A DNA stretch of 64,000 nucleotides. Origin: Candidatus Omnitrophota bacterium (GTDB lineage Bacteria; Omnitrophota; Gorgyraeia; JAHJTE01). A program made the translations under genes and the position numbers. How positions within the stretch are numbered: the first letter of the stretch is position 1; every line of letters begins with the position of its first letter. Where the stretch lies: contig JBFMEB010000009.1 of NCBI GenBank assembly GCA_040753675.1, forward strand, positions 3,407 to 67,406. The letters are read 5' to 3'. Positions 1-64,000 of this stretch are shown one piece after another. The notes below the pieces were generated by a model, which did not search any database, had not been told where the DNA came from, and was given only the letters and a program-made list of their open reading frames with translations.

Positions 1-1
1 G

Positions 2-870
2 GCATTTTCATTTGCCTCAAGTAGCAGGGCAGAGGAGATTGATGTTATTGTTAGAGTCCAGGATGATTTAAGAGATGATTTAGAGAGGATTCGTAATATT
101 CGCCTGGTAAATCGCGATGGCAATCTAATTTATTTAAGCCAATTTGCAAAAATAAATTATGAAAATCAATTTAACGAAGTTTATAGACAAGGTGGCAGAA
201 ATGCCATAAGCATTTTAATTGAACCTGATACTCGTCTGACTGATGAGAGAAGATTAAAAGCAGCAGTCAAAGAATTATGGGAGAAAGAAAAGTTAAATTA
301 CCGAGACCAAGATTTAAAATTTGGCGAGCTTGAACGAGAAGAAGATGAGGCAATGAAAAAGATTGGCTATAATTTTATTCTGGCAATAGTAGCCATTTGG
401 TTTATGACATTTTTAACTCTAAGAGCAAGTATTAGCCAGACATTTGTGGTGCTTTCAAGCATTATGTTCTCAACTTCTGGCGTTTTTGTTGCTTCTATTT
501 TGGTGGGTAGCCCATTTGAATTCTCTACTTTGGTGACAATTTTTGCTTTAGGTGGTTTAGTTGTCAACAATTCTTTGGTCTTACTTTATGAGATTAACCG
601 TTTAAGAGGCCAGGGATTAGAAAAAACTGCCTCAATATTAAATGCCAGCCAGTCAAGGATGAGGCCAATACTACTGACTTCGATAACCACATTGCTTGGA
701 TTCCTGCCTTTGGCAATAGGTATGAGCGGGAATATTCCTTTCTTTACTGCAATGGCTCAGGCCTTGACCTGGGGTTTAGGCATTGCTACTGCCTTAACCC
801 TCTTTATTACTCCTCTTCTTCAAGCAGTAGCTGATGATGTTATAGACTGGTTTACTCGGATTAGGAAAAG
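2..870 (+). other. Domain: RND (AcrB/HAE-type) efflux permease C-terminal half (periplasmic subdomain + TM7-12)
   Basis: The translated motif ...LLYEINRLRGQGLEKTASILNASQSRMRPILLTSITTLLGFLPLAIGMSGN... matches the conserved RND region (AcrB ...[21 protein letters not shown]...). Several TM helices flank it. Confidence 0.6.
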
Positions 871-3800
871 AAATAAGGATAAGACGATCACTAAGAACTT
901 TGGTTTTACGATGTTTGGTTTACCAATGGTGAGCCTTGTCGAGCCATTCTGGCTGCCTTTTGGTGCAGAGACAGTTGCTATATCTCTAATAATTCTAATC
1001 GGCCTCTATATTCTCGTCTCTTCCTTCAAGCAGCAGATATTGAATTTTGCATTAAAAAACAAAGCACCTCCAAAATTAATAAGAGCATTAAATCTCTCCC
1101 TCCTAGATTTGCATCAAGACGGAATTGCTATTATTGGTTTCGGAGATTGGTCCTCGAGAACATACCTTCCTAAATTAAGAGATGAATTCCCGCATATTCC
1201 TATCTATGTTGCCTTAACTGAATTTAATAAAGCAAAATTAAAAGCAATTAGACGCCAATATCCTACCATAAGAATTATTAGATGTGATGGAGATTTTAGT
1301 GGCAGGGCATCATATGAAGAGGTTTTTAAGAAGAGAAAAATAAAATCAGTGATTATTGCTACGCGCGATAAAAAATCCCACGATGAATTAGCCAAACAGG
1401 CAATTCTTGCCGGCAAACACGTTCTTGTTGAAAAGCCAATTGGAGGTGAGATAGCCCCAGAATTTGTAAGGCTTGCTAAAGAAAGACGAGTAGTTTTGGC
1501 TGTTGGCATACAGTATGTGTATGATGCTGCAGTGAATGCTCTTAGAGGCTATTTAGAGCAGATTGGCGAGCTGGAAGGCATAGCTTTGAGTTTGCTCAAT
1601 AAGCAAAAGAATAACAAGAAAAATATTATCCCGGTTTTTGATAATTTAGGCGTGCATCTCTTGAGCATACTACAGATAATCTTAGGCATTAGTGAAGCAA
1701 GAGACTTGAAAGTTGTCTCTGATGTAAGAGACTGGATGGACAGGGTTAGCTTAAAGTTTAATTATGCAGGCATTCCAGTGAGATTAGATGTAGATAGTGA
1801 TTATCAGGGGGAAGCTAATAAGCGAGAAGTATACATCAAGGGTAAAAAAGGATTCTTAATTTTAAACTTAGATACTGGCGAAATTCTGATACTTACGTAT
1901 GAGCCATTTAAGAAAGAAGTAATCAAGCCTGAAAGAAAAGATTTGATTTCTTTAGAATTAGCTGACTTCTTTAGGGCAATAGAGCAAGGCGCTAGCCCAA
2001 TCAACAGTGTCCAAAATACACTTTGGATTTGGCAGATAGCTGAAGAGGTAAGATCAAGAATTTTAGAGCAGGTAAATCTTAGGCTTTTATCAGGCCATAA
2101 TTGTCTGGTAATGCGCTTAATTGAGATTTTTGGGAGAGAATTCAAAGATGAGATTGTTGACTGGTATATTCGAGAAGGAATAAATTTAAAAATTGTTCCG
2201 GCATTCTGTTTAGCATTTATAGAAGCAGTCAAGTCTGGCAGAGAACGTCTGGGATTAAAAGGCGAAACAGTTAGCAGCATTATCGAAACAGCCATGCAAA
2301 AAACTAAACCTCTTGCTGAGAAGCCTACACAAGATTCTGATAATACTCAAGTTTTAAGCCATATCTTAGGAGTATTAACAAAAGCAAATTTAACAGAAGG
2401 TAAATTCATAGCTGATTGTTTAGTTAAGAGTAGGCCTGTTGATGAGGCAATTTTAGTTAGCGCTTTAGCTTTAAGAAGCGCTCAAAGCCAAGAAGTCCGG
2501 CGCATAGCAATAAATACATTATTGCACTACCAACCCTTAAGCCTGTTATTGCTAAGTCGTTATTTAGAAAATAGTGACGCTACTGGACGTAGGAGAGACC
2601 TTGTCGATGCAGCTTCATTAGCTAAATCGCCGTATGGGATTATTTCGCAAGTTGATTTTTCGCTTAATACTAATTACCACAGATTAAATGACAGAGAGAT
2701 TGCAGTTATTGAACAAAATGTGGGTTTAATAGAAGGAGCGATTAGCCGTCTATTAATTGAGTCTTCAGATGAGGCTTTAGGTCCAACCTATTACATTGTT
2801 TATCCTCAAAATGATAGTTATGGCGCAGAGGCATTTGCAAGCAGAGATTCTAAAGCAGGAGACCCGCACGTAATTAAGGCTCTTCTCAATGACTTTATGG
2901 CTGAAGAAATATTAGAAGATTTAGGCATTCATATAGAGTCTATAAGCTGGGATGATAGATTGTCAAGATTAGATATTAGAGAGTTCCAGCAAAAGCTAAT
3001 ACTTTTGGCAGATTCACAGGATGCTTCACAGGAAACTCGAATAAAGATTTTAAGATGGCTAATTATACTTGGGTTAGATGAGGCAACTGTCAGAGGTTTT
3101 AGAGATAGATGGAGAGTTGATGATTATCTTTTGGATATGTTTTTAGGCCGGCCAAGTGGGGCTAAACGAGATAAGGCCATTTTGTTATTACAGGCAAATT
3201 GCCTTATTGCTTGCCTGATACAAATCTTAGGCACTGAGCATAAAGATGAGGTTATTAAATGGTTTTTAGAGGCAGGCCTTGAGCCGATAGAAACCACAGT
3301 AATTCCTTTGCGGAAATCATTAGAGATTATTCATCAGAATTTAATGGGCAAGGTAATTGGGGGGATGAGGCTATTATGTATCAGCCGCATTGATGAAAAT
3401 ACAATACGCATGGTATTTGAAGATTGTAGTGGTGCTAATAGGCACAAAGTAATTTACATTACCAGAAAAGCAGAGATTCTCCATCATGCCCAAGTTCAAG
3501 ATTGGAAAGAGCCTAAAGTCCCCAGCGGCATAGCGTATCCTGATTTGGGAAATATGGTTAACGAAGATGCATTAGTAGGAGGTTCAACATCAGTTCATAT
3601 GCGGCACAGAATAAGAAAACCCTTTATAGATAGTTTGGCAAACCTGAAATTTATAGGCGGAGGTTTGGGTTTACGCGAAGTAAATGCTATCGTGAGGAAT
3701 ATTATAGAGGAATACAGAAACAGCGGCCTTAGTCCAGAGGAAGCGCTTTTGCGAGTTACTATGTTTATGCAAAGAGAAAAAGACGAGAGGTTGCTAATCT

Positions 3801-6800
3801 TAAATGAACTGGCGATTAAATTAAATATCGAAATTCTCTGGCAGGCAATAATAGAGCTGGATAGAGAGAGATTTTTAGCAGTGCGGAAAATCCTTGAAAA
3901 TAAATTTGGTTTTGTAATTTTTCCTTTTTTTGGTGAGAGAATAGACAATAGCATGAAGGGGACCTGGGCTGACAGGGCACTAACCAGCGAGATAATAGAA
4001 CAGTTTCCTCCTGAAAGCGGCACACGTTTTCCTTTTACCAAAAAATTAAAATTGGATGATTATTTTGAGGCAAGTAGGATTGACGATATAGAAATTTCTA
4101 CTTCTGAATTAAAAGAAGATATCCGCAAGCATGTCCCTGAGGGATTAGGCGTATTTATATTTAGGCTAATTACTGACGAAAATAACAAAACAGTACTTGA
4201 AACTATGGTTATCGATAACGGAAGAGGTTATGACCTGGAAAAATATTATGCCATTGGCCAGTCTGAAGAAGCGCCAAGAGAAACAACAGCAGCAGGTTAC
4301 GATGATGCAGACCATAGATTTAAAGAGGTTGGTCGAGGACATTGTATAGTTGCCTGCCTTATGCCGGATTTTGAAGTTAGGTCTCAAGATAAAATGTTTA
4401 TCCAGGAAGGTCGGACCGATTCAGTGGGTTTTGGAGCCACCGAAGAAATTGTCGGTAAATTTATTACTGATTTGCCTGTTATTGCTGGAACCCAGAAGCT
4501 TTTCCGCACATGGTCAGACAAGCCTGTTGCTACTCAGACAGCAACAGCCATTGAAACAATAGATGAAACAAACAAACAAGAAGTTGTCAAGCCAACTTTA
4601 ACAGAGCTATTAAAAACAAATGATGAAACATCTCAGATTAGAAGGTTATTAAGTTTTATATACACAGATAAAGATATTTTAACGCCTTCACGCAGAGAAT
4701 TATTTATTATTTATCAGACTTATGTGGAGACATATCATCATTATCCCTCACTTGCTGTATTAGCTGAGATTGCTTTGTTGACCAGAGAACGGGCAAGGCA
4801 GATTATAAAGGATGATATTAACCCTATTTTGCGATTTTTCGGCTTACCATTGCTTGAGCTTGATAAAGATTGCCAAAAAAAGACACTCTCGCAAGCAGAT
4901 ATGTTTAAGATGCAGGGGCTTTGGTATGAGTTAACATCAGGCATCAAGGTACCTGGAATTGAACTGAAGAATCTTAATAGCGTGTCACTTAGTGAAGAAG
5001 AGGCATTTCACACGACTCGGGTTAGGGAGTTGCTTATGGATATTGCCAATGAATTAGCGAGGACTCGTAAACCATTCAAAGAATTTGAAGAGATAAAAGA
5101 GAGGCTTTGGGGCTGCGGAAGAATAAAAATTGCTATTTTGAGGCGGTTTTATTATCTTGGTAAGTTAGAAGTTCCTATAAGCAATGAAGAAATAGCAAAT
5201 ATTATTCCTGTCGAGTTTTTGAATAGACTCCCTGCCTTGCCTGCTCGTAGAGGCCCTCGAGATGTGAACTGGAGAAGCCGCTCTGGCAGAGTTAAAAGCT
5301 TTAATGAGCCGTTTGTCGACTTAATTAAAAAGGCTTGTATTTCCGATGCTGAGTTAGAATTTATTTTAAACGTCGTTATTATTATTAAAGATTTACAGCG
5401 CAAATATTCGCTACATTCAATTTTCCGCAGACACAAAGGCATATTAAGCCCTGTTTTGGATGTTTTGGAAAATAATCTGGATTCGGCTCGCCACATTGCT
5501 ATAAAGCAGTGGTTAAGGAGGAAAGAATTAAAAGGAAAACTCGCAGAGTTAATCGAGGCCTTGGGCATAACCGAAAGAGATAAGCATGAACATAAAAGAG
5601 GTTTAAAAGATGCTGAGATTATTTGGCCAGAATTTAAGTTTCATCCTCGTACTATAACTGAAGAACAGGCAATGAGCCTGCCGTTAAGTAAGGGTGCTCG
5701 CCAGTTACTTATTGAATCTATAATATTGCAGCATCTAAAAGGTGGAATATATATAAGGCGCTGGGAAGATTTTTCTCAGATACGGGGTTACAGGCCATCT
5801 TACCTTGAAGAGTTTAAGCACTGTTTGCTTAATCCTACCATGCCTATTTCACAACGGATAAGAACATCTTCTGTTGCAGCAGTAGTTATGCCAGGGGCTT
5901 TGAATATATTTAACTTAGATAATCCGGATATTTTGACTTTACTCGTTTCTCTAATATTCCTCATTCCTTTTGCATTAGCATTTTATGGCGTTAACGCTAA
6001 TCCAACAGAATTATTAGTTAATAGTGCACCTGACTCAATAGAGAGAAAACGCTTAGTTTACATATATAGGGAATTGTTTGATGATTTAGACAGAGAGCGG
6101 TTCATAATCCACCAGGCCTATCTTTACAAGCATGGTCAGTATCCTAAATATGACTTAATTGCTCAGTTGAGCGCAGCGCCGGGCTCTAAGCCGGCTACTA
6201 AAGAAGCAATCCGCCAAAATATCGCAGAGATTAACGCGATATTCAAATTTTTCAATTTATCCGGTTTAGGAGTATTAAAACGAGGAGTATGGATTCCTAC
6301 AGAAAGAATCAGCAAAGAAGATATAAAAGAGATGAGAGAAATCTGGGAGGCATATACAAGAGGTGTTGAATATGTAGAGTCTGAAATTATTCCAAAGAGA
6401 GATAGCCGAGCTATTTCATTAGAAGAGGCCAGAGAACTTCCTCACAGATTTGGCCGCAATCTTATGGTTAGAATAATAAGAGCCAGACAGCGAGGTAGAA
6501 AATTTGCAAATATTAAAGAGGCGCTGGCTAAATTAAAATTAAGAGGAAATGAAGTAGGGATGGCGAAAATTTTAGAAAAACTCTTCTCTTCTATTCTATT
6601 TTTATTAGTGGCAGGAACGGCTTTTGATAACACCTATTCATTATTTGCCATACCTATTATTCTTGGCTTGACTGTTAAGGTTGGGGATATCTCTAAAGAA
6701 GCTAATGAAGCGTCTTTAAAGGATGCTATTGAGCAGTTAAGAGGAAGAGATATTGTTATACTTCAGATGGAATATGAGTTATCAATGAGATTTTTGAAAG

Positions 6801-9800
6801 AATTTTGCGGTTATTTAATAAGAGATTTGAGATGTTCATTAAAGGATGCAGTATATAACACAGGAGAAGTAGCTAAGATTCTTATGGCCGGCGGCTTGGG
6901 GAGTTTTAAACCTGATTTAGTAAAAGGTTGGTACGAGGTCTTAGGAGAACATTGGAGTGGAGTTGAAGCAAGAAAACGCCTGCATGTTTTTGGCATATTA
7001 TATTCTTCGGCTATTAAAGGTCAAGGACCTATAAAGCCACGGGGCTTATCATCGGATTCCAATATTATTAATCTGGTAAGAGGAGCTTTGCAGAAGGTTA
7101 AAGTTTATAGAGGCATAGAGCTTAATATGAATGGCGTAGGTAAGGTTGACGTAGAAATCTATATGAATCCTTATTCAGAATTAAATGAATATTGGCTTTA
7201 TTGCCCGCATGTTTTTCATGAGGCATATTGTGGTGAACGAGATGATGATTTTAGGGCTGTGCAGAGCTTATTATATAGAAAAGTGGTGTTAAGATTTATT
7301 AAAGAGGAAATGAATGAAGGCCGTATTAGTAGAGTCCTATTATTTTCAACCAGCGAGGTAAATACAACATTAGCAATTCCAGCCGTGGTAGACGATGAAT
7401 TTAAGGATGATAAAGATTTTAGCAATATCCTGATACATCATTACAATCACACAATAGTTCCTGCAGGAATCCCTCGCTATAACTGGTATCTTTTTGACGC
7501 ATTAAATATAGCTGAACAGCTCAGAAAAACCATCAAAGATGGAAAGATAGATTTAATCAGTATTACCGGAGAAGTCTGTGATTTTATTACCGGCTGCTCC
7601 AAAGCCCACACCAGAAAGCTTCGAGAAGAGATTTTTGCAAAATTTGCCCAAAAGGTGCTGGAGGATGATTTATTCGGAAACAGTGAAGGCTCGGATATAG
7701 AACGCTGGCAAGGCGAAGCAATTGGGGAAATTATTAAGAAATATATGAGAGAATCAAGTGTTGACGATTATAGCAGTTTGTTTAAAGCGTTAGAAAGAGC
7801 AGAGTCTCTCAAGCTTAAATTTATGGATGAGATATTAGCTGCTAAAAGGCAACAAAAGAGGGTTTTTATTGATGAATTATTGCAAGGGACATTTGGCCAA
7901 ATAAACTTTACCACTGAAGATTTAGAGACAGATGCAGTTGAGCTTGAAGATATGCCGTTCTTTCCATTTGTTAGGAGAATGGTGCCTTATAAGTGCGCCG
8001 ATCTTATTGTAGATATCCTTTATAACCCTGATTTTAGAGAGAGGATTATAAAGAGTAGGGCAATAATCTTTATTGGCGGAAGGAAATTCGATGGGTTTGC
8101 TGATATACAAAAGAGAAGGATTAAGAAATTAATTGAACTTGATAGAAGAATGAAATATCACATTATATTTATTGAAAATCACAATGTATTCACTTCTTGG
8201 ATTATTCAGCAAGGCACAGATTTTGGCGGAATGCTTTCCTGGAAGGATAAAGAGGCAGGACCAACCAGCCCTACCAATTCAGAGCAGAATTTTTCTCCTA
8301 CAGTCGCCACTAGTGACGGCGTAATTGATGAGAGGGTCGAGCAGATAAAGAGAGATAAGCAAGGTAAAATAATTAGCGGCAATGGATATATTGTGGCCTA
8401 TGGAAATGAACGCTCGCCTACAGGCGAGATTATGCCGGATAGAGAATCTTTAGTAAGCGAGATTGAACAGGCCTGCTCAGATTATTTTGATAGAGACAAT
8501 TATAAGGAAGTGGCTTTCAATGCCGGAAAAACCGGAATGCTTGACGGCGATATTCGTAATCAAGCCAAAGGCCTACTTCGGCTCTGGGGACAGCAGTTAG
8601 CTAAAAAGATAGCTTATCCTGCAACAATACCTGTCTCAGATGAGCCAGATAGAAAACCTACTCAGGGAGAATTAGATAAAGTATATGAGATTTTTGGCGG
8701 CTTTGGAAGGATAGATATTGATGAGAATAATTTAATAATCAGTCCCTCCTTAAATGCCCCTGCAGAAGTAAAAAATGGCTTACTTTACGTTAATCCTAAT
8801 ACACTACGAGGGCCGCCAGAACAATTAAGAGTAATTTTTGAAGGTCACGAATTATTCCACTTATTATATCCGCAAAAATCAGACCAAGAGGCCCGCCAAT
8901 TCACCATTCAATATCTCCTCAAAACTAATTTACTATTAAGCCATATAGAGTTTCTCACTAACAATAATCTCAGTTTAATTCCCAAAGCCGATTGGTTGGC
9001 CTCATTAAAGAATGAGGCAGTGGTTTTGCTATCTGATTTAGAGTGGATAAAAAATAACATCAGACTCGCAGGCTCAAATACCGATGAATTAAAAGCTGCC
9101 CTTGGGCTTAAGACATTGTTTGATGGACGCTCAACTATAGTATTTTTATCTTCTGATGAGCGTTACATTATAAAGGTTTACAAATATGCGACAGCTAAAT
9201 ATGAGAGAGAGAAAGAATTTCTACAGGAGCTAAATCCAACATTAAGGCCGATGCTCTATTATTATGATGATAAGGCACAGGCCTTAGTTACGGATAATCT
9301 AAAAGCCCTCGGCTTTACAAGTCTTTTTGAGTTCATGCAGTCGCCAGATATATCTATAGAAGAATTGAGAGTTGTTATGCGTTTAGCAGCCGGAGCATTA
9401 GCCAGAATTAATATACCTCAAATGCCTGCTCATTCAGCGCCAATACTTGATATCTCTGATGAAATAAGAATTTTAAGAGACGCAGGCTTTAATGATTTGC
9501 CCGATACCAATTCTGTTAAATTGCCACAAGATGATTTCAAAGAACAAAAGGTTGTTGCTCATGGCGACTTCTCTCCTTGGAATATATTTGTAGACCCAAA
9601 GAGTGGTCAGATAGAAGCAGTCATTGATCCGGAGTCCGAGCGTTTTAATACTCACAGTAGAGAACTTGTTGCTGCGATTGAAGGATTGATAGATGCGCGC
9701 AAGAATAATCATTTGTTAGTATTACATATAGGAGAGCTTGTATCTGAATTTATAGACGAATATACAAGGATAGCCAATATTGATAAAGAGAAATTATATG

Positions 9801-12800
9801 CGCGGCTGCATTACATTTTAGCCAGCCAACTGTTAATTGATGCATATCAATTTTATTGGAAGTGGGGAATGAGAGAATGGGCACAATGGAGAATAGCCCT
9901 GGCTAAAAAATTATTAGTCATGAAAAGATTTTCTATACCCGGCTTAGAAAATATCTTGAATGTTAATTTAGGACAAGATGTTATTGTTTGGGCAGGAGGC
10001 GTGGATACTGATTATGGACCGGTTTCTGGAGTTAGCATAAACTCTAAGATAGGAGAGAAAATAACTTTGTATGTCCGCCTTAATATGCGCGATGTAGATT
10101 ATGAACCACTTATTGCAACAAACATTATTGCTCAGGTTTGGACTGATATTAACTCTGGAATCTGGCATAGTGAAGGACTCCTCGAGTTCTATAAATATGA
10201 AGACGGAAATTACTTATTTAAGGGAAGCTTGATTCCATTTGTTCCAGGAAAGTCTGAGTTTACTGTTAGATTCTCTACTGATGGAGCTACTTGGCATTAT
10301 GCAGAAATGCCTTACGGCAACGGCATAATTATGGCTCAAGATAGTTCTGATGATGCCTTAGATAGATTCCAGGTAAGACTTCAAGAGATTATCGATAGAG
10401 GAAGTATGCCGATAGTTTTTGTAGATATGGATTATACAATTACTGAATCTTTTGGCTCAGAATTAGTTGATAGAGTAAAAGATGCACTTAAAGAACTTTA
10501 TCTTAGGGGTGGAATCTTTGGCTTAAATACTGCAACAGCTATTGATGGGGTAAAGAGGCAAGTACTAGATAGCTTAGGTGGATTATTTAACTTCTCATTT
10601 ATGATTATTGAGATAGGTAGAGAAATTTATGCCTGGAACGAAACTGAGAAAAGATATATTAAATTACCGATTACAGCTACGACTAAAGGAAAAGCAATGA
10701 GAAAGTTAGCACATTATTTAGGCGTAAGTTTAGAAGATTTTATATTTATTGGAGATTTCCCAAGCATAGGAATAGATGATTCAGTCTTAAGGGAGAAATT
10801 AGGAATAGTTGTTGCCATAGGCAAAAGTAGATTGCCTGAGACTATCAAGACAAAGCATTCAGAAACCTTGTTGATTAAACCTCTTAAATTAACTCCTCCG
10901 TGGGTGGGGCCAGAGGCAACAGTTCAATATATAAATCGACTTATTTTAGTTTTAGAAAGAAATAAAATTAACCAAACTCGAGGCCCACCATCTCCTCCAT
11001 TATTTAATTACCCAGCTAAAGTAAGGCGAACTGAATCAAAGAGAGAATTTCAAGATGTAGTTACGCTTGTTTGCTTTGATGAAGCAAAGAAAGTATATTT
11101 TAGCGGGCAAAACAACTTAAGAGAAAAAATCGGCAGGGCTGAGTTTATTAGGTTAAAAAGAGCGCTCCTGAAAGCCATAAGAATAATTTCAAGAGAATAT
11201 CCTTATATTTTTAATGCTTTAGTTAATAGAAAGATGCGCCTGCGCTTATCTACTGAAATTGAACAAGCCAGTTACGTGACTGCACACGAGTTGGTTATCA
11301 ACATTGATTGTTTAAGGCCTGCTAAGGAAGAAGCACAAGATTGGGAACTTGCCCTAATCGGCATATTAGAACATGAATTTGCCCACTTAGAAAATCCTCA
11401 CCTTCACGAATCCCAAGTAAGACAGCATAGTATTTATTTTTATCAAGGTCACCTTGATATCTTACAGGCAACAATAAGCCAGTTTGAAAAGGGCTTTCTC
11501 ATTGACCCAGAGTGGCTTGCAATCCTTAAGAATATAAAAAGAATAATTGTTTTAGAGAGATTCTGGTCTGAGGTAGCAAAGACTGAATTAGTAAAAGAAT
11601 TTTTAGAGATAAAATTAGACAGATATAGAAGCAGCAAAGCTCGAGCCCAAGACCTAATCGCTAAGGCCATAAAGAGATTTTCAAGCATACTCGCAGATTC
11701 CGGAGTAAACGAACAGCTGGTAAAGAAATTTGAACATATTTTCTTTGAATATGACAGCGTAATTATCGTCTATAAACTGGGCAGCTCAACTTACAAAATC
11801 ATCTGCATAGCGAAGAGAGATATATTAGATGCATATAGTTCAGATTCAGTCAGCCAGAATATTTTCAATGCTGAAGTGCGCACAAGCATTTTTAGGGACA
11901 ACGGTAAGCTTGCCTTTGGCTATATTAGGAAACTCTTGATATATCAAAATGACCCGCAACTGTATCAGATTATATCCTTGCTTATTTCTAATAATACTCA
12001 CGATGTAAGACGAGCAATAACTATCATAAAAACAAAGCTTGCTAGGGGGGAGAGTCCAGAGACCTTAAAAGAACTTTTGTACGCTAGTCTCTATTATTGT
12101 CACAATCCACAATGGGGAGTGAGTCAAGACATTAGAGTTATGATGAACAAATTGCTTGAAGATATAATAACTGAACGACCACTTACATTTCCTCAGAGTG
12201 TGATAAATTTAAGCGTGTTTAAAGGCCAAACCCAGACGATTAGAATTAGTTTGCCGGTTAACTTCAATCCTTTAGTTAATAAAAAGATGAGTCAAAGATA
12301 TCAGGCGAGAATCAGGCTATCAATAAACGGCAAATTAAAGAAGCAGGCCATACCCATGGCACTTGATTTGGATAATTCTAACGAGGCAGAGATAGCTTTT
12401 GCCACTGAGGTAAAAGCGAAAAAGGGCTGGATTCATTACACTATCCAGATCTCGAAAGATGCTGGAAAAACCTGGGAATATGAATTAGTTCATCCTTATT
12501 CAAATGGCTTGATAAAAGTTATCGCTGATGAGCTGGGTGAAAGAGTCTTAAGTACTTATGCAGATACTTGGAATTTGCATCTTGATGAAAAATTGTCGCC
12601 ATTAAAAGATGAAACTGGCACTTATGTGTATGGGGCATTCGATGATTTAGCAAATCAGCTTGAGGTGATTAAAAATGAAGGATATTCACGTATCTACCTT
12701 TTAGGTGCCTTGGAATTGGGTTGGGCAGGTGAAGCCGGTCCTGATCCTTCTGTATTCAGCATCTGGGATGGGGTAACTATTCGTCGGGACTTAGGCGGCT

Positions 12801-15800
12801 TAGAAGGTATGATTAGGTTAAGAGACAAAGCCAATAAATTAGGCATAAAGATAGTGCTGGATTTAATGTCGCATTTTGCCAGAGCAAATTATTCGTATGA
12901 ACCCATATTACCGGTTTATATTGCTGATAGGGAAAGGTTAGAGCGTCGTGCTGGCTGGGATGGGATTTCATCTGAATGGTTTGATTCATTTATGATAAAT
13001 ATGCGTCAATTAAAAAATGTAAATGCCTTGGTTAATATTTCTAAAGAATTGGCAAGCTTAGGAATTTATTTACGCGTTGATGTTGGACATGCCTTTGATA
13101 GCGTCTTTCCACTTCACTTTAGGCAAAACGAGCGTAGCCGTCTCTTAGGAGAAGTGGTCAGTACTGGTTTTGATTCATTAGATTTACGCGGAACTTGGGA
13201 GCCAAATATTTCTCTATTGGCAATTGCTTATGAAACACAAAAGGAATTCCATGGATCGGTTATGTATGCAGAGCAATGGCATGGAAATGAGGCGCGGATG
13301 ATTAAATCTGGTGTTACTGCTCCTTACAATCCGCTCCAAAAGGTATTAGAAAATACTGTTCATAATGGCGCAGGTGTTTATCAGCCGCAAGGTCTTTACG
13401 AAACCATGTGTTATCTTAACAAAATTTTATCTGCCTGCGGCGGACAAACCGTTAGTTTATTTAATTCTCAAGATGAAGAAGCGCCTCTAAGTAATTACCA
13501 GAATTCTATCTGGCCGGTAGCAAGTTTCCTGGTTTTCTCTACTTACGGACCTTTGCTTTATCATTTAAGTCGCTTACCCGGCCCTGAAGTTGGAGATTTA
13601 AAAGAGCGCTTTGCAGTAGCTTATTTAGAGAGTTGGAAGCATTGGGTAATGAATCGCTTAAATCATCCCTGGCAAGGAGAAGAAGAGGCGCGCAGAATGA
13701 TTTTGGATAAATATCCATTATTGAGGAATTATCCCGATTATATTAGGCAACTTTTTGACTTTGCAAAGCGCAATCGGATAATTACTCACGGTGAAATTAT
13801 ACCTCTTTTGACAGGGAACGAGCGCGTGGCTGGTTTTGCTCGCAGACAAAAAGGCGAAACTGTCATTTGTCTATTTAATTTTCCAGAGGTTATAGGTAAT
13901 GAGTTAGTTCCTATCGCACATCAAGTTAGTTTTAGTTTAGAGAACTTAGGTCTAAAGCCGGATAGCTTCTATTGGATTCAGGAAATCTACAACAATGAGT
14001 TAGGCCGAGCTAAGAGGTTAAGGAAGAAGTTCTATACCGGTGAAGAGTTGATACATCTTGGATTCTGGGCAAATATGGGTCCGGTAGCAACAAGGATATT
14101 CAGCATCAAAGAGATTCCTTCAGAGCCTAATAGGCAAACGCTGATAATGGAATCCCTGCGCAGATATCACAGGTATGGTAAAAATCGCATAGAGCATAGC
14201 TTTATAGCCAAACTAATCAAATCATCTTTAGTCAATAATCGCAAAAGTGGACGAGAGGCATTTATTGATATATTTGTAACAATAGTTAATTTAATTAAAG
14301 AAAGAAAAATTGATTTAGAAATCGGCAGTATAGCAAACCTTTTAAATGATATAACTAACCAGAATCCTCTTTTAAGGCAAAGATTGGTTGAACGATTAAC
14401 ATTGATAGCGGCAAACGAAAAACTTATACCCGATTCTTTCATACGCCAGCAGGCAGTTGCGACATTGCGGGTTTTAGAGGTAGGCACGATTGTTCTTATT
14501 TCTCCCGAGGCACGTTATGGCGGAGGCAAAGGCGGCGTAGCGCTTTACGTTTCAGATTTTGCCGAATCATTAGCTGATTTAGGCTTTGACGTTGTTGTGG
14601 TGACAGCGCTTTATGGCATAAACAGAGAATTTATTTTTAAGAATTTCCATCCGCGATTTAATGGGGCCTCTGTATTTATAAACTTTCCGAATGCCTATAA
14701 GGAAGGCGAACCGGTTACTTATGGTGCTGGCCAGAGAGTAAATATACTGAATTCAAAAGTGGGTAAAGTCAGAGTATTATATTTGGAGAATAGTTCATAT
14801 TTAGATTATCCTTACGGCGGGCTTACTGGAGAAGATAAGTTAAGACGTAGCCATTTATTTTCGTTAGCAGCCCTGCTGGCATTGCGTAATCAAAATATCT
14901 ATCCGTCAATAATTTTGACTAATGATTGGCCGACATTCTTAGCGCCAGCTTATTTAAAGTTATACAGCGAATTAGCCAGTGATGAACATTTTGTACACAC
15001 TAAGATAGGCTCAGTCTTGCATAATCCTCATCCGAATTACAGCATAACTATAAAGGAAGATAATCGTACGAGAAAAGATTACTTTATAAAGGTTATGGGT
15101 TTAGATCCTTGGCAACATTGGCGGGTAGTTACAGACCCAGATAGCGGTGAGTTGTCACTTACTAATTGTGCGCTAAAAATGTCTGATTTTCTAATTACAG
15201 TTAGTCAGCCGATAAGAGATAGAATTATTAATGAGCCGCATGTCTTTCGTTATCAAGCTGCATATAGCGAGAAACACAAAGCCGGATTATTCTATGGCAT
15301 ACAGAATGCTTTCAGGATGTCCGAAAGGCAGAGGGTATGGTTTATATCCAGAAGCAGTATGGCAGAGATTGCTGATGTCAAGACAAAACATCGCTTATTT
15401 GCAAGATGGTTGCATCTTAAAAAGACAGCTAAGCAAGCTCTGCAAGAATATTTTGGACTGGATAAAGATAGCCAAGATAGAAAACACATTCTTTACTCAA
15501 TGTTGCATCGCATCTCCAATCAAAAGGGATTTCAGTTATTGGTTTGGAAAGTCAATGACCCAGAGACAGGCAAGGAAGAAACGATTTTAGAGAGATTGCT
15601 GCTTTCCGATGAAAGGATACAATTTATTATTGCCGGAGAGCCAGAACATAGTCCTGATGGAGAATACTTTGATAAAGAATTCAGGCGAATCAGCCAAGAT
15701 GTTAGATTTAAAGGCAGATTTGCATATCGCAATACCTTTGTTAATCCTGTTAGCGAGAGAGCACTTTATCGAAATATATATTTGGGCGCTAATTGGTTTG

Positions 15801-18800
15801 TAATGCCTTCTGGCGGTGAAGTTGGTGAACCAGGGGGCTTGAGTAATTTAGAAGCTTTGGCAGCAGGCACACCTGTGATTGCCCATAATCAGGATGGCCT
15901 TAAAACTACAATTCACGATCCATATTTTGGCGATAGCGAGCCGATAAACGGTATAAAGTTTGAAGGCTTTAATGGTCCGGCATTGCTGGCGATACTTATT
16001 GAGGCAAAAAGAATTTATTTTGACGAGGTGCATAGCCGTACAGACAGACGAGGCAGGCCAATAAAGTATCGCACTATAAGTTTTAATGCCGCTAACACAG
16101 ATAGTCGCTGGATTAATCCCCTTAGAGAATATATTGGAATTTTTGAGAATATTATTTCAGGTAAAATTCCAGAGGATGTCCAGGCGATTGAGCTCTTGAG
16201 CGCACTTTCCAGTATACCCGAACAGGAAATCGCAGACGTAATAATAAAGAAAGGCTATAAGCCTTCCAAAGCAGCTGAGATTATTGTTTGGGCGTTATCT
16301 CATCCGATAAATATAGTGCGCAAAAAGGCAGCACAGATAATCTGGCATATGCACAGAGCTGGCGTACAGGATATGCGCAGACTCCTCGAACGAGTTGATA
16401 GATGGGCTAATGAATCGATTAAGCATTCAGCAGAAGTTCTCCTAAGAAGAATAGTTATGCTCGCTTTACTGGCTTTACCTATATTAGGCGCTGCTGGCGT
16501 TGATATAACTGGTATTTTTAGTATTGATTCTACTCCTTATTTGGTCCTTGTAGCTGCGGTATATAAGAGGGGCCATAAAAAGAGAGATAGCCGACATCAG
16601 GTTAGTAAGCACCGTGCAGTAGCTCAAATTCAACGAGATATACGAATCCTTAAACATAGCCAAGGCACCCGACAGGTTCATCGAAATTTAGTTAAAGATA
16701 TACTTAGCAGGCTTGAGTCAGGCAAGTTGGATTTCGATTTGATTAAAAAGTTAGATAATTTAATTTGGCTAAAACATTTGATAAGCGAGATTAGTTGCAA
16801 GAAGAAGTTCACAGAGGTATCTTTCGATTTGCATTTAGAATTACTTAACTTCTTGCTGGGCCTTGATGAGTTTAAGGAAAAACTTGCCAGAACAGTCGAA
16901 CACTTAATTACTGATAAGACAACTTCCCTTTTAGTTAGTCCTAATTTCAAAGCCGCAGCCGCGAGGGCGCTTGAGCAATTTAAAGCGCAAAAGGAAAATG
17001 GCAGTAGCGTTAACTTGCATCCTTTGGTTTTAATATTAGCTTTACTTATTAGTGTTGGTTTTGTCCTTCTAGCTCACAACTCACTACCGATAGCTCATAA
17101 CTTTTCTGCATTTATCCTCTTCGGTTTTATATTCTCTCCAAGCCACAATCCTCACTATAGGAGAGTCAAAGCAATAATCAGGAGAGATTCCATAGATTTT
17201 GAAGGAGAAATAACGATAGAAGAAAAATTTGGCCTGAGAATTAGCTTATCTTGCCTGAGAGATCTTTTACCTGAAAATGGAGAACTTAGAGTTTTGGTTA
17301 TTCATGAGAAAGATGGGCTTAATGTTTCTTCTGTTGGCTATCACAAACTCGCAGCTATATTATACGAACTTTCGAAGGTAAAAGAAAACATCGACCCGCT
17401 CACAACTTTTTTAATTAATGGTTTTAGCATATCTCCTGAGAAAAGTCTGTATCTACAAATTAGATTAGCTCAAATTTATCAGGAAAACTCATCTGTGGTT
17501 GCAGTTAAGTTGATATTCGCCCTCGATGAACAAAGTGAGGTTAGTATACTCAAAGGTGTAATAGATACAATTTCCACATTAGTTAATACAATTGTGCCGC
17601 CGGATTCTCAATCGCTGTTTCTTGAGAAGTTAAGTAAAAAATTACTTAGAAAATTATTCGATGGATTAACTATATTAGTCAGATCTCATCCTAATGAAGA
17701 TATAAGAGCCGAGGCCTTAATGTTGTTTACCGACATATATGTAATGCAGCAGTTAGTTAAAGCAATTGCAGAAGACAAAAGACACATTACAATATTGCCT
17801 TTTTCGTCAATAGAGTTGTTATCGCGGGCCTTAGGAGATGATAGTTATAGAGTTCGAGAAGTGGCGATAATAAGTTTAATTAAGTTAGGGATAAAGTATA
17901 ACCTGCCAGATGAATTAAGAATTCCGATTATTGAGTTATGCCTAAGGGAAGATATGTTAGATTTAGAAAGAGACAACTTAGGAATATTATTTAGCAACCT
18001 TGACTCTTTGGAAGCAGTTCTAATGTTAGAACGAGTTCTCGAGATAGAACTTTCATCGGAAAATCCAAGGCCAGAAAAGATATATTTCTACCTTAGGACG
18101 CTACAAGAATTGACTCCGGTAAGTTATTTTCTACTAAAAAGAATTCATAGCCAAAGACCTGAGCTTGAAATTAGCTTACCAGAAGATAATCCGGAAAAGG
18201 CTATAGGAGGAATAGTAGTTTTATTCGAAGATAGCGAGTCAGGAATTTTTTACAAACTCGTTACAGAACCGGAAAAACCACAGGATATTCAGAGTCTTGA
18301 GCTTAATTTAACTTCGGGGATAATTTTTAATGAGGCGCGCGGTTTAACTGATAGAGATAGAGTTAGGGCATTGGCTTGGTTAAATATTTTAGGCGCTAAT
18401 AAAGATACATTAAGAAAAATCCAGACAGAGGCAAAGATAAAAAGTGCAATCTGGTTTTTATCCGCAATTATAGTTTTGCTTGTGGCTTTCGGCTTTATCC
18501 ATCATCTAGTCCCGAATGTAGAAACTGCTTTAGCTATTCTTCGGGATCCCGAAGTTATTCTTAAGGGGGTAGCTTCATTCGGGATATCTTTCCTTCCATT
18601 TTTCTTTGGATTCATAAGATCGCCAAATGTTGTTCTGGAGAGAATACTACCTTCTTATCCCAAACGGGTTCTGGCAAAAATAACCAGAGAGGGTATTGCA
18701 TTTAAGGTTGAGGAGGGTAGAGAGCTAAGTCCAATAGATAAACGGAATTTAAGGGATAATTTATATTGTTTAATGAAGTGGTTAAAAGTTGGCAGTTACC

Positions 18801-21800
18801 TAGAAGTATGGGTAATTTACGATGACATTGTTAATTTGTCAGTTCCCGGACTTAGTAACTTAGGATGCGTATTAAATCATCTATTAGTGGTTCAGAAGAA
18901 TGAAGAACAAGTGGCAGGGTTTTTGATTAATGCTTTTATTGTTGCTGCCGGAGCCGAGGCCCTATTTATTAAGGAAGCATTGGTAAATGCTTATCGTAGA
19001 AATCCGCCGCTTATACAGAATCGTTTAATAAACTGTTTAGATAGCAGAGTGCATTCACAGATTGTTTCCGGGGCAATAGATGTAATAAGCCAGTTGCTTG
19101 ATAGGGAAGAACTAGAATTCCTCTGCAATGTAAAAGATAAATTGGGCTGGCTGATAGAAAATCATCCAAATGATTCTGTACGAATAGTTGCATTAGAACT
19201 TTGGACAAGTATAGATTTAATTTTAAAGCAAAAAGAAAATGAAGACGACAGTCCGAATAATAGTCTTGGCTTTGAACAAATTCAAATATTTGAAAAAGCG
19301 CTAAAGGACCAGAATTCAGGGCTTAAGAATATGGCATTACTAAGTATAAGGCGCTCAGGTTTTATGTTTAATATGCCTAAGGAATTAATCAAGCCAATCA
19401 TTGACTTGATAAGGGATCCTCCATACCAAGATGTTGAAGAGTTAGAAGCTTTTCTGTTGGCGATTGATAACATTGAGGCGGTTTATCTGGTTGTTGAGGC
19501 AATTGATAACTTAGAATATTTAAAGCTTCCTGCAGTAGATTTTCGCATGAGGACACTAGAGAGATTATGGCCAGTCAGTCATTTTGTTTTAAAGCGCCTT
19601 AAAAGTGAGAGGCCTGATTTGCCTCTTTATTTTAAAAGAGATGACCGAGAGGCAATTAAGGCAATAATAGGGTTACTTGAGTCAGAGGAGGGAGAGATAT
19701 TTGGCGAGGTACTTATAAATGAACCTGTAAGCCCTGAAGAGCTAAGGCATATTTTGATAGATAGGATTATCTTTGATAGCCAAACACTAATTTCTCATCA
19801 ACGTATAACTCCAAAAGCAACGAGAAGGGCATTAGCTACTTTAAGAATTTTAGGTGTTAGTAAAGGAGAATTGGAATCGATTATTAAATCAGTAGGACAT
19901 GGCCAGTCTTTGCTTTTATCAGCAAGCTTACCTCCTTTAGGACTTGTTGATTTTAGAGAAAGTATATTTGGCTACTTGGTTGCGTGGGGAATAATTACCT
20001 TAGCTACAGTTGTTTTTGCAATTTGGGTATACAGCATTATTTCTAAGAAACACAGATATTATAAACAGAAGAAAGAGCTTGAGAAAAAACGAGAAGACAA
20101 GATTTTATCTGCTTTTGTTCCAGACGAGGAATTAACCAACATCAGGAGAATACGGTTTAAAACTTTAAAGAAGCCGACAAATACTATTGCAGGAGAAATA
20201 AGTGGAATTGAGAAGTATTTAGCTTATATTCTGGTTCAGGCAAAGATTGTGGCAAGCATAGTTGAAAGACGCTCCTTCAATAAGTTGAATTTTGTTCCGC
20301 CTTACCTGTTAGAAAGAGCGGGTATTGTTGCAAGACAAGCTTTAGAGAAAGTAACGTCTCAGACTAATCAGACCGTTAGAATAACCAACGCTGTAGAAGA
20401 GCGGGAATTAGCTATGAGAGCCACTGCTTTATTTGAAGGAATGGTTATTGGTCAGGATAGGCTTGATCCTGGAACACATGTTGGGCTTGACGTTATTGAA
20501 TGTAGCGCTGGTTTAAATTCTTCAGTTAAGTTAGGATTATGCTCTCTGGGTATTTATTCAAGCTACTTTCCAGAACATGAGTTTCCAATGGAGCGTACCA
20601 GGGGCGCTGTTTATTATGAAAAATTCATATTGTCTCCGAGGCTCTGCAGAGGCCGTCCTAGCATAGATCTTTCCGGAGATTATAATAAAGTCCTTGAGGA
20701 ATTAGCCAGGGTTAAATATGAGGAGTCTTTGCCAAAGAGAATACTTGACCCAATATTTTCTCTTACCGGTGAAAAGTTTAAGCGAGTTGTAAAAAGTATT
20801 GTAGGTTGGTTTTGGCTTCCCGCAGATAAAATTATTTGGAGATTTATTAAAGTTGGGATGCTGGCAAGGCCTAGACATAAATCTCGATTTGACGAATTAG
20901 TCAGAAGAGGTGTGCCGGTAAAAGAGAAAGATTTCGAGCGCGCTTTAGAGATTGCCAGAGAAAGAGGCATATATAAAAATGGTAACATTATTTTAGTGGC
21001 AGAAGGAGATTGCACGCCCGCCCTAGATTTAGCCTTAGAAAGAGGGACAATAGATTGCTTTATTGGAGCTGGCAGGACGTTAGAAAGTGTATTTGCAGCG
21101 GCAGTGCTTAAATTTAATGGCGGTGAGATTTATACCATACCTGCATCTATTGCCGCGTTGAGCAGAAAAGAGGCAGATATCAATACAGACAGGGATAAAT
21201 TCAATACCACTGAGATAGCCGAAATGAAAAGAATCGGAATCGTTGAGCCGGGAACGGAAAAAGGCAAACAAGTCTCTTGGAATAAGACACGTTCAGCAGG
21301 AGATTTGTTTAAAGCTGATAAAGAAACATTGTTCTCATTCGGATTTATTGAGGATAATCCATGGGGTTTTAAAGGCGCGAAGATGGATTTAAGAACAGGC
21401 CTCATTACTGTTCCGGTTCTTTTTGGTGACGAGACTGGCGAAATAACTATTGCCTATATAAGTTTTGAGACTAACATAACCCAGGAAATCAATAATTTAA
21501 AAGTTGCCAAAGGAAAAGATAGATTTCTGCCAATGTTTCGCCTGGCACAATATTATTGTAAGCGCGGTCTTATTGAACAAGCAAGCATACTCTATGTGGG
21601 AATAAAAAGATTGGCCTCAAGGCATAAAAGCGGTTTTGGTGATTTAATAATTGCTTTGGAAGCATATATTACTGCAGTAAGAATAATAAAAATTGATAGT
21701 CCTGCGGATTATAAGAAACAAGAGGTTAAACGAAGAAGGTATAGAGGACAATATGATGCAGCCCTGCAGCAATTAAGAAAAGTTGCTAAGTATGATCCGG

Positions 21801-24800
21801 ATGATGACTTAGATTCAAGACAGCTTTTAATATCATTAATAAAATTTATTTCATTGTTTATTTTTGACCTCTCAATAAAACAGTTTAAAAATTTGGAAAT
21901 TAAGAGAAAGATAGAGGCCAGTCCCGAGGATATCAGAGAATCCAGGAGCCAAGCCAGGAAAATTAGTTTTAATACTGTTAAAGCACTAAATACCCTGCTT
22001 GAAATAGGAAAAGAATGCGGCCTGCCCCAGGCAGACATTGATTTAATAGAATTGCAAGTTAATGTAATTAAATTGCTTCGGAAAGCAAAAGATAGCCAGC
22101 AAAAATTTGCTACACTTGCTAATATTTTTGCAAAACTTCATGATAAATACAGAAGGATGCATCTAAATGATACTGCATATAAGATGTACGAAGAAGGTAT
22201 GCTTTATTGTCAGAGAGTTATTGATGATTATGGCGGCTCATTGCTTGTGAGTAGCGCAATGCAGATGGCAGAAATTCTTATGGACTCAGCGAGACATCCC
22301 GAAGCAATTGAATGGTTTTTAAATATTTTAGATAGGAAAAGAAGAGCAGGTTTAGTTGCTTTCAAAGGCAAAGAACCTGAGAAGGTGCTTGCAATTATGC
22401 CTGATGAGTTTGCTGCGAAAGAAGAAATTGTCTGGCCGCCATTATTAGAGAAAGCTGTAACTGGTTTAATAGATTCGGCAATAAGTTTGTTTGGATATGA
22501 TGATGTGGAGGCGATATGTAGCCGTTTAGAAGTGCTTTTCTTTAACGAAGATGCAGTTGTCCGCATGATTACTATCAAGGTTTTTGCAGAGAGGAAAAAT
22601 TTGATAAGTAGTCGAATCCTGATTCATTTCTTGGGAAATCCTCTATATATAGAGAAAATATTTGCGGATTTCGATTTGCCAGAATTTAGAGATCGCTTTA
22701 TTATTTATGACAAACGCGATGTTAATTATCCGGGTATTTTGAAGATTATCAAACGAACTGTTGCTACGAGAGCAGTGTTAAATGTTTTAAGGCGCTATCT
22801 TTTAATAGAAAATTTGCCTATAGTAAGGCAGACGTTGAAGATTTTCACGCGAGTTGGCTCAAAAGTTGATTTAGTTATCTTAAGAGAATTCATGGCGAGG
22901 CTAACGGCAAAACCAAGATGGTTAAAGACAGAAGAGAGAGATTCTTTGATAAGATTAATAGCTGGCAAGGGTCTAAAAAGCGGTGTTAAGCGTCGAATAA
23001 ATTCAAGAGCAAAATTCGCAGAAGAAATATTTAGTTTATTTTTAACTGCCGCTTTTAAGCCCAGGGCAGCAAGCGCAAATGTAGTATTAGGAGAAAATGA
23101 AACTGATGAAGAGCTAAAAAGATTGTGGCGTTGGGTAACTAAGATGTTTACTCTAAGTGGAATTAATACAAATAATATTTGTGCAGTTGAATTTGAATTA
23201 GGGTTAACCGATTATCAAATAGAGCGCGTATTTGATTCATTGAATTTAACGCTAATAAATGCAGCCATCAATCGGTTTAATGCGATGAAGGAATTGCCTG
23301 CAGAAATTCCAGTATATGATTTGACTGATGATATGTGCGTTAGTTTGATACCGATGTATGAGAGAGTGCCTCTTGAGCCGGATTTGACTTACAGTACCAT
23401 ATTTAAAATTAAAATTGGCAAACAGAAAGCAAAATTACAAACAACAGTTTTTTGTCTTGCTCCTTTGTTCTTTTTTAATTATTTTGCTTTCGACTATTGG
23501 CTATCAACCTTTATTTTTGGTTTGTTAATGTTTATATTAGCTAACACTAAGTTACTAGGTCCAAGTTGGTGGGAGTGCGACGCAGAATCAACCACAAATA
23601 AACCTGAGCAGAGACCGCCAACTCTGCAACCCAGAAAAGTTGGGCGCTTAACAGAGGCGGGCGATAAAGCGCCACAGCTAATAACAAGACCAGCTGTCAA
23701 CAAGGAAAAGTCAGCTTCAAGTACTGTTGGTAAAGATCAAAAACCTGATATAGGAATAGTTAGAGAGCGGCTAATAGAAGCGGTTAAGGCTTGGAAAAAA
23801 CAAAATAAAAAGCCAGTGATTAATGTTGAGGCTGCTGAAAGACTTTTAATTGGTATTTTAGAAGAATTGGGTTGGCGAGGAAAGATATCGAAAAATGTGT
23901 TTGAAGATTTGGTTATGAAGGTGGTATTTGAAAAACCTAAAGGCGGATTTCTTACATCGTTTATAATTTTAACTAGCATCTGGTATCTAGCATCCAGTAT
24001 CTCAGATCTTTTAGCCCTTAGCTCATTGTTCTTAGCTCCTAGCGCATTTTTATCCAGCATCCAGCATCCAGCATCTAGTATCTCAGATTTTCTAGCCCAT
24101 GGCTCACAGCCCATATCCCATAGCACCCTTGCCTTTTTGCCATTTATATTCGGCATGGCTGCTAAAAACGAAGATAATCCAGACGGTAAGAAGGACCAAT
24201 TAATAAATTTGTTGGTCGATAAAATTGGCATTTTAAATATCAAATTTACGCAAATTTTAGATTTATATCGCAATATCCCAGATGTATTAGAGCGTGCACT
24301 ACAACTGGACCTGGCTTCTTATATCATAGCTAATAAATTAGGCCTTGATGAACGACGTAAGAGAATATTAATAACTGCCTCGTTACTTTTACCTGTAGAC
24401 GACTTCGTAACTTTGAGTGGAGTCAAAGAAGTAATAAGCGAGACCCTAAAGGATGATGATATAAGAGAAGCAGTATCTATTCTTAATTTAAGCCATAAGG
24501 AGTTCAAAACAGGTAAACAAGGCATATTAGTCGCTACAGCAGGAGTTAATTTCGACTTAGTGATTTTACAGCAAGCTCTTTATGTATTAGATTCTCTTAT
24601 TTCACCTGAAGTTAGCGATATAGATAAGTTTCTTAAAGGGTTAGAGAAAAGGCTTCCAACAGGCGAGATTGATAAAGAGCTATTTAAAGCTGTCTTTAGT
24701 TTATGTAAAGATACCAGTAACAGATCAAAACGCTTCAGAAGCTTGTTAGATATTCCGCATATCACTTGTCATTTTGCTGCAGATGTGCCGCAAAAGATAA

Positions 24801-27800
24801 GGCCGAAAATCTCTGATGCCTTGAATAATTTAAGGGATGAAACAGGCGTTGGTAATTTCCATATTGAGTTTATTGGAGAGGGGATTAGTGATTATGTAGC
24901 TTCAGAAATTCATTCCCTACATCAGGCAGGCTTAGATATTGGCCAGAGTAACGAAGATTTAGTGAATTGGTTTGTTAACCGCTTTGGAGAGGAAGCAAGA
25001 GAAAAAGCGCAGAGAATGAGGAGAGATCAGCTTTTTGCTATTCAATGCCGTACTGCTGTAGTTGATACGATGCATAATGCCATACTGGCAAGGCAAGTTC
25101 AACGTTATATTATAGGTTATTCAATTGATGTACAGCCTCTAGCTAAAATTTTAACTATTAAAACCTCCAAAGAAAAGCAGATTGAGATAGACATAGCTGA
25201 TGTGCCGCAAGCACTCAAACCGACTGATTTACAAATTCAAGATGCTGTTACCAGGCATTTTAAATATTTAATAACCAGATGGCAGGAATTAAATCCTAAA
25301 AGTCCTCTTACCATTAATATAAGAGCGCTTTTCTTCAGGCAGGCATATACTCACTATGCAGCAAAACTTAATCGTCTGCGCGGCTCGCCCCTCGATACCC
25401 TTTGGCCCTCTTTTTACGCTGCCTGCGTTATTTATCCTGCCATAAGACAAAAAACACTTGAGTTAATTGACCTTTTCAAGCAAATATCCCAATTATCTAA
25501 CGAAAAACAAATAGACGACGTTATTAGCGGATTCATCTCAACTCTTACTTTAAAACGTCCGCTTACAGAGAAAATAATCTACGAGCATATCCGTAGGGCA
25601 ATCAATCCCAACTGGCAAAAGAAACCCAAACAAAAATCATCTCTTAGGCTTCCTGCGCAAGGCGAACTTTTCGGCGTCTCTATTCTTATGATTGGATTAG
25701 GCCTTGCCTTAGTTTACAATCTAATACATTCAGGGACAAATCCAGAAGTATTTGCTGCTGGTTTTGTCTTTCTTGCAAAGTCTGACAATCTGAAATCTAA
25801 ATTGGTAGAAAAATTAGAGAGGTGGAAAGATACAAACCTAGGCGGGACAATTTTAAATAGGCCATTATTGTTGGTAGGCGCAGTTATGAAATTACTTGCT
25901 GCTAATTCTTCAGTATTTTTGGCAATAATTATTTATAACACGTATTTTACCAACGAACCCTTATCAGACTTTAAACAAATTTTCTATCCTTCGGTTATTA
26001 TGTTATCTTTATTGGTTATGGAATCATTTGAGCCAGTGCAACATTTAATTTTTCCAAAATTTGCCAAACTTTTCTATCCTAATCTCTTTTACTTTAGCAT
26101 TAGTAATTGGATGGCAAGAATTTTGGGAGCAGAAATTCAAAAGGTTCAGAGAAACACTAAGACTGTTGAGGATCTCGATGACTTAGCATTAATTGACGAA
26201 ATTAAATTAAGACATTCGGTTAGATTTTTAAATACACAAAGATTCTTACCAAAGCATATTGTCAGATCAAAATTATCTAAGATACGGGAACTGATCATTG
26301 AGGTAATTGGCATTCTTATCGGAAGTGCCATCTTAAGTTTAGTGGCATTTTCTCTTGTATGGGTGATGGAGTCTAGAGAATCATTGATAGATACTTTTGG
26401 ATACCTATATTTTACGCCACTAGTTTTATTATTCGTAATTATTATATTTAATCTGGGCAATTTCGGTATCCATTTTATCTTTTATCATTTCCATCTTCTT
26501 TATGATGAAGGAAAGATTTTTGTAGGTGCACAGACTATAAATACAAATATTGATCCACGCTTGGTTACTAGGACAGGAGAAGAGACGTCTGAGGATGAAT
26601 TAAGAGGATTATTAGTAAGGTGGCTTTATAGTGTAGACGTAAAGCGCTCTTTAATTACAAGCTTGGATCATCTGATCAGTATACTTCAGGCCAAGGTTGA
26701 AAAATTCGGTGGGAGAAAAATCGGCCGGTTGGTTTTGTATGGGCACGGGGCTACGGGGACTTTTACATTTAATAATGAATTTTATCTTTGCCTATCTAAT
26801 ATGGATGATTTGGATGTGGTAGCTAAACTAAGTAAGATAGGCGAATTCCTTGTAGAAGGGGCAACTGTCGTAATTAGCAGTTGTTATGTCGGAGAAGGCA
26901 AGCGCGGCGATAGATTTATGATTGCTTTTGCTAGAAGAGTCTTTGGCAGTAAAAGAGGCGCATTGATTACCTATTCAGATTCTAATATGTGGCAGGGTAA
27001 AAGATATGAGTATGAGCCTTCTTATTTAGCCGTACCTAAAATTCAAGAGGTGGTTATCCATCGCATCGGACTTCTAGGCTACAAGACAACTCCTTTGGAA
27101 CAAAGGAATTTAGCAATAAGTCCACAGCATGATAGGGTAGTGCAGGAGATTCGAGGCCGGACAATAAGAGACATGCTTACTAGAGGGTTGTCGGTGATCT
27201 TACTTATGTTTGGGGGTTTATCTTTCATTTCTTCAATCCTTTGGCCACAGGCAAGCCTTGCCCCGCCGCTTTTAGCTCATAGCTCGTCGCTCATAGCTCA
27301 TAGCCCGCTTTTATCTAGCATCCAGCATCCAGCATCTAGTATTCAGTATCTGGCATCCAGTTTTCCGTTCCTCATCCCTGCCTCGCCGGCAGATGGATTA
27401 TCGGCCATAAGCTGTGGGCTGATTGCTGGCTTTATAGGTTCGATTTTCCAAAATCAACAGGCACAGTTTGCTACTATAAAAAGAGGCGATGGTTCTATTG
27501 AAGAATGGGAAAGAGGAAAATTAGTTCGAGCACGGGTGCCTTATCGGGGAGAATATCTTGAAATTGTCCGCGTCTCTAAAAGGCATCCGGATTCTTATGA
27601 AATTTGGTTTGCCGGCAAGCGTATAGATGAGGATTTGCCTTATGGATTTGCTTTTAAAGAAAGATTTGATTTTAGGAGAGGGCGCATTTTGGAAGTTGGA
27701 GCTCTATTCCTAAAACCCGATTATCGTAATAATGGCGTAGGTTTTGTGTTGGTTAAATGGCTCGCTCAACATGCGGCAGAAAGGGGCATAACAACACTTA

Positions 27801-30800
27801 GCAATTGCAGAACCGCTAATTTAGATGTTCTTGATATATTTTTAAAAGTGCTAGAACCAGATTCTGTCGGGTTTTATTTACAGCCAAGAGTTGGATTTGG
27901 CGTAAGTCGTTGGAAGAAGATTCCCCGGGAAGCGCTCTTAGCTAATTTAGGCAAAATTTCTGTCTATGCTGATCAGAATGGTAGTTTTTATGAAGTAAAA
28001 GTTGAGCCAACCGGAGTGGCAATTATTGATGCGCCAAACCTTAGCGTAGAGATAGTAAATGGGGCATCTATCCGGATAATTGATAGAGATGGTAATGTTC
28101 TTAGATGTCACAGGACCACAGAAAACTTACTACGTATTAGCGGCAGGCCGAAAGTAATAAGAATTCATGATAGCACCTGTGAGACAACAGGGATTTTAGG
28201 CGCGGATCTTCCCCGTAGACTGATTCATCGGGTGCAACTTGTTGCGAGAATATTAGGGTTAATGCCGGCTCCAAAATTTGACCGGGCCGTTAAACTCATA
28301 GGATTATTAATTCTCCTTTGGCTGGGCTTGAGCTTTGCGACCCATCTTTCCTTCTTCTTATATACTCCCTTTATCTTAGGCATGGTGGCTGTCCGGGCTA
28401 ATCAAGCTAAACGTGTCAACGAAGAAGGATTAACTGCCTGGCTAAAAGAGCGGCTACATCAAATAAACCGGCAGTTGGAGCATGTTTCTACGCAAGTCGC
28501 GAGATATAGAAACAAGCCAGAGAAACAAAAAGAGCTCTCTGGGTTAAGAAGACAGTTCAAATCAATAAGAAAACAAATTGAATTTCTCATCGGAGAAATT
28601 CCTGAAGAAGTGCCTCAAGAAAAATTCTCTGATTTAAGAGGATTTAATAAAGAGTTAAAGAATGAGATTGAAGTTTTAGATGAGAAAATTCTTGCAGCTG
28701 ATAAGCGCGAAGATGATGAGACATTGACTAAATTAAATAGCGAAAAACAAGAAAAACTTTGGCTTAGAACAAAGGCGCAATTATTATTGGCTTTAGAATT
28801 TATGAATAAAAAGGAAAGATGGGGCTTTTTTGTTTCTACAGCGCTCGTTTTAATCATTGGCGCTCGCAATAATATGCAGACTTTGCAAAATGTAGAATTT
28901 TTCTGGTTTAAGGTAAGGAAGTTTAAGGAGGCAAGACGAATAGATATTGAGCTTAAAGATTGGTTGGCTGCAGTAGTAAGGTCAGTTGAAATTGGCGAAT
29001 GGAAAATAGAAGCGCCAGAAGAGCAGGGGTGTAATCTTGTTACACATCCATGGGTAAATCATTACGGAAGACTACAAGACGGAACTATTCGAGTATCTAA
29101 AAAGCAGATAGATATCACGCTTAATTTATCCACCCTTTCCGAAGGCCTGCGTAGTATTATTCATAAATATATAGGCCAATGTAAGGAATATATGGTCTTA
29201 ATTGATATGGCAGCGCATTTACGCCATATCATTATTAATATTAGTAATTATAAAACTGCCGTGGTTTCTCAAAGGACTCAAGATGAGGCATTAGAGATTA
29301 TTAAGAGAGTAAAAGCGTGGGTCAGCCGTGGCATTTCACCTTATGCAAGAAAGAAAGTTTACGCTGATTTAGAAAATGCCTCTAAATATTTAGAGTCAGA
29401 AGGTTACGGTAAGGTTATCGAGTATTTAGAATATACGATTTCTAAATTTAAGAAGAGGATGGCTAATCTTGATAACAAACGCACAAGTTCTATTGAGCAG
29501 ATTTCTATTTTGTTAGAACAATTAAGGACGAAAATTTCTACCCAGGAGGATATAAAAGCAGGCCTGCGTCTTGCTTTACAGTCAGTAGAAAGAGATAGAC
29601 GGCTTGACTGGTGCATAAATATTTTAACTGATTTAAAAGAAAGACATTTCCTGCAAGGAAAAATTTATGAGGATAAGGCATTAGATAAAATCAATCTTGG
29701 CTTAAGTGCTGCTATCTTAATTGCAAAAGCGACTAAAGAGGAAGGCGCTTCTTTTGAGGGTATAATTTTACAAATAAGCCAGCTGCTTTCTTATTTTATT
29801 AACGAGGTTACAATCTCTACTAATCGTTATAAGCCGCAATTACCATCTGATATTAGAATTCACCTTGAAAAAGGTGATAGGGTTATCTTAGACACGAAAT
29901 TTGAAGTAGCTAAGCAGGTATTCTATTATTTATTACGGATTAAACTTAGTAGTGAAACTTTGCCTTTAGAAAACCTTTATTTAAAAGTGAGAGATAAAGA
30001 GATTTCGCCCCAACTTAAGGCACGGGTTGAGCGCTTAGAAAAAGATGGCCCAATTCAAGCTGAAAAACTAATATTATACAGAATAATAAAAACGAAATCC
30101 GGCAAAACTGCGATGCTGCGCTGGCAGGTTGATACAAGCAAAGAGGCAAGAGAACTTAGCCAGGTAAACAACAGAATCTGGAAAAACAAAAAAGAATATA
30201 TTAATCCTCGAGTTGCCAGAAGGCGTAATCGCGAATACCCAACCGGCCAAGTTGTAGCAGAAGTTGACGGAGGAATTATAGGTAAAGTATTTTCAAAGGT
30301 TATCCATACAAAAGGCGATGCTAATAGCATACCTACTCCGGTTAATAAATTAATTCATATTCCTCATGGGGACTCTAAAATTTGCTATGCAATGGGCACA
30401 GTGCCTGAATTTAACGGCGATGGGATTATTAAGCATTTCATTGGTGTTCAGATGGAACTTGCGCTTAATGAAGGAATGGAATATTTGTTTACCCATAGTC
30501 CTATTACAGCACAGCCTCTGCACGAGCGTTATGGAGCAAGGAAAGTTCGAGATGTAACTCGTTGGAAAGGCCGCCCGCCTGTTCCCGGTGTAATAATGCA
30601 ATATAGTTTAGGTCAGCTAATTTGTATCATTAGCCCATCTGCAGCAGGTACAGACTCACTAATAGGAAGGCTTATCCAGGAGTTTAGTCAGATAGGTAAA
30701 ACAGTCAGGTATACCACAAGACCTCAGCGAACCGGTGAGATTGAAGGACGCGACTATTATTTTATTTCTGATGTTGAATTCGAACAAAGATTAGCAGCTA

Positions 30801-33800
30801 ATGAGTTTTTAGCCGTGGAAAGTAGTTACGGCGCTCGCCGCGCAGTGTCAATGTCAGAATTAAAAGAAAAACTGATTACTTCAAAAATCCTTATCTTGCC
30901 ATTGGGAAGTAAAGATTCTGAACTAGAAAAAATATTAGGCACTCGCCTTACTTACGTTTATATTTCCCCGGTCAGTGAAGACCAATTACGAGATGCAGAG
31001 TTTATTAGAAAAGAACTTAAATTTAGGCATAATATGCGGCAAACATCGCCAGATGAGAATGTTGAAGAGCGCATTAGGACCGGCATTGAAATACTCGCTA
31101 AAATAACACCTGACGATGCGGTTATCTATAATCTAAGAGATAAGCAAGAAGATGCTTACAAACAACTTAAGGCAACTCTTGGCAGCCGCCTGCCAAATTT
31201 CCCGCCACTACGCTCTACATCTAATAATATTCATCTTCTCGGAGGCAAAGCAGCAGAAAAGGAGTTGGCTGTGGTTGCTTTGGGTGGGAATGATTTCAGG
31301 AAAGAAGGCCAATCGCGCGAGACTTTAGGTGATGGTATTGACCAGGCTGAACAAGAGAATATTAGAGAACGAGCAATAACTATGGTCGATTTATTGACTG
31401 ATTACCGGCTTGCATTCGTACATGGGAACGGTCCCCAGTCAGGCGATTTCTTAAATAAAGCAGCTAAGAGCGAATACGAAGCTGTAAGGAATTTGACGAG
31501 TGTCGAAGCAAATGCCAATACACAATTTGACTTGGGCAGAAAGATAAGAAATGCCTTAGTTAACGAATCAGAGAGAAGAAACCTCGCCTTAAAGGATAAA
31601 GTCCGCTTTTTACTTACTTATGTAGAAGTATCCCAGGAGAGTTTAGCTAAAGAACCCACAAAGCCAATCGGGCCTTGGTTGACTTTGGTTGAAAAACAAG
31701 AAGCAGAGCAACAACATACAGATAGAGTTTATGCACAGAAGCGGCAATCTGAAAATGGCAAAACTTGGCGTTGGCTAGTGCTATCTCCTGAACCTGTTGA
31801 TATACCAATGTCCGATAACATTAAAGCTATGATAGATGAAGGAATGATTCCAATTTGCTGCGGAGGCGGCGGCATACCTGTAGTCAGAATCGGTAAAAAT
31901 TTAGTTAAACCAGTGCAGGGAGTTATTGATAAGGATTTAGCAGCACAAAAATTAGCAGAGAAAGTCGGCTCTAAAATATTAATTATTCTTACTAATGTGC
32001 CATCTGCATTTATTAATTTTGGCAAACCGGAACAGGAACCTTTAGGAGAAATTACTGTTTCGCAAGCAAAGGCATATATGGCTAAAGGTTATTTTGGCGT
32101 AGGCAGCATGTTTGAGAAAGTCAAGGCAGGAGTTCTGCATATTGAGGCAGGTGGAAGAATTGCCATCATCACTGATATTGATCACGTAGAAGATGCTCTG
32201 GCTGGCAAAGCCGGCACGCGTATAGTTGCGGATAAAAAATCCCAATCCGGCACCATAATCTTAAAGACTCTTTTATTACTTTTTGGTATTAGTCTTGTAG
32301 GAATTGTTATTACATTTAGTTTGGGCCACGCTTGTGCGATTGTCCCTATGTTTTTATTAGGGGTGAACATAAAAAATAGGCGCTCCAGCCAGAAATCAAG
32401 AAGGCATACGGCTATACTTGCAAGCAGTAAAAATTCAGATGACATAGGATCAATTCACGAAGTTATTCGTAGCTTATTTAAGGAAGTGGTACCTCAGCTT
32501 AAGTCTTTGAGACAGTCAAGAAAAGCATATGAACAAATTTTAAGAATTTTACGTAATAAACTTTCAGGACGTTCTAGAGAGCTTATATTAAAAATAAGAG
32601 AAGCCTTGAAACATCTATTCATCTTTTATCCAGTTAGAAAAAGAAACTTTTTGAGCCTTGAATTTACTTTATTTATTCTTCTAAGTGTCCTAAAACAATC
32701 AAAAAATAATAATATAGCAAAGGCTAAAGTGACAGATGCGCTAAAGGGCTATTTGCAGTACCTCCAAGGTTATATCCTTCGTTTAGCTCCTCAAGATAAC
32801 TCTGTAATAGTTAGTTTCTTTAGTCCGAGAGGACCGATAGATGCAGGCAGTGAAGTAGAAGAGGCATTGAGATTCAAAACCTATAGCCCAAAGCCCATAA
32901 CCAAGGACACTATTGTTTTAACTCCAGACGGAGAATTCTCTTTTAGTTTAGTGTCGAATTGCACAGAAAACTGGTTCGAATTATTCTCTGCCATAAGAGA
33001 AATTAATATTAGCACTGGTAAAGAGCGCTGGAACAAAAAACAGCATAAGACACTGCGTTTTATTTGTCGTAAATGGCTTATGATGCCTCAAATCAAGATA
33101 TTCGTTGCAAGGAATGCTCAAGGTAAAATTATTGGTTACTTGATATTTCTCGATTCTGATAAAGCTTTGCGTAAAGGATGCCTTGTTCGATATATAGCGT
33201 ATTCTGGTGTCTATCCAGATTATCAGCATAAAGGAATTGGCATTGCCCTACTTAGAGCATTGGTTAATTATGCCAAAAATAAAGGCCTTAGAGATTTACG
33301 TTGTTACACAAGCGCAGACCCAGCGAGTAGCTTTAGCCAAATAGACTTTTTGCGCAAGACTGCCATTAGGTTAAACATAGAAATCAAAGAAGAGCTTATT
33401 AAGCCAGATGACGAGTATTACAGATACCCTGATGGAAGTAAAATATTAAAAGTCACCCTCGGTTCAATTCAATCTAAAGTTTATACGATTGGGACTGGCC
33501 GAAGACGCATGAGCTTATTATTTGGAAGACTTAGGCCTCTATTAGCTGACTATAGGAGCTTGTCTGCATATCAGCCTCAAGCCATAAAAGGCCTTGATAG
33601 ATTTCATTTATTAAAAATTCCTAAGTGCAATTTATCTGTTTCGCCGCCGATTACGGGATTAGAGTTTCAGCCGCTTGAAGGCTTACATCGGATAGTTAAA
33701 GGTTCTTATCATATCTCTTACGAAGAAATGGGTTGGGGAGCATTAACTGATAATGATGTAATCAGCACTTATCCTTTTGGTAATTGCTTGGCAATTGCCT

Positions 33801-36800
33801 TCCAGGGCAAAAAAGATGGCCAAACCATAACAGGTTTAGCCCATATTAACGAGAGGGTTTGGCTAACTAATGAAAATTACTGGGCAGTTAAATCTTTGAT
33901 TACATATCTAAGAGACGATTTAAAATTGCAGGCAATAAGATTATTTTTACAAGGCAACAGCCAAGATACTACTAAATTGCTTACCTTAGAAGAGGAGATG
34001 GCCACAGAGCAGGATATAGAAATATTTGTGTTGCCAGGAAGAATTTACCCTCTTTATAAAAACCACATAACACACCTGTTGGTTACAAGCTTTGCCTGTC
34101 TTTTTGTTACTGCCGGTGTGCCTTTGTGTCTATTCTGGGATAGTTCAAGCAGGCAAATAGAGAAGGAAATAGAAAAGTATAAGAAAGCATTAGAGTTGGC
34201 GCCGAAGGTGCTTAATCGCGAACATCCACAAGGTGAGCTCGGCGGTGTTTCACAAGCTTCTCAACCTTCGGGCAATAACCTTAACCGAATTCCTTTCGAA
34301 GGCTTTACCTGCCTTTATACTAAGGATGGGTTTATAGATTCTATAGTTGATAGCAAAGGCCAGTTATGGGCAGAGTATGAATATTATCCTCGAGAGCGGC
34401 AGAGAGATTTATTTAGGAGTATTAGGTTAAAGAATATTTTTGGAGCAGATGATAGTGATATATTTTTAAAGCCTTCGATATGCGATGAGGAAGAAAGAGT
34501 CCAGAGATTTTCAATTGTTCTTGGAAATAAAACTATAGGACTTGTTACATATAGAATAGACAAAAAACAGCATACTATTGAGATTTTGGCCTTCTCAATT
34601 TTAGAAGAGTATAAAGACATATCAATTATTGAGACAGTATTAAACTGGTTGGCAATGGAGGCAGCGAGAACCAAGCTGAGAGTGCAACTGTCTTTAGAGG
34701 ATGCTTTCTTAATAAGAATTGCCAGACGCTTTATTAGCGCTAAAGGCTGGCCTATACCAAAGACCTTCGTTTCCAGAGAGGTAAATGTAAGGAATTTGCT
34801 TATTAAATACAGTCGCTTCCTGTCTGATTCAACTTCTCGCATGCGAAGACGCTTAAGTTCTCAAGATATACATGAGGCGAGATCAATAATTTATGAGTTG
34901 TTGCAAATAGAGGAGCTTTACAGAAGAGGACTTAGGTTAGAAGCCATTGATGTTTTTGTTCCAACGCAGTCAGGGGAGTTAGAAATAGATGCGTTTGTAA
35001 GAAGCGCAGAAGATGAAATATACATGGTTGAAATTTTTAATTTGAGTTGGCACCACAATTTAAGACATAAATTATTTCATATATTTATTAGACATAGAGA
35101 AGATATTGAAAGATATTCAAAAGATAAATTTGGCCGTAGTCCCAAAGGATTTATTCTCTTGGTTTTTAGTAGCCATAATGAGGCGATTAATAGCGCTGAG
35201 ATAGAGAGGAGAATTCGTAGCATAGAATGTGTTCCAGAAGGATATATAGAATTAATAATTACACAGCCAAATGCCCACCAGTATTTACCTGATAATGAAA
35301 GTCTGAAAATAGCAGTTGAATCAGTGATTGGGTCATCTAATGCAGGAAATTTGCAAGGAGCAAGACAAATTTTAAGTGCTGTATTTCCTTTAGCGTTTTT
35401 TGGCTTAAGCATTAATTTGTCAACCTTAGGCATAATCGCCTTAAGTGCAATTTTGATTTATTTTATTCTTAGTGCCTCAACAAAAACTAAAAATACCATC
35501 AATGCCAGTTTAAAAAAGCCAATTGATAATCATTCAAAGAGAATTATTGTAAGGCATCTAAACGAAGGTATTGAGGCCTTGGACCGATTAGTTGGACAAA
35601 GATTGAAAGCCAGCTCGCAAGATGAATGCTTGGTTGTGGTAATCACTGGCAAAAGCGGGGCTGGCAAGACCACTCTAGGAAAAGTTATCGCAAAACGCGG
35701 TATAGGAGAGATACGAGCCGACAATGTTGAAGTTATAGCTGCAGATAGATTTTTGGCATTTTGGGCATTAGAAGATACAATAAAGCCAAAGGCATTCTTA
35801 AGAGTGTTTAATCGTGTTTTAAAAACAAAAAAAGTAATAATAGTAGACGGCATATTTAGTTATCGTCTATTTGAGGACATCCGTGGTATTGATTTAATAG
35901 ATATTCACGTCCTCCTCGAAACCCATGAAAGAATCAGGCAAAACAGATTAAAAGAGCGCGATGGAAAAAAGTACGACCCGAATAAAGGTTTAAGTGAATT
36001 TTCAAGACAGCATAGAGAATTGCCGAATTTGGTTGGCAGAGATTTAATCGTAATTAACGATGAACATGTTGATATAGAAGCATTAGTTAGCCAGAGGTGT
36101 CATGTTATGCGCCAGACCTCATTCAATAAAGGGATGGCCGGCAAGCAATTAAGCAAAAATATAAATGAATTATCGCTATCAGAGATTATTAAGAGATTGC
36201 GTTTAGCAGACAAATACTTCGAGATTGATGGGGTCAGCAAAGAAGATGAGATTTTAGTTGCTGAGGTTTTAGAAGAGCTTATTCAGCAGGGCTTGGCAGG
36301 TGCCAGGGATGTAGAGATAATAAACATCTATAACAATTTATATTCTGCAGAGCCATTTTTTGCAGCGCGCAGAGATAAAGAACTCTACTTAGGCATCAGT
36401 ATTTTTACGAATAGAAGACTTAACCGAGAGCAAAAGAAGGGTTTATTGAAAGTGTTTATATATGAAGAGATTTTATCTAAAAAATATTTATCTAAAGATT
36501 CTTCGGCTCGGAGCCAACAACTTTTATTAGAAAAAATACTTGTTTTATATAGGTTGATTCAGGCGCTTTCTAAAAATAGGCGTACTGATAAGCAATTATT
36601 TGATTTGCACTTATTTTTGACTGGTCTTATGCGATTTCCACAAGTTACACAGGAGCAGATCGCGGCATTTGAACGGCTCGTTGATACCTTTAGTCATAGT
36701 GAACATATTGACACTGCGTTAAAAGCAATAATTAGTTATATAAGAGATTATTATCCAGATTTGGATGTGCGAAGAGCTGCCTCTTTAAGAGGCAATTCTT

Positions 36801-39800
36801 TGTTAAAGGCGAGGACAATCCTTCTTGATGAAGACTTGATGGCAATGTATGAGGATAGAGAGCTTTCAGAACATGCCAGACAAGAACTTCTTGTTTTATC
36901 AAAGTCAAAAGAGACTGTTAAGCAACTTATCAGCACAATGTTAGAGCGCCATAAAGGTGATAAGGAAAGATTAGTATCTGTTGGCATAGCTATTGCTAAC
37001 TCTCTTTCTTATAGCGCTGCACTTTATGCAAGAGTTACCCAAAGACTAATGGAGATATCTCGGGATAATGGTGAATCAGCAGGGTTAGCCATTGAGATCT
37101 TAAAAGGTATTGGAGTTTTAGAAAACAGGATTACCAGTTTTGAAGAGACAAGAGAATTGATAGACAAACAAGTAAGCAGTGTAGATCCAAGCAGTCTGAG
37201 ATTTCCGGCATTTGTAGCAGAAATTCTATGCCCGGTTCGAGGGTTGCAATGTGTATACGATAAACCAAGGAGGAATTATAGCGCAGTTATGGTTCCACAC
37301 TTTTTACGTGATACAAAGGGGCCGGTTATGGTTAGGATAGACTGTTATTTTGACTCAAAATTAGGTTATTATGTCTTCAGATGGCAGAACGTACAGGGCA
37401 AAAAGAAAGAATATGTTTATTATCGAATTGTTAGTGATTCGATTGGGTTTGAACTATTCTTGCCTCAGTTTCCTAATTTAAAAGGTAATAAACATGAGAT
37501 TGCTGAACAAATTTCTAGTCAGGACCTAAATTCTAAGCAGTTTGGCGACAGGGAATATATTTTGCCAGCTAAGGATAGAGGGCTACTTACGTTCAACATA
37601 AATATAGGCAAGCGCTCTGTGACAGCTTGTATGGCAACAGGCGACATGAAAAGGGGAGTCGTAAAATTAAGAGTAATTCTTATCGAAGAGTTAGTATGTT
37701 ATTTATTCTTCCCAGTTCATAAAAGATATTCAAGTCATCAAATCCGAGACTATGAAAAAGAAGGCTTCCCCAGCATTTCTCGCGTTAAGCAGAATCCTTC
37801 TGATTATTTGTTACCGGTTAGCTTTGAGGAAATTGGGAATGCCGATCTTGAGCACTGGAGAATGGACAAGCCAATAATCTTTAAGAAAATCAGAGAAAAA
37901 TATCAGCGCGGCAAGCTTGCTCAAACACTTGGCGCATTTTCGGGAATGATAAAACCAGTAGAGATGCAGATTAATGAATATTTTGAGAGATACGGGAAGG
38001 CATTTGAAGAACTGCAAATGAGTCAGCATAATTTAACAAGTCCGAATGAGGCATTTTCTGGAATTTACAGAGAATTGGCTTCTTTGGGTATAATCCAGCT
38101 ATATTTACATAGACTAATTAATGATTATGATGTGGAATTTGGTATTGCACTGCAGGAAGTCAACCAAAACTTAGCATTAGTTGGCAATAGCTTACGTCTA
38201 TTAAAGCATAAAATAGATGATAAGCGGCAAATCGTCCAAGACGCAGAGTATCAAGTTTATGCCTTTAAGAACCGGCTCGGAATTAAACCCAAGTTTAGAA
38301 GAAAGAGTGGAAAAAGAACTAGGCCCGATGAGAGAAAACAAAAACAGGATGCGTTAGCTGCAGCGCAATTCATTATTAGGCTTATCGAATTTATTAAATT
38401 AGGCAGAATATTTAAACTTGGTAAAATAGTCACTGGTTTTGAAGAGCTGATTGCTCAAAGTGTAAGAAATGGTATAAAAACAGAAGAGGATTCAAATAGA
38501 TTAAAGACATTAACTACAACATTGCTTTGCTGGCTTTCGCCTTTAATCATTGGCTACTATACAAGAAGCATACCAATTATGGTTGGATTATTGGAAAAGA
38601 TTTCGCAGATAGAAGAAAGAGATTTTAGTGAGGTTATTAGGAGAGGGCAGGACATACTTTTAAACTTAGAGCAGATTAGGCCTTATTGTCGTCAGGTAGA
38701 ACTTTTAAAGCAAGCTTTAGATGAGTCATTAAAATGGTTCAAAGAGGTAGATAGATTAATTTCTGAAGCTTTAAAAAATTTACAAAATAAAATTAGAGGC
38801 AGATTAAGACAGCTTAATAGGAATAGCAAAGATTTGATTAAAAAAGCGCAAGACATATTCGGGATGCCCTTAAATACATTTGCCGAGAAAGAGAATTTTC
38901 TGAATTTAGCTTCAGATTGGTTAGAAGATTTTGAAATAGAAATTACTAAAAATAGATTAGGAGGCCTAACCAGAAAAAAAGGAGCGGCATCTTCCTTCCT
39001 TGATTCTCCATTTTTGCCGTTACTTTTTCTTGGTTTAGGCTTAGCAGGTTTTGGCGCATTTTATCTTTACAATTTACTATTCGGTTCCCAGGCCACTCTT
39101 GCTCCACCGGAATTAATATCACAAGCCATAACTCATCTGTCACATGTTCTAGTATCGAGTATCGAGCATCTAGTATCTATCATCTCCAATTTCCTTTCCA
39201 CCAACTACCAACTACCAACTACAAACTACTTCTTTTTGCCTTTTATCTTCGGCTCCATCTTCAGTCTCTACGATGGACTTAAAGATGATGAGCAGCCAGA
39301 TTTATTTAAAACCATAGAGGAATTATTACCATTTGCCAGGAATAGTTTTCATCCAGAAATCATAAATAAATTCCAGGAACTTTTTAATAAGGCAATAAGA
39401 AAAGCAAGGACTAATGCTGATGTAGCCTTGGCACTATCTGTAATATTAGAGGATTTATTACAACATCCGGGCAGTGGTTGTCTTAAAAACTTCTCTATAA
39501 GAACCTTAAGAATTTTGCATTCTTACTGGCCTGATATTGTCAGCGAGGCAAAGATGGCGGAGGTCTCTATTTCTAAGGCTTCATTTGAAGAAAGGCGTAG
39601 TAACCTTGAAAGAGAGTTTATAACATTTGTTAATCCCGCTAATGGGGAGGTTTTAGAGTTTAAGCATCCAAAATCAGGACAGGTTCAGAGATTTTGGCAA
39701 GGAAAGCGTGACCGTTTATTTTTCTATAAGATTCTAACAAGTCTATTATTAACAAACGGACAACTTATGGTTGAGGGCATAGAGTCTATAGGTGATGGCA

Positions 39801-42800
39801 GGATACATTTAAGCGCGCCAATCAATAAAACTATAACATTTACCCCTGGCACAAAGACAAGGATTCTGATAACCAGAATAAACATAGAACCATTAAGAGC
39901 CGGTGTGCGTACTGTTAGCGCAATACCTATAACAGATTTTTCTAAAGATGCTGATACCGATATTTTTAGGGAGAGGTTTAGTTTAGATGGTGAACTTTTA
40001 GATACGTTCTGGTTTGATTTTCCAGGACAAGACGCTGATTTAACAGTCTCAATAGGAATAGAATCATCAAACGATGCATATAAACGGAGAATATCTGTGG
40101 CTGGCAAGCCCTATTTGGTATTTGCAAAGGCGAAGAAGCATATGGTGTTAAAAGAAGCTGATGAGCCCCTCTTCGCTATGCCGATAGAAAGTATTGGGCT
40201 GGCAAGGAGGGTTGCTCGTATAACCTCATATACCCAGAGGAAGATATTTACCTTGATTAGGGTATTTCCAGGCGACGACGGACTACCAAGCATATTGTGG
40301 CGCATAGCAAATAAAATGTCCGATAGAGATAGTATATCGATAGCGAAAGTGGAGAATTTAACTATTCGTAAGTATCAGAGAAAAGATTCAGCGAGAAAAC
40401 TGGATACAAAGGGCGTAACGAGATATATAGTTGCCTTTGATGAGAGATTCTTTTTGAAGAGTGGCGCAGATATTAAAGGATGCGTTGATGGTTGGTTTTT
40501 AATTAGCAAAGATCAGCCACCAGCGCTTATTTTTTATGCGCAGTCTGGAAGAAATGATGAAAATAATTTATTTGGGAATATTTTATTATTTGACCGTTTT
40601 GGGGTTTTTGTCCGTACCGGTAATGCTGTGCCAAACGTTGATGAGATTAATGAACAGCCTTTTAATGGCAACTTTCTTATTAGTAGAAAGCAATTGTTTG
40701 GCAGCAGTAAAGCCTTGTATTGGAAGATAAGAACATCGAAAGGAAGACTTAAAACCTTGAGATGGTGTTTAGGCAGCTCTTTTAAAGAGAACGAAGTTAC
40801 GCTCTTAGTAAAGGATGGTTTTCCCCGGATAGCGCTTAGTTGCCCTGATTGGGAAGCAGGTAATCTTGATGCAGAAATATATTTATTAGAATTCAACGAA
40901 AAAACTCATCAGCGCTCAAAATCAATTGTTTCGCTCTTTGATCTGACAAAAGTTGATTATGAAATAGGCGTAAGATTATGCGCGGAATTAATCCTCCAGG
41001 ATATATTATCAATAGTTATGGAGAAGATTTATATCTCTACAGGCTACAACCACAATAATTCAGATTTAAATGTTAGAAGAAAAATGTTTATTTTAGCCAT
41101 CAAATCAGCTCTTATGCCTAAATTAAATATTTTTTCTCTTTCTAAGAAGACGTATTCGCAATTATTGCGATATTTAGTTGATGAGATAATAAGAAATATC
41201 GATGCGGCAATAGAAGGATTAGATGTAACTGAGCAAGAAAAAAAGACGGTTTGCAATTTAGTTAAAAATGTTGCTTTAAGGAGAATAAAAGCGCTCGCAC
41301 CGGAACTTTCAATTTTGGCAGATTTAGAAAAACTAAAGGATATCGCTATTCCTAAAGCTAAAAAGAGTTTTCTTGATTCTATGGCCAATAGGATGAAACC
41401 AGAGTTTGCTCAAGCATTCACAGATTTGTTTGGCTCTAAAATGGATTACGAAACCAGGCTGGCAATTTTATATTTATTATTTAAGACATTCTCATCAGCG
41501 GAAGCGCTGGGACAGGAATTGATAAGTCATCTAAGAAGCACTTTGTTAGAGAATATTGAGGCAGATATCAGAATGGCTAAGCAGATGAGCGAAGAATCAG
41601 ATTTAGGTAAGCTTGTTCAGACAGAAAAAATTCTTGAGAACATTAATTTGATTATAGGCTTAAATTCAGAGTTGGCTGTGTTTAATATAAATAAAAATAC
41701 TTTAGAAGAAATTACAGACCTATTAAGCAAGGTTAAAGCTAAAATTAGACAAATTAAAGAAGAGCAGTCAGGATTATGGTTAAAGAGAAGAGAGGTAAGT
41801 TTCTTATTAGATAAAGTGAATATTCTGCTTGATAATCAACAAAGATTAAAAGCAAGTACGCTATTGGCAGCCATAAAAACAAATTTATCAGAACAAGCTT
41901 CTTTAGAAAGAGAGATCTTAGGCGAGAGAAGCGATGAGCTTAAGGCTTTGGTAGCTAGATTTCATGTTGCTGAAGAACGATTAAAAGCAATTTCGCAATA
42001 CCGCACAAGAAGACCAGGACCGATATATGGTTTATTATTTTTAGTGTTTGCCGCCGAGTTAATTCATAATTTAATCCACCCTGCCACAAGTCCACAAGTA
42101 CTCACCGCTGGTTTTGGCAGTCTGCCACTCTGGGGAATGATAATTGGCTTGGGAGTGGTTGTAGGGTTTGGTTATTTATTAAGAAAGCAGATTTTGAAAT
42201 ATCTGATTAATCACATATTTAGACAACCTCACTGGGTATTCCATGGTGGTACGCTTAATAGATTACCTCTCATAGTTAGATACGGACAACTTATGTCTTA
42301 TTCAGCATCTGCCTTGCTGTTTAATAGAGAGGTAACAAGAAACAGACAAACCGAATCGCAGAGATTGACTCTTAAATATAAAGAAAAAGGATATGGGAGG
42401 ATTAGAACTTTTGCTCATTTATTTTGGAATATAAACATAATGTATAGATTTAGAACCAACTTCAATTATGTCTATTTAACAAATACCTTAAGACATGCCT
42501 GCTATGAGAGCAAAAAAAAACTTAATGCTTTACATGTAAGCAATGAAAGTAGGGGAGAAATTTTTGATGGGGAAATAATTCTGATATTTTCTGGAAAAGC
42601 CATTGAAAATTCTTTAATTGATTATTCATTTGGCAGACTTTTCTCTGCTCTAAAAGGTTACCTGCGATTTTCTTCTCCAGTTGATTTATCTTATTTAAGG
42701 GCGGTTATTGTAGTTAATGGACGCAAGAAGGTTATTGAGGAACTCTTGGTTCAGAGTGGTTATGATGATGTAGAGGTCATTGGAGTTGAGTCTTTTGATT

Positions 42801-45800
42801 TATTACAAACAGAAGAAGGCCAAAGCTACATCAGTGCACAGTTGAGAGGCCGCGGTCGCCAACTGGCGGGCCTTTCCAACCTCCGTGCCCGTGCAGCGGA
42901 TTACAGCAATTTATTAAAAGGCATCTCGGCATTGCTATTAAGTTCTATCTTAGCTGGGGCAGTGTATGTTCTTGCAAAGCCGATTATGCAGGAATATGCG
43001 AATATGGGCGAAGCAGCTGGCTGGGTGCCGATACGTATGCTATTTACCTTTGCCTTAGTTGCAACAACAGTTTTATTTATCTATCAGTTAGCTAAAGAAA
43101 AGTCAATAAAGACAGTATTTAGACCTAAACTTAAACACAGTGAATTTGGATGGATTGTTTTAGTCGGCGTTTTTGGTTCATTCCTGGCGGCAACTTGTAT
43201 TTACAGCGCGGTTAATCTTAGCACGCCGTTTCTGGCAGCGCTTTTTTATTCACCATTTGTTCCAATAATAGTTGCTTTACTCAAGCATAAACTAAATATT
43301 CCGAAGACAGTATTCTTTGGCGTGCTGTTTGGCGCATCCGGGATTGCGCTTTCAATTATTGCAGGTAAGGGTAGTGCTGAAATAGTTACGTTTAGCGTTT
43401 TAACTCTATTAGGGATTGCTGTAGCATTTATAGGCACTTTCTTTTTCGCAACAAGCTTACTTCTTATTCAACGTAAATTCTCATCTAATCAAGGTATTGC
43501 CTCTACACAGATTTTGTTTTTTAGCTCAATAACTTCTTTGGTTTTGTTTGGTATAGTTTTATTAGTTTCTAAACTTTCCCCTATTTTTGAATGGAAGATT
43601 CTTGGTTTAGGTTTAATGCGCGCTACATTTTTATTATGTAGTATTTATGGAATCCGCCTTTTGCCAGCTTCTTTGGCTGGCGTGTTAGCAGGAACAATTC
43701 CGATATCAGTATTGTTATTTGAGCAGGCAAGTTTAAGCGCCAGCGCTTGGTTTTTAGAGGCGCTTGCCTTGTCAATGGTTCTGTTCAGCGTCTGGCTTCT
43801 TTCGCCGAGAAATGAGAATACGCAATTATTTGAGAGAATTCAGAAGTTAATTAACAAAGGTAGGCAAAATGAAACTTCAGCCTACGAGCTAATGGATGAG
43901 ATTGAAGCTCTGGGTGAGGCTTCTGACGTTGTCCGGGCATTAAAAACCATAAAACCAGCTGATGAATATGAAGAGACAATAATTTTAAATTCAATATTAA
44001 AATTAGGGAGCTTAGAAGATTTAGAAGAGTTGGGAGAGGAAAAAATAAAGGCTTTGATTGAAGAAGGTAAATTTGGCTTTACAGTAACAAACGAAAATAG
44101 CAAAGAAAAGATTTGGATTCATCTCAGAGCTCTGGAGCATATTTTGGCAAGCCATAGTGAAAACTATTTAAAATTAATGAAGTTGTGGAAAAACTTTGTC
44201 TTTTCTAACCAGGTTACTTTAGATCAGATTATTATTTTAATTAGAGAAACTTGTCAAGAAGGTTATCCTATCTATTACAGAGGAGCGAACCACTGGTTTA
44301 CATATGTTTGGTATGTAGCAGACTATTTAGCTAAAAAAACTGGAATACGCCGTATGGAAGCGAGAGTTAGAAAGCGCAAGAAAAATACATCATTTTCAAG
44401 CTTGGCAACTGCCTTACCAACTGCTGGTAAAAACTTCTTGATATTAATTAGAGGAGAGAAATGTTCTAACTTTGAAAATGATCTATTTCCAGCGAGAGTA
44501 AAGAACATATTTGATTTGCGACGGATTAATTTATCCTGGTCGAATATGAGACTGATACTTAAGCGCATAGGTAAGAAACGAACTGGCGGTAGATGGTTTT
44601 GGTCAGGAGCTGCGCCAGAATTAATTGAAAAGGCAATATATTTAACAGCCAGATTTGGTAGGTATGCTGGCAATTTTACAACACCTAAAGGCAGAGATTG
44701 CGCCGTTTGTAGAAACTACCGCTTACCTCTTAAATTGCGATTTAAACTAAGAATTTTTGCTTTAGAGATACTGGTTGCAGAAAATGGATATGTGCACGAT
44801 GCCTTTCCAGTTGGTATCAGACATCTTATCAGAGATACGATTAAATCAATCCCAGAGAAGCTGGGTGGTAGCACTTTAAAAAATAGATTGTTAAAGGTAA
44901 TTTTATTTTCAGCTATTTTGAGTGTGGGGTTATATTACAGTGGAATTTTTTCATTATATTGGTCGTTAAAAGATACAAATCAGTTTTTCTTTAATATAAT
45001 TACAGCGACTATATTTACTGCGCTCTCAGATTTGCTATCAGTGTATCTTTCTAAAAAAAGACAGCATTATCCAATTCTAAGACTACCTTTTGAGCTGGCT
45101 ATAGGTGCTGCCGCGGGTCTTATCTTTACAATCTTTCAGCATTATATTATTGAAGCCTATTTTCCTAAAGACCAATCTTCTTACTTCATTTATTTTGTAC
45201 GGACCTCACTACTATTTTCAATTTCAGTATTCAATATGCTTATATATGCATTTTACAAAAAATTTGAAAAACGGTTATTTAAGATTTTTGACAATGCAAA
45301 TTTAGGAAAAATTATATTTGATGTTCTTGTTTTTAAAGCACTTATTGGTTTATTCAAATATCCTTTCGCTGCAATAGTACTCGATCAGAAAGACGTATTG
45401 GTTTTCTTTTATGGCTTGGATATGCTTAAGGTTGGGGTTATGGTTTGGGCGATAAATAAAGGTGTACCATTTTGGAATTTGTATGACAAGTGGGGCATTA
45501 ACAAAATAATAGCTTCATTAAAGAGACTATTTACTGGGAGAAAAGATGCAAAAGAGAAAGAATTGTCGATTGATATAACTAAAGTTAAATTAGAAGGACA
45601 GGAAGACGTTATTAACAATTTAGCTGAAGCTTTAAGAAGACTATATGAAACAATGCCATTTAGAGCTGCTTATCTTGTTGGTTCAAGGGCAAAAGGCAGA
45701 CAATCAAATTCTTCTGATGTTGACCTAAGGATAGTAATTAATGATAGGTCTGACGAAGCCAGTTTATTAGAAGCAATAAATAAAATATGGTTGGAAATTG

Positions 45801-48800
45801 GTGGCGGCAGGACAAAGTTAGATGCACATATATTCAAACAAAGCGATATTTCATGGTTTATCTGGGAAAAGATTTGCAATTTACTTTCTCTTAATATCGC
45901 AACTTGGCTTTGTATGAAGATTATGGATTATAAGGTTAAGGTCGCACAAGAGAAACCCGTGAATTCTTCCGAAACCGCCAACAACTTTATTCAAAGGCTC
46001 TGGCAACGGATTAGGAGTCATTGTGTTATTGTAAGCTTTGGCTTGGCGATATTGTTATCAGCGCTTTACCATCTTATTCGAGGAGGGACGTTGGGAGAGC
46101 TAGCTCAAGGCTCAATCCTCGCCTTTGCCGCGACAATAGGCATCGCCACAGGGAATTTAGCACAAAGCACTTATTATGATGAGCGAAAAGTAATGAATAT
46201 TCTTGGCGGAAGGATGTGGGTAGAAAGCAGAGAGATGAGTAAGGAGCAGCAATTACAATTAGCGCGAGAAGTTCAAGAGAAAGGCAACCTGGCAGCGTAT
46301 TGGGCGCTTGTTTATTCTTTACAATGGTATGCAGAGGACTTTGCAGCCAAACATAATTCAAAGGATTTGCCTTACGATGATTGTCTCGATGTCTGCATCA
46401 GCGCTATCTATTATGTTGCCAGGATATATAACTCCACCGCAGGTGCTCGCATAGAAACATTGGCTTTCTTAAAATTTAACTCTAACTTAAGGACAGCATG
46501 GAAGGATAGACAAAAGGATATCTCTATCGGAGACTTGTTAGAGGAAATTTATAAGGATAAGGTGGGTGAAAAGAAACATCCCGATGAATCAAGTATTCTG
46601 TTGACTCGTCAGCAAGCAGAAAATTATTTAATTAGACTATTAGAACCTCTTGGATTAGATCCTTTTGGGAGAAACCAAGAGGTATTTATTTTAACAGCTA
46701 TGCATAAGGCTGGAATAATTAAGATGCCTCGCTACCAGATAGCTGCTCGCTATGGTTTAAAACCCTGCAGTATTTCAGATATATGGGAAAAAGTCAGAAC
46801 AAAATTCTTATTTTATTATAAAAGGCATGCCTTGCCGCATATTTGGGAATGTCAGATTAGTAGGAACGGAATTTCCAATAATAGCTCACTGGTGTCAAAT
46901 CAGGCTCAACATCATCATCAGCCGAATATCTGGGAATCTGAACTCGGGCCGACTGATGGGAATAGGTTTGGCAGATGGGCATTTTGGCCGGGGTCAAATT
47001 CAGATGGTAGATTGGAGATGGCAGATGGCAGTTCTCGGTTGTCGGATATGGCTGTGGATGGATTGATTGAAAAAATTGAGAAGGAATCCAAGCCGCCAAA
47101 GAGAGAAGAAGATACGAATAGCCGCAGGCGGCGATTAATAAGATTTTATGAGGCCCTGTTAGCGCTTTTAGCAAAACAAGGTATTTTTGAGGGTCAGACG
47201 CTTATCTATCCTGCTGCTGGCCTTGATATTGTTCCAGGCGCTTATGTTGATACTATAGTAATTAATCGCGATGAGTTATACAGTGCTGCTTCTGGTTTAT
47301 TTATTCGCGATTTTGAAAGATATACTAAGCGATTGAGATATGTTGCTGGAGTGTTTGCAGGAGAATATGGAGGTGAAATGGTTAATGCATTACGGGTAGA
47401 TTTATATAATAGATATATTGGCCCAATAAGAACTTCACATAAAACAGTTCTCCTGAAAGGATTTTTTGATTATGCTGCACAGATTCCCGAAGATTTCTTT
47501 GTTTATCTTGCTGAGCTTGATAGTTTTTTAAATCCAGGTGACAGAATTATATTAATGAATCTTAACGAAGCAAAGCACGTATTAAGCCATTTATTGCCTG
47601 ATAGATATAGAATAGTAGATAGTTGGTTATCCAGAGAACAAAAATCAAAATTGCAAGCTGCATTGGCAAGGATGGTTTCTAGAAGAGCAAACTATAAAAA
47701 CCAGTTCCCGAGTTATTCGAATAAAAAAGATTCATGTTGGCATTTTCTAATGCCAAATACGGTTGTTATTTTAGAGAAAGTAGGCGAGCCGGGTTTAAGA
47801 GGGCATTCTTTAGTCCAGCGACATGGGTTAGAGGGTTTAGATTTTCCTAATCCAATGGCTTCTGAATTTTCTTCTCATCGCGTTGCGAATTGGCCTGGGC
47901 CTGAAGGATGCAACGGCAATGATTACGGCACGCAGGTGCCAGGATCGTGGAGACGTTCAAATAAGCCAACAAGGAGAATTCCTGTATTTAATTGGAATAA
48001 TTGTACTATCTCTTTAGGGGCGGTGGGAATGGAGAAATTTACGTTCTTTGCTCAACCGTTCAACGAGCCAATAACGTATGAGGGACAGGTATCCAAGTCC
48101 CTTGCGAGAAGCAATTTCTTTGAGAGAGGTAATCTGGTTGGTATCCAATCGCAGAGAGATAAGTTTCTTTTTTGGCCTGACGAATTCTACCTTAACTGGT
48201 TTGAGTTCGTCCAAAAATTCAGTGATGCTATGGGTATCCCAGAATCGGCGTTCTTCTTCCAGGGATTTTCCCGACAAAGTCGGGATCCCGCTGACTTTTT
48301 TACCTCTACTGGTGCGGGAAAATTTAGGGATATGTTTAATCTTTTTCATTTTTATTTACCTCCTCGCATATCTTCGACGCCAAGTATATCTGTATATACA
48401 AAAGATGTCAAGAAAAATCTAGGAGAAGACAGGAATCGCGGCTGGGATGGCCCAGATCCAATGGCCTGCGAATTCGGACCTCATCGCGTGGCGAATTGGC
48501 CGGGATATAATTCAGTAAAGGATAAGAGTATTAAGATTTTTAGAAGCGAAGGAAGAATAATAGTCCAGGGCGAACCAGGGGCGTTTAGTGTTTTTGAAGA
48601 AATTTTAGAGTTAGACCAAGTCTGGGTTACTGGGCTTATAAAGAAGTCAATTGAAGTTAGAAATCGAGAAGATTTAGAAGATATGTACGGATATGATAGG
48701 TTGCCACAAGCTTGGATTTTAGATAAAGAAATTAATATTTGGTTTTCAGAAAATCTTTCTGAGCCGTTTATTTGTCTTAATAATAGGGCTATTGCTGTCA

Positions 48801-51550: not shown

Positions 51551-51612
51551 ATGATTACATCTGTGTTTATCTGTCGCATTTGAATCTGTGTTCATCTGTG
51601 GGAGAACTTAGT
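51551..51612. repeat. Word-repeat array: (c/t)atctgt(g/c) x4 at about 10-nt spacing
   Basis: catctgtg, tatctgtc, aatctgtg, catctgtg between the giant-ORF stop and the PilZ-ROK start. Confidence 0.6.
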
Positions 51613-51614
51613 TA

Positions 51615-52925
51615 ATGTATAGTAACTCAATGATTAACAACGAGAAAAGAAAGTTCCAGCGCATAAGCGAGACGCTGCCGGTGCGGTTTAGATTCTCGGA
51701 TAGGCAGGGCTCTGTCTGGTATGATGCAAAGACCCAAAATATCTCTGAGGGTGGTTTGTTTGTTACCAATAATTTGAGCTTAGATGAGATTGGCGATGTT
51801 GTGCATGTTGATTTGAATATTGATAATAGCTTATTGCGAATTATATGTCAGGTTGCTTGGGTAAAGAGAGAAAATGATATAGCAGCTGGCTTTGGTTTAA
51901 AAATAATCCAAATAGAGCAAAAACATAGGCAAATTTTCCTTACCTATATATATAGCAGAGTCAAGCCAAAGAGAATGCCCTGCAAGATAAAATTCTTAAG
52001 GCAGCCCATATCTAAACTGCCAGATAAAGAGCGCAGGTGTTTCCAAATCTTAGATTATATTCGTAGATTTGGTCCGGTTTCAAAGGCAGATATCTGTAAA
52101 GAAATAGATTTAAATGCTGTTAGCGTTGGCAAGTTTATTGAAGACTTTTTAAGATTAGGAATAGTATTTGACTGCGGCCTTGATTTATCCAGCGGCGGCC
52201 GCAGAGCCCAGCTATTTAGAATTAATAAAGATTTTGGGTTTATTTTAGGCATAGATGTTGATAGAGATAGCGGAAATCTCTATGCTTTAGTTGCTAATAT
52301 GGATTTAGAAATCATTATGGAAGAAACAAAACCCTTTGGGAAACAGGATGATATAAAAAATATTTTAATTAATTTCATCAATGCAATTAAATTTAAGATA
52401 GCTAATAATGGCAATAATATCTTAGGAATTGGAATCGGCCTTGGTGAATCGCACACTGACCATAGATTAGCAGATTATTTATCAGAAGCTGTTGGCCTAC
52501 CTGTTATTATTGAGGAGGGTTTTCACTTAGAGTCTTTTGCGCAGAGTTGGATTACCAGGGCATTGTCGAATAAGAATATACTTTACATACATTCCAAACA
52601 TCACTTAAGTTTAATCTTGCAAGGTGATATCTATAAACCTGAGAGAGAAATTGAGAATAAAGTTGAATTAACTCCAATAGATTTGCAGGATAAGGTATTG
52701 GCTTTATTAGAGTTGCTAGGTCCAGATATAGTTTATATTTCAAAGAAAGCTGAGAAAGAGTCCCCTCTTTTGAAACAGGCGCTTACGGAACGCTTGAAGA
52801 GAACTGATATTAGCGAAACTCAGGGTATTAAAGTGCTTAGCTCAGACGTTGACGAGAAAAATGCTATAGCTCTCGGGGCTATAAGCCTGGTGATGAAGGA
52901 GATATTTGTGGCAATCTGCGGATAG
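51615..52925 (+). CDS. PilZ-domain / ROK (NagC/XylR)-family regulator-like fusion protein
   Basis: N-terminus RKFQRISETLPV ... TQNISEGGLFV carries the PilZ RxxxR + DxSxxG motifs. A wHTH (ILDYIRRFGPVSKADICKEIDLNAVSVGKFIEDFLRLGIV) and a ROK-like sugar-kinase fold (ILGIDVD...) follow. The ROK Cys zinc motif is not evident. GGGAGA RBS lies 11 nt upstream of the ATG. Confidence 0.6.
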   Translation: MYSNSMINNEKRKFQRISETLPVRFRFSDRQGSVWYDAKTQNISEGGLFVTNNLSLDEIGDVVHVDLNIDNSLLRIICQVAWVKRENDIAAGFGLKIIQIEQKHRQIFLTYIYSRVKPKRMPCKIKFLRQPISKLPDKERRCFQILDYIRRFGPVSKADICKEIDLNAVSVGKFIEDFLRLGIVFDCGLDLSSGGRRAQLFRINKDFGFILGIDVDRDSGNLYALVANMDLEIIMEETKPFGKQDDIKNILINFINAIKFKIANNGNNILGIGIGLGESHTDHRLADYLSEAVGLPVIIEEGFHLESFAQSWITRALSNKNILYIHSKHHLSLILQGDIYKPEREIENKVELTPIDLQDKVLALLELLGPDIVYISKKAEKESPLLKQALTERLKRTDISETQGIKVLSSDVDEKNAIALGAISLVMKEIFVAICG

Positions 52926-52975
52926 GGCACAGATGATCGCTGATAATTGAACAGATGATCACAGATTGATACATA
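52926..52975. repeat. Word-repeat array, inverted orientation of the same word (cacagatgatc)
   Basis: cacagatgatcgctga...aacagatgatcacagattgat. Together with 51551-51612 it brackets the PilZ-ROK gene as inverted arrays. Confidence 0.55.
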
Positions 52976-52994
52976 GAACGAATTCTTGTATAAT
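52966..52994 (+). promoter_or_regulatory. Sigma70-like promoter for the PilZ gene pair
   Basis: -35 TTGATA (52966-71), 17-nt spacer, TG-extended -10 TGTATAAT (52987-94). About 40 nt upstream of the RBS/ATG at 53034. Confidence 0.4.
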
Positions 52995-53033
52995 GATATT
53001 TAAGATTTAACCTACGATAGCGGGGGATGGATC

Positions 53034-53414
53034 ATGGAAGATAAAAGAAGACATAGCCGTTGGCAGTTGGCAAGTAATCTTTTAGTAAGAGAATCTGGCA
53101 CAGATAGCGAAGGATTCCAGGCAAAAACGAACGATATTAGTATTGGGGGATTATGTTTTCTTTCTCCCAGGATGATTGTCCATCAGACAGAATTAGATTT
53201 TGTTATTGATTTTCCAGATGAGAAAAATTCCATCTTTGCCAAAGGCAAAGTGGTTTGGGAGAAAGAGAAGATCTTGGACGACCAACAACGGGTTATTATG
53301 ACAGGGGTTAGTTTTGATATCCTTCGCGATGCTGATAAGGAAAGAATTTTTAATTATGCCTATAAATTTTGCCGAGAGGATTTGGCAAAAAAATGGTGGC
53401 AGGGGGTGAAATAA
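53034..53414 (+). CDS. PilZ-domain protein (c-di-GMP receptor-like)
   Basis: KRRHSRWQLA and TNDISIGGLCF motifs. GGGGGA RBS. A good sigma70-like promoter lies upstream. Confidence 0.65.
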   Translation: MEDKRRHSRWQLASNLLVRESGTDSEGFQAKTNDISIGGLCFLSPRMIVHQTELDFVIDFPDEKNSIFAKGKVVWEKEKILDDQQRVIMTGVSFDILRDADKERIFNYAYKFCREDLAKKWWQGVK

Positions 53415-53415
53415 A

Positions 53416-53745
53416 ATGCAAGACGAGCGGCGCTTATTTGAGCGGTTGTCAACAAAGTTACCTGCAGTAGTCAGGGCACAGACTGATGGTTCGGTATTCG
53501 AGGCACAAATCCAGGATTTGGCAGCTAAAGGGCTTGGTATAACCAGCAGAGACAGGATTCCTCAAGAAGGCCGGGTGAATTTGAGAATAGAAATTCCTGG
53601 CCAGAAAAATTACCTCAATCTTGTCGGCCAGATTGTCTGGTCAAGAGAGAATTTTCCTGACGGCTGGCGAGCAGGAATTTGGCTAAGGGAACAGTCAACT
53701 GATTTGGTTAGTTTTTCGGTGCTTTTAGATAAGGCTAACCGCTAA
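53416..53745 (+). CDS. PilZ-domain protein
   Basis: ERRLFERLS and IQDLAAKGLGI motifs. The start sits 1 nt after the preceding stop, suggesting translational coupling. Confidence 0.6.
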   Translation: MQDERRLFERLSTKLPAVVRAQTDGSVFEAQIQDLAAKGLGITSRDRIPQEGRVNLRIEIPGQKNYLNLVGQIVWSRENFPDGWRAGIWLREQSTDLVSFSVLLDKANR

Positions 53746-53749
53746 AACG

Positions 53750-53800
53750 CAAAATCACTAATCGCAAAAACGCAAAATTATTATCTTTGCGGTTGCAAAA
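53750..53800. repeat. Word-repeat array (acgcaaaat / ttgcgg, direct + inverted)
   Basis: aacgcaaaatcactaatcgcaaaaacgcaaaattattatctttgcggttgcaaaag. Confidence 0.45.
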
Positions 53801-53804
53801 GTGC

Positions 53805-53833
53805 TTGACCCGCCTAAAGATTTATGGTAAATT
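53805..53833 (+). promoter_or_regulatory. Candidate promoter upstream of the GH94 gene
   Basis: -35 TTGACC (53805-10), 17-nt spacer, TGgTAAATT extended -10. Confidence 0.3.
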
Positions 53834-53892
53834 TTTTCTTTGCATCTCGTAATAGATAATCAATCTTAAAAGAAAATACCAAAATATTTTAA

Positions 53893-53935
53893 ATTATTTA
53901 TCAGTGATCATCTGTTCAGTTATCTGTGATCATCT
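53893..53935. repeat. Word-repeat array (atcatctgt x2) upstream of GH94
   Basis: tcagtgatcatctgttcagttatctgtgatcatctgtg. Confidence 0.5.
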
Positions 53936-53965
53936 GTGCTAAAAAGAAAGGAGCAAGTTAAAAAT

Positions 53966-56407
53966 ATGAAGTACGGCCACTTTAGTAAAGACAACACAGA
54001 GTTTATCATCACTGACCCGCTAACACCCCGTCCCTGGATTAATTATTTGACTAACGAAGAATATGGTTCAGTTATTTCTCACTGCGCCGGCGGATATAGT
54101 TTTTTTAAAGACTGCCGCTCTGACAGAGTCCTACGCTGGCTTCCGGAAAATTGGCAAACAGACAGGCCAGGGCGATATATTTATGTTAAGCAGAAAGCAG
54201 AAAGCAGAAAGCAGAAAGCAAAAGTTTGGTCCTTGACTTACCAGCCGGTGAGAGAAAAATTAGATTTTTATGAAGCAAGGCATGGATTAGGTTATACACA
54301 AATCAAAACAAAATATAACGGGACTTCTTCCGATATTACTTATTTTGTCCCTGTCCATGACCATTGTGAAATCTGGTTAGTAAATATCAAAAACGAAACT
54401 AAGCAAACCAAACATTTAGAACTCTTTCCTTATTGCGAATGGCTTTTAGGAGATTATCATTTGGAACTACGCTATCGCAATATTCTGAATTTATATAATC
54501 GTGTCTGGTTTGATAAGCAGCACTCTGCGATTTTTGCCAAAAAGACGGCTAGTTGGGGAGATATGGACATCCAGCCATTTGCCTATCTGGCATTTTTTGC
54601 TTCATCATTAAAAGTAGACGGCTATGTAACTCAAAAATATCCTTTCTTAGGCAGGCATAATACCTGTGAACGTCCGCAAATGATATTCGAAGATAATTTT
54701 AAAAATATTGATTTCTGTTCCGGAGAAGATGCAATAGGTTGCTTTAGGCATAAACTCACTTTAGCCCCCGGAAAAAATAAAGAATTTGTAATCATCTTAG
54801 GTCAGACCGAGGGCCAAACCACTGTTTCAAAATTGCTTACTAAATACCGCAATTTAAAAAATTCAAAGAAGGAATTAGCAGCGGTAAAATCCTTGTGGCG
54901 GATGAGGATTTTAGATAATATCTGGATACAGACTGCGGATAAAGACTTTGATTTTATGATGAATATCTGGGTTAAGTATCAGCTTTATATTTGTAATTTA
55001 TGGAGCCGCTCGCCGAGTTACTACCATGAAGGTAGTGGAGGAAGAGGCTACCGGGATTCTTGCCAGGATTCAGAAAGCCTTTGTTCGATAAATAGCGAGT
55101 TTACCCGTAAGCGCATATTGCATATTGCCTCTTTAATCCGCAAAGACGGCACTTCTGCTCCGGGTTGGGGCGATACTACTGGGCCGGCAGGCCATAGGCC
55201 GAATAAAGACCATCAGATTTGGCTTACCGCAACAGTGCATGCCTACATTAGGGAGACAGGCGATAAATCTATACTTAGCGAATATGTGCCATATTTGAAA
55301 GATAGATGGATTGGCGGATGGGAAGTAGATGTAAATTATAAAGGCGGGGCTACCACCGACGGAGAAGGAACGCTTTTAGAGCACTTAGAAAAGAATTTAA
55401 ATTTCTGCTTTAATGACGTTGGCGAGAGGGGTTTTCCCTTAATTGGCCATGCGGATTGGAATGATGCTATTGATGCAGCAGGCAAAGAGCACAAAGGCGA
55501 TAGCGTCTGGTTGGCGCAGGCTTTGGTAAGAAGTTTGCGGCTTTTTGCCGACATCTGCGAGCTTATCGGTGAGAAAGGCAAAAAAGAAGAGTTCTTGCAT
55601 AAAGCAAAGACAATGAGCGAGCGGATAAACGATGTTGGCTGGGACGGTGCCTGGTATAAGCGGGGCTTTACTGATGATGGCACAGTTTACGGCAGTAAAG
55701 TAAATAATGAAGGAAAAATTTTTATCAATACCCAGGCCTGGGCGCTTTTATCCGGGGTGAGCGATGACGGCGGTAAAACCAAACAGGTTGTTGATTCGAC
55801 AATGAAATATTTAGACGGCAAGCACGGTTTTGCTTTATTCTACCCCGCCTACAGTAAATTTAATCCTAAACTCGGACGTATCAGTATGTTTTCCGAAGGC
55901 ACAAAAGAAAATGCAGCAGTGTTTTGCCACGCTGCAACATTTATGATTGTTGCATTATTATCAGAAGGCTTTGGAAATATTGGCTATCAGTCAATGCGAA
56001 AACTTATGCCAAATTTACAGCAAGATTATGAATTATATAAGACTGAGCCATATGTCTGGTCTGAATATATTGTGGGGCCCCAGCATCCTTACCTATATGG
56101 AGAAGGAGCGTTTACCTGGATTACTGGCACAGCTGGATGGACTTTTATGGCAGCAACTGAGTGGCTGTTAGGCGCGCGCAGAGATTTTGATGGCTTAAGA
56201 ATAGACCCTTGTATTCCCAGTCACTGGAAACATTGCCGTATTAGAAGGCCTTTTCGAGGAGCAATATACGATATTGAGATTGAGAATCCAAGAGGAAAAC
56301 AAAAAGGCGTAAGCGCTGTTTATGTTAACGGCGAGTTGATAGACGGGAATTTAATAAAACCAGGACAAGCTGGAAAGACTTATAAAGTTAGAGTGGTGAT
56401 GGGATGA
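53966..56407 (+). CDS. GH94 glycoside phosphorylase (cellobiose/cellodextrin/beta-1,2-glucan phosphorylase-like)
   Basis: N-terminus KYGHFSKDNTEFIITDPLTPRPWINYL is typical of GH94. GHADWNDAIDAAG carries the catalytic DWND motif. About 810 aa. The ATG at 53966 has an AAAGGAG RBS; the track's GTG at 53936 is an alternative start. An in-frame heptamer tandem lies at 54191-54218. Confidence 0.75.
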   Translation: MKYGHFSKDNTEFIITDPLTPRPWINYLTNEEYGSVISHCAGGYSFFKDCRSDRVLRWLPENWQTDRPGRYIYVKQKAESRKQKAKVWSLTYQPVREKLDFYEARHGLGYTQIKTKYNGTSSDITYFVPVHDHCEIWLVNIKNETKQTKHLELFPYCEWLLGDYHLELRYRNILNLYNRVWFDKQHSAIFAKKTASWGDMDIQPFAYLAFFASSLKVDGYVTQKYPFLGRHNTCERPQMIFEDNFKNIDFCSGEDAIGCFRHKLTLAPGKNKEFVIILGQTEGQTTVSKLLTKYRNLKNSKKELAAVKSLWRMRILDNIWIQTADKDFDFMMNIWVKYQLYICNLWSRSPSYYHEGSGGRGYRDSCQDSESLCSINSEFTRKRILHIASLIRKDGTSAPGWGDTTGPAGHRPNKDHQIWLTATVHAYIRETGDKSILSEYVPYLKDRWIGGWEVDVNYKGGATTDGEGTLLEHLEKNLNFCFNDVGERGFPLIGHADWNDAIDAAGKEHKGDSVWLAQALVRSLRLFADICELIGEKGKKEEFLHKAKTMSERINDVGWDGAWYKRGFTDDGTVYGSKVNNEGKIFINTQAWALLSGVSDDGGKTKQVVDSTMKYLDGKHGFALFYPAYSKFNPKLGRISMFSEGTKENAAVFCHAATFMIVALLSEGFGNIGYQSMRKLMPNLQQDYELYKTEPYVWSEYIVGPQHPYLYGEGAFTWITGTAGWTFMAATEWLLGARRDFDGLRIDPCIPSHWKHCRIRRPFRGAIYDIEIENPRGKQKGVSAVYVNGELIDGNLIKPGQAGKTYKVRVVMG

Positions 56408-56914
56408 CCTTATAGAACTTATCTATAATTAAACCCTAAATTCAAAACTCTAAACTCTAAATAAACTCAAATGTCCAAAACCCCAAATTCAAAACCATAT
56501 GATTTAGGAGCCAGGACCCTTAAATTTGCTAAAAGAGTAAGGGATTATGTAAAAGCTTTACCAAAGACATTGGCTAACATAGAAGATGCTAAGCAGCTTA
56601 TTAAAGCTTCTGGTTCAGTTGGTGCCAATTATATAGAAGCTGAAGAGGCTTTGAGTAAAAAAGATTTTATAATGAGAATAAAAATTTCAAGAAAAGAGGC
56701 AAAAGAAAGCAGATACTGGTTAGAATTAACCGAGCACAGAGAAGATCAGAAGAGTGAGCAGGAGGCTTTAATTAATGAAGCGGTAGAATTAACAAAAATT
56801 TTTGGTTCAATAGTTGAACGATCCAAATAATTCTTTTGAGTTTTAGATTTTGCGTTTTGTATTTGTTTAGGATTTAGGTTTAGGATTTAGAGTTTATATT
56901 TAAAAAGAATAGAT
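56408..56914. mobile_element. Inverted-repeat-bounded cassette carrying the four-helix-bundle gene (IVS/MITE-like)
   Basis: The left arm 56415-56470 (aaaccctaaattcaaaactctaaactctaaat...) is nearly the reverse complement of the right arm 56845-56900 (...atttaggtttaggatttagagttta). A miniature ORF-less copy lies at 60297-60480. Confidence 0.5.
56471..56830 (+). CDS. Four-helix-bundle protein (23S rRNA intervening-sequence protein family, TIGR02436/PF05635-like)
   Basis: DLGARTLKFAKRVRDYVKALPKT ... GSVGANYIEAEEALSKKDFIMRIKISRKEAKESRYWLELT matches the family pattern (..IGANIAEG...S.KDF..KL.IA.KEA.ET.YWL.L). Flanked by long inverted repeats. Confidence 0.7.
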   Translation: MSKTPNSKPYDLGARTLKFAKRVRDYVKALPKTLANIEDAKQLIKASGSVGANYIEAEEALSKKDFIMRIKISRKEAKESRYWLELTEHREDQKSEQEALINEAVELTKIFGSIVERSK

Positions 56915-58210
56915 ATGAAGAGATTGTCTACATTGTTTATTATTGTTTGTTTTTCATTGAGTCTTATTGGCTGTGTTGCAGAAGATAGTGCTTCAGCCAA
57001 AAAAACCATAACCGTTTGGCATTGGATGACTGACCGGGAGGCGGCCTTTCAAGAATTAGCTAAACGCTACGAAGATGATACCGGCATAAAGGTTAATTTT
57101 GAACTCTATGCCCCTTCTGATATCTATAGCCAAAAGGTGCGCGCTGCTGCTCAAGGGATAACCTTGCCAGATATATATGGGCTTCTGGGCGAAAAGAGAG
57201 ATTTTGCCGCATTTATAAAAAGTGGCCACGTAGCAGATTTAAGTGAGCCAATGTTTGAGGAAAATGGCGCTTGGAAAGAAAGTTTCTTTTCTAAAGCTCT
57301 CGAGGTGGTGGAATTCAAGGAGAATAATGCCTATGGCATAAAGCCAGGCATCTATGGTGCTCCCATTGATATAATGAACATCCAGATGCTTTACAATAAA
57401 AAATTATTTAAAAGGGGAGGCCTTGACCCAGAGAGGCCACCCTTAAACTGGAAGGAATTTATTGAGGATATCGAAAGCCTAAAAAAAGTGGGCGCGCCGG
57501 GTTTGGTTTCAGGGTGGGGAGAGATTTGGATGATTGATTGCTTTGCCTCCAATTATGCATTTAATATTATGGGGGAAGATAAGGTTATCGCTACTTTAAA
57601 AGGAGAGGTACCTTATACGGATCCGGATTGGATTAAGGTCTTTTCATTATTTAAAGAACTGGCAGATAAAGATGCCTTAGCATCCGGCGTTGTGATAATG
57701 AAAAACAAAGTCGCTGAGCAGACTTTTGCTAATGAAAGAGCGGCATTTGCATTTAATGGTTCATGGTGTATTAATGTTTATGAGGGGATGAATCCTAATT
57801 TAGAGTATGCTCCATTTTTACCGCCAAAAGTAAATATGAAAAAACCTATGTATATTTGGGGAGGAGGCTCTTCATTCTCATTTCTGGTAAATGATAGATC
57901 TACTAAGAAATTAGAGGCAATAAAGTTTTTAAAGTGGTTAACCGATAAAGACCAACAGGCATATTTATCGAATGAAACTAAGAACTTACCTTCCAACAAA
58001 TTTGCGCTTGCCCAAATACCTAAGATTTTGGCTCAGTTTGCAGCGGGTATGGATAACACTACTCATCCTAGCATTTGGCCAGTGAGTGAGTCTTCGATTG
58101 TGATTGAGGCAATGGGTAAAGGCATTCAGTCAATATTGATTGGAGAAAAGACTCCTCAAGAGTTAGGAGAAGAATTGCAGGCTTTAAAAGAGAAAGAGTT
58201 ATTTAAGTAG
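56915..58210 (+). CDS. ABC transporter extracellular sugar-binding lipoprotein (family 1 SBP)
   Basis: Signal peptide with lipobox LIGC. The body is SBP-like (TITVWHWMTDREAAFQELAKRYEDDTGIKVNFE...). Confidence 0.7.
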   Translation: MKRLSTLFIIVCFSLSLIGCVAEDSASAKKTITVWHWMTDREAAFQELAKRYEDDTGIKVNFELYAPSDIYSQKVRAAAQGITLPDIYGLLGEKRDFAAFIKSGHVADLSEPMFEENGAWKESFFSKALEVVEFKENNAYGIKPGIYGAPIDIMNIQMLYNKKLFKRGGLDPERPPLNWKEFIEDIESLKKVGAPGLVSGWGEIWMIDCFASNYAFNIMGEDKVIATLKGEVPYTDPDWIKVFSLFKELADKDALASGVVIMKNKVAEQTFANERAAFAFNGSWCINVYEGMNPNLEYAPFLPPKVNMKKPMYIWGGGSSFSFLVNDRSTKKLEAIKFLKWLTDKDQQAYLSNETKNLPSNKFALAQIPKILAQFAAGMDNTTHPSIWPVSESSIVIEAMGKGIQSILIGEKTPQELGEELQALKEKELFK

Positions 58211-58227
58211 TTTCTAGTTAGTTCTGA

Positions 58228-58345
58228 AAAAATATTTTTTAACGCAGATATACGCAAATCTAACGCAGATTTTCGCAGATTTCTCTACTAAATATCTGCG
58301 ACCATTTGCGTTACATCGGCGAGAATCTGCGTTCAAGAAAAGGTT
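58228..58345. repeat. Imperfect palindromic word array (cgcagat x4 then atctgcg / tttgcgtta)
   Basis: taacgcagatatacgcaaatctaacgcagattttcgcagatttc ... atatctgcgaccatttgcgttacatcggcgagaatctgcgtt, between the SBP gene and the first permease. Confidence 0.55.
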
Positions 58346-58373
58346 TTTTAGAAATCTCTTCTAAATTAGACGC

Positions 58374-59405
58374 TTGATGATATTTAAAAATATCTATGTA
58401 AAATCAATCATAGTTACCTCCTGTATCATTTTAGCAGAATTAATTTATCAAAAATTCCACAACCTCAGATTCATATCTCCTCTGTTAATATTATTGGCAG
58501 TCTTGATTTCTATTATCCTCGTCATTAAAATTATTTCAGCAAGACAATTCAAAAGTTTTCTTTTTATAGTTCCTGCCTTAGCAATTTTTTCAATATTTTA
58601 TATTTATCCTTTTATAAAAGTTTTACAACTGGCTCACTACAGCTGGGATGGAATATTACCTACAATGAAATTCGTGGCCTTTTATAACTTTTTAGAGGTC
58701 TTAAAAGATAAAGTCTGGTGGCAGTCGATGTTCAACGCCGGTTACATTACCTTTATCGCATTGACCTTCCAGAATGCCCTGGCTTTGATTTTGGCATTAG
58801 CCTGCGATAGGCAAATGAAGGCAGGGAATTTCTACCGCGTTATATTTTTTATACCTCCGGTATTGTCAGAGGTCGTGGTGGGTCTGGTATGGCAGTGGCT
58901 GTACAACGCAGATTACGGTCTGTTAAACCACTGGCTTTACACAATAGGTTTCCCTAATCTTGCCAGGTCTTGGCTGTCTGATCCAAAGACCGCTCTTACC
59001 TGCGTGGCTATCGTGCATTCCTGGAAAGGTTTTGGCTGGGGATTTGTAATTCTCTTGGCTGGATTACAAACTATACCCCGCCAGCTTTATGAAGCTGCAC
59101 GTGTTGACGGAGCGAATACTTGGCAGGTATTTAAAAATATTACCGCGCCTTTGATGATACCCGTATTCGTGCTGGTGGCGATACTGACAGTGCTAGGTTC
59201 TATGCAGTCGTTTGTTTTAATACTTACTATGACAGACGGCGGGCCGGCATTTCATACCGAGGTGCCGGTAACCAGAATTCTAACTTCTATGATCGGCTCT
59301 TCTAGATTTGGGTATGCTTGTTCACAGAGTATAGTATTCGGTGCAATCCTCCTTGCGATTTCCTTTATACAGAAGAGGCTCTCCCAAAATATGAGGCAGG
59401 CATAA
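58374..59405 (+). CDS. Carbohydrate ABC transporter permease (MalF/UgpA-like)
   Basis: Six TM helices. EAA loop YEAARVDGANTWQVFKNITAPLM. Confidence 0.7.
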   Translation: MMIFKNIYVKSIIVTSCIILAELIYQKFHNLRFISPLLILLAVLISIILVIKIISARQFKSFLFIVPALAIFSIFYIYPFIKVLQLAHYSWDGILPTMKFVAFYNFLEVLKDKVWWQSMFNAGYITFIALTFQNALALILALACDRQMKAGNFYRVIFFIPPVLSEVVVGLVWQWLYNADYGLLNHWLYTIGFPNLARSWLSDPKTALTCVAIVHSWKGFGWGFVILLAGLQTIPRQLYEAARVDGANTWQVFKNITAPLMIPVFVLVAILTVLGSMQSFVLILTMTDGGPAFHTEVPVTRILTSMIGSSRFGYACSQSIVFGAILLAISFIQKRLSQNMRQA

Positions 59406-60244
59406 TGCTTAATTTTAGCGTAAAGAAAACAACTACAAACATCCTAGTTCATCTTTTATTGATTTCAGTGTCGATTACCTGTCTTTTCCCGCTATTGTGG
59501 ATGTTTGGTTCTTCTTTAAAGACTCAAGGCACGGTTTTTTCTGACTTGAGCATAATTCCTCAACATCCGCATTTCGAGAATTATATAAAAGCCTGGACTG
59601 ACGGGGGTTTCGGCAGGTATTTCTTTAATAGTTTAATATACACCATCGCTGTAGTGTTAGGTATAGTTTTGGTATCGTCGCTGGCCGCATTTGCGTTTTC
59701 GCGATTGGAATTTCCTGGAAGAAACGCATTTTTTATCATGTTTCTTGCCGCGATGATGATACCGCTGCCGGGCAGTTTTGTTCCTTTATATGTGCTTATG
59801 GTGAAACTTCATTTGGTCAATACGCGCTTAGGCTATTGTTTATGCCTTATTAACGTGGGGCTGTCTTTTAGCATATTTTTGCTTAAGACGTATTTTGATA
59901 AGATGCCTAAAGAGTTAGAGGATGCCGCGAGAATTGACGGTTGCAACAGATTGGGAATTTATAGACACGTGGCTCTGCCCTTTGCCAGGCCGGCTCTTGC
60001 AGTGGTAGTGGTTTTTAACGCCCTGAATGTTTGGAACGAATATGTGCTGGCTTTGATAATATTTAGTAGTAAAGACCTGATGCCTCTTCAACGTGGGTTG
60101 ATGATGTTTCGGGGAGAATTCCTGACTAATTACCCACTTTTGATGGCAGGGCTTACTATAGCGGCCTTACCTATAATTATCTTATACCTGTTGATGCAGA
60201 AGTATATTGTCAAGGGAGCAACTTCTCAGGTGGTATTTCCATAA
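59405..60244 (+). CDS. Carbohydrate ABC transporter permease (MalG/UgpE-like)
   Basis: The start ATG overlaps the upstream stop (TAATG). EAA loop LEDAARIDGCNRLGIYRHVALPFARPAL. The track start at 59318 is an upstream in-frame extension overlapping the previous gene. Confidence 0.7.
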   Translation: MLNFSVKKTTTNILVHLLLISVSITCLFPLLWMFGSSLKTQGTVFSDLSIIPQHPHFENYIKAWTDGGFGRYFFNSLIYTIAVVLGIVLVSSLAAFAFSRLEFPGRNAFFIMFLAAMMIPLPGSFVPLYVLMVKLHLVNTRLGYCLCLINVGLSFSIFLLKTYFDKMPKELEDAARIDGCNRLGIYRHVALPFARPALAVVVVFNALNVWNEYVLALIIFSSKDLMPLQRGLMMFRGEFLTNYPLLMAGLTIAALPIIILYLLMQKYIVKGATSQVVFP

Positions 60245-60296
60245 TGCCTTATCAAATAAATAAGGGTTTAATTCAAAAATTAAAGTGCAAAAATCT

Positions 60297-60480
60297 ATTA
60301 CATAAATTTATATAAACTCTAAACACTAAATTCTAAATCCTAAATAAATCCAAAATTCAAAACATAAAACTCAAAACCTCATTTGACCTCTCAGGCATAA
60401 AATGTCTTCATACGCTTTTGGATTTTAGGTTTTGGACATTTGAGTTTGTTTAGAGTTTAGGGTTTCGGATTTAGGGTTTC
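60297..60480. repeat. Miniature ORF-less inverted copy of the four-helix-bundle cassette (both IR arms + 5' gene remnant)
   Basis: 60297-60350 matches the reverse complement of the cassette's right arm. 60425-60480 matches the reverse complement of its left arm. The middle retains the reverse complement of tcaaATGtccaaaacc, i.e. the MSKT start of the gene, then a stop. Confidence 0.55.
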
Positions 60481-60589
60481 TAATTTTTACATTTTACATT
60501 GTCATTTTGATATTTAATTTTTGATATTTGCATTTATAAACCAAATGCAATTGTCATTTAGTTGACAAGGCACCATAAGAAAGGTATTT

Positions 60590-60622
60590 AATCTTGCTTA
60601 CGCCAAGATTAATTGTTATAAT
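60590..60622 (+). promoter_or_regulatory. Candidate promoter + palindromic operator upstream of the MFS gene
   Basis: -35 TTGCTT (60594-99), 17-nt spacer, extended -10 TGtTATAAT (60614-22). The palindrome aatcttgcttacgccaagatt (60590-60610) overlaps the -35. A second TTGACA lies at 60562. Confidence 0.35.
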
Positions 60623-60664
60623 TACCATATTTATCACTAATTCAATTACAAGAATGGAGATCAA

Positions 60665-62191
60665 ATGACGACACACCATGTCACCGCCCCCCAAGACCGC
60701 ATTCCTTTTTTTCAGAAATTCATATACAGTATAGGAGCATTTGCGAATACTGCCCAGGCAGCTTTTATCGGACAGATGGTCATTGTTTTAAACCTGGGGT
60801 TAGGCGTAAATCCCGCCTTAGTGGGTTTAGTCGGAGCCCTACCCCGTATTATTGACGCCATATCTGATCCTATAACTGGATACTTTTCTGATAATCTACG
60901 GACCCGTTGGGGACGCCGAAGGCCGCTTATATTCTTTGGCGCTGTTACCGGCGGAATTACTTACGCATTGATGTATCAGCTCTATAAGGGCCATAGCGAA
61001 GGTTTCTATGTCTGGTATTTCGGAATATTCCAGGCCCTTTATTTTATTGGGTTTACCTGTTTTTCCATTCCCTGGATAGCGCTGGGATACGAAATGACCC
61101 CTGATTATCATGAGCGCACACGCTTGCAGGGGGCTAGTAATTTTGTTGGCCAATTACCCTGGCTTATCGCTCCTTGGTGCTGGGCCATTATGCACAACCA
61201 GAACTGGTTCCCAGATATAGTTTACGGCGGAAGAGTTCTTGCTATCATTATCGGCAGTGTTATCATCGGTTGTGGTATCCTTCCTGCTATTTTTAATAAA
61301 GAATACTTCCACACCTTACCAAAACCTGATGTTAGGGGCGCTTGGAGCGTGACGAAAGACTTCTTTGCTGGGGGTTTCGTAACTCTTAAATGTAGGCCAT
61401 TCTTGAAGCTGTGCCTATTTACCTTACTGATCTTTGGCGGATTCATGTGCGCTTCAGCTTTTACCATCTACGTTGTTTTCTTCTATGTCTTTGGAAATGC
61501 TCCAGTGCTTGATCAAGCCTATGCAAACGGCGGTCGCCTGCTCGGTATCTATGGGACTTTTTCTGCTATTTGTACTATGGGAGTCATTTATTTAACCACA
61601 TGGCTATCTAGAAGGCTCGGCAAGAGAAATACATTTTTTATAACTCTGCCTCTTTCAATCATCGGTTACGCTTTGAAGTGGATTGGTTATAATCCTGCGC
61701 ATCCGTACTTACTTTTGGTCGCCGCTCCGTTCATCTCATTCGGTCTGGGATCACTTTTCACATTAGTCAGCTCCATGGTAGCTGATGTATGTGACCTTGA
61801 TGAACTTACTACCGAAACACGCAGAGAAGGCATGTTTGGTGCTATTTACTGGTGGATGGTAAAATTAGGAGTCGCGCTTTCATCGTTTATCTCCGGAATT
61901 CTACTGAATGCAACTGGTTTCAAAGTTACATTAGGGCTTGCTCAAACAACGCAAACATTATTAAATTTGCGGCTGTGCGATATCGGTATCCCGATTGTGA
62001 CCACTTTAATCGCCATTTTTGTTATTATGACTTTTGATATCACAGAAGCTAAAGCCTGTGAAATCCGTGTCCATGTAGAGCGCAGAAGAGGAGAAAGACG
62101 AGTAGAAGAAGAAAGACGCAGAGAAGAAAGACGAGTAGAAGAAGAAAGACGAGTAGAAGAAGAAAGACGAGAAGAAGAAAGACGGGAGTGA
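60665..62191 (+). CDS. MFS transporter, glycoside-pentoside-hexuronide (GPH):cation symporter family
   Basis: GYFSDNLRTRWGRRRPLIFFGAV is the GPH DRT..RWGRRRP signature. 12 TM helices. GGAGA RBS. The C-terminal ERRVEEERR low-complexity tail is encoded by an 18-nt tandem repeat at about 62090-62188, so the functional C-terminus is uncertain. Confidence 0.7.
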   Translation: MTTHHVTAPQDRIPFFQKFIYSIGAFANTAQAAFIGQMVIVLNLGLGVNPALVGLVGALPRIIDAISDPITGYFSDNLRTRWGRRRPLIFFGAVTGGITYALMYQLYKGHSEGFYVWYFGIFQALYFIGFTCFSIPWIALGYEMTPDYHERTRLQGASNFVGQLPWLIAPWCWAIMHNQNWFPDIVYGGRVLAIIIGSVIIGCGILPAIFNKEYFHTLPKPDVRGAWSVTKDFFAGGFVTLKCRPFLKLCLFTLLIFGGFMCASAFTIYVVFFYVFGNAPVLDQAYANGGRLLGIYGTFSAICTMGVIYLTTWLSRRLGKRNTFFITLPLSIIGYALKWIGYNPAHPYLLLVAAPFISFGLGSLFTLVSSMVADVCDLDELTTETRREGMFGAIYWWMVKLGVALSSFISGILLNATGFKVTLGLAQTTQTLLNLRLCDIGIPIVTTLIAIFVIMTFDITEAKACEIRVHVERRRGERRVEEERRREERRVEEERRVEEERREEERRE

Positions 62192-62198
62192 TAGTAGG

Positions 62199-64000
62199 AT
62201 GAAAATTCGTAGATACTCGATACTCGATACTCGATACTCGATAATTTATTTGCTAACGTTTTTTTTGCTAGCATCTAGCATCTGGCATCTAGCATCGAGC
62301 CATGCAGAAGTTCTTCCATCCACTGAATACGTGCGAAATGCCTGGGATGCGTCAAGTAAAAAGGACCTTGAGTCGTTGGAAAAGATCGTGAACACCTGTA
62401 TTGAAAACTATTCGGAAGAAGCATTAGAGCAGCAAGCCAGTTTGCATGCCCTTGCTACGAAAGATAAGGCACAAGATTATCCAGCTCTAAATGATGTAGC
62501 AACATGCTATTTTATTCGCGGCGAGGCAAATTTTAAAGCCGGCAAGTTAAAAGAAGCAAAAGTCGACCTTAAAGAAGTAATTGATAATTATCATTATGCT
62601 CAAGCTTGGGATCCGCGGGGTTGGTTCTGGTCAGTAGCCGAGAAGAGTCAAGCGATTCTTGATAAAATTAAAGTGATGGAAGAAGGAGAACTTACCCCTG
62701 GAAATTTAGAGACAAGACCACTTGAAAGACCCGCAACAAAATTGACACTTTATGATTCTGGAAAAGAATCAGTCGTAAATTATGAAAAATACGGAAAGTT
62801 TATTGGCAGGGGCAGCAAAGATTATAAATATGAAATTACTGACCAGGAAGGCCTGGTCCAGGCAGTGGGAGAAGGCATTTATCCGAATACTACGAGCGTG
62901 CGCTGGGATCCTAATTTCAGGAAGGCGATGAAGGCAGGCAGATTAGAAGGCAGTCATTGGGATTTTGTGTACACTCCTGATTTAGAAGCAAACTTTTATA
63001 AATGGGCCACGGCCAGTGAACCCGAAGGAGTAAAACTTTTTTATATCGGGCTGGCTTTAGAGCGGGCTGGCTTCATCGAGCATGCCATAAAAGCCTATTA
63101 TGCCATTGTGGTACATTTTCCTGCGAGTTACGGCTGGACTTATTGGCAGACGCCTTGGTATGTAGGACCAGCAGCAATTGGCAAGATAAAGTATTTGACT
63201 TTCCGGTATCCGAAGTTGGGTATAAAACTTGAAGGGGCAAAGGTGAGGATAATTAATGCCTTTGATAAGAATATTAGTAATGACCTGGTTATTGCTGACC
63301 CTGGCAAATTGGTTAAAAAAACTATGTTAGATAAGGTTAGTCTAGCGCAGACTAGCGAGAAGATTAAGGTAAAGGTGGTAAAGAAAATCGGGGGGACACG
63401 GATAAAGCTCGTTCAGTTCGATAATCGCCATTGGCGGCTCTACGTAAACTCTAAACCCTATATAATTAAAGGTATATCCTATGCGCCTACAAAGGTGGGT
63501 CAGAGTCCGGATGACGGGTCGCTCTCCAACTGGATGGATTATGATTATAACCATAATGGTCTCTGCGACGGACCATTTGATTCCTTTATAGATAAAAATT
63601 TGAATAATAAACAGGATAAGGATGAATTTCCTATCGGAGATTTTCAGTTGATGAAGAATATGGGCGTTAATACCATTAGAGTTTATCATCAGCCTTTTAC
63701 CTTTACGAAGGCCAACAAAAAACTCTTAAGGAAACTTTACGATGATTTTGGAATTATGGTGATTATGGGCGATTTTTTAGGTAAATATGCCATTGGTTCA
63801 GGAGCGAGTTGGTACGAAGGCACGGACTATGAGAATCCCGAACATCAAAAGAATATGTTAGATTCAGTTATTAAGATGGTGAATGAATTTAAAGATGAGC
63901 CCTATATTCTGATGTGGTTATTGGGTAATGAAAATGTTTACGGAATTGCGTGTAACGCCGATAAAAAGCCGCAGGCCTTCTTCGCGTTTTGCGATAAAGT
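62199..64000 (+). CDS. Secreted glycoside hydrolase, clan GH-A TIM-barrel (GH5/GH2-like), 3'-partial
   Basis: Open frame from ATG 62199 to the window end; the track omits it for lack of a stop. N-terminus MKIRRYSILDTRYSIIYLLTFFLLASSIWHLASSHA|EV is a signal peptide with an AxA site. The C-terminal region GVNTIRVYHQPF ... ILMWLLGNENVYG carries the GH-A NE(P) acid/base motif. Confidence 0.55.
   Translation, partial: MKIRRYSILDTRYSIIYLLTFFLLASSIWHLASSHAEVLPSTEYVRNAWDASSKKDLESLEKIVNTCIENYSEEALEQQASLHALATKDKAQDYPALNDVATCYFIRGEANFKAGKLKEAKVDLKEVIDNYHYAQAWDPRGWFWSVAEKSQAILDKIKVMEEGELTPGNLETRPLERPATKLTLYDSGKESVVNYEKYGKFIGRGSKDYKYEITDQEGLVQAVGEGIYPNTTSVRWDPNFRKAMKAGRLEGSHWDFVYTPDLEANFYKWATASEPEGVKLFYIGLALERAGFIEHAIKAYYAIVVHFPASYGWTYWQTPWYVGPAAIGKIKYLTFRYPKLGIKLEGAKVRIINAFDKNISNDLVIADPGKLVKKTMLDKVSLAQTSEKIKVKVVKKIGGTRIKLVQFDNRHWRLYVNSKPYIIKGISYAPTKVGQSPDDGSLSNWMDYDYNHNGLCDGPFDSFIDKNLNNKQDKDEFPIGDFQLMKNMGVNTIRVYHQPFTFTKANKKLLRKLYDDFGIMVIMGDFLGKYAIGSGASWYEGTDYENPEHQKNMLDSVIKMVNEFKDEPYILMWLLGNENVYGIACNADKKPQAFFAFCDK
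62205..62300. repeat. Word arrays gatactc x4 and agcatctag x3-4 (overlap the 5' end of the secreted GH gene)
   Basis: gatactcgatactcgatactcgatactcg ... tagcatctagcatctggcatctagcatcgagc. They encode the signal peptide ...LLASSIWHLASSHA. Confidence 0.6.

Follow-up and report, generated by a model that had tools for sequence, protein, structure and literature searches.

Why are the gaps of a sugar-uptake locus filled with arrays of short repeated words? The locus occupies 51-64 kb of the window, the 64,000-nt stretch of a Candidatus Omnitrophota genome that was analysed. A first-pass annotation had described every intergenic gap here as an array of direct and inverted copies of a word of its own, phased at about 10-11 nt, and had suggested regulator half-sites or structured RNA elements. 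We compared the locus with four syntenic relatives (L001, L076, L077 and L078; 70-81% GH94 identity) that share the gene order PilZ-ROK/PilZ/GH94/ABC/MFS; the best relatives are 79-81% identical. The gaps of L076 and L077 were read, and the first three gaps of L078 were covered by pattern search only. Most gap arrays probably represent two families of small, selfish insertion elements that form palindromes, one of them of the intervening-sequence (IVS) type, rather than being conserved regulator-binding sites.

Words, gaps and promoters

The arrays are present at the positions first described, and they are indeed not CRISPRs. Enrichment was assessed in 1,122 nt of true gaps against the rest of the window, with both strands counted. 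ATCTGYG occurs 12 times where 0.39 are expected (Poisson P 2e-14), CGCAGAT 5 times (0.14 expected), CGCAAAA 4 times (0.21 expected) and TAAAYYC 14 times (1.5 expected). Enrichment over background therefore holds for every word except GATACTC and AGCATCT, of which there are 0 copies in true gaps because both lie in coding sequence. The supposed gap at 62205-62300 falls within an open reading frame (ORF) that begins at 62199, 7 nt past the MFS stop codon, and its array codes for a signal peptide. Nor do all gene junctions contain a gap: PilZ1 and PilZ2 abut with one base between them, and the two permease genes overlap. Compared with shuffles, 6-mer self-repeats are in clear excess in G1 (direct) and G6 (direct and inverted) and in modest excess only in G2-G5 and G7.

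The idea that each gap uses its own word gives way to two main families. CGCAGAT is the reverse complement of ATCTGCG, so five of the gap arrays are copies of one module, termed Family A here, and a TAAAYYC arm, that of Family B, is common to the gaps at 56.4, 56.85 and 60.3 kb. Phasing at 10-11 nt is confined to the ATCTGYG/CGCAGAT arrays; the Family B arms and the 62.2-kb arrays have period 7, and the CGCAAAA array has period 8/23. Three features of the gaps lie outside both families:

53735-53800, plus strand: CGCAAAA array, a 23-nt unit x1.9 with a short inverted TTTGCG
53805-53833, plus strand: promoter-like site upstream of GH94, TTGACC-17-TGgTAAATT, outside all repeat elements
60594-60622, plus strand: promoter-like site upstream of MFS, TTGCTT-17-TATAAT, outside all repeat elements

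The CGCAAAA array (fold z = -1.45) looks like a weak or decayed hairpin. It is missing from L001 and L077, and CGCAAAC/GCGGTTT heptamer hairpins are found in other Omnitrophota loci (L019, L032). The GH94 site is kept in L001 and L077 (TTGACC...TAAAGT/TACATT; consensus TTGACC-17-TGnTAAAKT), and L076 and L077 share the sequence block of the MFS site. What is conserved in the gaps is thus predicted promoters, not repeats.

The ATCTGYG module and the 58.2-kb palindrome

The Family A module is 37-42 nt long and consists of four ATCTGYG words at a spacing of 10/11-15/10. There are five modules in the window and one in L001:

51559-51600, plus strand: copy G1, four ATCTGTG/ATCTGTC words, spacing 10/15/10, with its end at the PilZ-ROK RBS
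52928-52966, minus strand: copy G2, inverted, spacing 10/12/10
53900-53938, plus strand: copy G3b, spacing 10/12/10, between the GH94 promoter and RBS
58221-58358, no strand assigned: palindrome of 138 nt, two modules head to head, 13-nt loop and 54-nt arms

The two modules of the palindrome have their words at 58243-58280 (minus strand) and 58294-58331 (plus strand), both with spacing 10/11/10. The outer steps are constant in all five copies, which are mutually alignable. The 3' end of G2 overlaps the -35 of a promoter-like site, TTGATA-17-TATAAT (52966-52994).

These positions lend themselves to a reading of the modules as operator arrays for a regulator of the sugar locus, either the adjacent PilZ-wHTH-ROK protein or a reader of helical-turn direct repeats, with the 58.2-kb palindrome as a double operator that may have been spread as a miniature inverted-repeat transposable element (MITE). 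Each module presents four 7-nt words at 10-nt phasing. One module lies at the PilZ-ROK RBS, one overlaps a -35 hexamer, one separates the GH94 promoter from its RBS, and the palindromic pair stands between binding-protein and permease genes. The adjacent gene product resembles ROK repressors (PDB 5F7P, Lmo0178, 8e-15; weak NagC/Mlc matches), although to our knowledge ROK repressors bind palindromes, not direct repeats, which counts against the operator reading. The sole copy common to a relative is G1, whose counterpart lies upstream of PilZ-ROK in L001 (7492-7533; identity at 35/42 positions), even though the neighbouring proteins share just 62% identity. Taken singly, modules G1, G2 and G3b are no more stable when folded than their shuffles are (z -0.5 to -1.1), so they could still be bound by protein.

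The distribution among relatives argues against operators. Regulator and operon are shared by L076, L077 and L078, yet no ATCTGYG-type array was found in the gaps of L076 and L077, which were read, or in those of L078, where the first three gaps were covered by pattern search, and L001 has one copy only. G2 is missing from L001, L076 and L077, and the G3b position in L001 holds an unrelated hairpin, ccctgcctgccggcaggcagg. Moreover, the 58.2-kb copy is flanked by direct repeats, TTTCTAGTTA (58211-58220) and TTCTAAATTA (58359-58368), a target duplication of 9-10 bp, TTCTA(A/G)TTA, that is single-copy in L001 and L076. The empty site there reads TTTCTAATTA or CTTCTAATTA, with a junction of a few nt. 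As judged from these alignments, the 138-nt palindrome is an insertion relative to L001 and L076 with target-site duplication, and the head-to-head pair behaves like a MITE. With nearly all elements of both families missing from the four syntenic relatives, the elements are not conserved operators, and we regard the operator reading as unlikely. That G1 is kept in L001 and abuts the RBS also fits a protein-binding site.

As first described, inverted copies bracket genes. Over about 42 nt, G2 is 88% reverse-complementary to G3b, with which it forms a predicted RNA duplex of -65.4 kcal/mol (z -14.6); its duplex with G1 reaches -39.8 kcal/mol (z -5.0). The two copies (52928-52966/53900-53938) could then be recombination sites of an invertible segment of about 1 kb that carries two PilZ genes and the GH94 promoter and so encloses two promoter-like sites. 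To this we give hardly any credence: there is no recombinase gene within the 13 kb examined, the same module stands alone at 51.56 kb and is part of a tight palindrome at 58.2 kb, and relatives share the gene order without the repeats.

The proposed structured RNA elements survive for three gaps (58211-58360, the 60.3-kb gap and the cassette arms described below) and fall away for single ATCTGYG modules (z above -1.5). The palindrome folds at -52.3 kcal/mol (z -8.2; 58211-58360). An Rfam search of 51-64 kb gave no match to rRNA or to any other family of RNAs. Like the REP/BIME elements of enterobacteria, the modules are intergenic within operons and alternate in orientation, and one element lies between binding-protein and permease genes, as does the malE-malF REP of malEFG, a place where a stem could stabilise the upstream message. 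They differ from REPs in that one Family A module alone makes no palindrome, the sequences are unrelated and no RAYT gene was seen.

An IVS-type cassette and its ORF-less copy

Family B is represented by two copies:

56431-56900, plus strand: cassette, with left arm 56431-56496, ORF 56471-56830 and right arm 56834-56900
60296-60490, minus strand: ORF-deleted copy of ~195 nt in inverted orientation, 4 kb downstream of the cassette

The cassette arms are ~65 nt long, inverted and built of TAAAYYC heptamers, and they pair with each other across the ORF. Tandem Repeats Finder (TRF) reports period 7 at 56430-56461 and 56866-56890, and the heptamers of the 5' arm precede the start codon. The ORF encodes a four-helix bundle of the 23S rRNA-IVS protein family (PF05635, 3e-14; TIGR02436, 3e-20; PDB 2RLD, 2e-15). 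A protein search scored at least 8,000 homologues, the best 120 of which are 76-100% identical and many of them on very short contigs. The cassette lies between the GH94 and binding-protein genes, outside any rRNA gene, and is missing from this position in L001, L076, L077 and L078. It has no clear target duplication.

Similar arms flank homologous genes in other metagenome-assembled genomes (MAGs; L156, L157, L158, L162 and L041), one of which is labelled Thermodesulfobacteriota. The contexts are unrelated. Five cassette contexts were examined, and each places the cassette between same-strand genes. Across an alignment of the arms from these five loci and the window (two copies), pairwise identity is 0.69-0.93 for the arms, 0.82-0.93 at codon positions 1-2 and 0.45-0.64 at position 3. 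The arms thus match codon positions 1-2 in conservation. With dN/dS at 0.03-0.12 (dS saturated) for the ORF, the substitution pattern indicates that the ORF and the arms are both under purifying selection. From five cassettes, RNAalifold derives a consensus stem in which some 45 long-range pairs are conserved. Its table contains about 22 U.G cells against 5 C.A cells, an excess that favours pairing in the sense-strand RNA and that comes from five related sequences with arms of skewed base composition. Covariation is thin, most pairs being invariant with one double-sided change. Other subfamilies of the IVS protein (IVP) have other heptamer arms: TAGCATA (L108), TCAGGGT (L126/L127) and TAAGTAG (L036).

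The second copy lies in a gap of 420 nt with outer inverted repeats at 60273-60292 and 60505-60524. Its reverse complement matches the left arm of the cassette and the first ~12 codons of the ORF, AAATGTCCAAAACC among them, before skipping to the right arm. Duplexes between this copy and the arms of the cassette reach -84 and -64 kcal/mol, and the gap folds with z -5.2. The counterpart of this gap in L001 and L078 is ~25 nt only, about 340 nt being missing from syntenic relatives. Alignment thus shows this stretch of ~340 nt, like the cassette and the 138-nt palindrome, to be an insertion with respect to the syntenic relatives, and the stems of the elements, as modelled, are strong.

The nearest parallel to the cassette is the 23S rRNA intervening sequence of Coxiella and Leptospira (PMC4990558). 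In both, terminal inverted repeats form a stem whose loop carries an ORF of the same family (PF05635/TIGR02436), the 5' arm has tandem heptamers shortly ahead of the start codon, and the whole element measures about 430-490 nt. In the Coxiella IVS, an S23p ORF is combined with such a stem and with strain-variable GACAGAT heptamers, and RNase III cuts at the first repeat (PMC4990558). Family B differs in standing between protein-coding operon genes instead of in an rRNA gene, in arms that are much longer arrays and in an ORF under strong purifying selection, whereas the Coxiella ORF is reported as decaying. IVP genes wedged inside cas operons have been described (PMC3936711).

The two ORF-less elements resemble MITEs and other small palindromic insertions such as Correia elements. 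Both are short, the one at 58.2 kb with 138 nt and the one at 60.3 kb with about 195 nt, and both have terminal inverted repeats. The first has its 9-10-bp target duplication and an empty site elsewhere; the second derives by internal deletion from a longer element with an ORF. Unlike in MITEs, the product of this 'parent' is a four-helix bundle instead of a transposase, and the arms are internally periodic short-word arrays. No transposase or other mobility gene was seen in the stretch examined.

We propose that Family B is an element with its conserved ORF (S23p/IVP, Avd-like) in the loop of a ~65-bp TAAAYYC stem, and that it inserts sense-wise between co-directional genes and leaves ORF-less hairpin derivatives. 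In the operon transcript, the stems would then either be RNase III substrates or serve as 3'-end barriers. In this way the polycistronic mRNA would be divided where the element sits, which might make the insertion tolerable; at 58.2 kb, the binding protein could in addition be expressed independently of the permeases. Cleavage of the transcribed stems by RNase III is the likely mode of action by analogy with rRNA intervening sequences and with the Haemophilus influenzae hmw leader, whose heptamer repeat folds into a hairpin processed by RNase III (PMC12721329). There is no RNase III gene in the window.

Heptamer arrays in coding sequence and across the phylum

Further heptamer arrays lie within genes of the window:

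54188-54224, plus strand: AAGCAGA x5.4 array, in frame in GH94, adding 7 residues to a surface loop
62212-62300, plus strand: GATACTC x4.6 and CTAGCAT x4.7 arrays, in the part of the GH2/TPR gene that codes for its signal peptide
23973-24075, 27273-27360, 39148-39229 and 47001-47031: heptamer arrays in a giant ORF

The two arrays at 62212-62300 are reverse complements of each other with 2 mismatches, and the region folds at -36.3 kcal/mol in antisense versus -19.8 kcal/mol in sense. They encode the signal peptide MKIRRYSILDTRYSIIYLLTFFLLASSIWHLASSHA/EVLPS, and orthologues are alignable from EVLPS on. At the same site the orthologues have other heptamers: CATGGAC in L001, CTATCAG in L077 and GTTCGGA with CTTTCTG in L078. 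The GH94 loop is without an array in L001 and has a different one, ACACGAC x4, in L076; hence some heptamer arrays arise in place by slippage, not by insertion.

Could slippage account for all of them? The arrays would then be neutral products of polymerase slippage on 7-nt units wherever selection permits, with inverted copies made by template switching and with no elements at all. Long simple-sequence repeats were reportedly treated by Mrazek in 2007. Period-7 arrays are about three times commoner in Omnitrophota-type loci (13.2 per 100 kb) than in those of other phyla (4.1 per 100 kb), they rarely exceed 34 nt, and orthologous permissive sites such as the GH94 loop and the signal peptides have different words in each genome. 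Earlier papers describe an excess of heptamers and put forward slippage as a hypothesis (PMC4679880, PMC4692102). As a full account, slippage appears quite improbable: it does not explain ~65-nt cassette arms conserved at 0.7-0.9 across lineages and always found with the same ORF, an ORF-less copy that retains the first 12 codons of that ORF, the target duplication at the 58.2-kb element, or AAATCCG/TTTCGGA hairpins that recur in several genomes with common non-repeat sequence.

Arrays in the 5' signal region are present in 47% of GH2/TPR and 25% of binding-protein orthologues, compared with 0-2% for internal windows. This placement in secreted proteins, with a unit not divisible by three, as at 62212-62300, would suit contingency loci, in which gain or loss of a 7-nt unit shifts the frame of signal peptides or the promoter and leader geometry of gaps and so turns secreted and uptake proteins reversibly on and off. 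Heptamer number does vary among Coxiella strains and, phase-variably, in H. influenzae hmw (PMC4990558, PMC12721329). We nevertheless think such switching very unlikely as the explanation of the arrays, since tracts of 3-5 units predict low switching rates and the conserved cassette arms and ORF are left unexplained.

Omnitrophota-type genomes expand 7-nt units, and the arrays survive at sites that tolerate insertions, namely gaps, signal peptides and surface loops, with selfish elements probably making up most of those in the gaps of this locus. The arrays are akin to known heptamer repeats (cyanobacterial STRR, Beggiatoaceae TAACTGA and Xanthomonas/Nostoc GGGAATC; PMC4679880, PMC4692102) in their 7-nt unit, intergenic enrichment and occasional inverted pairs, and to the ATCTTTC leader of H. 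influenzae hmw (PMC12721329) in forming a hairpin. They differ from such repeats in having many words per genome, in their ties to an ORF-bearing cassette, in their concentration in signal-peptide coding regions and in inverted pairing as the rule: 20/79 neighbouring array pairs are reverse complements at <=1 mismatch (permutation mean 1.6, maximum 7). Thirty-three hairpins have no plus/minus folding asymmetry (14 vs 16).

The sugar locus and its intergenic words

A giant open reading frame (ORF) occupies most of the window, a piece of a Candidatus Omnitrophota genome, and is followed by the genes of a sugar locus.

Features of the window, all encoded on one strand (giant ORF to secreted gene)
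353–51550: giant ORF, 17,065 codons, same strand as the genes after it, 80% of the window
51615–52925: PilZ-wHTH-ROK repressor-like gene
53034–53745: two small PilZ genes
53966–56407: GH94 gene
56471–56830: four-helix-bundle gene, 119 codons
56915–58210: sugar-binding protein gene
58374–60244: two permease genes
60665–62191: MFS transporter gene
From 62199: secreted TPR/GH2-like gene

For GH94, 93 relatives reach ≥55% identity, and those with a taxonomic label are, with few exceptions, from Omnitrophota or from mis-binned 'Planctomycetes' MAGs. GH94 scans of genomes and metagenomes found no relative above 79–81% identity.

The first-pass annotation had described the gaps of this locus as short-word arrays phased at 10–11 nt, each gap with its own word, and had read them as regulator half-sites or structured RNA. 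The words are indeed enriched. The true gaps, 1,122 nt in all, contain 12 copies of ATCTGYG (0.39 expected) and 14 of TAAAYYC (1.5 expected), and with units of 7–10 nt and no spacers the arrays are, as had been supposed, not CRISPRs. The words are not private to single gaps, since CGCAGAT is the complement of ATCTGCG and one word is therefore common to several gaps. Arrays at 51.56, 52.93, 53.9 and 58.2 kb are five copies of one module, which we call Family A, and those at 56.4, 56.85 and 60.3 kb have one arm sequence in common. Phasing of 10–11 nt is exact in Family A only, the other arrays having periods of 7 or 8/23. Positions 62205–62300, taken for a gap, are instead coding: they lie in the signal-peptide region of the final gene, and orthologue alignments begin at the cleavage site.

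A role for the arrays as operators of the sugar locus is argued against by comparison with relatives, because the conservation in the gaps is that of promoters (TTGACC-17-TGnTAAAKT before GH94 and TTGCTT-17-TATAAT before the MFS gene) and not of arrays. Repeat-rich gaps in Omnitrophota should not be taken for regulons.

The PilZ-wHTH-ROK regulator carries an N-terminal PilZ domain fused to a wHTH-ROK repressor-like body (PDB 5F7P, 8e-15), and its gene is followed by the two stand-alone PilZ genes (51615–53745) in an order kept in the syntenic relatives L001, L076 and L077. This arrangement suggests c-di-GMP input into control of the locus. In L001 (8880–9085) and L077 (8800–8955) a hairpin-rich leader of ~160–210 nt, with the common motifs acaacttatg...cataagttgt and attaaattcgc, precedes the first PilZ gene; the window is without it. 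Rfam holds no match for this leader, and returned no family for window 51–64 kb (E-value threshold) or for L001 and L077 (gathering threshold). The MFS transporter ends in a tail coded by an 18/33-nt tandem repeat (62087–62188) and made of (E/R)-rich RRVEEE units, and similar C-terminal tails are found in L001, L077 and the further relative L078.

Inserted modules and cassettes

A Family A copy is a set of four words of 7 nt, ATCTGYG or variants of it, at spacings of 10, 11–15 and 10 nt. Single copies start at 51559 (G1, plus orientation), 52928 (G2, minus) and 53900 (G3b, plus), and a head-to-head pair (minus/plus, 58243/58294) forms a palindrome at 58.2 kb. G1, which precedes the PilZ-ROK gene, is the only copy common to a relative, L001 alone (35/42 positions identical). 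No Family A array was found in L076, L077 or L078 despite identical gene order, the first three gaps of L078 being covered by pattern search only. Given the position and conservation of G1, a binding role for Family A is possible.

The 58.2-kb palindrome is missing in L001 and L076, where a few nucleotides separate the stop of the binding-protein gene from the permease start. On its two sides stand TTTCTAGTTA and TTCTAAATTA, and L001 and L076 have a single TTTCTAATTA. Flanks and empty sites together constitute a classical insertion signature. The pair (58221–58358) has a predicted fold of −52.3 kcal/mol (z −8.2), and inverted single copies are strongly complementary (G2 × G3b duplex, −65 kcal/mol, z −14.6). 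Local hairpins were ruled out for G1, G2, G3b, the CGCAAAA array G3a and the sense-strand arrays at 62.2 kb, all with fold z above −1.5.

Family B is a cassette in which ~65-nt inverted arms with 7-nt periodicity, built of TAAAYYC heptamers, bracket the four-helix-bundle ORF. The ORF product belongs to IVP/S23p, the protein family of 23S rRNA intervening sequences (IVS), whose Pfam entry PF05635 resembles the DGR accessory protein Avd (PMC10053308). The arms can be aligned with those of homologous cassettes in L156, L158, L162 and the Thermodesulfobacteriota-labelled L157, and also with an ORF-less hairpin in L041. In five of five contexts the cassette lies in sense orientation between co-directional genes (rpoD/next gene; rmlB/rmlD; pilin-like genes/TPR gene; epimerase/radical-SAM gene; GH94/binding-protein gene). 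The ORF has a dN/dS of 0.03–0.12, with synonymous sites saturated. The non-coding arms are 0.69–0.93 identical, on a par with codon positions 1–2 (position 3, ~0.5), and are therefore functional parts of the cassette. RNAalifold finds ~45 conserved long-range pairs in the stem. By our own count from its table, U·G outnumbers C·A by ~22 to ~5 across only five related sequences, an excess that favours pairing of the stem in the transcript.

The best 120 of at least 8,000 IVP homologues are 76–100% identical, many of them on contigs <2 kb, as expected for a multi-copy element. With the window IVP as query, tblastn of the fetched loci returned the self-match only; an iterated HMM gave seven IVP genes in total. 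Exact-sequence look-ups gave no database record for the MFS or IVP protein of the window, or for the 100%-identical P0001. Other IVP subfamilies have arms of other heptamers (L108, L126/L127 and L036), and an ORF-less AAATCCG/TTTCGGA family recurs in several genomes. In L157 the TAAAYYC cassette has a second layer of flanking arms, AAATCCG / TTCGGATTT (2958–2976 / 3469–3495); AAATCCG is also the word of the ORF-less family in the Omnitrophota loci L046, L044 and L033.

The hairpin at 60296–60490 is a Family B element in reverse orientation, its ORF deleted after ~12 codons. Because it is an inverted, ORF-deleted copy, each of its arms forms a stronger duplex with the opposite arm of the cassette than the two cassette arms form with each other. 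Outer inverted repeats (60273–60292 / 60505–60524, 85% complementary) enclose this copy, which suggests that one palindromic element is nested in another.

Putative action of the stems in RNA

The sequences show that these elements are inserted, how they are built, how well they are conserved and how stable their stems are predicted to be; that the stems act in RNA we infer, with rRNA intervening sequences and the Haemophilus influenzae hmw leader as the nearest experimental precedents. The Coxiella IVS combines an S23p ORF and strain-variable GACAGAT heptamers with a stem of terminal repeats, and RNase III cuts it at the first repeat (PMC4990558). The hmw hairpin, likewise processed by RNase III, is formed by a heptamer array (PMC12721329). 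By analogy, stems in a polycistronic message would be cut or would serve as 3′ barriers, either of which would make insertion between genes tolerable. The 58.2-kb stem could uncouple binding-protein from permease expression.

Here the IVS-type ORF-in-a-stem unit is an operon-invading cassette, its ORF under strong purifying selection and its arms conserved across lineages, that has left ORF-less derivatives behind. No transposase was seen within the window. To our knowledge, no role has been assigned to the 23S rRNA IVS protein since 1993, nor do we know of an account of how IVS move. The many natural copies of the cassette offer material for questions of mobility, RNase III processing and protein–arm binding. 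Our literature search found nothing on Omnitrophota repeats or on repeat-flanked IVP genes outside rRNA.

Heptamer arrays and signal peptides

Omnitrophota-type loci carry 13.2 tandem arrays of period 7 in every 100 kb, against 4.1 elsewhere. One third lie in intergenic DNA, which is 6% of the total, and another third within the opening 150 nt of a gene, although relatives' genes are simple longest-ORF calls and some of these '5′ coding' arrays may sit in leaders. Among 79 pairs of neighbouring arrays, 20 are reverse-complementary with no more than one mismatch (permutation mean 1.6, maximum 7). A direct word followed by its inverted copy is thus a design that recurs, the word varying by place. 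Thirty-three array hairpins had no general sense-strand folding bias (14 vs 16). A fixed array length was ruled out, lengths being broad over 15–34 nt with a drop above 34 and no peak. An excess of heptamers in bacteria and the idea of polymerase slippage are already known (PMC4679880, PMC4692102).

Among GH2/TPR orthologues 47%, and among binding-protein orthologues 25%, have an array within the 180 nt that precede the mature N-terminus; the figure is 0–2% in internal windows and at GH94, MFS and permease gene starts. In L002 (N-terminus at 3520–3625), L077 (12448–12560) and L076 one hairpin codes almost the entire lipoprotein signal of the sugar-binding protein: the A-rich arm gives RNQKPVYRNQK or KNQKSKIKNQN, and the T-rich complementary arm gives LVTVLWLLVTGF or FWILIFGLWIF, after which comes the lipobox cysteine. 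The GATACTC/CTAGCAT pair of the window (62212–62300, GH2/TPR signal peptide) is a degenerate example. Read in the sense frame, an A-rich arm would yield the basic n-region and its T-rich complement the hydrophobic h-region, such that a gene whose 5′ end acquired a hairpin, by insertion or by local growth, could gain a signal peptide or exchange the one it had.

It is possible, if on balance rather unlikely, that the palindromic heptamer-array elements are at once ready-made secretion signals and members of a mobile family, akin to rRNA intervening sequences, that spans phyla and has no transposase. Arrays in signal regions may reflect tolerance, phase variation or a genuine source of signals. 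Omnitrophota are ultra-small, possibly host-dependent bacteria, and the hairpin-coded signals suggest an unusual route of turnover for their secretion signals. ORF starts near heptamer arrays call for caution in annotating their genomes.

Some arrays arise in place. A surface loop of GH94 holds AAGCAGA × 5.4 in the window (54188–54224) and ACACGAC × 4 in L076 (~10200–10240), and no array in L001. Bounded by RYIYVK and KVWSLTYQP, the loop is a hot spot of length variation in which the reading frame is always kept. In-frame heptamer-array patches also occur in the giant ORF (23973–24075, 27273–27360, 39148–39229 and 47001–47031). Six ATCNAGY-type arrays in the window, all coding and on the plus strand, specify (A/L)SSI(Q/W)H(L/P)-like hydrophobic stretches; a pattern search of the first 75 fetched loci (~1.2 Mb) gave none. 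Finally, L099 carries a nested hairpin (3687–3914) with long outer CACACGC / ACGTGTG arms and inner TTGCGTT / AACGCAA arrays, with predicted folds of −77 kcal/mol (plus strand) and −103 kcal/mol (minus strand).

Follow-up and report, generated by a model that had tools for sequence, protein, structure and literature searches.

We propose that the first of three consecutive PilZ genes in a Candidatus Omnitrophota bacterium encodes a c-di-GMP-responsive transcription regulator of the neighbouring glycan-scavenging genes, in which c-di-GMP would have replaced a sugar as the effector; we put the probability of this reading at roughly one half. The Omnitrophota are uncultivated, possibly predatory or epibiotic bacteria. 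In the window (the whole stretch of DNA analysed, 64,000 nucleotides long), we confirmed the three PilZ genes at the coordinates given below, the first being fused to a winged helix-turn-helix (wHTH) and a ROK-like part, and the trio is placed between an Omnitrophota giant gene and a cellobiose-phosphorylase/sugar-transport cluster. All three products carry the NCBI name "PilZ domain-containing protein" (MEW6008669.1-671.1). The genes of the locus, together with the domains of gene 1, are as follows:

2-51550, + strand: giant ORF, at least 17,183 codons long and open at the 5' edge of the window, directly 5' of the PilZ genes
51615-52925, + strand: gene 1, PilZ-wHTH-degenerate ROK-like protein, 436 residues (MEW6008669.1)
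51642-51953, + strand: PilZ domain of gene 1, residues 10-113, with R12xxxR16 and N42ISEGG (Pfam, 51 bits; AF2; family conservation)
52023-52223, + strand: wHTH of gene 1, residues 137-203, with the invariant wing SSGGRR (phmmer, AF2, family alignment)
52227-52922, + strand: truncated ASKHA/ROK-like domain of gene 1, residues 205-436, without zinc motif, Gly-rich signature or ENDAN
53034-53414, + strand: gene 2, single-domain PilZ protein, 126 residues, with RRHSR, DISIGG and a conserved C-terminal KKWWxGL helix
53416-53745, + strand: gene 3, single-domain PilZ protein, 109 residues, with RLFER, DLAAKG and a conserved WRAG insert
53966-56407, + strand: GH94 phosphorylase of the cellobiose/chitobiose-phosphorylase type (Pfam, PDB matches)
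56471-56830, + strand: 23S-rRNA-IVP-type four-helix-bundle gene, between GH94 and the substrate-binding protein (SBP) gene (Pfam, 53.6 bits)
56915-58210, + strand: sugar ABC substrate-binding lipoprotein, SBP_bac_1/8
58374-59405, + strand: ABC permease 1, BPD_transp_1 (Pfam)
59405-60244, + strand: ABC permease 2, BPD_transp_1 (Pfam)
60665-62191, + strand: GPH/MFS_2 glycoside:cation symporter with an Arg/Glu-rich C-terminal tail (D1)
62199-64000, + strand: signal-peptide-like N-terminus, TPR and GH2_C-type TIM-barrel glycosidase, cut by the window end

An earlier note, made from the letters of this DNA, had read three PilZ domains here, all with c-di-GMP-binding signatures, and this part of it was borne out: against Pfam PilZ (PF07238, gathering threshold 22.5 bits) gene 1 scores 51.0 bits (E 2e-13, residues 10-113), gene 2 scores 44.9 bits (E 1.6e-11) and gene 3 scores 40.2 bits (E 4.6e-10). 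RxxxR is found in all three, and the canonical [D/N]hSxxG, a PilZ motif described by Galperin & Chou, in genes 1 and 2, where the motif residues are intact and conserved across the family. In gene 1 the sequence gives R12-KFQ-R16 and N42-ISEGG, and the AF2 model of this domain (pLDDT 80-91) has six strands (22-27, 36-41, 47-54, 62-69, 72-86 and 89-100) followed by a C-terminal helix (102-115). Within the fusion family, which was drawn from 1.84 billion representatives, conservation of R12 and R16 is 90% or higher (21 fusion proteins), and RxxxR and [DN]h[S/G/A]xxG are kept in every full-length member (~16 clusters at 50% identity). A phmmer search of the PDB with the three PilZ domains gave no significant match, which marks them as divergent PilZ domains at the sequence level. 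Gene 3, which starts 1 nt past the stop of gene 2, reads DLAAKG at the second motif, and 6/6 of its orthologues have Ala or Gly in place of the motif Ser, so that c-di-GMP binding by this protein is uncertain.

The remainder of gene 1 (residues 137-436) is made up of a winged helix and an ASKHA fold, with ROK repressors as its closest relatives. In phmmer searches of the PDB the best hits were Lmo0178 (E 8e-15) and TM1224 (E 1e-8), the wHTH aligning with the N-terminal part of Lmo0178 (residues 17-154 of that protein in the alignment). The wHTH matches MarR_2 weakly (E 0.06), and the orthologues P0009 and L006 have HTH_24 or MarR matches. The AF2 model places helices at 137-152, 157-164 and 168-181, together with wing strands, and residues S192, G194, G195 and R196 of the wing are invariant. 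The earlier note had named a ROK part lacking the HTH as what would overturn it; the HTH is present, with its SSGGRR wing invariant. Moreover, lineages of only ~22-30% identity share the wing GGRR and the recognition-helix region with little or no change, which argues for a maintained contact with DNA.

This conservation also bears on a reading that we consider quite improbable, in which gene 1, of ROK descent, acts like MecR2 as an adaptor or anti-repressor that binds protein and not DNA and is recruited by c-di-GMP to another regulator or to a transporter component. MecR2 of Staphylococcus aureus (4IJA) is among the top structural matches of gene 1 (E 3e-16), and an operator shared by the five close loci was not found, both of which fit such an adaptor; the near-invariance of the wing and recognition-helix region at such low identity speaks against it. 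MecR2, which has no PilZ domain, is a ROK-derived protein that lost the canonical ROK function and works as an anti-repressor through protein contact. That degenerate ROK proteins such as MecR2 can act without DNA counts against our preferred reading.

The ROK ancestry of the C-terminal part is clearest in the AF2 model of gene 1 (pLDDT 77.6), where a two-lobed ASKHA fold is present, with ROK proteins nearest in structure. Foldseek against the PDB gave 5F7Q as the best match (E 9e-18, TM-score 0.53-0.62), followed by Mlc, TM1224 and MecR2; the top 49 of the 50 listed matches are ROK repressors or ROK kinases. Pfam ROK (PF00480, gathering threshold 22.9 bits) gave no match to gene 1 at E<=0.1, and NCBIfam NagC and Mlc reached 27 and 24 bits (cut-offs 650 and 530). 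The distant fusion L006 passes Pfam ROK with 73.8 bits. By alignment and regex scan, gene 1 has no zinc motif (CxCGxxGCxE), no Gly-rich ROK signature and no ENDAN loop, and by alignment it carries a deletion of ~85-95 residues which spans the canonical sugar-binding region. This deletion and the replaced ENDAN and Gly-rich loop are common to the clade of the window (P0001-P0008) and its nearest relatives P0009, P0010, P0041 and P0044. The zinc motif is missing more widely: none of the fusions has it, nor do their closest PilZ-less relatives (P0001-P0015 and P0041-P0060 in the regex scan), and it is retained by the canonical ROK matches (24/25, P0016-P0040). Given the failed Pfam ROK match and a loss of ~85-95 residues that took the zinc motif, the Gly-rich signature and ENDAN with it, this part of gene 1 is, as judged from its sequence, a predicted DNA-binding scaffold and not a credible sugar sensor; with these motifs missing and the sugar region deleted, the sugar-sensing half of gene 1 looks dismantled.

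The earlier note had described gene 1 as a wHTH plus a ROK-like sugar-kinase fold, giving a combined c-di-GMP and sugar sensor. The wHTH and the ROK-repressor fold stood; the Pfam ROK match that it had suggested looking for, the zinc motif and the ROK signature did not appear, and the combined sensor fell with the loss of these motifs, of ENDAN and of the sugar-binding region. A dual sensor could still be imagined if the ROK-like domain had a non-canonical pocket for an oligosaccharide, cellobiose or chitobiose for instance, and in this way integrated sugar and c-di-GMP. The two-lobed ASKHA cleft is kept in the model, the residues surrounding it show conservation within the close clade (EEGFHLESFAQ and GDIYKPE are examples), and the ROK domain is still long in basal fusions such as L006, P0052 and P0060, which may be genuine dual sensors. 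With the canonical sugar- and zinc-binding segments deleted, the Gly-rich and ENDAN motifs replaced, no Pfam ROK match, and the segment that spans the deletion (342-355) at pLDDT <50 in the AF2 model, we consider this improbable for gene 1.

The link to sugar metabolism comes from the neighbourhood. The downstream genes are those given in the earlier note (GH94, SBP, two permeases, GPH symporter and a secreted glycosidase), according to Pfam and PDB matches, and the ABC importer has no ATPase gene, either here or in the remainder of the window. The GH94 protein matches the Pfam catalytic (335.3 bits) and supersandwich (218.8 bits) domains, and in the PDB it is closest to cellobiose phosphorylase 3QDE (E 5e-137, residues 11-823), with chitobiose phosphorylase 1V7V at E 2e-112. 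Its PDB alignments start at residue 11 of the GTG-started ORF, and translation probably begins at ATG 53966, not at GTG 53936. The likely ATG of permease 2 overlaps the preceding stop (TAATG), and the TPR/GH2_C gene has orthologues in L002 and L003. The 23S-rRNA-IVP-type gene is flanked by CTAAA-type inverted repeats, is absent from this position in L002, L003, L007 and L036 and present in L001, and is probably an insertion. The earlier note overlooked this gene (56471-56830), as well as the giant ORF 5' of the block.

The order found in the window (giant gene, PilZ-ROK, PilZ, PilZ, GH94, SBP, two permeases, GPH symporter, TPR/GH2_C) is kept in 6 further metagenomic loci (L001, L002, L003/L004, L007 and L036, and in part L035), at identities of 32-77%. 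The regulator is linked to GH94 and transporters in 9/10 loci examined, two of which have a different gene order. The distant PilZ-ROK fusions L006 and L038, whose ROK parts are longer, each lie directly 3' of a GH94 gene; the available DNA shows neither a giant gene next to them nor small PilZ genes, and a PilZ-less sister ROK follows a GH116 gene in a similar cluster. L006 was the sole related locus in the GTDB representative genomes searched, and the metagenome scan returned only 2 full-length fusions.

The earlier note had proposed looking for a ROK operator before the GH94, SBP and MFS genes. The intergenic elements of the window are:

51553-51600, + strand: ATCTGTG-type repeat arm (family D8), 5' of gene 1, complementary to 52927-52971
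52927-52971, no strand assigned: inverted-repeat arm (I3: 45 nt, 87%), complementary to 51553-51600 and 53895-53939
52966-52994, + strand: promoter-like site TTGATA-17-TATAAT 5' of gene 2 (11/12 matches)
53746-53800, no strand assigned: CGCAAAA-type hairpin (weak fold, z -2.2)
53805-53833, + strand: promoter-like site TTGACC-17-TAAATT with TG extension, 5' of GH94
53895-53939, no strand assigned: inverted-repeat arm just 5' of the GH94 ribosome-binding site
58220-58350, + strand: long CGCAGAT-repeat hairpin between SBP and permease 1 (I2; dG -47, z -6.7)
60588-60612, no strand assigned: perfect palindrome TTAATCTTG-N7-CAAGATTAA over the -35 of a TGtTATAAT promoter, 5' of the symporter gene

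Both promoter-like sites recur in related DNA, the TATAAT box being at the same place 5' of gene 2 in six loci and the GH94 site being kept in six loci as cTTGACCc...ATTTrTGGTAaAxT. No operator common to the three upstream regions was found. When exact palindromes (half-sites of 5-6 nt, spacers of 0-10) were enumerated between the genes of five close loci, none was present in at least 4 of them, and in the window one palindrome stood out, at the symporter gene only. It is unique in the window, has copies with 1 mismatch in L007 and 4 mismatches in L003, and is a candidate operator of the symporter gene. That the sole good palindrome sits at one promoter only and is not tied to the gene 1 regulator counts against our preferred reading.

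The other recurrent elements are repeats. ATCWGYGATCATCTG repeats occur at 10 sites (2.5 expected), recur in L001, L002, L003 and L036, and form complementary arms; L007 and the closest relative, L035, have none, and L035 has other hairpin repeats. As a ROK operator they were rejected on their absence from L007 and L035 and the complementarity of their arms, and we judge them, from their sequence, to be hairpin or stem elements and not a demonstrated operator. The predicted folds have dG -38.6 (z -6.1) for the 51553-51600/52927-52971 duplex and dG -62.0 (z -13.1) for the arm at 52927-52971. In L001, arms equivalent to the CGCAAAA-type hairpin bracket an inserted PDDEXK_3 gene. The repeats near the PilZ genes differ even among close relatives, which also counts against the preferred reading. 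No riboswitch or other known RNA was matched in Rfam at the gathering score or at E<=1.

On its other side the trio adjoins the giant ORF, which has no in-frame stop from position 2 to 353 and is a mosaic of Pfam matches (AcrB C-terminus, GFO_IDH_MocA, phosphorylase-like, starch synthase GT5/GT1, guanylate kinase, AA_kinase, GNAT, NTP_transf_2, EamA and LysM+YkuD). No GGDEF domain was detected in it at E<=1e-3 (17,065 residues scanned, the N-terminus lying outside the window). No diguanylate cyclase is visible in the window, which counts against a c-di-GMP-dependent regulator. In the close clade, where upstream DNA is available, gene 1 directly follows a giant or very long ORF in five loci, and in L036 three small ORFs lie in between. 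No clear promoter separates gene 1 from the giant ORF, and co-transcription of the pair is therefore possible. According to West-Roberts et al. 2023 (bioRxiv 10.1101/2023.11.21.568195), most Omnitrophota giant genes are directly trailed by pilZ homologues, with carbohydrate transporters also lying 3' of them (their Fig. 5C); GGDEF domains occur in many giant proteins and were proposed as the PilZ partner, and the sugar genes were read as serving prey cell-wall degradation. The interpretation in the earlier note left out the giant gene, to which the literature already ties these pilZ genes, and taken as a whole it is partly supported.

On the proposal of West-Roberts et al., the PilZ trio might serve the giant gene or its secretion apparatus, reading c-di-GMP and accordingly adjusting how the giant protein is exported, assembled or active, with the adjoining sugar genes co-inherited incidentally in a conserved super-locus. 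The published association of pilZ and GGDEF with giant genes (West-Roberts 2023), the position of gene 1 after giant or very long ORFs and the possible co-transcription all agree with this. The strict co-occurrence with giant genes in the close clade also fits a role directed at the giant gene, and to that extent counts against the preferred reading. On the opposite side, the giant ORF of the window has no GGDEF match, and the distant fusions keep the GH94 neighbour without an adjacent giant gene or small PilZ genes. Furthermore, ROK-type wHTH regulators typically control adjacent sugar operons, Lmo0178 being an example. On balance we regard this reading as unlikely.

Under the preferred reading, that of a c-di-GMP-responsive regulator of the glycan-scavenging genes, the ancestor of gene 1 would have been a zinc-less ROK-type repressor, to which a PilZ domain was added at the N-terminus before the sugar-binding core of the ROK domain was lost. 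The PilZ domain of gene 1, with RxxxR and NhSxxG intact, would bind c-di-GMP, and binding would shift the PilZ domain relative to the adjoining wHTH through the conserved linker 114-136, the leftover ASKHA scaffold serving dimerisation only. In this way c-di-GMP, and not a sugar, would set the expression of the GH94 phosphorylase, the ATPase-less ABC importer, the GPH symporter and the secreted TPR/GH2_C glycosidase. Genes 2 and 3 would be separate, anciently diverged c-di-GMP adaptors with their own promoter, acting on further partners, and the whole module would be a fixed appendage of the Omnitrophota giant gene, which points to deployment of the giant protein being co-ordinated with uptake of the released glycans. 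A more elaborate and tentative version, which is possible at best, is an effector swap in which a zinc-less ROK protein of a beta-glucoside cluster gained PilZ and the giant-gene-associated clade then deleted the sugar pocket; the glycan-scavenging genes would answer c-di-GMP only, in step with the two PilZ adaptors, and the cistrons would also be split by cassette-specific long-range RNA stems.

Among known systems, Lmo0178 of Listeria monocytogenes (5F7P/5F7Q/5F7R) is one of the closest, having a wHTH and a ROK domain and being the best sequence and structure match to gene 1 (residues 139-436). Its PDB entry titles describe a sugar-operon repressor solved with operator and with inducer; it differs from gene 1 in its complete ROK domain, its sugar inducer and the lack of PilZ. 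MrkH of Klebsiella pneumoniae also uses PilZ as a c-di-GMP sensor within a DNA-binding regulator (a transcription activator), but there the DNA is bound by a PilZ-like N-terminal domain, the PilZ domain is C-terminal, and neither wHTH nor ASKHA scaffold is present. PlzA of Borrelia burgdorferi is linked to carbohydrate use. This PilZ protein binds DNA and RNA in a c-di-GMP-dependent manner (PMC9915621), with an xPilZ-PilZ architecture and no wHTH or ROK part. The giant-gene locus of West-Roberts 2023, with pilZ directly 3' of the giant gene and then SBP transporters and glycoside hydrolases, recurs here, but that paper mentions no ROK or HTH fusion ("ROK" occurs 0 times) and links pilZ to GGDEF in the giant protein, which was not detected in this giant ORF.

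The gene layout is therefore already published (West-Roberts 2023), and the PilZ-wHTH-ROK fusion protein appears to be undescribed, since we found no paper on this architecture. With the layout known and the function of the regulator predicted only, the practical impact is limited. If confirmed, PilZ-wHTH-ASKHA proteins would join the short list of PilZ-based transcription factors (so far MrkH and, arguably, PlzA) and would offer a clear example of a ROK repressor whose effector has changed from a metabolite to a second messenger, additionally giving a concrete regulatory handle on the locus that accompanies Omnitrophota giant genes.

The final 12.4 kb of the window is occupied by a co-directional gene series, which starts with gene 1 (the PilZ-wHTH-ROK-like ORF):

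51615-52925, gene 1, 436 aa
53034-53414, gene 2, single-domain PilZ, 126 aa
53416-53745, gene 3, single-domain PilZ, 109 aa
53966 (probable start ATG), GH94 phosphorylase, after gene 3
56471-56830, 23S-rRNA-IVP-type four-helix-bundle gene, after GH94
after the IVP-type gene, lipoprotein sugar solute-binding protein (SBP)
after the SBP, two ABC permeases
after the permeases, GPH/MFS_2 symporter
extending past the window end, last ORF (signal-peptide-like N-terminus, TPR, GH2_C TIM barrel)

The GH94, SBP, permease and symporter genes that an earlier note had placed downstream of the PilZ genes are all in place and, as it had said, no ABC ATPase gene occurs in the series. ATG 53966 is probably the GH94 start, in preference to the GTG-started ORF, because PDB alignments start at residue 11 of the latter. 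The symporter C-terminus (62056-62188) is an Arg/Glu-rich tail, ERRRGERRVEEERRREERRVEEERRVEEERREEERRE, coded by 15/18-nt tandem repeats.

Upstream, a single ORF (2-51550, + strand, at least 17,183 codons, 5' end open) takes up 80% of the window. It has a mosaic make-up of enzyme domains (AcrB C-terminus, GFO_IDH_MocA, glycogen-phosphorylase-like, starch synthase GT5/GT1, FBPase-like, guanylate kinase, amino-acid kinase, GNAT, nucleotidyltransferase and EamA), with LysM and YkuD close to the C-terminus, and is of the Omnitrophota giant-gene type known from West-Roberts et al. (bioRxiv 2023); GGDEF, the partner put forward by these authors, was not detected in it. Most Omnitrophota giant genes have at least one small pilZ homologue immediately 3' and, further downstream, solute-binding proteins, transporters and glycosyl hydrolases (West-Roberts et al., Fig. 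5C), so that the layout of the locus is already known; ROK is unmentioned in that work. In four loci, a short conserved motif, AAATGATTACA(C), stands between the giant-gene stop, which it directly follows, and gene 1 (window, 51551-51566; the related metagenomic loci L002, ~9826, L003, ~9820, and L035, ~9870).

The presence of three consecutive PilZ genes was confirmed, with genes 1, 2 and 3 scoring 51.0, 44.9 and 40.2 bits (E 2e-13 to 5e-10) against a Pfam gathering score of 22.5 bits; NCBI labels all three products "PilZ domain-containing protein". Of the c-di-GMP signatures, RxxxR is found in each (RKFQR, RRHSR and RLFER), while the second motif, [D/N]hSxxG with h a conserved hydrophobic residue (Galperin and Chou), is matched by genes 1 (NISEGG) and 2 (DISIGG) but not by gene 3 (DLAAKG). 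The motif Ser is also absent from 6/6 gene 3 orthologues, which makes ligand binding by gene 3 uncertain. The PilZ proteins of six loci form three orthologous groups (31-70% identity within groups for full-length members, 12-29% between them), the gene 2 group having its own conserved KKWWxGL helix and the gene 3 group a WRAG insert; judged from sequence, the three genes are not recent duplicates of one another.

The ROK-like part of gene 1 is degenerate. The Pfam ROK model has no match in gene 1 (MarR_2 alone appears, E 0.06) and its NCBIfam NagC and Mlc scores are far under the cut-offs. The Listeria ROK repressor Lmo0178 aligns with residues 139-277 (E 8e-15), and TM1224 with residues 145-345 (E 1e-8). 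The AF2 model (16 homologues; pLDDT 77.6, pTM 0.67) comprises a canonical PilZ barrel followed by a three-helix, winged HTH and a two-lobed ASKHA domain, its best Foldseek matches being operator-bound Lmo0178, TM1224, Mlc and MecR2 (E 9e-18 to 1e-14). In alignments with canonical ROK proteins and a motif scan, the CxCGxxGCxE zinc motif and the glycine-rich ROK signature are missing; additionally, the ENDAN loop is replaced by EEGFH, and ~85-95 residues are lacking across the canonical sugar-binding segment. No variation is seen, in the family alignment, in the wing SSGGRR or in much of the recognition-helix region. We therefore conclude that the HTH is real and that gene 1 combines it and PilZ with a degenerate ROK scaffold. 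With these ligand-binding features gone, the combined c-di-GMP and sugar sensor of the earlier note is not supported: a sugar-sensor role is not credible and, in spite of the retained ASKHA fold, a true dual sensor is improbable. A MecR2-like protein adaptor without DNA binding, suggested by the MecR2 match, is improbable too, given the invariant wing. The closest PilZ-less relatives (P0012-P0015) likewise lack the zinc motif, so its loss is older than the PilZ fusion. More of the ROK domain is kept in the longer fusions of L006 (a distant locus), P0011, P0048, P0052 and P0060, the L006 protein scoring 73.8 bits, above the Pfam ROK cut-off.

When 1.84 billion cluster representatives were scanned exhaustively with HMMER, ~16 clusters had matches that extended over the PilZ domain as well as the ROK-like part; among GTDB species representatives, there is one related locus only. 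The order giant ORF, PilZ-ROK, PilZ, PilZ, GH94, SBP, permeases, MFS_2, TPR/GH2_C recurs in L001, L002, L003/L004, L007 and L036 (in part in L035), with gene 1 identity from 77% down to 32% among loci sharing it. This adjacency would fit PilZ proteins that act on the giant gene or on its secretion system, a role which we consider unlikely: in L006 and L038, the distant fusions come directly 3' of a GH94 gene, and the DNA available shows neither a giant gene next to them nor small PilZ genes. A sister regulator that lacks PilZ is found behind a GH116 gene, in a cluster that is similar in other respects. The regulator therefore goes with the beta-glycoside catabolic genes as such, and not with the giant gene alone.

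Promoter-like sites conserved over six loci precede gene 2 (TTGATA-17-TATAAT) and GH94 (TTGACC-17-TAAATT, with TG extension); gene 1 has no evident promoter 5' of it. The search for a ROK operator returned no palindrome common to the loci. A perfect 9-7-9 palindrome, TTAATCTTG-N7-CAAGATTAA (60588-60612), unique in the window, overlaps the -35 (TTGCTT) of the TGtTATAAT promoter that precedes the GPH symporter gene (palindrome and promoter together, 60588-60622). With 1 mismatch in L007, where it is conserved, and 4 in L003, where it is degraded, it is a candidate operator, though not one assignable to gene 1. Multi-hairpin 5'-leaders are found in four related loci before PilZ2, and in L001 before PilZ3 and GH94 as well (L001 11600-11785, 12290-12453 and 13650-13827; L002 11290-11460; L007 11345-11497; L035 11345-11599), with kept joints (GYCYGAAUUU ... 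UUCAAUUCGCAC ... GUGCUCAUUGAAGGAGG) and variable stems; they are absent from the window and match no Rfam family.

Complementary arms and tandem repeats lie at these positions:

51553-51600 / 52927-52971 / 53895-53939, cassette arms
56431-56502 / 56834-56890 / 60310-60376 / 60408-60479, cassette arms
23973-24075, 27273-27360, 39148-39229, 47001-47031, period-7 repeats
54188-54224, 56430-56496, 56866-56896, 62212-62300, period-7 repeats

The conspicuous ATCTGTG/GATCATCTG repeats on either side of gene 1 and 5' of GH94 are enriched, and are better viewed as complementary arms, with 52927-52971 pairing both with 53895-53939 (dG -62, z -13) and with 51553-51600 (dG -38.6, z -6). No Rfam family matches these regions, and close relatives carry other repeat families, or none, there. 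Such long-range arms, one repeat family per bracket, enclose gene 1, genes 2 and 3, the IVP gene, and SBP with permeases, with an outer pair around IVP and ABC genes (dG -35 to -87 kcal/mol, z -3.6 to -16.4; cross-family controls, z near 0), and may serve as stems for RNase III-type processing or be left over from insertions. Small genes appear to insert into loops of intergenic hairpins, since the IVP gene, inside an inverted-repeat bracket, is absent at that position in L002, L003, L007 and L036, and since a PDDEXK_3 gene of L001 (12781-13240) lies between CGCAAAA-type arms that are adjacent in the window (53746-53800), with no gene between. Gene boundaries carry tandem repeats of heptanucleotides (period 7), as do GH94 (AAGCAGA x5.4), the coding stretch for the signal-peptide-like N-terminus of the last ORF (GATACTC and CTAGCAT arrays) and the giant ORF, where they are in frame, encode stretches such as SSIQHPASSIS and may mark former gene boundaries. 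Between SBP and first permease lies an imperfect 130-nt hairpin of CGCAGAT repeats (58220-58350; dG -47, z -6.7), similar in position to the REP elements that stabilise E. coli malE mRNA.

The earlier interpretation is partly supported. Based on domains, motifs, fold, synteny and promoters, we give a probability of about 0.5 to a mechanism in which a c-di-GMP-responsive gene 1 product regulates the adjoining glycoside genes: c-di-GMP binding to its PilZ domain would alter DNA binding by the wHTH dimer, kept together by the residual ASKHA scaffold, at the GH94, ABC transporter, GPH symporter and GH2_C genes, and genes 2 and 3 would act as stand-alone c-di-GMP adaptors. The JGI automatic annotation of one orthologue lists each of the two halves ("PilZ / predicted NBD/HSP70 family sugar kinase"), and no description of a PilZ-ROK fusion was found in a full-text literature search (PilZ with ROK) or in a PilZ survey paper; the PilZ-wHTH-ROK fusion architecture and its apparent effector swap (c-di-GMP in place of a sugar) are what appears to be new here.

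Follow-up and report, generated by a model that had tools for sequence, protein, structure and literature searches.

A palindromic cassette resembling 23S rRNA intervening sequences, with MITE-like derivatives, in an Omnitrophota operon

Introduction

The intervening sequences (IVSs) that interrupt 23S rRNA in Coxiella burnetii, Leptospira and Xanthomonas carry an ORF (S23p) in the loop of a stem. The IVS of Coxiella is 428-444 nt long, has tandem heptamers just upstream of the ATG of this ORF, forms a terminal stem and is excised by RNase III (PMC4990558). It was proposed in 1993 that IVSs are mobile elements, with the ORF serving mobility (PMC4990558; PMC2672173). For three decades, it has not been explained where IVSs and the ORF conserved in them come from or what they do, and the mobile-element idea has found little support (PMC4990558).

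Structured palindromes in intergenic DNA are also known from MITE-like elements (Correia/NEMIS, ERIC, RUP and Nezha, and the Rickettsia palindromic elements), from REP/REPIN sequences with their RAYT proteins, and from integron cassettes with their attC sites. Some of these palindromes act in RNA: RNase III cleaves the Correia hairpins of mRNAs, and REP hairpins between malE and malF in E. coli set differing mRNA levels. Others act in DNA, as REPINs and integron attC sites are folded single-strand substrates; for attC it is the bottom strand that folds, and the ends of IS200/IS605 elements likewise serve mobility as folded single strands. Integron cassettes resemble the cassette described here in being promoterless, co-oriented small ORFs. 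Like the elements described here, REPINs have no target-site duplication (PMC3184786). Lastly, PF05635, the family to which the IVS protein belongs, is the commonest Pfam match in loci of diversity-generating retroelements (DGRs) and resembles the DGR accessory protein Avd (PMC10053308).

Here, we describe a gene-bearing cassette that looks like an operon-dwelling counterpart of the 23S rRNA IVSs. It lies in a 64,000-nt stretch of contig JBFMEB010000009.1 (assembly GCA_040753675.1, Candidatus Omnitrophota bacterium), which we refer to as the window; coordinates of the features are collected in Table 1.

Results

The original prediction placed a 23S-IVS-type four-helix-bundle (4HB) gene in the spacer between a GH94 gene and the gene for an ABC binding protein. 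This assignment is borne out: the ORF matches both PF05635 (E 3e-14; 53.6 bits, cutoff 33.8; model positions 9-103 of 106) and TIGR02436 (E 3.4e-20; 72.3 bits, cutoff 24; model positions 4-108 of 109), the closest solved structure by sequence match is 2RLD (E 2e-15, residues 14-118), one of the solved members of the family besides 2GSC, and an AlphaFold model, of low confidence (pLDDT 51.5), has four helices. The family is large, with 6004 representatives at 50% clustering, and the 4HB genes in the related cassettes described below encode 117-121 aa. At E ≤ 0.01, the protein matched neither the PADLOC models of anti-phage defence nor the PHROGs phage protein families, and had no sequence-level match to the Avd structure. 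Values of dN/dS between 0.06 and 0.17 against homologues, with dS saturated, indicate that the ORF is under strong purifying selection. The arms that flank it are 65-90% identical, compared with 40-55% at synonymous third positions of the ORF, so that the arm words are far better conserved than synonymous sites. Alignment identities of the arms are inflated by their low complexity, with a three-letter alphabet and few G-C pairs.

Table 1. Features of the cassette and its host operon, in window coordinates
Feature	Position	Strand	Basis or remark
Promoter-like site of the operon, TTGACC-17-TAAATT	53805..53833	+	similar TTGACC...GGTA motif in L139, L141
GH94 glycoside phosphorylase gene, upstream host gene	53936..56407	+	PF17167, 6e-100
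Spacer between GH94 stop (56407) and binding-protein start (56915)	56408-56914		exact bounds of the predicted feature
Spacer left of cassette, with small local hairpin 56410-56428	56408..56429	+	-4.0 kcal/mol, z -3.9
Whole cassette (E1), ~467 nt: left arm, 4HB ORF, right arm	56430..56896	+	arm pairing
Left arm, ~5 heptamer words, into start codon and first 8 codons	56430..56494	+	
4HB protein gene, 119 aa, pI 9.4	56471..56830	+	PF05635 and TIGR02436
Right arm, inverted word array	56834..56896	+	TTTTGAG TTTTAGA ... TTTAGGA TTTAGGT TTAGGATTTAGAGTTT
Spacer right of cassette, up to binding-protein ATG	56897..56914	+	A-rich
ABC solute-binding-protein (SBP) gene, downstream host gene	56915..58210	+	SBP_bac_8/1
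Second element (E2), inverted, internally deleted, ORF-less	60314..60479	-	alignment to cassette (E1)

Both arms are composed of CTAAAnn/nnTTTAG heptamers, which agrees with the ctaaa/tttag-rich arms of the original prediction. The words of the left arm are AAACCCT AAATTCA AAACTCT AAACTCT AAATAAA, and this arm includes the 22-mer CTAAACTCTAAATAAACTCAAA (56450-56471). Tandem Repeats Finder reported the period-7 arrays TAAACTC and TTTAGGA, one set per arm, with the array in the left arm (56430-56461) lying upstream of the 4HB ATG. We found no G-containing Shine-Dalgarno sequence upstream of this ATG and no promoter-like site within 56408-56914. When the entire spacer is folded, the MFE and centroid structures agree in pairing 56430-56465 with 56861-56896, at -110.5 kcal/mol compared with -93.7 ± 5.7 for shuffled sequences, none of 100 being as good. 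The arms alone (56430-56494 / 56834-56896) form a stem of -38.1 kcal/mol, whereas shuffled arms reach -21.4 ± 3.8 (z -4.4). The predicted inverted-repeat-bounded unit is thus real, with arms that pair stably and beyond shuffled controls; of the claimed arms of ~55 nt, the inverted arrangement stands and the length does not, since the arms-alone stem gives ~65 nt. As in a classical IVS, complementary termini enclose the 4HB ORF in a predicted stem, and the start codon falls inside this stem, at an internal loop.

The host operon serves sugar uptake and utilisation. The promoter-like site upstream of the GH94 gene is likely the source of transcription through the cassette. Three other Omnitrophota loci (L139, L140 and L141), whose binding proteins are 84, 83 and 77% identical to that of the window, keep the synteny PilZ-PilZ-GH94-SBP-permease-permease-MFS-GH2. 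Their GH94-to-SBP spacers measure 27, 9 and 0 nt, respectively, compared with 507 nt in the window, and their ribosome-binding site follows immediately after the GH94 stop; the strong AAGGAG/AAGGGG site of the orthologues has given way to A-rich sequence at 56897..56914, and the spacer to the left of the cassette has no counterpart in them. Because the orthologous spacers are so short, the cassette is to be read as an insertion, as had been predicted, and the comparison shows that it entered the GH94-SBP spacer after this lineage split from the sampled relatives. The orthologous spacers are too diverged for a base-by-base empty site to be reconstructed from them.

At up to three mismatches, the arm 22-mer has four matches in the window, where 0.03 would be expected, and all four fall in the cassette and in a second element, E2, which is located 3.4 kb downstream between permease 2 and the MFS gene. 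The spacer at that point is 420 nt long, compared with 23-129 nt in the orthologues. The left arm of E1 matches the reverse complement of 60417-60495 (the right arm of E2) at ~86% identity, and its right arm matches that of 60314-60380 (the left arm of E2) at ~85%, identities that exceed the arm-to-arm complementarity within one element. E2 retains both arms and, of the ORF, the ATG with ~11 codons and a few codons at the end, which shows that the ORF was removed by a deletion within the element, in the way that MITEs arise from full-length ones (PMC3184786); the deletion derivatives E2, L042 and L050 retain the first ~11-17 and the last few ORF codons. The fold of E2 on the + strand has -48.2 kcal/mol (z -4.9), and E2 has the terminal inverted repeats, small size, multiple copies and long stem-loop of a MITE. 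An outer inverted repeat around E2 was not significant (27.5 vs 21.4 ± 3.8). Directly after the binding-protein gene, the same operon holds a third long hairpin. None of the operon's three hairpins is present in L139, L140 or L141.

The search for further copies that had been suggested with the original prediction found many, in the window and in other genomes. Among 74 metagenome loci selected by the protein, 61 have a strong inverted repeat (score ≥36, compared with ~18 for shuffled flanks), in units of about 420-520 nt; homologous cassettes in other genomes are 453-520 nt long, and 4HB homologues from other phyla lie between the same arms. Among the matches listed, the arm 22-mer occurs in at least 120 stretches of GTDB genomes, assigned to Omnitrophota, many Patescibacteria, Planctomycetota, Dehalococcoidia, Nitrospirota, Bacteroidota, Desulfobacterota and others; the taxonomic breadth, at least 12 phyla or candidate divisions, is that of the MAG labels, and several copies are on contigs of 90-650 kb. 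The ORF is present in 10 of 132 loci selected by the arm, and most of the others are hairpins of 107-205 nt (mostly ~130 nt). Neighbours at related loci include rpoD, rml genes, pilins, PD-(D/E)XK and peptidase M17. In GCA_030017685, two copies at unrelated loci (L002 and L222) share ~96% identity over ~590 aligned columns and hardly differ within the ~545-nt element, with identity stopping sharply at the element ends and the two proteins differing by one residue. An alternative that dispenses with an element altogether, in which a low-complexity, A/T-rich spacer happens to form an inverted repeat around an ordinary small gene, would fit the low-complexity arms; it is refuted by the shuffle controls, by the empty orthologous sites, by the arms conserved around homologues in other phyla and by the near-identical second copies, and we give it virtually no credence.

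L222 sits inside the arms of an ORF-less hairpin that occupies the same spacer in a 94%-identical orthologue (L223/L224). We rejected insertion into pre-existing palindromes as a general rule, since the flanks of 115 elements are non-complementary (4.86 vs 4.96 of 10). The same 115 elements have neither a target-site duplication (own-flank repeats of 2.69 nt, compared with 2.64 nt between foreign flanks) nor a target- or insertion-site motif. No copy contains a transposase, integrase or reverse transcriptase, so mobility is seen only through its products. Nor do the arms enclose other cargo: the long interiors at L089 and L011 are two hairpins around a host gene. The remaining long interiors are small GC-rich palindromes nested in the loop.

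No 23S rRNA gene surrounds a copy at any of about 210 related loci (137 + 80; BLAST, E. coli rRNA). The window has no rRNA and no Rfam 15 match at the gathering score, and a search of 53700-60700 against Rfam 15 returned only a chance snoRNA match (E 0.65). A 16S gene lies near L074 and L084, and the flanks of L043 look tRNA-like by eye. A literature search, with most subscription journals outside its scope, returned nothing relevant on the words, on 4HB/S23p proteins outside rRNA or on Omnitrophota repeats.

By crude ORF-based gene calls, the ORF shares its strand with the upstream gene in 47 of 50 cases (p 4e-11, a value that is optimistic, like the other p-value below, because related copies lack phylogenetic independence) and with the downstream gene in 43 of 52; the neighbouring genes lie at median distances of 13 nt upstream and 33 nt downstream. 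ORF-less copies occur in either orientation (18:27), and are found between co-directional genes in 45 of 51 cases, between divergent genes in one, and downstream of at least one gene in 50. This near-confinement to transcribed spacers, together with the stable predicted stems and with a third hairpin in the classic position for differential expression, is what would be expected if the element were host-adaptive, with the long stem kept for RNase III cleavage or 3'-end protection, GH94 and transporter mRNA levels adjusted accordingly, and the 4HB gene a passenger. This is close to the original prediction, which saw in the stem a potential RNase III processing site that uncouples upstream from downstream expression. 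We consider this improbable. The three orthologous operons work with spacers of 0-27 nt; since the operon is also maintained in sister lineages that lack the cassette, a selfish element is a better fit than a host regulatory device, and the occurrence of the same sequence between unrelated genes in many phyla points the same way.

The folding strand bears on the same question. If the host RNA stem were under selection, G-U versus C-A appositions should give the host sense strand an advantage. We found none in 45 ORF-less copies, in which the better-folding strand is the host sense strand in 21 and the other strand in 24, and a reversal in full cassettes, in which the more stable fold belongs to the strand antisense to the ORF in 40 of 57 (p 0.001) and the mRNA-strand stem is weaker than the opposite-strand stem by 3.4 kcal/mol on average. 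ORF-less copies oriented by arm motif have the same antisense trend (33:21, non-significant). We therefore do not claim a selected mRNA stem: as the stem on the mRNA strand is, if anything, weaker than its counterpart, the data do not support selection for host regulation, and, with no preference for host sense either, a role at the RNA level is conjectural.

The words of the left and right arms change together: of 58 left C-T-AAA words, 56 stand opposite right TTT-A-G words, and of 134 left C-G-AAA words, 126 stand opposite right TTT-C-G words. We reject co-evolution of the two arms of a single element, because only family-level word switches co-vary. Complementarity is 49.6 for an element's own arm pair and 46.3 for arms of different elements, the own arm is the best partner in one of 52 elements, and left arms are closer to other left arms than to their own right arm; the comparison of own with foreign arm pairs revealed no compensatory stem evolution beyond the family-level changes.

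Since left arms resemble one another, each arm has a conserved sequence identity of its own, as the ends of a transposon do. This observation, the better-folding antisense strand and the missing target-site duplication, which is also characteristic of single-strand transposition systems, suggest a reading in which the arms, folded as a single strand or as a cruciform, are the substrate of a mobility reaction, the RNA stem being incidental or counter-selected. We consider it possible but rather doubtful, as the copies are not accompanied by a gene for an HUH, tyrosine or serine recombinase, no insertion-site motif was found, and the strand asymmetry is small, is uncorrected for shared ancestry and could be inherited from the family consensus. 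It is compatible with the explanation that we prefer, and differs from it only in the nucleic acid that the stem serves.

A different route would be retro-mobility, in which the 4HB protein, as an Avd homologue, recruits a reverse transcriptase from another locus, the stem-bounded RNA is copied, and the cDNA enters transcribed spacers. The resemblance of PF05635 proteins to Avd (PMC10053308), the basic character of the protein, the apparent requirement of ORF-bearing copies for sense transcription and the confinement of the elements to transcribed regions are all consistent with this. Beside the copies examined, however, there is no reverse transcriptase or template/variable repeat pair, ORF-less copies are found in either orientation, the protein has no PADLOC match, and there is no poly-A, priming or adenine-mutagenesis signature; we rate retro-mobility as very unlikely.

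Discussion

We conclude that the feature probably belongs to a family of mobile, palindromic cassettes, units of about 460-520 bp, that are of the 23S-IVS type, have MITE-like derivatives and are transcribed within host operons. The likeness to IVSs is as follows. The loop encodes a protein of the same family; the cassette (~467 nt) is similar in size to the Coxiella IVS; both have stem-forming, complementary terminal arms, a sense orientation within the host transcript and a weak or absent Shine-Dalgarno sequence; tandem heptamers precede the ATG in both, although the words differ (CTAAAnn in the cassette, GACAGAT in Coxiella); and both have short ORF-less versions, the IVS example being the ~100-nt IVSs of Salmonella. 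There are also differences. The cassette lies in an mRNA operon spacer, between the GH94 and binding-protein genes, whereas IVSs lie in helix 9, 25 or 45 of 23S rRNA; its arms of ~65 nt consist of degenerate words with many mismatches, compared with the 28-bp near-perfect stem of an IVS; its ORF is under strong purifying selection, whereas that of Coxiella is reported to be decaying; and RNase III excision has been demonstrated for IVSs, whereas for the cassette it is a prediction by analogy.

The ORF-less copies of 107-205 nt share with MITE-like palindromes their terminal inverted repeats, long stem-loops, multiple copies, intergenic location and co-transcription, and they too descend from a longer element through internal deletion. 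In contrast to classical MITEs, the family lacks target-site duplications, and its full-length partner encodes only the 119-aa 4HB protein rather than a transposase; its arms are built up from 7-nt words, and the same arm sequence is found across many phyla, whereas MITE-like palindromes stay within one genus or family. Avd is likewise a homologous, small, basic four-helix-bundle protein, but the cassette gene stands alone among housekeeping genes, with no neighbouring reverse transcriptase or template/variable repeats. As with REP/REPIN and RAYT, or integron cassettes and attC, structured palindromes occupy intergenic DNA, but we saw no RAYT or IntI gene with the cassette copies. The cassette hairpin flanks its ORF on both sides, whereas attC only follows the ORF; the elements are dispersed, one per operon spacer, rather than arrayed as integron cassettes are; and the family is cross-phylum, whereas REPINs are lineage-specific.

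For the mobile cassette that we favour, we envisage the following. With neither a promoter nor a Shine-Dalgarno sequence of its own, it would depend on read-through transcription of the host operon, which would explain why ORF-bearing copies are nearly always co-oriented with the upstream gene. The 4HB protein is presumably made and needed by the element, given its strong purifying selection and its basic character, as expected for a nucleic-acid binder, and the arms may be cis-acting sites required for propagation. In the polycistronic RNA, the arms would form an imperfect stem of ~60 bp around the ORF start, and a double-strand-specific RNase (RNase III, as in 23S IVSs) could cut it; the GH94 and transporter parts of the mRNA would then come apart, and the ORF RNA would be set free. 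Such cleavage by RNase III is a plausible analogy that we put forward tentatively, and we take any consequence for the operon to be incidental rather than the reason for the element's presence. More speculatively, the 4HB protein might be the propagation factor, binding the heptamer arms and copying or inserting the hairpin with universal host enzymes; we see this as possible, though the odds are against it.

The gene-in-a-hairpin architecture of IVSs is thus found at large numbers of non-rRNA sites, and the idea that IVSs are mobile can now be tested, because the non-rRNA copies come with empty sites, near-identical second copies, deletion derivatives and a signature of purifying selection. 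An element whose sole gene encodes a 119-aa helical-bundle protein, and which makes no target-site duplication, would need a new mechanism of mobility. The ORF-less hairpins are common in MAGs of Patescibacteria, Omnitrophota, Planctomycetota and Dehalococcoidia, where they probably break assemblies and are left unannotated, and a long stem inserted where the spacer between two cistrons is very short must influence how operon mRNA is processed and how translation is coupled in these organisms. If the proposed role of the 4HB protein is correct, the cassettes would represent a class of mobile element that has no recognisable transposase, whose ORF-less derivatives have spread through operon spacers of many bacterial phyla, Patescibacteria and Omnitrophota among them, and whose occasional landing in rRNA helices gives rise to 23S intervening sequences. 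A large orphan protein family would thereby gain a function, and IVSs an origin, a question that dates from 1993.

Structure of the cassette

The spacer between the GH94 stop codon and the binding-protein start codon is exactly 56408-56914, and the gene within it encodes a four-helix-bundle (4HB) protein whose scores against PF05635 (23S rRNA-intervening sequence protein) and TIGR02436 (four helix bundle protein) both exceed the curated cutoffs (see table); the product also matches the solved structure 2RLD (E 2e-15). Both arms flanking this ORF consist of 7-nt words: AAACCCT, AAATTCA, AAACTCT, AAACTCT and AAATAAA on the left, and their inverted counterparts, e.g. TTTAGGA and TTTAGAG, on the right. 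Folding of the whole spacer joins 56430-56465 to 56861-56896 in the MFE and centroid structures alike (z -2.97; none of 100 shuffles did as well), and the arms folded alone form a stem, 56430-56494 with 56834-56896, of -38 kcal/mol vs -21.4 +/- 3.8 for shuffled arms. Coordinates, family scores and folds thus bear out the original prediction of an inverted-repeat-bounded 4HB unit at this site, correctly placed among relatives of 23S intervening sequences (IVSs); the arms are inverted as proposed, with a length closer to 65 nt than to the 55 nt suggested. The feature is real and non-trivial. The 4HB start codon lies inside an internal loop of the arm stem, and the ORF lacks a Shine-Dalgarno sequence, since there is no G in the 40 nt upstream. 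We found no promoter-like site inside the cassette, and PADLOC, PHROGs and Rfam gave no match for it.

Features of the window and two full cassettes of GCA_030017685
Feature	Position	Strand	Remark
GH94 glycoside phosphorylase gene	53936-56407	+	upstream neighbour of cassette spacer
4HB ORF, 119 aa	56471-56830	+	PF05635, E 3e-14; TIGR02436, E 3.4e-20
ABC solute-binding-protein gene	56915-58210	+	downstream neighbour of cassette spacer
Second element (E2)	60314-60479	-	ORF-less hairpin
Promoter-like site upstream of GH94	53805-53833		similar TTGACC...GGTA motif in two orthologues
Giant ORF, 17,065 aa	353-51550	+	80% of window
CGCAAAA-word direct repeats, short inverted partner	53735-53800		upstream of GH94; weak fold (z -1.3)
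ATCTGTGATC array, x3.7	53900-53938		just before GH94 start
Long hairpin, CGCAGAT/CGCAAAT words and inverse	58235-58340		-43.4 kcal/mol (z -7.5)
18/33-nt tandem repeat AGAAAGACGAGTAGAAGA, x5	62087-62188		3' end of MFS-type gene 60665-62191
Tandem heptamer array	62212-62300		3' of MFS gene
Tandem heptamer arrays in giant ORF	24052-24075, 27273-27360, 39148-39229		in frame, encoding e.g. SSIQHPASSIQ
L002 cassette (GCA_030017685)	between rml genes		full cassette
L222 cassette (GCA_030017685)	between PD-(D/E)XK gene and leucyl aminopeptidase		full cassette

Insertion into a sugar operon

Three other Omnitrophota contigs encode binding proteins 84, 83 and 77% identical to that of the window, and share with it the gene order PilZ, PilZ, GH94, binding protein, two permeases, MFS, GH2. 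Their GH94/binding-protein spacers are only 27, 9 and 0 nt, vs 507 nt in the window, with a strong ribosome-binding site immediately 3' of the GH94 stop codon; the cassette is therefore an insertion between these two genes, as had been proposed. Two further spacers are longer in the window than in the orthologues and contain a long hairpin: binding protein/permease 1 (163 nt vs 3-15 nt) and permease 2/MFS (420 nt vs 23-129 nt).

Other repeats are present in and around the operon. The hairpin at 58235-58340, which fills the binding-protein/permease spacer, is of a distinct word type also seen at loci L003-L005 and L117, and has a possible direct repeat, imperfect and 8-9 nt long (TTCTAGTTA / TTCTAAATTA), on either side. 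The CGCAAAA repeats and the ATCTGTGATC array upstream of GH94 are both missing from the orthologues. The tandem heptamer arrays use other words (GATACTC, CTAGCAT, ATCCAGC, TAGCTCA, TCTAGTA, ACCAACT). A GC-rich perfect palindrome, CCTGCCTGCCGGCAGGCAGG, occurs in intergenic spacers of unrelated MAGs (L139 ~1990-2010, L082, L095), and small palindromes like it are nested in word-hairpin loops at L042, L087 and L117. One syntenic orthologue contig (L141) encodes a 15,650-aa product at the position of the giant ORF, where it precedes both the PilZ genes and the GH94 operon.

Related elements in the window and in other genomes

A search for further copies found many in other genomes, and E2 in the window. 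The right arm of E2 is ~86% identical to the reverse complement of the cassette left arm, and its left arm ~85% identical to that of the cassette right arm; these identities exceed the arm-to-arm complementarity within either element. On the minus strand E2 still has the ATG, ~11 codons and the final few codons of the ORF and lacks ~320 nt of the interior; it is therefore an inverted, internally deleted derivative. Its plus strand folds at -48 kcal/mol (z -4.9). Two loci from other genomes (L042, L050) are further internal-deletion derivatives with both ORF ends kept.

4HB homologues at 76-84% identity occur in MAGs labelled Omnitrophota, Thermodesulfobacteriota and Deltaproteobacteria. In all contexts fetched, the gene lies between unrelated co-directional host genes (rpoD and a beta-helix protein gene; rmlB-like and rmlD-like genes; pilin and TPR protein genes), always within the same arms. 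Usable metagenome loci chosen solely for protein similarity (61-82% identity) numbered 74; a strong inverted repeat (score >=36; shuffled flanks ~18) is present in 61 of them, in units of ~420-520 nt. In the annotations, about one third of the close homologues are 134-136 aa long, since the reading frame extends back through the left arm to an outer ATG. Many homologues are on contigs of 0.5-2 kb, and many cluster representatives are truncated (only residues 1-75 to 1-90 matched), consistent with an assembly-breaking repeat and frequent decayed copies.

We also scanned one genome per GTDB species with CTAAAYTCTAAAYAARYTCAAA, a 22-mer taken from the stretch of the left arm nearest the ORF. Among the matches listed are >120 stretches, where we estimate ~1 by chance at uniform base composition; they include Omnitrophota, many Patescibacteria lineages, Planctomycetota, Dehalococcoidia, Nitrospirota, Bacteroidota, Desulfobacterota, Gammaproteobacteria, Aminicenantia, Verrucomicrobiota, WOR-3, Saganbacteria and further groups, and several sit on contigs 90-650 kb in length. 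IMG/VR contigs gave 12 more. The 4HB ORF is present in only 10 of 132 arm-selected loci among the matches listed; most of the remainder are hairpins without the ORF, 107-205 nt long and with 45-70 nt arms, and a minority are solo arms. We saw no cargo besides the 4HB gene between the arms in the loci examined. Solo arms, i.e. word arrays without an inverted partner, occur at L013 (two sites), L016 and other IMG/VR loci, where they lie directly 5' of the ribosome-binding site of opposite-strand genes in viral-classed contigs. At L074 (Paceibacter, Patescibacteria; 2357-4934) an arm copy precedes a 16S rRNA gene by ~490 nt, the gene having its own ~1.2 kb insertion at E. coli position ~788, and at L043 (~2996-3139) a hairpin lies between sequences that, by eye, resemble tRNA ends.

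Evidence for movement and selection

GCA_030017685 (Thermodesulfobacteriota) has two full cassettes on one contig, ~40 kb apart (L002 and L222). The two share ~96% identity across ~590 aligned columns and hardly differ over the ~545-nt element, the identity ends abruptly at the element boundaries, and the proteins are one residue apart; another contig of this assembly carries the deleted copy L050. A 94%-identical orthologue of the L222 aminopeptidase locus (L223/L224) has an ORF-less CGAAA-word hairpin in the same spacer (2320-2470), with outer arms homologous to those of the L222 unit. Hence, at L222 (2950-3500), a CTAAA-word 4HB cassette is nested in an older CGAAA-word hairpin, and from there a copy of the compound unit later reached the rml locus. 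Nesting in a hairpin tip resembles IVS insertion at rRNA helix tips; we rejected insertion into palindromes as a general rule, as flanks are not generally palindromic.

Between 4HB copies of different genomes dN/dS is 0.06-0.17 with dS saturated, indicating that the protein is functional and the lineages old. The non-coding arms are 65-90% identical, vs 40-55% at synonymous third positions; low complexity partly inflates this figure, but neutral sequence would not retain the word pattern. Words track protein subfamily: relatives at 76-82% identity mainly have C-T-AAA / TTT-A-G words, and most at 64-70% have C-G-AAA / TTT-C-G. The two arms switch word type jointly, with facing words agreeing in 56/58 and 126/134 cases (Fisher 5e-37; not phylogenetically independent). 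Within the family, an element's own right arm is not a better partner for its left arm than the right arms of other elements, and a left arm is closer to the left arms of other elements than to the right arm of its own. The arms resemble conserved transposon ends in behaviour, with complementarity kept at the word-type level.

Position, transcription and RNA processing

By approximate, ORF-based gene calls, the ORF strand of ORF-bearing copies is shared by the upstream neighbour in 47/50 cases (p 4e-11) and by the downstream neighbour in 43/52, with median gaps of 13 and 33 nt, respectively. ORF-less copies occur in both orientations (18:27); 45 of 51 lie between co-directional genes, five between convergent and one between divergent genes, vs 76%, 12% and 12% of background gene pairs in the same loci. 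Given also that the cassette has neither a promoter nor a Shine-Dalgarno sequence, these biases indicate that the ORF depends on read-through host transcription, and that the elements are retained only where the spacer is transcribed. In Flavobacterium columnare, a 'four helix bundle protein' gene lies between gmk and nadD with spacers of ~35 nt (PMC5524665, Table 5), and hence the same operon-spacer habit exists in a cultivated bacterium, a host that could serve for experiments.

A selected mRNA stem should fold better on the transcribed strand, because G-U pairs there are C-A mismatches on the opposite strand. ORF-less copies between co-directional genes have no such advantage (21 fold better as sense, 24 as antisense). 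Of 57 full cassettes, 40 fold better on the strand opposite the ORF (mean 3.4 kcal/mol; p 0.001), and ORF-less copies oriented by arm motif have the same, non-significant trend. This asymmetry points either to selection against an over-stable mRNA stem or to a DNA-level hairpin. Nonetheless, the predicted arm stem would still form in RNA (-37 to -45 kcal/mol), with a length sufficient for RNase III.

Nature of the element

The Coxiella IVS is an architectural parallel: 428-444 nt, with a 28-bp stem and an S23p ORF preceded by three to four tandem heptamers just 5' of its ATG, and excised by RNase III (PMC4990558). We reject a classical 23S IVS, since the window contains no rRNA and the ~210 related loci all lie outside 23S genes. 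Given the defining features of the MITE/IS class (PMC3184786), we also reject a classical MITE or IS pair, there being neither a target-site duplication nor a transposase, and part of a DGR, there being no reverse transcriptase near the copies examined. We found no description of 4HB cassettes outside rRNA in the searchable literature, the coverage of which is incomplete. There is a substantial, though less than even, chance that the cassette belongs to a class of mobile elements whose sole protein is a four-helix bundle. On the best-supported reading the 4HB cassette is palindromic and mobile, has MITE-like derivatives that lack the ORF, and lives in operon spacers across many phyla, carried by host transcription. 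By analogy with the IVS, RNase III processing may plausibly follow from the cassette, as may a decoupling of GH94 from the transporter genes, but these effects are probably not the reason for its existence.

Follow-up and report, generated by a model that had tools for sequence, protein, structure and literature searches.

A gene-less hairpin in an Omnitrophota transporter operon, probably a dead antisense copy of an IVS-type four-helix-bundle cassette

Between two transporter genes of a Candidatus Omnitrophota bacterium lies a long imperfect hairpin of ~170 bases, at positions 60314-60481 of the window (the whole 64,000-nucleotide stretch of DNA analyzed here). It holds no gene, and an intact, gene-bearing cassette of the same family (56431-56897) lies ~3.4 kb upstream in the opposite orientation. 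For this locus, the question is where such a hairpin came from and whether the operon makes use of it at the RNA level. The initial annotation regarded the hairpin, hereafter the mini, as an ORF-less derivative of the cassette and argued that the cassette is, or was, mobile or that its hairpin is retained for a function at the RNA level. Here, we conclude that an IVS-type four-helix-bundle hairpin cassette inserted in this lineage and that the mini is probably a dead copy of this type, antisense and without its gene.

The mini and its gene-bearing relatives

The intact cassette is encoded on the plus strand, and its arms pair in the predicted fold. Its sole gene is an ORF of 119 aa at 56471-56830, which is placed in sense between the GH94 and solute-binding-protein genes. 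A Pfam search identified the product as a member of PF05635 (23S rRNA intervening-sequence protein; E = 3e-14), and the protein also matched TIGR02436 (four helix bundle protein; E = 3e-20). The nearest solved structure was 2RLD, an uncharacterized protein. No transposase domain was found in this gene, which encodes the four-helix-bundle protein only. The flanks of the ORF pair over the whole spacer, with the start codon inside the 5' arm.

Relatives of this protein are numerous. At least 8,000 were found at E <= 1e-5, of which the best 120 were 76-84% identical and bore the names Omnitrophota, Thermodesulfobacteriota, and Deltaproteobacteria. When a single genome of each species was scanned, 484 relatives were confirmed, and the best 80 of these were 58-81% identical and came from at least 15 phyla, including many Patescibacteria, Planctomycetota, Chloroflexota, Bacteroidota, Nitrospirota, and Verrucomicrobiota. 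An exact-protein look-up gave no match to the window's own IVP protein, and the exact 20-mer AAACTCAAATGTCCAAAACC, which spans the start codon, had no match in the genome collection. No relative was found among viral contigs; plasmids gave distant family members only (<48% identical), and these searches revealed no vector for spread.

Both arms of the cassette were recovered at the mini in an inverted-repeat search. Positions 60408-60479 pair with cassette positions 56431-56502 (72 nt, 88%, inverted), and positions 60333-60376 pair with 56834-56877 (44 nt, 86%, inverted). Thus, when 60297-60480 is set against 56408-56914, the arms match as the initial annotation had proposed, in opposite orientation. 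The 5' (left) arm of the mini, at 60408-60481 on the minus strand, is made of the heptamers AAACCCT, AAATCCG, and AAACTCT, followed by the core AAACAAACTCAA, the ATG, and the first codons. A left-arm profile that had been built without the mini matched its minus strand at E = 5e-9. The 3' (right) arm, at 60314-60377 on the same strand, reads TTTTGAG...GGATTTATTTAGGATTTAG...GTTTAGAGTTTATAT and pairs with the left arm in the predicted fold. Arrays of period 7 were located at 60313-60377 and 60448-60486.

Between the arms, little of the gene is left. The minus strand at 60404-60439 encodes 12 codons, MSKT*NPKAYED, in frame with the family N-terminus MSKTQNSKPYDL. The ATG lies at 60439-60437, and a premature TAA at 60427-60425 interrupts the frame at codon 5. 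These codons are joined to a remnant of the last ~8 codons and the stop region, ~26 nt in all (60378-60403, minus strand), which forms the apical loop of the hairpin. In a multiple alignment with intact cassettes, the mini showed a clean internal deletion of ~290 nt of the ORF, and no ORF of at least 20 aa was found inside the hairpin. Because the mini does not encode the PF05635/TIGR02436 protein, it is a derivative rather than a full member of the IVS-type cassettes.

The arms are low in complexity, and raw arm identity therefore overstates specificity; shuffled arms still aligned at 0.53-0.68 matches per base. A chance likeness of AT-rich simple sequence was considered, with heptamer microsatellites arising independently at both sites. 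Several unrelated heptamer repeats do occur in the window, some of them inside a giant ORF, which would suit this account. Nevertheless, it is highly improbable. The 20-mer AAACTCAAATGTCCAAAACC is exactly common to the mini and the cassette, and a search that allowed up to 3 mismatches found it at those two sites of the window only, where 0.02 were expected. The profile match speaks against chance as well. Above all, chance likeness is refuted by the retained coding remnants, since the mini still has the ATG with 12 in-frame codons as well as the ORF's 3' end, in the right order and orientation. The resemblance is accordingly not of the generic AT-rich kind.

The mini is nevertheless no copy of its neighbor. 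Its arms scored 101 against the window's own cassette and 103, 103, and 101 against cassettes of a Syntrophaceae, a deltaproteobacterial, and another Omnitrophota MAG, respectively. The two elements belong to the same family, and the description of the mini as a derivative applies to the cassette type represented by 56408-56914, not to that particular copy. Within the 64-kb window, one mini and one intact copy were present.

Insertion into the transporter operon

The mini is flanked upstream by an ABC transporter permease gene (59318-60244, plus strand; Pfam BPD_transp_1) and downstream by an MFS/GPH sugar transporter gene (60665-62191, plus strand; Pfam MFS_2). For comparison, four related Omnitrophota contigs (L106-L109) were used, in which the MFS protein is 88-91% identical. 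The gene order of these relatives is that of the window: three PilZ genes, GH94, the solute-binding protein, two permeases, MFS, and GH2. The spacers differ. From GH94 to the binding-protein gene, the window has 507 nt, including the cassette, versus 27, 101, and 12 nt in the relatives; from the permease to the MFS gene, it has 420 nt, including the mini, versus 23, 91, 148, and 90 nt. No trace of the cassette was seen in three of three syntenic relatives, and none of the mini in four of four. Since the syntenic relatives are without both, the cassette and the mini are lineage-specific insertions, and these empty sites bear out the earlier suggestion that the cassette type is, or was, mobile.

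The mini is part of a larger lineage-specific block of ~330 nt (60245-60576), which was delimited by comparing the permease-to-MFS spacer with the four syntenic relatives and which extends from the permease stop codon to just before the spacer sequence that the relatives have in common. At the edges of this block, an outer terminal inverted repeat was read from the sequence, with TGCCTTATCAA on the left (60245-60255, plus strand) and TTGACAAGGCA on the right (60562-60572, plus strand). In a centroid fold of the whole spacer, these 11-bp repeats pair with each other, and the IVP-type hairpin is nested inside. Downstream of and outside the insertion, and upstream of the MFS gene, lies a putative promoter-like element at 60594-60622 (plus strand; TTGCTT, 17 nt, TGTTATAAT), which is conserved in three relatives.

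When the ends of the arms and of the ~330-nt block were compared with the empty sites, no direct repeat was evident, with the flanks AT-rich and the empty sites diverged. The two ends of the element can be told apart, as one carries AATTA-AAACCCTAAAT and the other GTTTAGAGTTTATAT. In the mini, these signatures are inverted along with the interior, which makes insertion of a whole element in the opposite orientation the better fit. An in-place flip by recombination between the arms fits worse for the same reason.

Other repeats were seen in the window and in its relatives. A giant ORF at 353-51550 (plus strand) runs uninterrupted for 17,065 aa and is presumably one of the giant genes reported for Omnitrophota. 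In the 3,000 aa at either end, an AcrB C-terminal segment and a GFO/IDH/MocA domain were identified, together with weak matches to phosphorylase, EamA, and nucleotidyltransferase domains, and LysM and YkuD L,D-transpeptidase domains are located at the C-terminus. Inside this ORF, heptamers are repeated in frame at 23973-24124, 27273-27360, 39148-39229, and 47001-47031, with the units CTAGCAT/CCAGCAT, TAGCTCA, ACCAACT, and CAGATGG; a 74-nt block is also repeated 3.3 kb apart at 85% identity. No hairpin fold was obtained for the heptamer repeats of the giant ORF (z about 0 to -1).

The CTAGCAT unit of the giant ORF also forms one arm of a spacer hairpin at 62268-62300. It belongs to a repeat just after the MFS gene (62198-62300), composed of (GATACTC)4, a spacer, and (CTAGCAT)4, which is absent from the relatives. 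The minus-strand RNA of this repeat folds at -36.3 (z = -5.0) and the plus strand at -20.9 (z = -0.2); only the minus strand folds strongly, because every mismatch is G-U there. In the spacer between the binding-protein and permease genes, a very stable hairpin of ACGCAGAT-type units (58227-58347; -50.6 kcal/mol, z = -9.3) occupies a site where the relatives lack it, and the same hairpin family occurs upstream of GH94 in L108 (~2190-2300). In addition, a 45-nt inverted repeat of ACAGATGATC-type units (52927-52971 and 53895-53939; 87%) encloses two small PilZ-domain ORFs (53034-53414 and 53416-53745), a cassette-like layout with a different cargo. The relatives keep the PilZ genes, and other hairpins occupy the PilZ spacers. 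The heptamer hairpins of this operon differ among the four relatives, each having a set of its own in different spacers, and two gene models in L109 start with (AAGTCAC)4, which points to fast repeat turnover in this clade.

Arms, orientation, and gene-less copies across the family

The same design was found in nearly all of ~80 loci from at least 15 phyla: heptamer arms, a core of the form AAACAAATTCAA-ATG-ACCGAAATTCAAAATTCAAAAC, and a complementary 3' arm. The stem encloses the gene, and the start codon lies within the heptamer-repeat inverted-repeat stem. The tandem heptamers 5' of the gene include AAATCCG, AAATCCT, AAACCCT, AAATAAC, and others. The 3' flank is complementary to heptamers and core, with scores above those of shuffled controls in most loci, and left and right arms agree in their heptamer class (chi-square p = 7e-6). 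When matched and mismatched arms were compared, an element's own right arm was its best partner in 5 of 69 cases and among the top five in 17 of 69, a weak signal. As all arms consist of much the same low-complexity sequence, those of one element pair with each other only modestly better than with the arms of other elements. When 70 arm pairs were aligned with MAFFT, the alignment was too gappy and RNAalifold gave no consensus structure. A distant member, 37% identical, was seen at 1398-1900 of L114, on plasmid pNFSY05 of the cultured cyanobacterium Nostoc flagelliforme CCNUN1, where it lies between the two copies of a perfect inverted repeat of 31 nt, built of (ATTCAAA)4. This repeat indicates that the heptamer-arm design reaches well beyond the window's subfamily, into a culturable host.

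Conservation of the arms was evaluated in eight cassettes of the window's subfamily, drawn from Omnitrophota, Syntrophaceae, and other deltaproteobacterial-type MAGs. The arms were ~86% identical, compared with 84-86% at codon positions 1 and 2 and 36% at fourfold-degenerate sites. Matches per base amounted to 0.84 for the left arm and 0.71 for the right, versus low-complexity baselines of 0.54-0.68 and 0.53-0.59, respectively. Since both values exceed the baseline, arm sequence appears to be under purifying selection in intact cassettes. Some arms carry runs of CCCTAAA/TTTAGGG, which is the plant-type telomere repeat; such runs were seen at 56431-56461 and 60448-60481 of the window and in L016-L025, with up to six tandem copies in L018. 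Screens for contamination or telomeres could wrongly flag bacterial contigs with (CCCTAAA)n arms.

A hairpin that remains in an operon spacer might be kept for work at the RNA level, as an RNase III site or as a 3'-end stabilizer that separates the ABC-transporter and MFS transcripts. The position of the mini would suit such a role, directly after a stop codon and upstream of the conserved promoter-like element. On the plus strand, which is that of the operon, it folds into one ~60-bp imperfect hairpin (-46.9 kcal/mol, z = -5.5), with 54 Watson-Crick and 7 G-U pairs over 73 aligned positions, and the minus strand folds less well (-39.3, z = -3.3). Relics that keep both arms (~27) outnumber those with one (~6) across genomes, and RNase III cleaves long stems of this kind in rRNA IVSs (PMC4990558). 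However, the hairpin is absent in four of four relatives with the same operon. In the sense strand of 72 cassettes, G-U and A-C mismatches were equal (196 versus 193), and the corresponding numbers for the mini, 7 versus 4, did not differ significantly. In one groundwater population, the left arm holds 4, 5, or 6 heptamer copies and the right arm is constant, so the heptamer number shifts in one arm alone, which also counts against a selected RNA structure. No Rfam family matched; a search of 51500-64000 at E up to 1 gave no hit, including none to rRNA. An intrinsic terminator was considered and rejected, as the ~60-bp stem is A/U-rich rather than G+C-rich, there is no U-tract, and a terminator scan was negative. 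Absence from relatives, lack of terminator features, and the missing G-U excess all weigh against the proposal that the hairpin was retained as a terminator or processing site. A selected RNA function at this site is unlikely.

The orientation of other copies bears on why the mini lost its gene. Gene-less copies were counted with an nhmmer profile of the 5' arm over 1.29 Mb of related loci, in place of a blastn self-hit hairpin scan that was too strict and missed the window's own cassette. The census gave 83 matches at intact genes and 26 distinct ORF-less hairpins. Relative to their two neighbor genes, intact cassettes were same/same in 64 cases, same/opposite in 10, opposite/same in 7, and opposite/opposite in none. 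Between co-directional genes, with orientation called by a simple longest-ORF rule and some loci chosen via the 20-mer that defines the subfamily, intact cassettes were 64 sense to 0 antisense and ORF-less hairpins 12 to 8 (Fisher p = 3e-6). Confidently oriented minis alone gave 9 sense to 6 antisense (p = 2e-5). The simplest reading is that elements enter either way and that the gene is kept only where host transcription reads it. The window's mini is one of the antisense minis.

We propose the following course of events. An intact member, with a gene for a ~120-aa four-helix-bundle protein (PF05635/TIGR02436, S23p/IVP) inside heptamer-built terminal inverted repeats of 50-70 nt, would have inserted behind the permease stop codon, in the short spacer there, and antisense to the operon. 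Intact cassettes apparently lack a promoter of their own and seem to survive in sense orientation only, so the antisense copy could presumably not be expressed. This unexpressed copy would then have gained a stop at codon 5 and lost the ~290-nt interior of its ORF, with the whole stem left behind. The operon RNA of the mini is predicted to form the ~60-bp imperfect hairpin, which RNase III would likely cut if it behaves as rRNA IVSs do, and the mini itself is probably inert or nearly so. Against this explanation stands the fact that no insertion mechanism is known, with neither a transposase nor a target-site duplication in evidence.

Because the whole ~330-nt block is absent from the relatives, the hairpin may also have arrived ORF-less. 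In a MITE-like course, an ORF-less lineage with a single deletion origin would have been moved by the cassette protein or by host functions and would have reached this spacer already gene-less. We regard this as possible, if somewhat doubtful. ORF-less hairpins are indeed frequent and lie in both orientations. The window mini and those in L005 and L008 retain the first ~12-17 and the last ~8-10 codons of the ORF, and their deletion boundaries agree within a few bases; microhomology was not enriched at the shared boundaries (4.62 versus 4.56 nt) and does not explain the recurrence. The window mini and L005 have the same CAA-to-TAA stop as well. For these three minis from different sources with nearly the same boundaries, spread of an ORF-less lineage fits as well as independent decay, in which the common boundaries would mean that what survives is the full stem with its loop removed. 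The minis in L009 and L012 are eroded further.

Spread would also agree with L075, a single 19-kb locus with 5-6 minis whose pairwise identity is 73-89% and whose arm signature is that of the intact cassette residing there. In a metagenome scan, the exact 20-mer retrieved 10 hairpins and zero intact cassettes, and the unrelated ORF-less ACGCAGAT hairpin family likewise sits at different sites in the window and in L108. On the other hand, minis are no closer to one another than to intact cassettes, and their junctions differ in detail. Neither near-identical copies nor a target-site duplication were found, the encoded protein is no known transposase, and the sample of five minis was itself ascertained through the shared 20-mer. 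The probable reading is still that of a dead antisense copy of an IVS-type cassette.

Relics of other kinds were also observed. In L103 (19676-19731), a solo 5' arm has its ATG core joined to a P-type ATPase-like N-terminus; in L073 (7024-7091), a solo 5' arm with 17 IVP codons is followed by a GTPase-like gene. Relic arms may thus become 5' leaders of unrelated genes. In L052, L063, L071, L089, and L093, gene-less hairpins directly adjoin an intact cassette in tandem, which points to insertion next to or inside a copy already present, or to local duplication.

Known elements and meaning for the family

The closest counterparts of the cassette are the ORF-containing 23S rRNA IVSs of Leptospira, Coxiella burnetii, Brucella, and the Xanthomonas-type S23p elements, which also have a PF05635 protein in the loop. 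In C. burnetii, the 23S rRNA IVS is a 428-nt selfish element with the S23p ORF in its loop and a 28-bp stem of terminal inverted repeats that is cut by RNase III (PMC4990558). Tandem heptamers precede its ATG and vary in number between strains, and the ORF is under reductive evolution (PMC4990558). Like the cassettes, rRNA IVSs have a long terminal-inverted-repeat stem, heptamers right before the ATG in varying copy number (between Coxiella strains, and from 4 to 6 in one cassette population), a poor or absent ribosome-binding site, and an ORF prone to reductive evolution, and they are regarded as selfish and horizontally acquired (PMC4990558). Unlike them, the mini resides in an mRNA operon spacer and not in helix 25 or 45 of 23S rRNA. 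At ~60 bp, its stem exceeds theirs in length and is less perfect, RNase III excision would apply only by analogy, and it is without an ORF and antisense to host transcription.

ORF-less 23S rRNA IVSs of ~100-150 nt are present in Salmonella, Yersinia, and Campylobacter. They resemble the mini as short, extended, gene-less hairpins of similar size that vary between close relatives. They lie in rRNA helices, and we know of no demonstrated descent from an S23p-bearing element; in the mini, by contrast, descent from an ORF-bearing cassette is visible in the kept codons. MITEs are another parallel, as they are small, ORF-less, and intergenic, have terminal inverted repeats, derive from internal deletion, occur in either orientation, and reach multiple copies in some genomes, like the minis in L075. 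The mini differs from them in that its parent has no recognizable transposase, its inverted repeats are 60-70 nt of heptamers instead of short defined ends, and the copies in L075 are 73-89% identical instead of near-identical.

Heptamers of the STRR type are known from cyanobacteria. Intergenic direct repeats of TAACTGA-type heptamers have been reported for Beggiatoaceae, Cyanobacteria, and Bacteroidetes (PMC4679880). Both kinds are similar to the cassettes in their 7-nt tandem units in spacers, which often end just before a start codon, and in their patchy distribution across phyla with suspected horizontal spread and no known mechanism. However, descriptions of them mention direct repeats that have neither a partner arm nor cargo, whereas the heptamers of the cassettes form a complementary pair of arms that encloses a gene or what is left of it.

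Avd is a pentameric, nucleic-acid-binding four-helix bundle. This accessory protein of diversity-generating retroelements falls under the same Pfam family, PF05635 (PMC10053308). In the vicinity of the cassette and the mini, with Pfam run on the ORFs from 51.6 kb onward, no reverse transcriptase, template repeat, or variable repeat was seen. Family members have been located between cas genes (PMC3936711), and the S23p/four-helix-bundle protein is still termed functionally uncharacterized (PMC11270868, PMC4990558). Our literature search found no description of non-rRNA cassettes or of their gene-less derivatives.

In the widest view, S23p/IVP cassettes could be pan-bacterial, transposase-less mobile elements of operon spacers and rRNA helices, which would ride on host transcription and be kept via their heptamer stem. 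The encoded Avd-like protein would act on the stem or on RNase III products for persistence or spread, and gene-less hairpins would be non-autonomous, MITE-like offspring. We offer this picture as speculation and consider it, taken as a whole, unlikely to hold.

The nature of rRNA IVSs and of S23p/four-helix-bundle proteins has been an open matter since the 1990s, and the IVS as a mobile element is still a hypothesis. The locus described here and its relatives provide direct insertion polymorphisms of an IVS-type element in ordinary operons. They also reveal a rule, in that intact copies lie in sense orientation only and gene-less copies lie both ways, and arms that are as strongly conserved as the protein. 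For the family, this means insertion into operon spacers by no mechanism yet known, and ORF-less derivatives that are frequent. In Omnitrophota and candidate-phyla genomes, such hairpins explain some over-long spacers and, likely, assembly breaks. The nature of IVS-type elements is now testable in sequence data and in cultured hosts, such as that of the Nostoc flagelliforme plasmid member.
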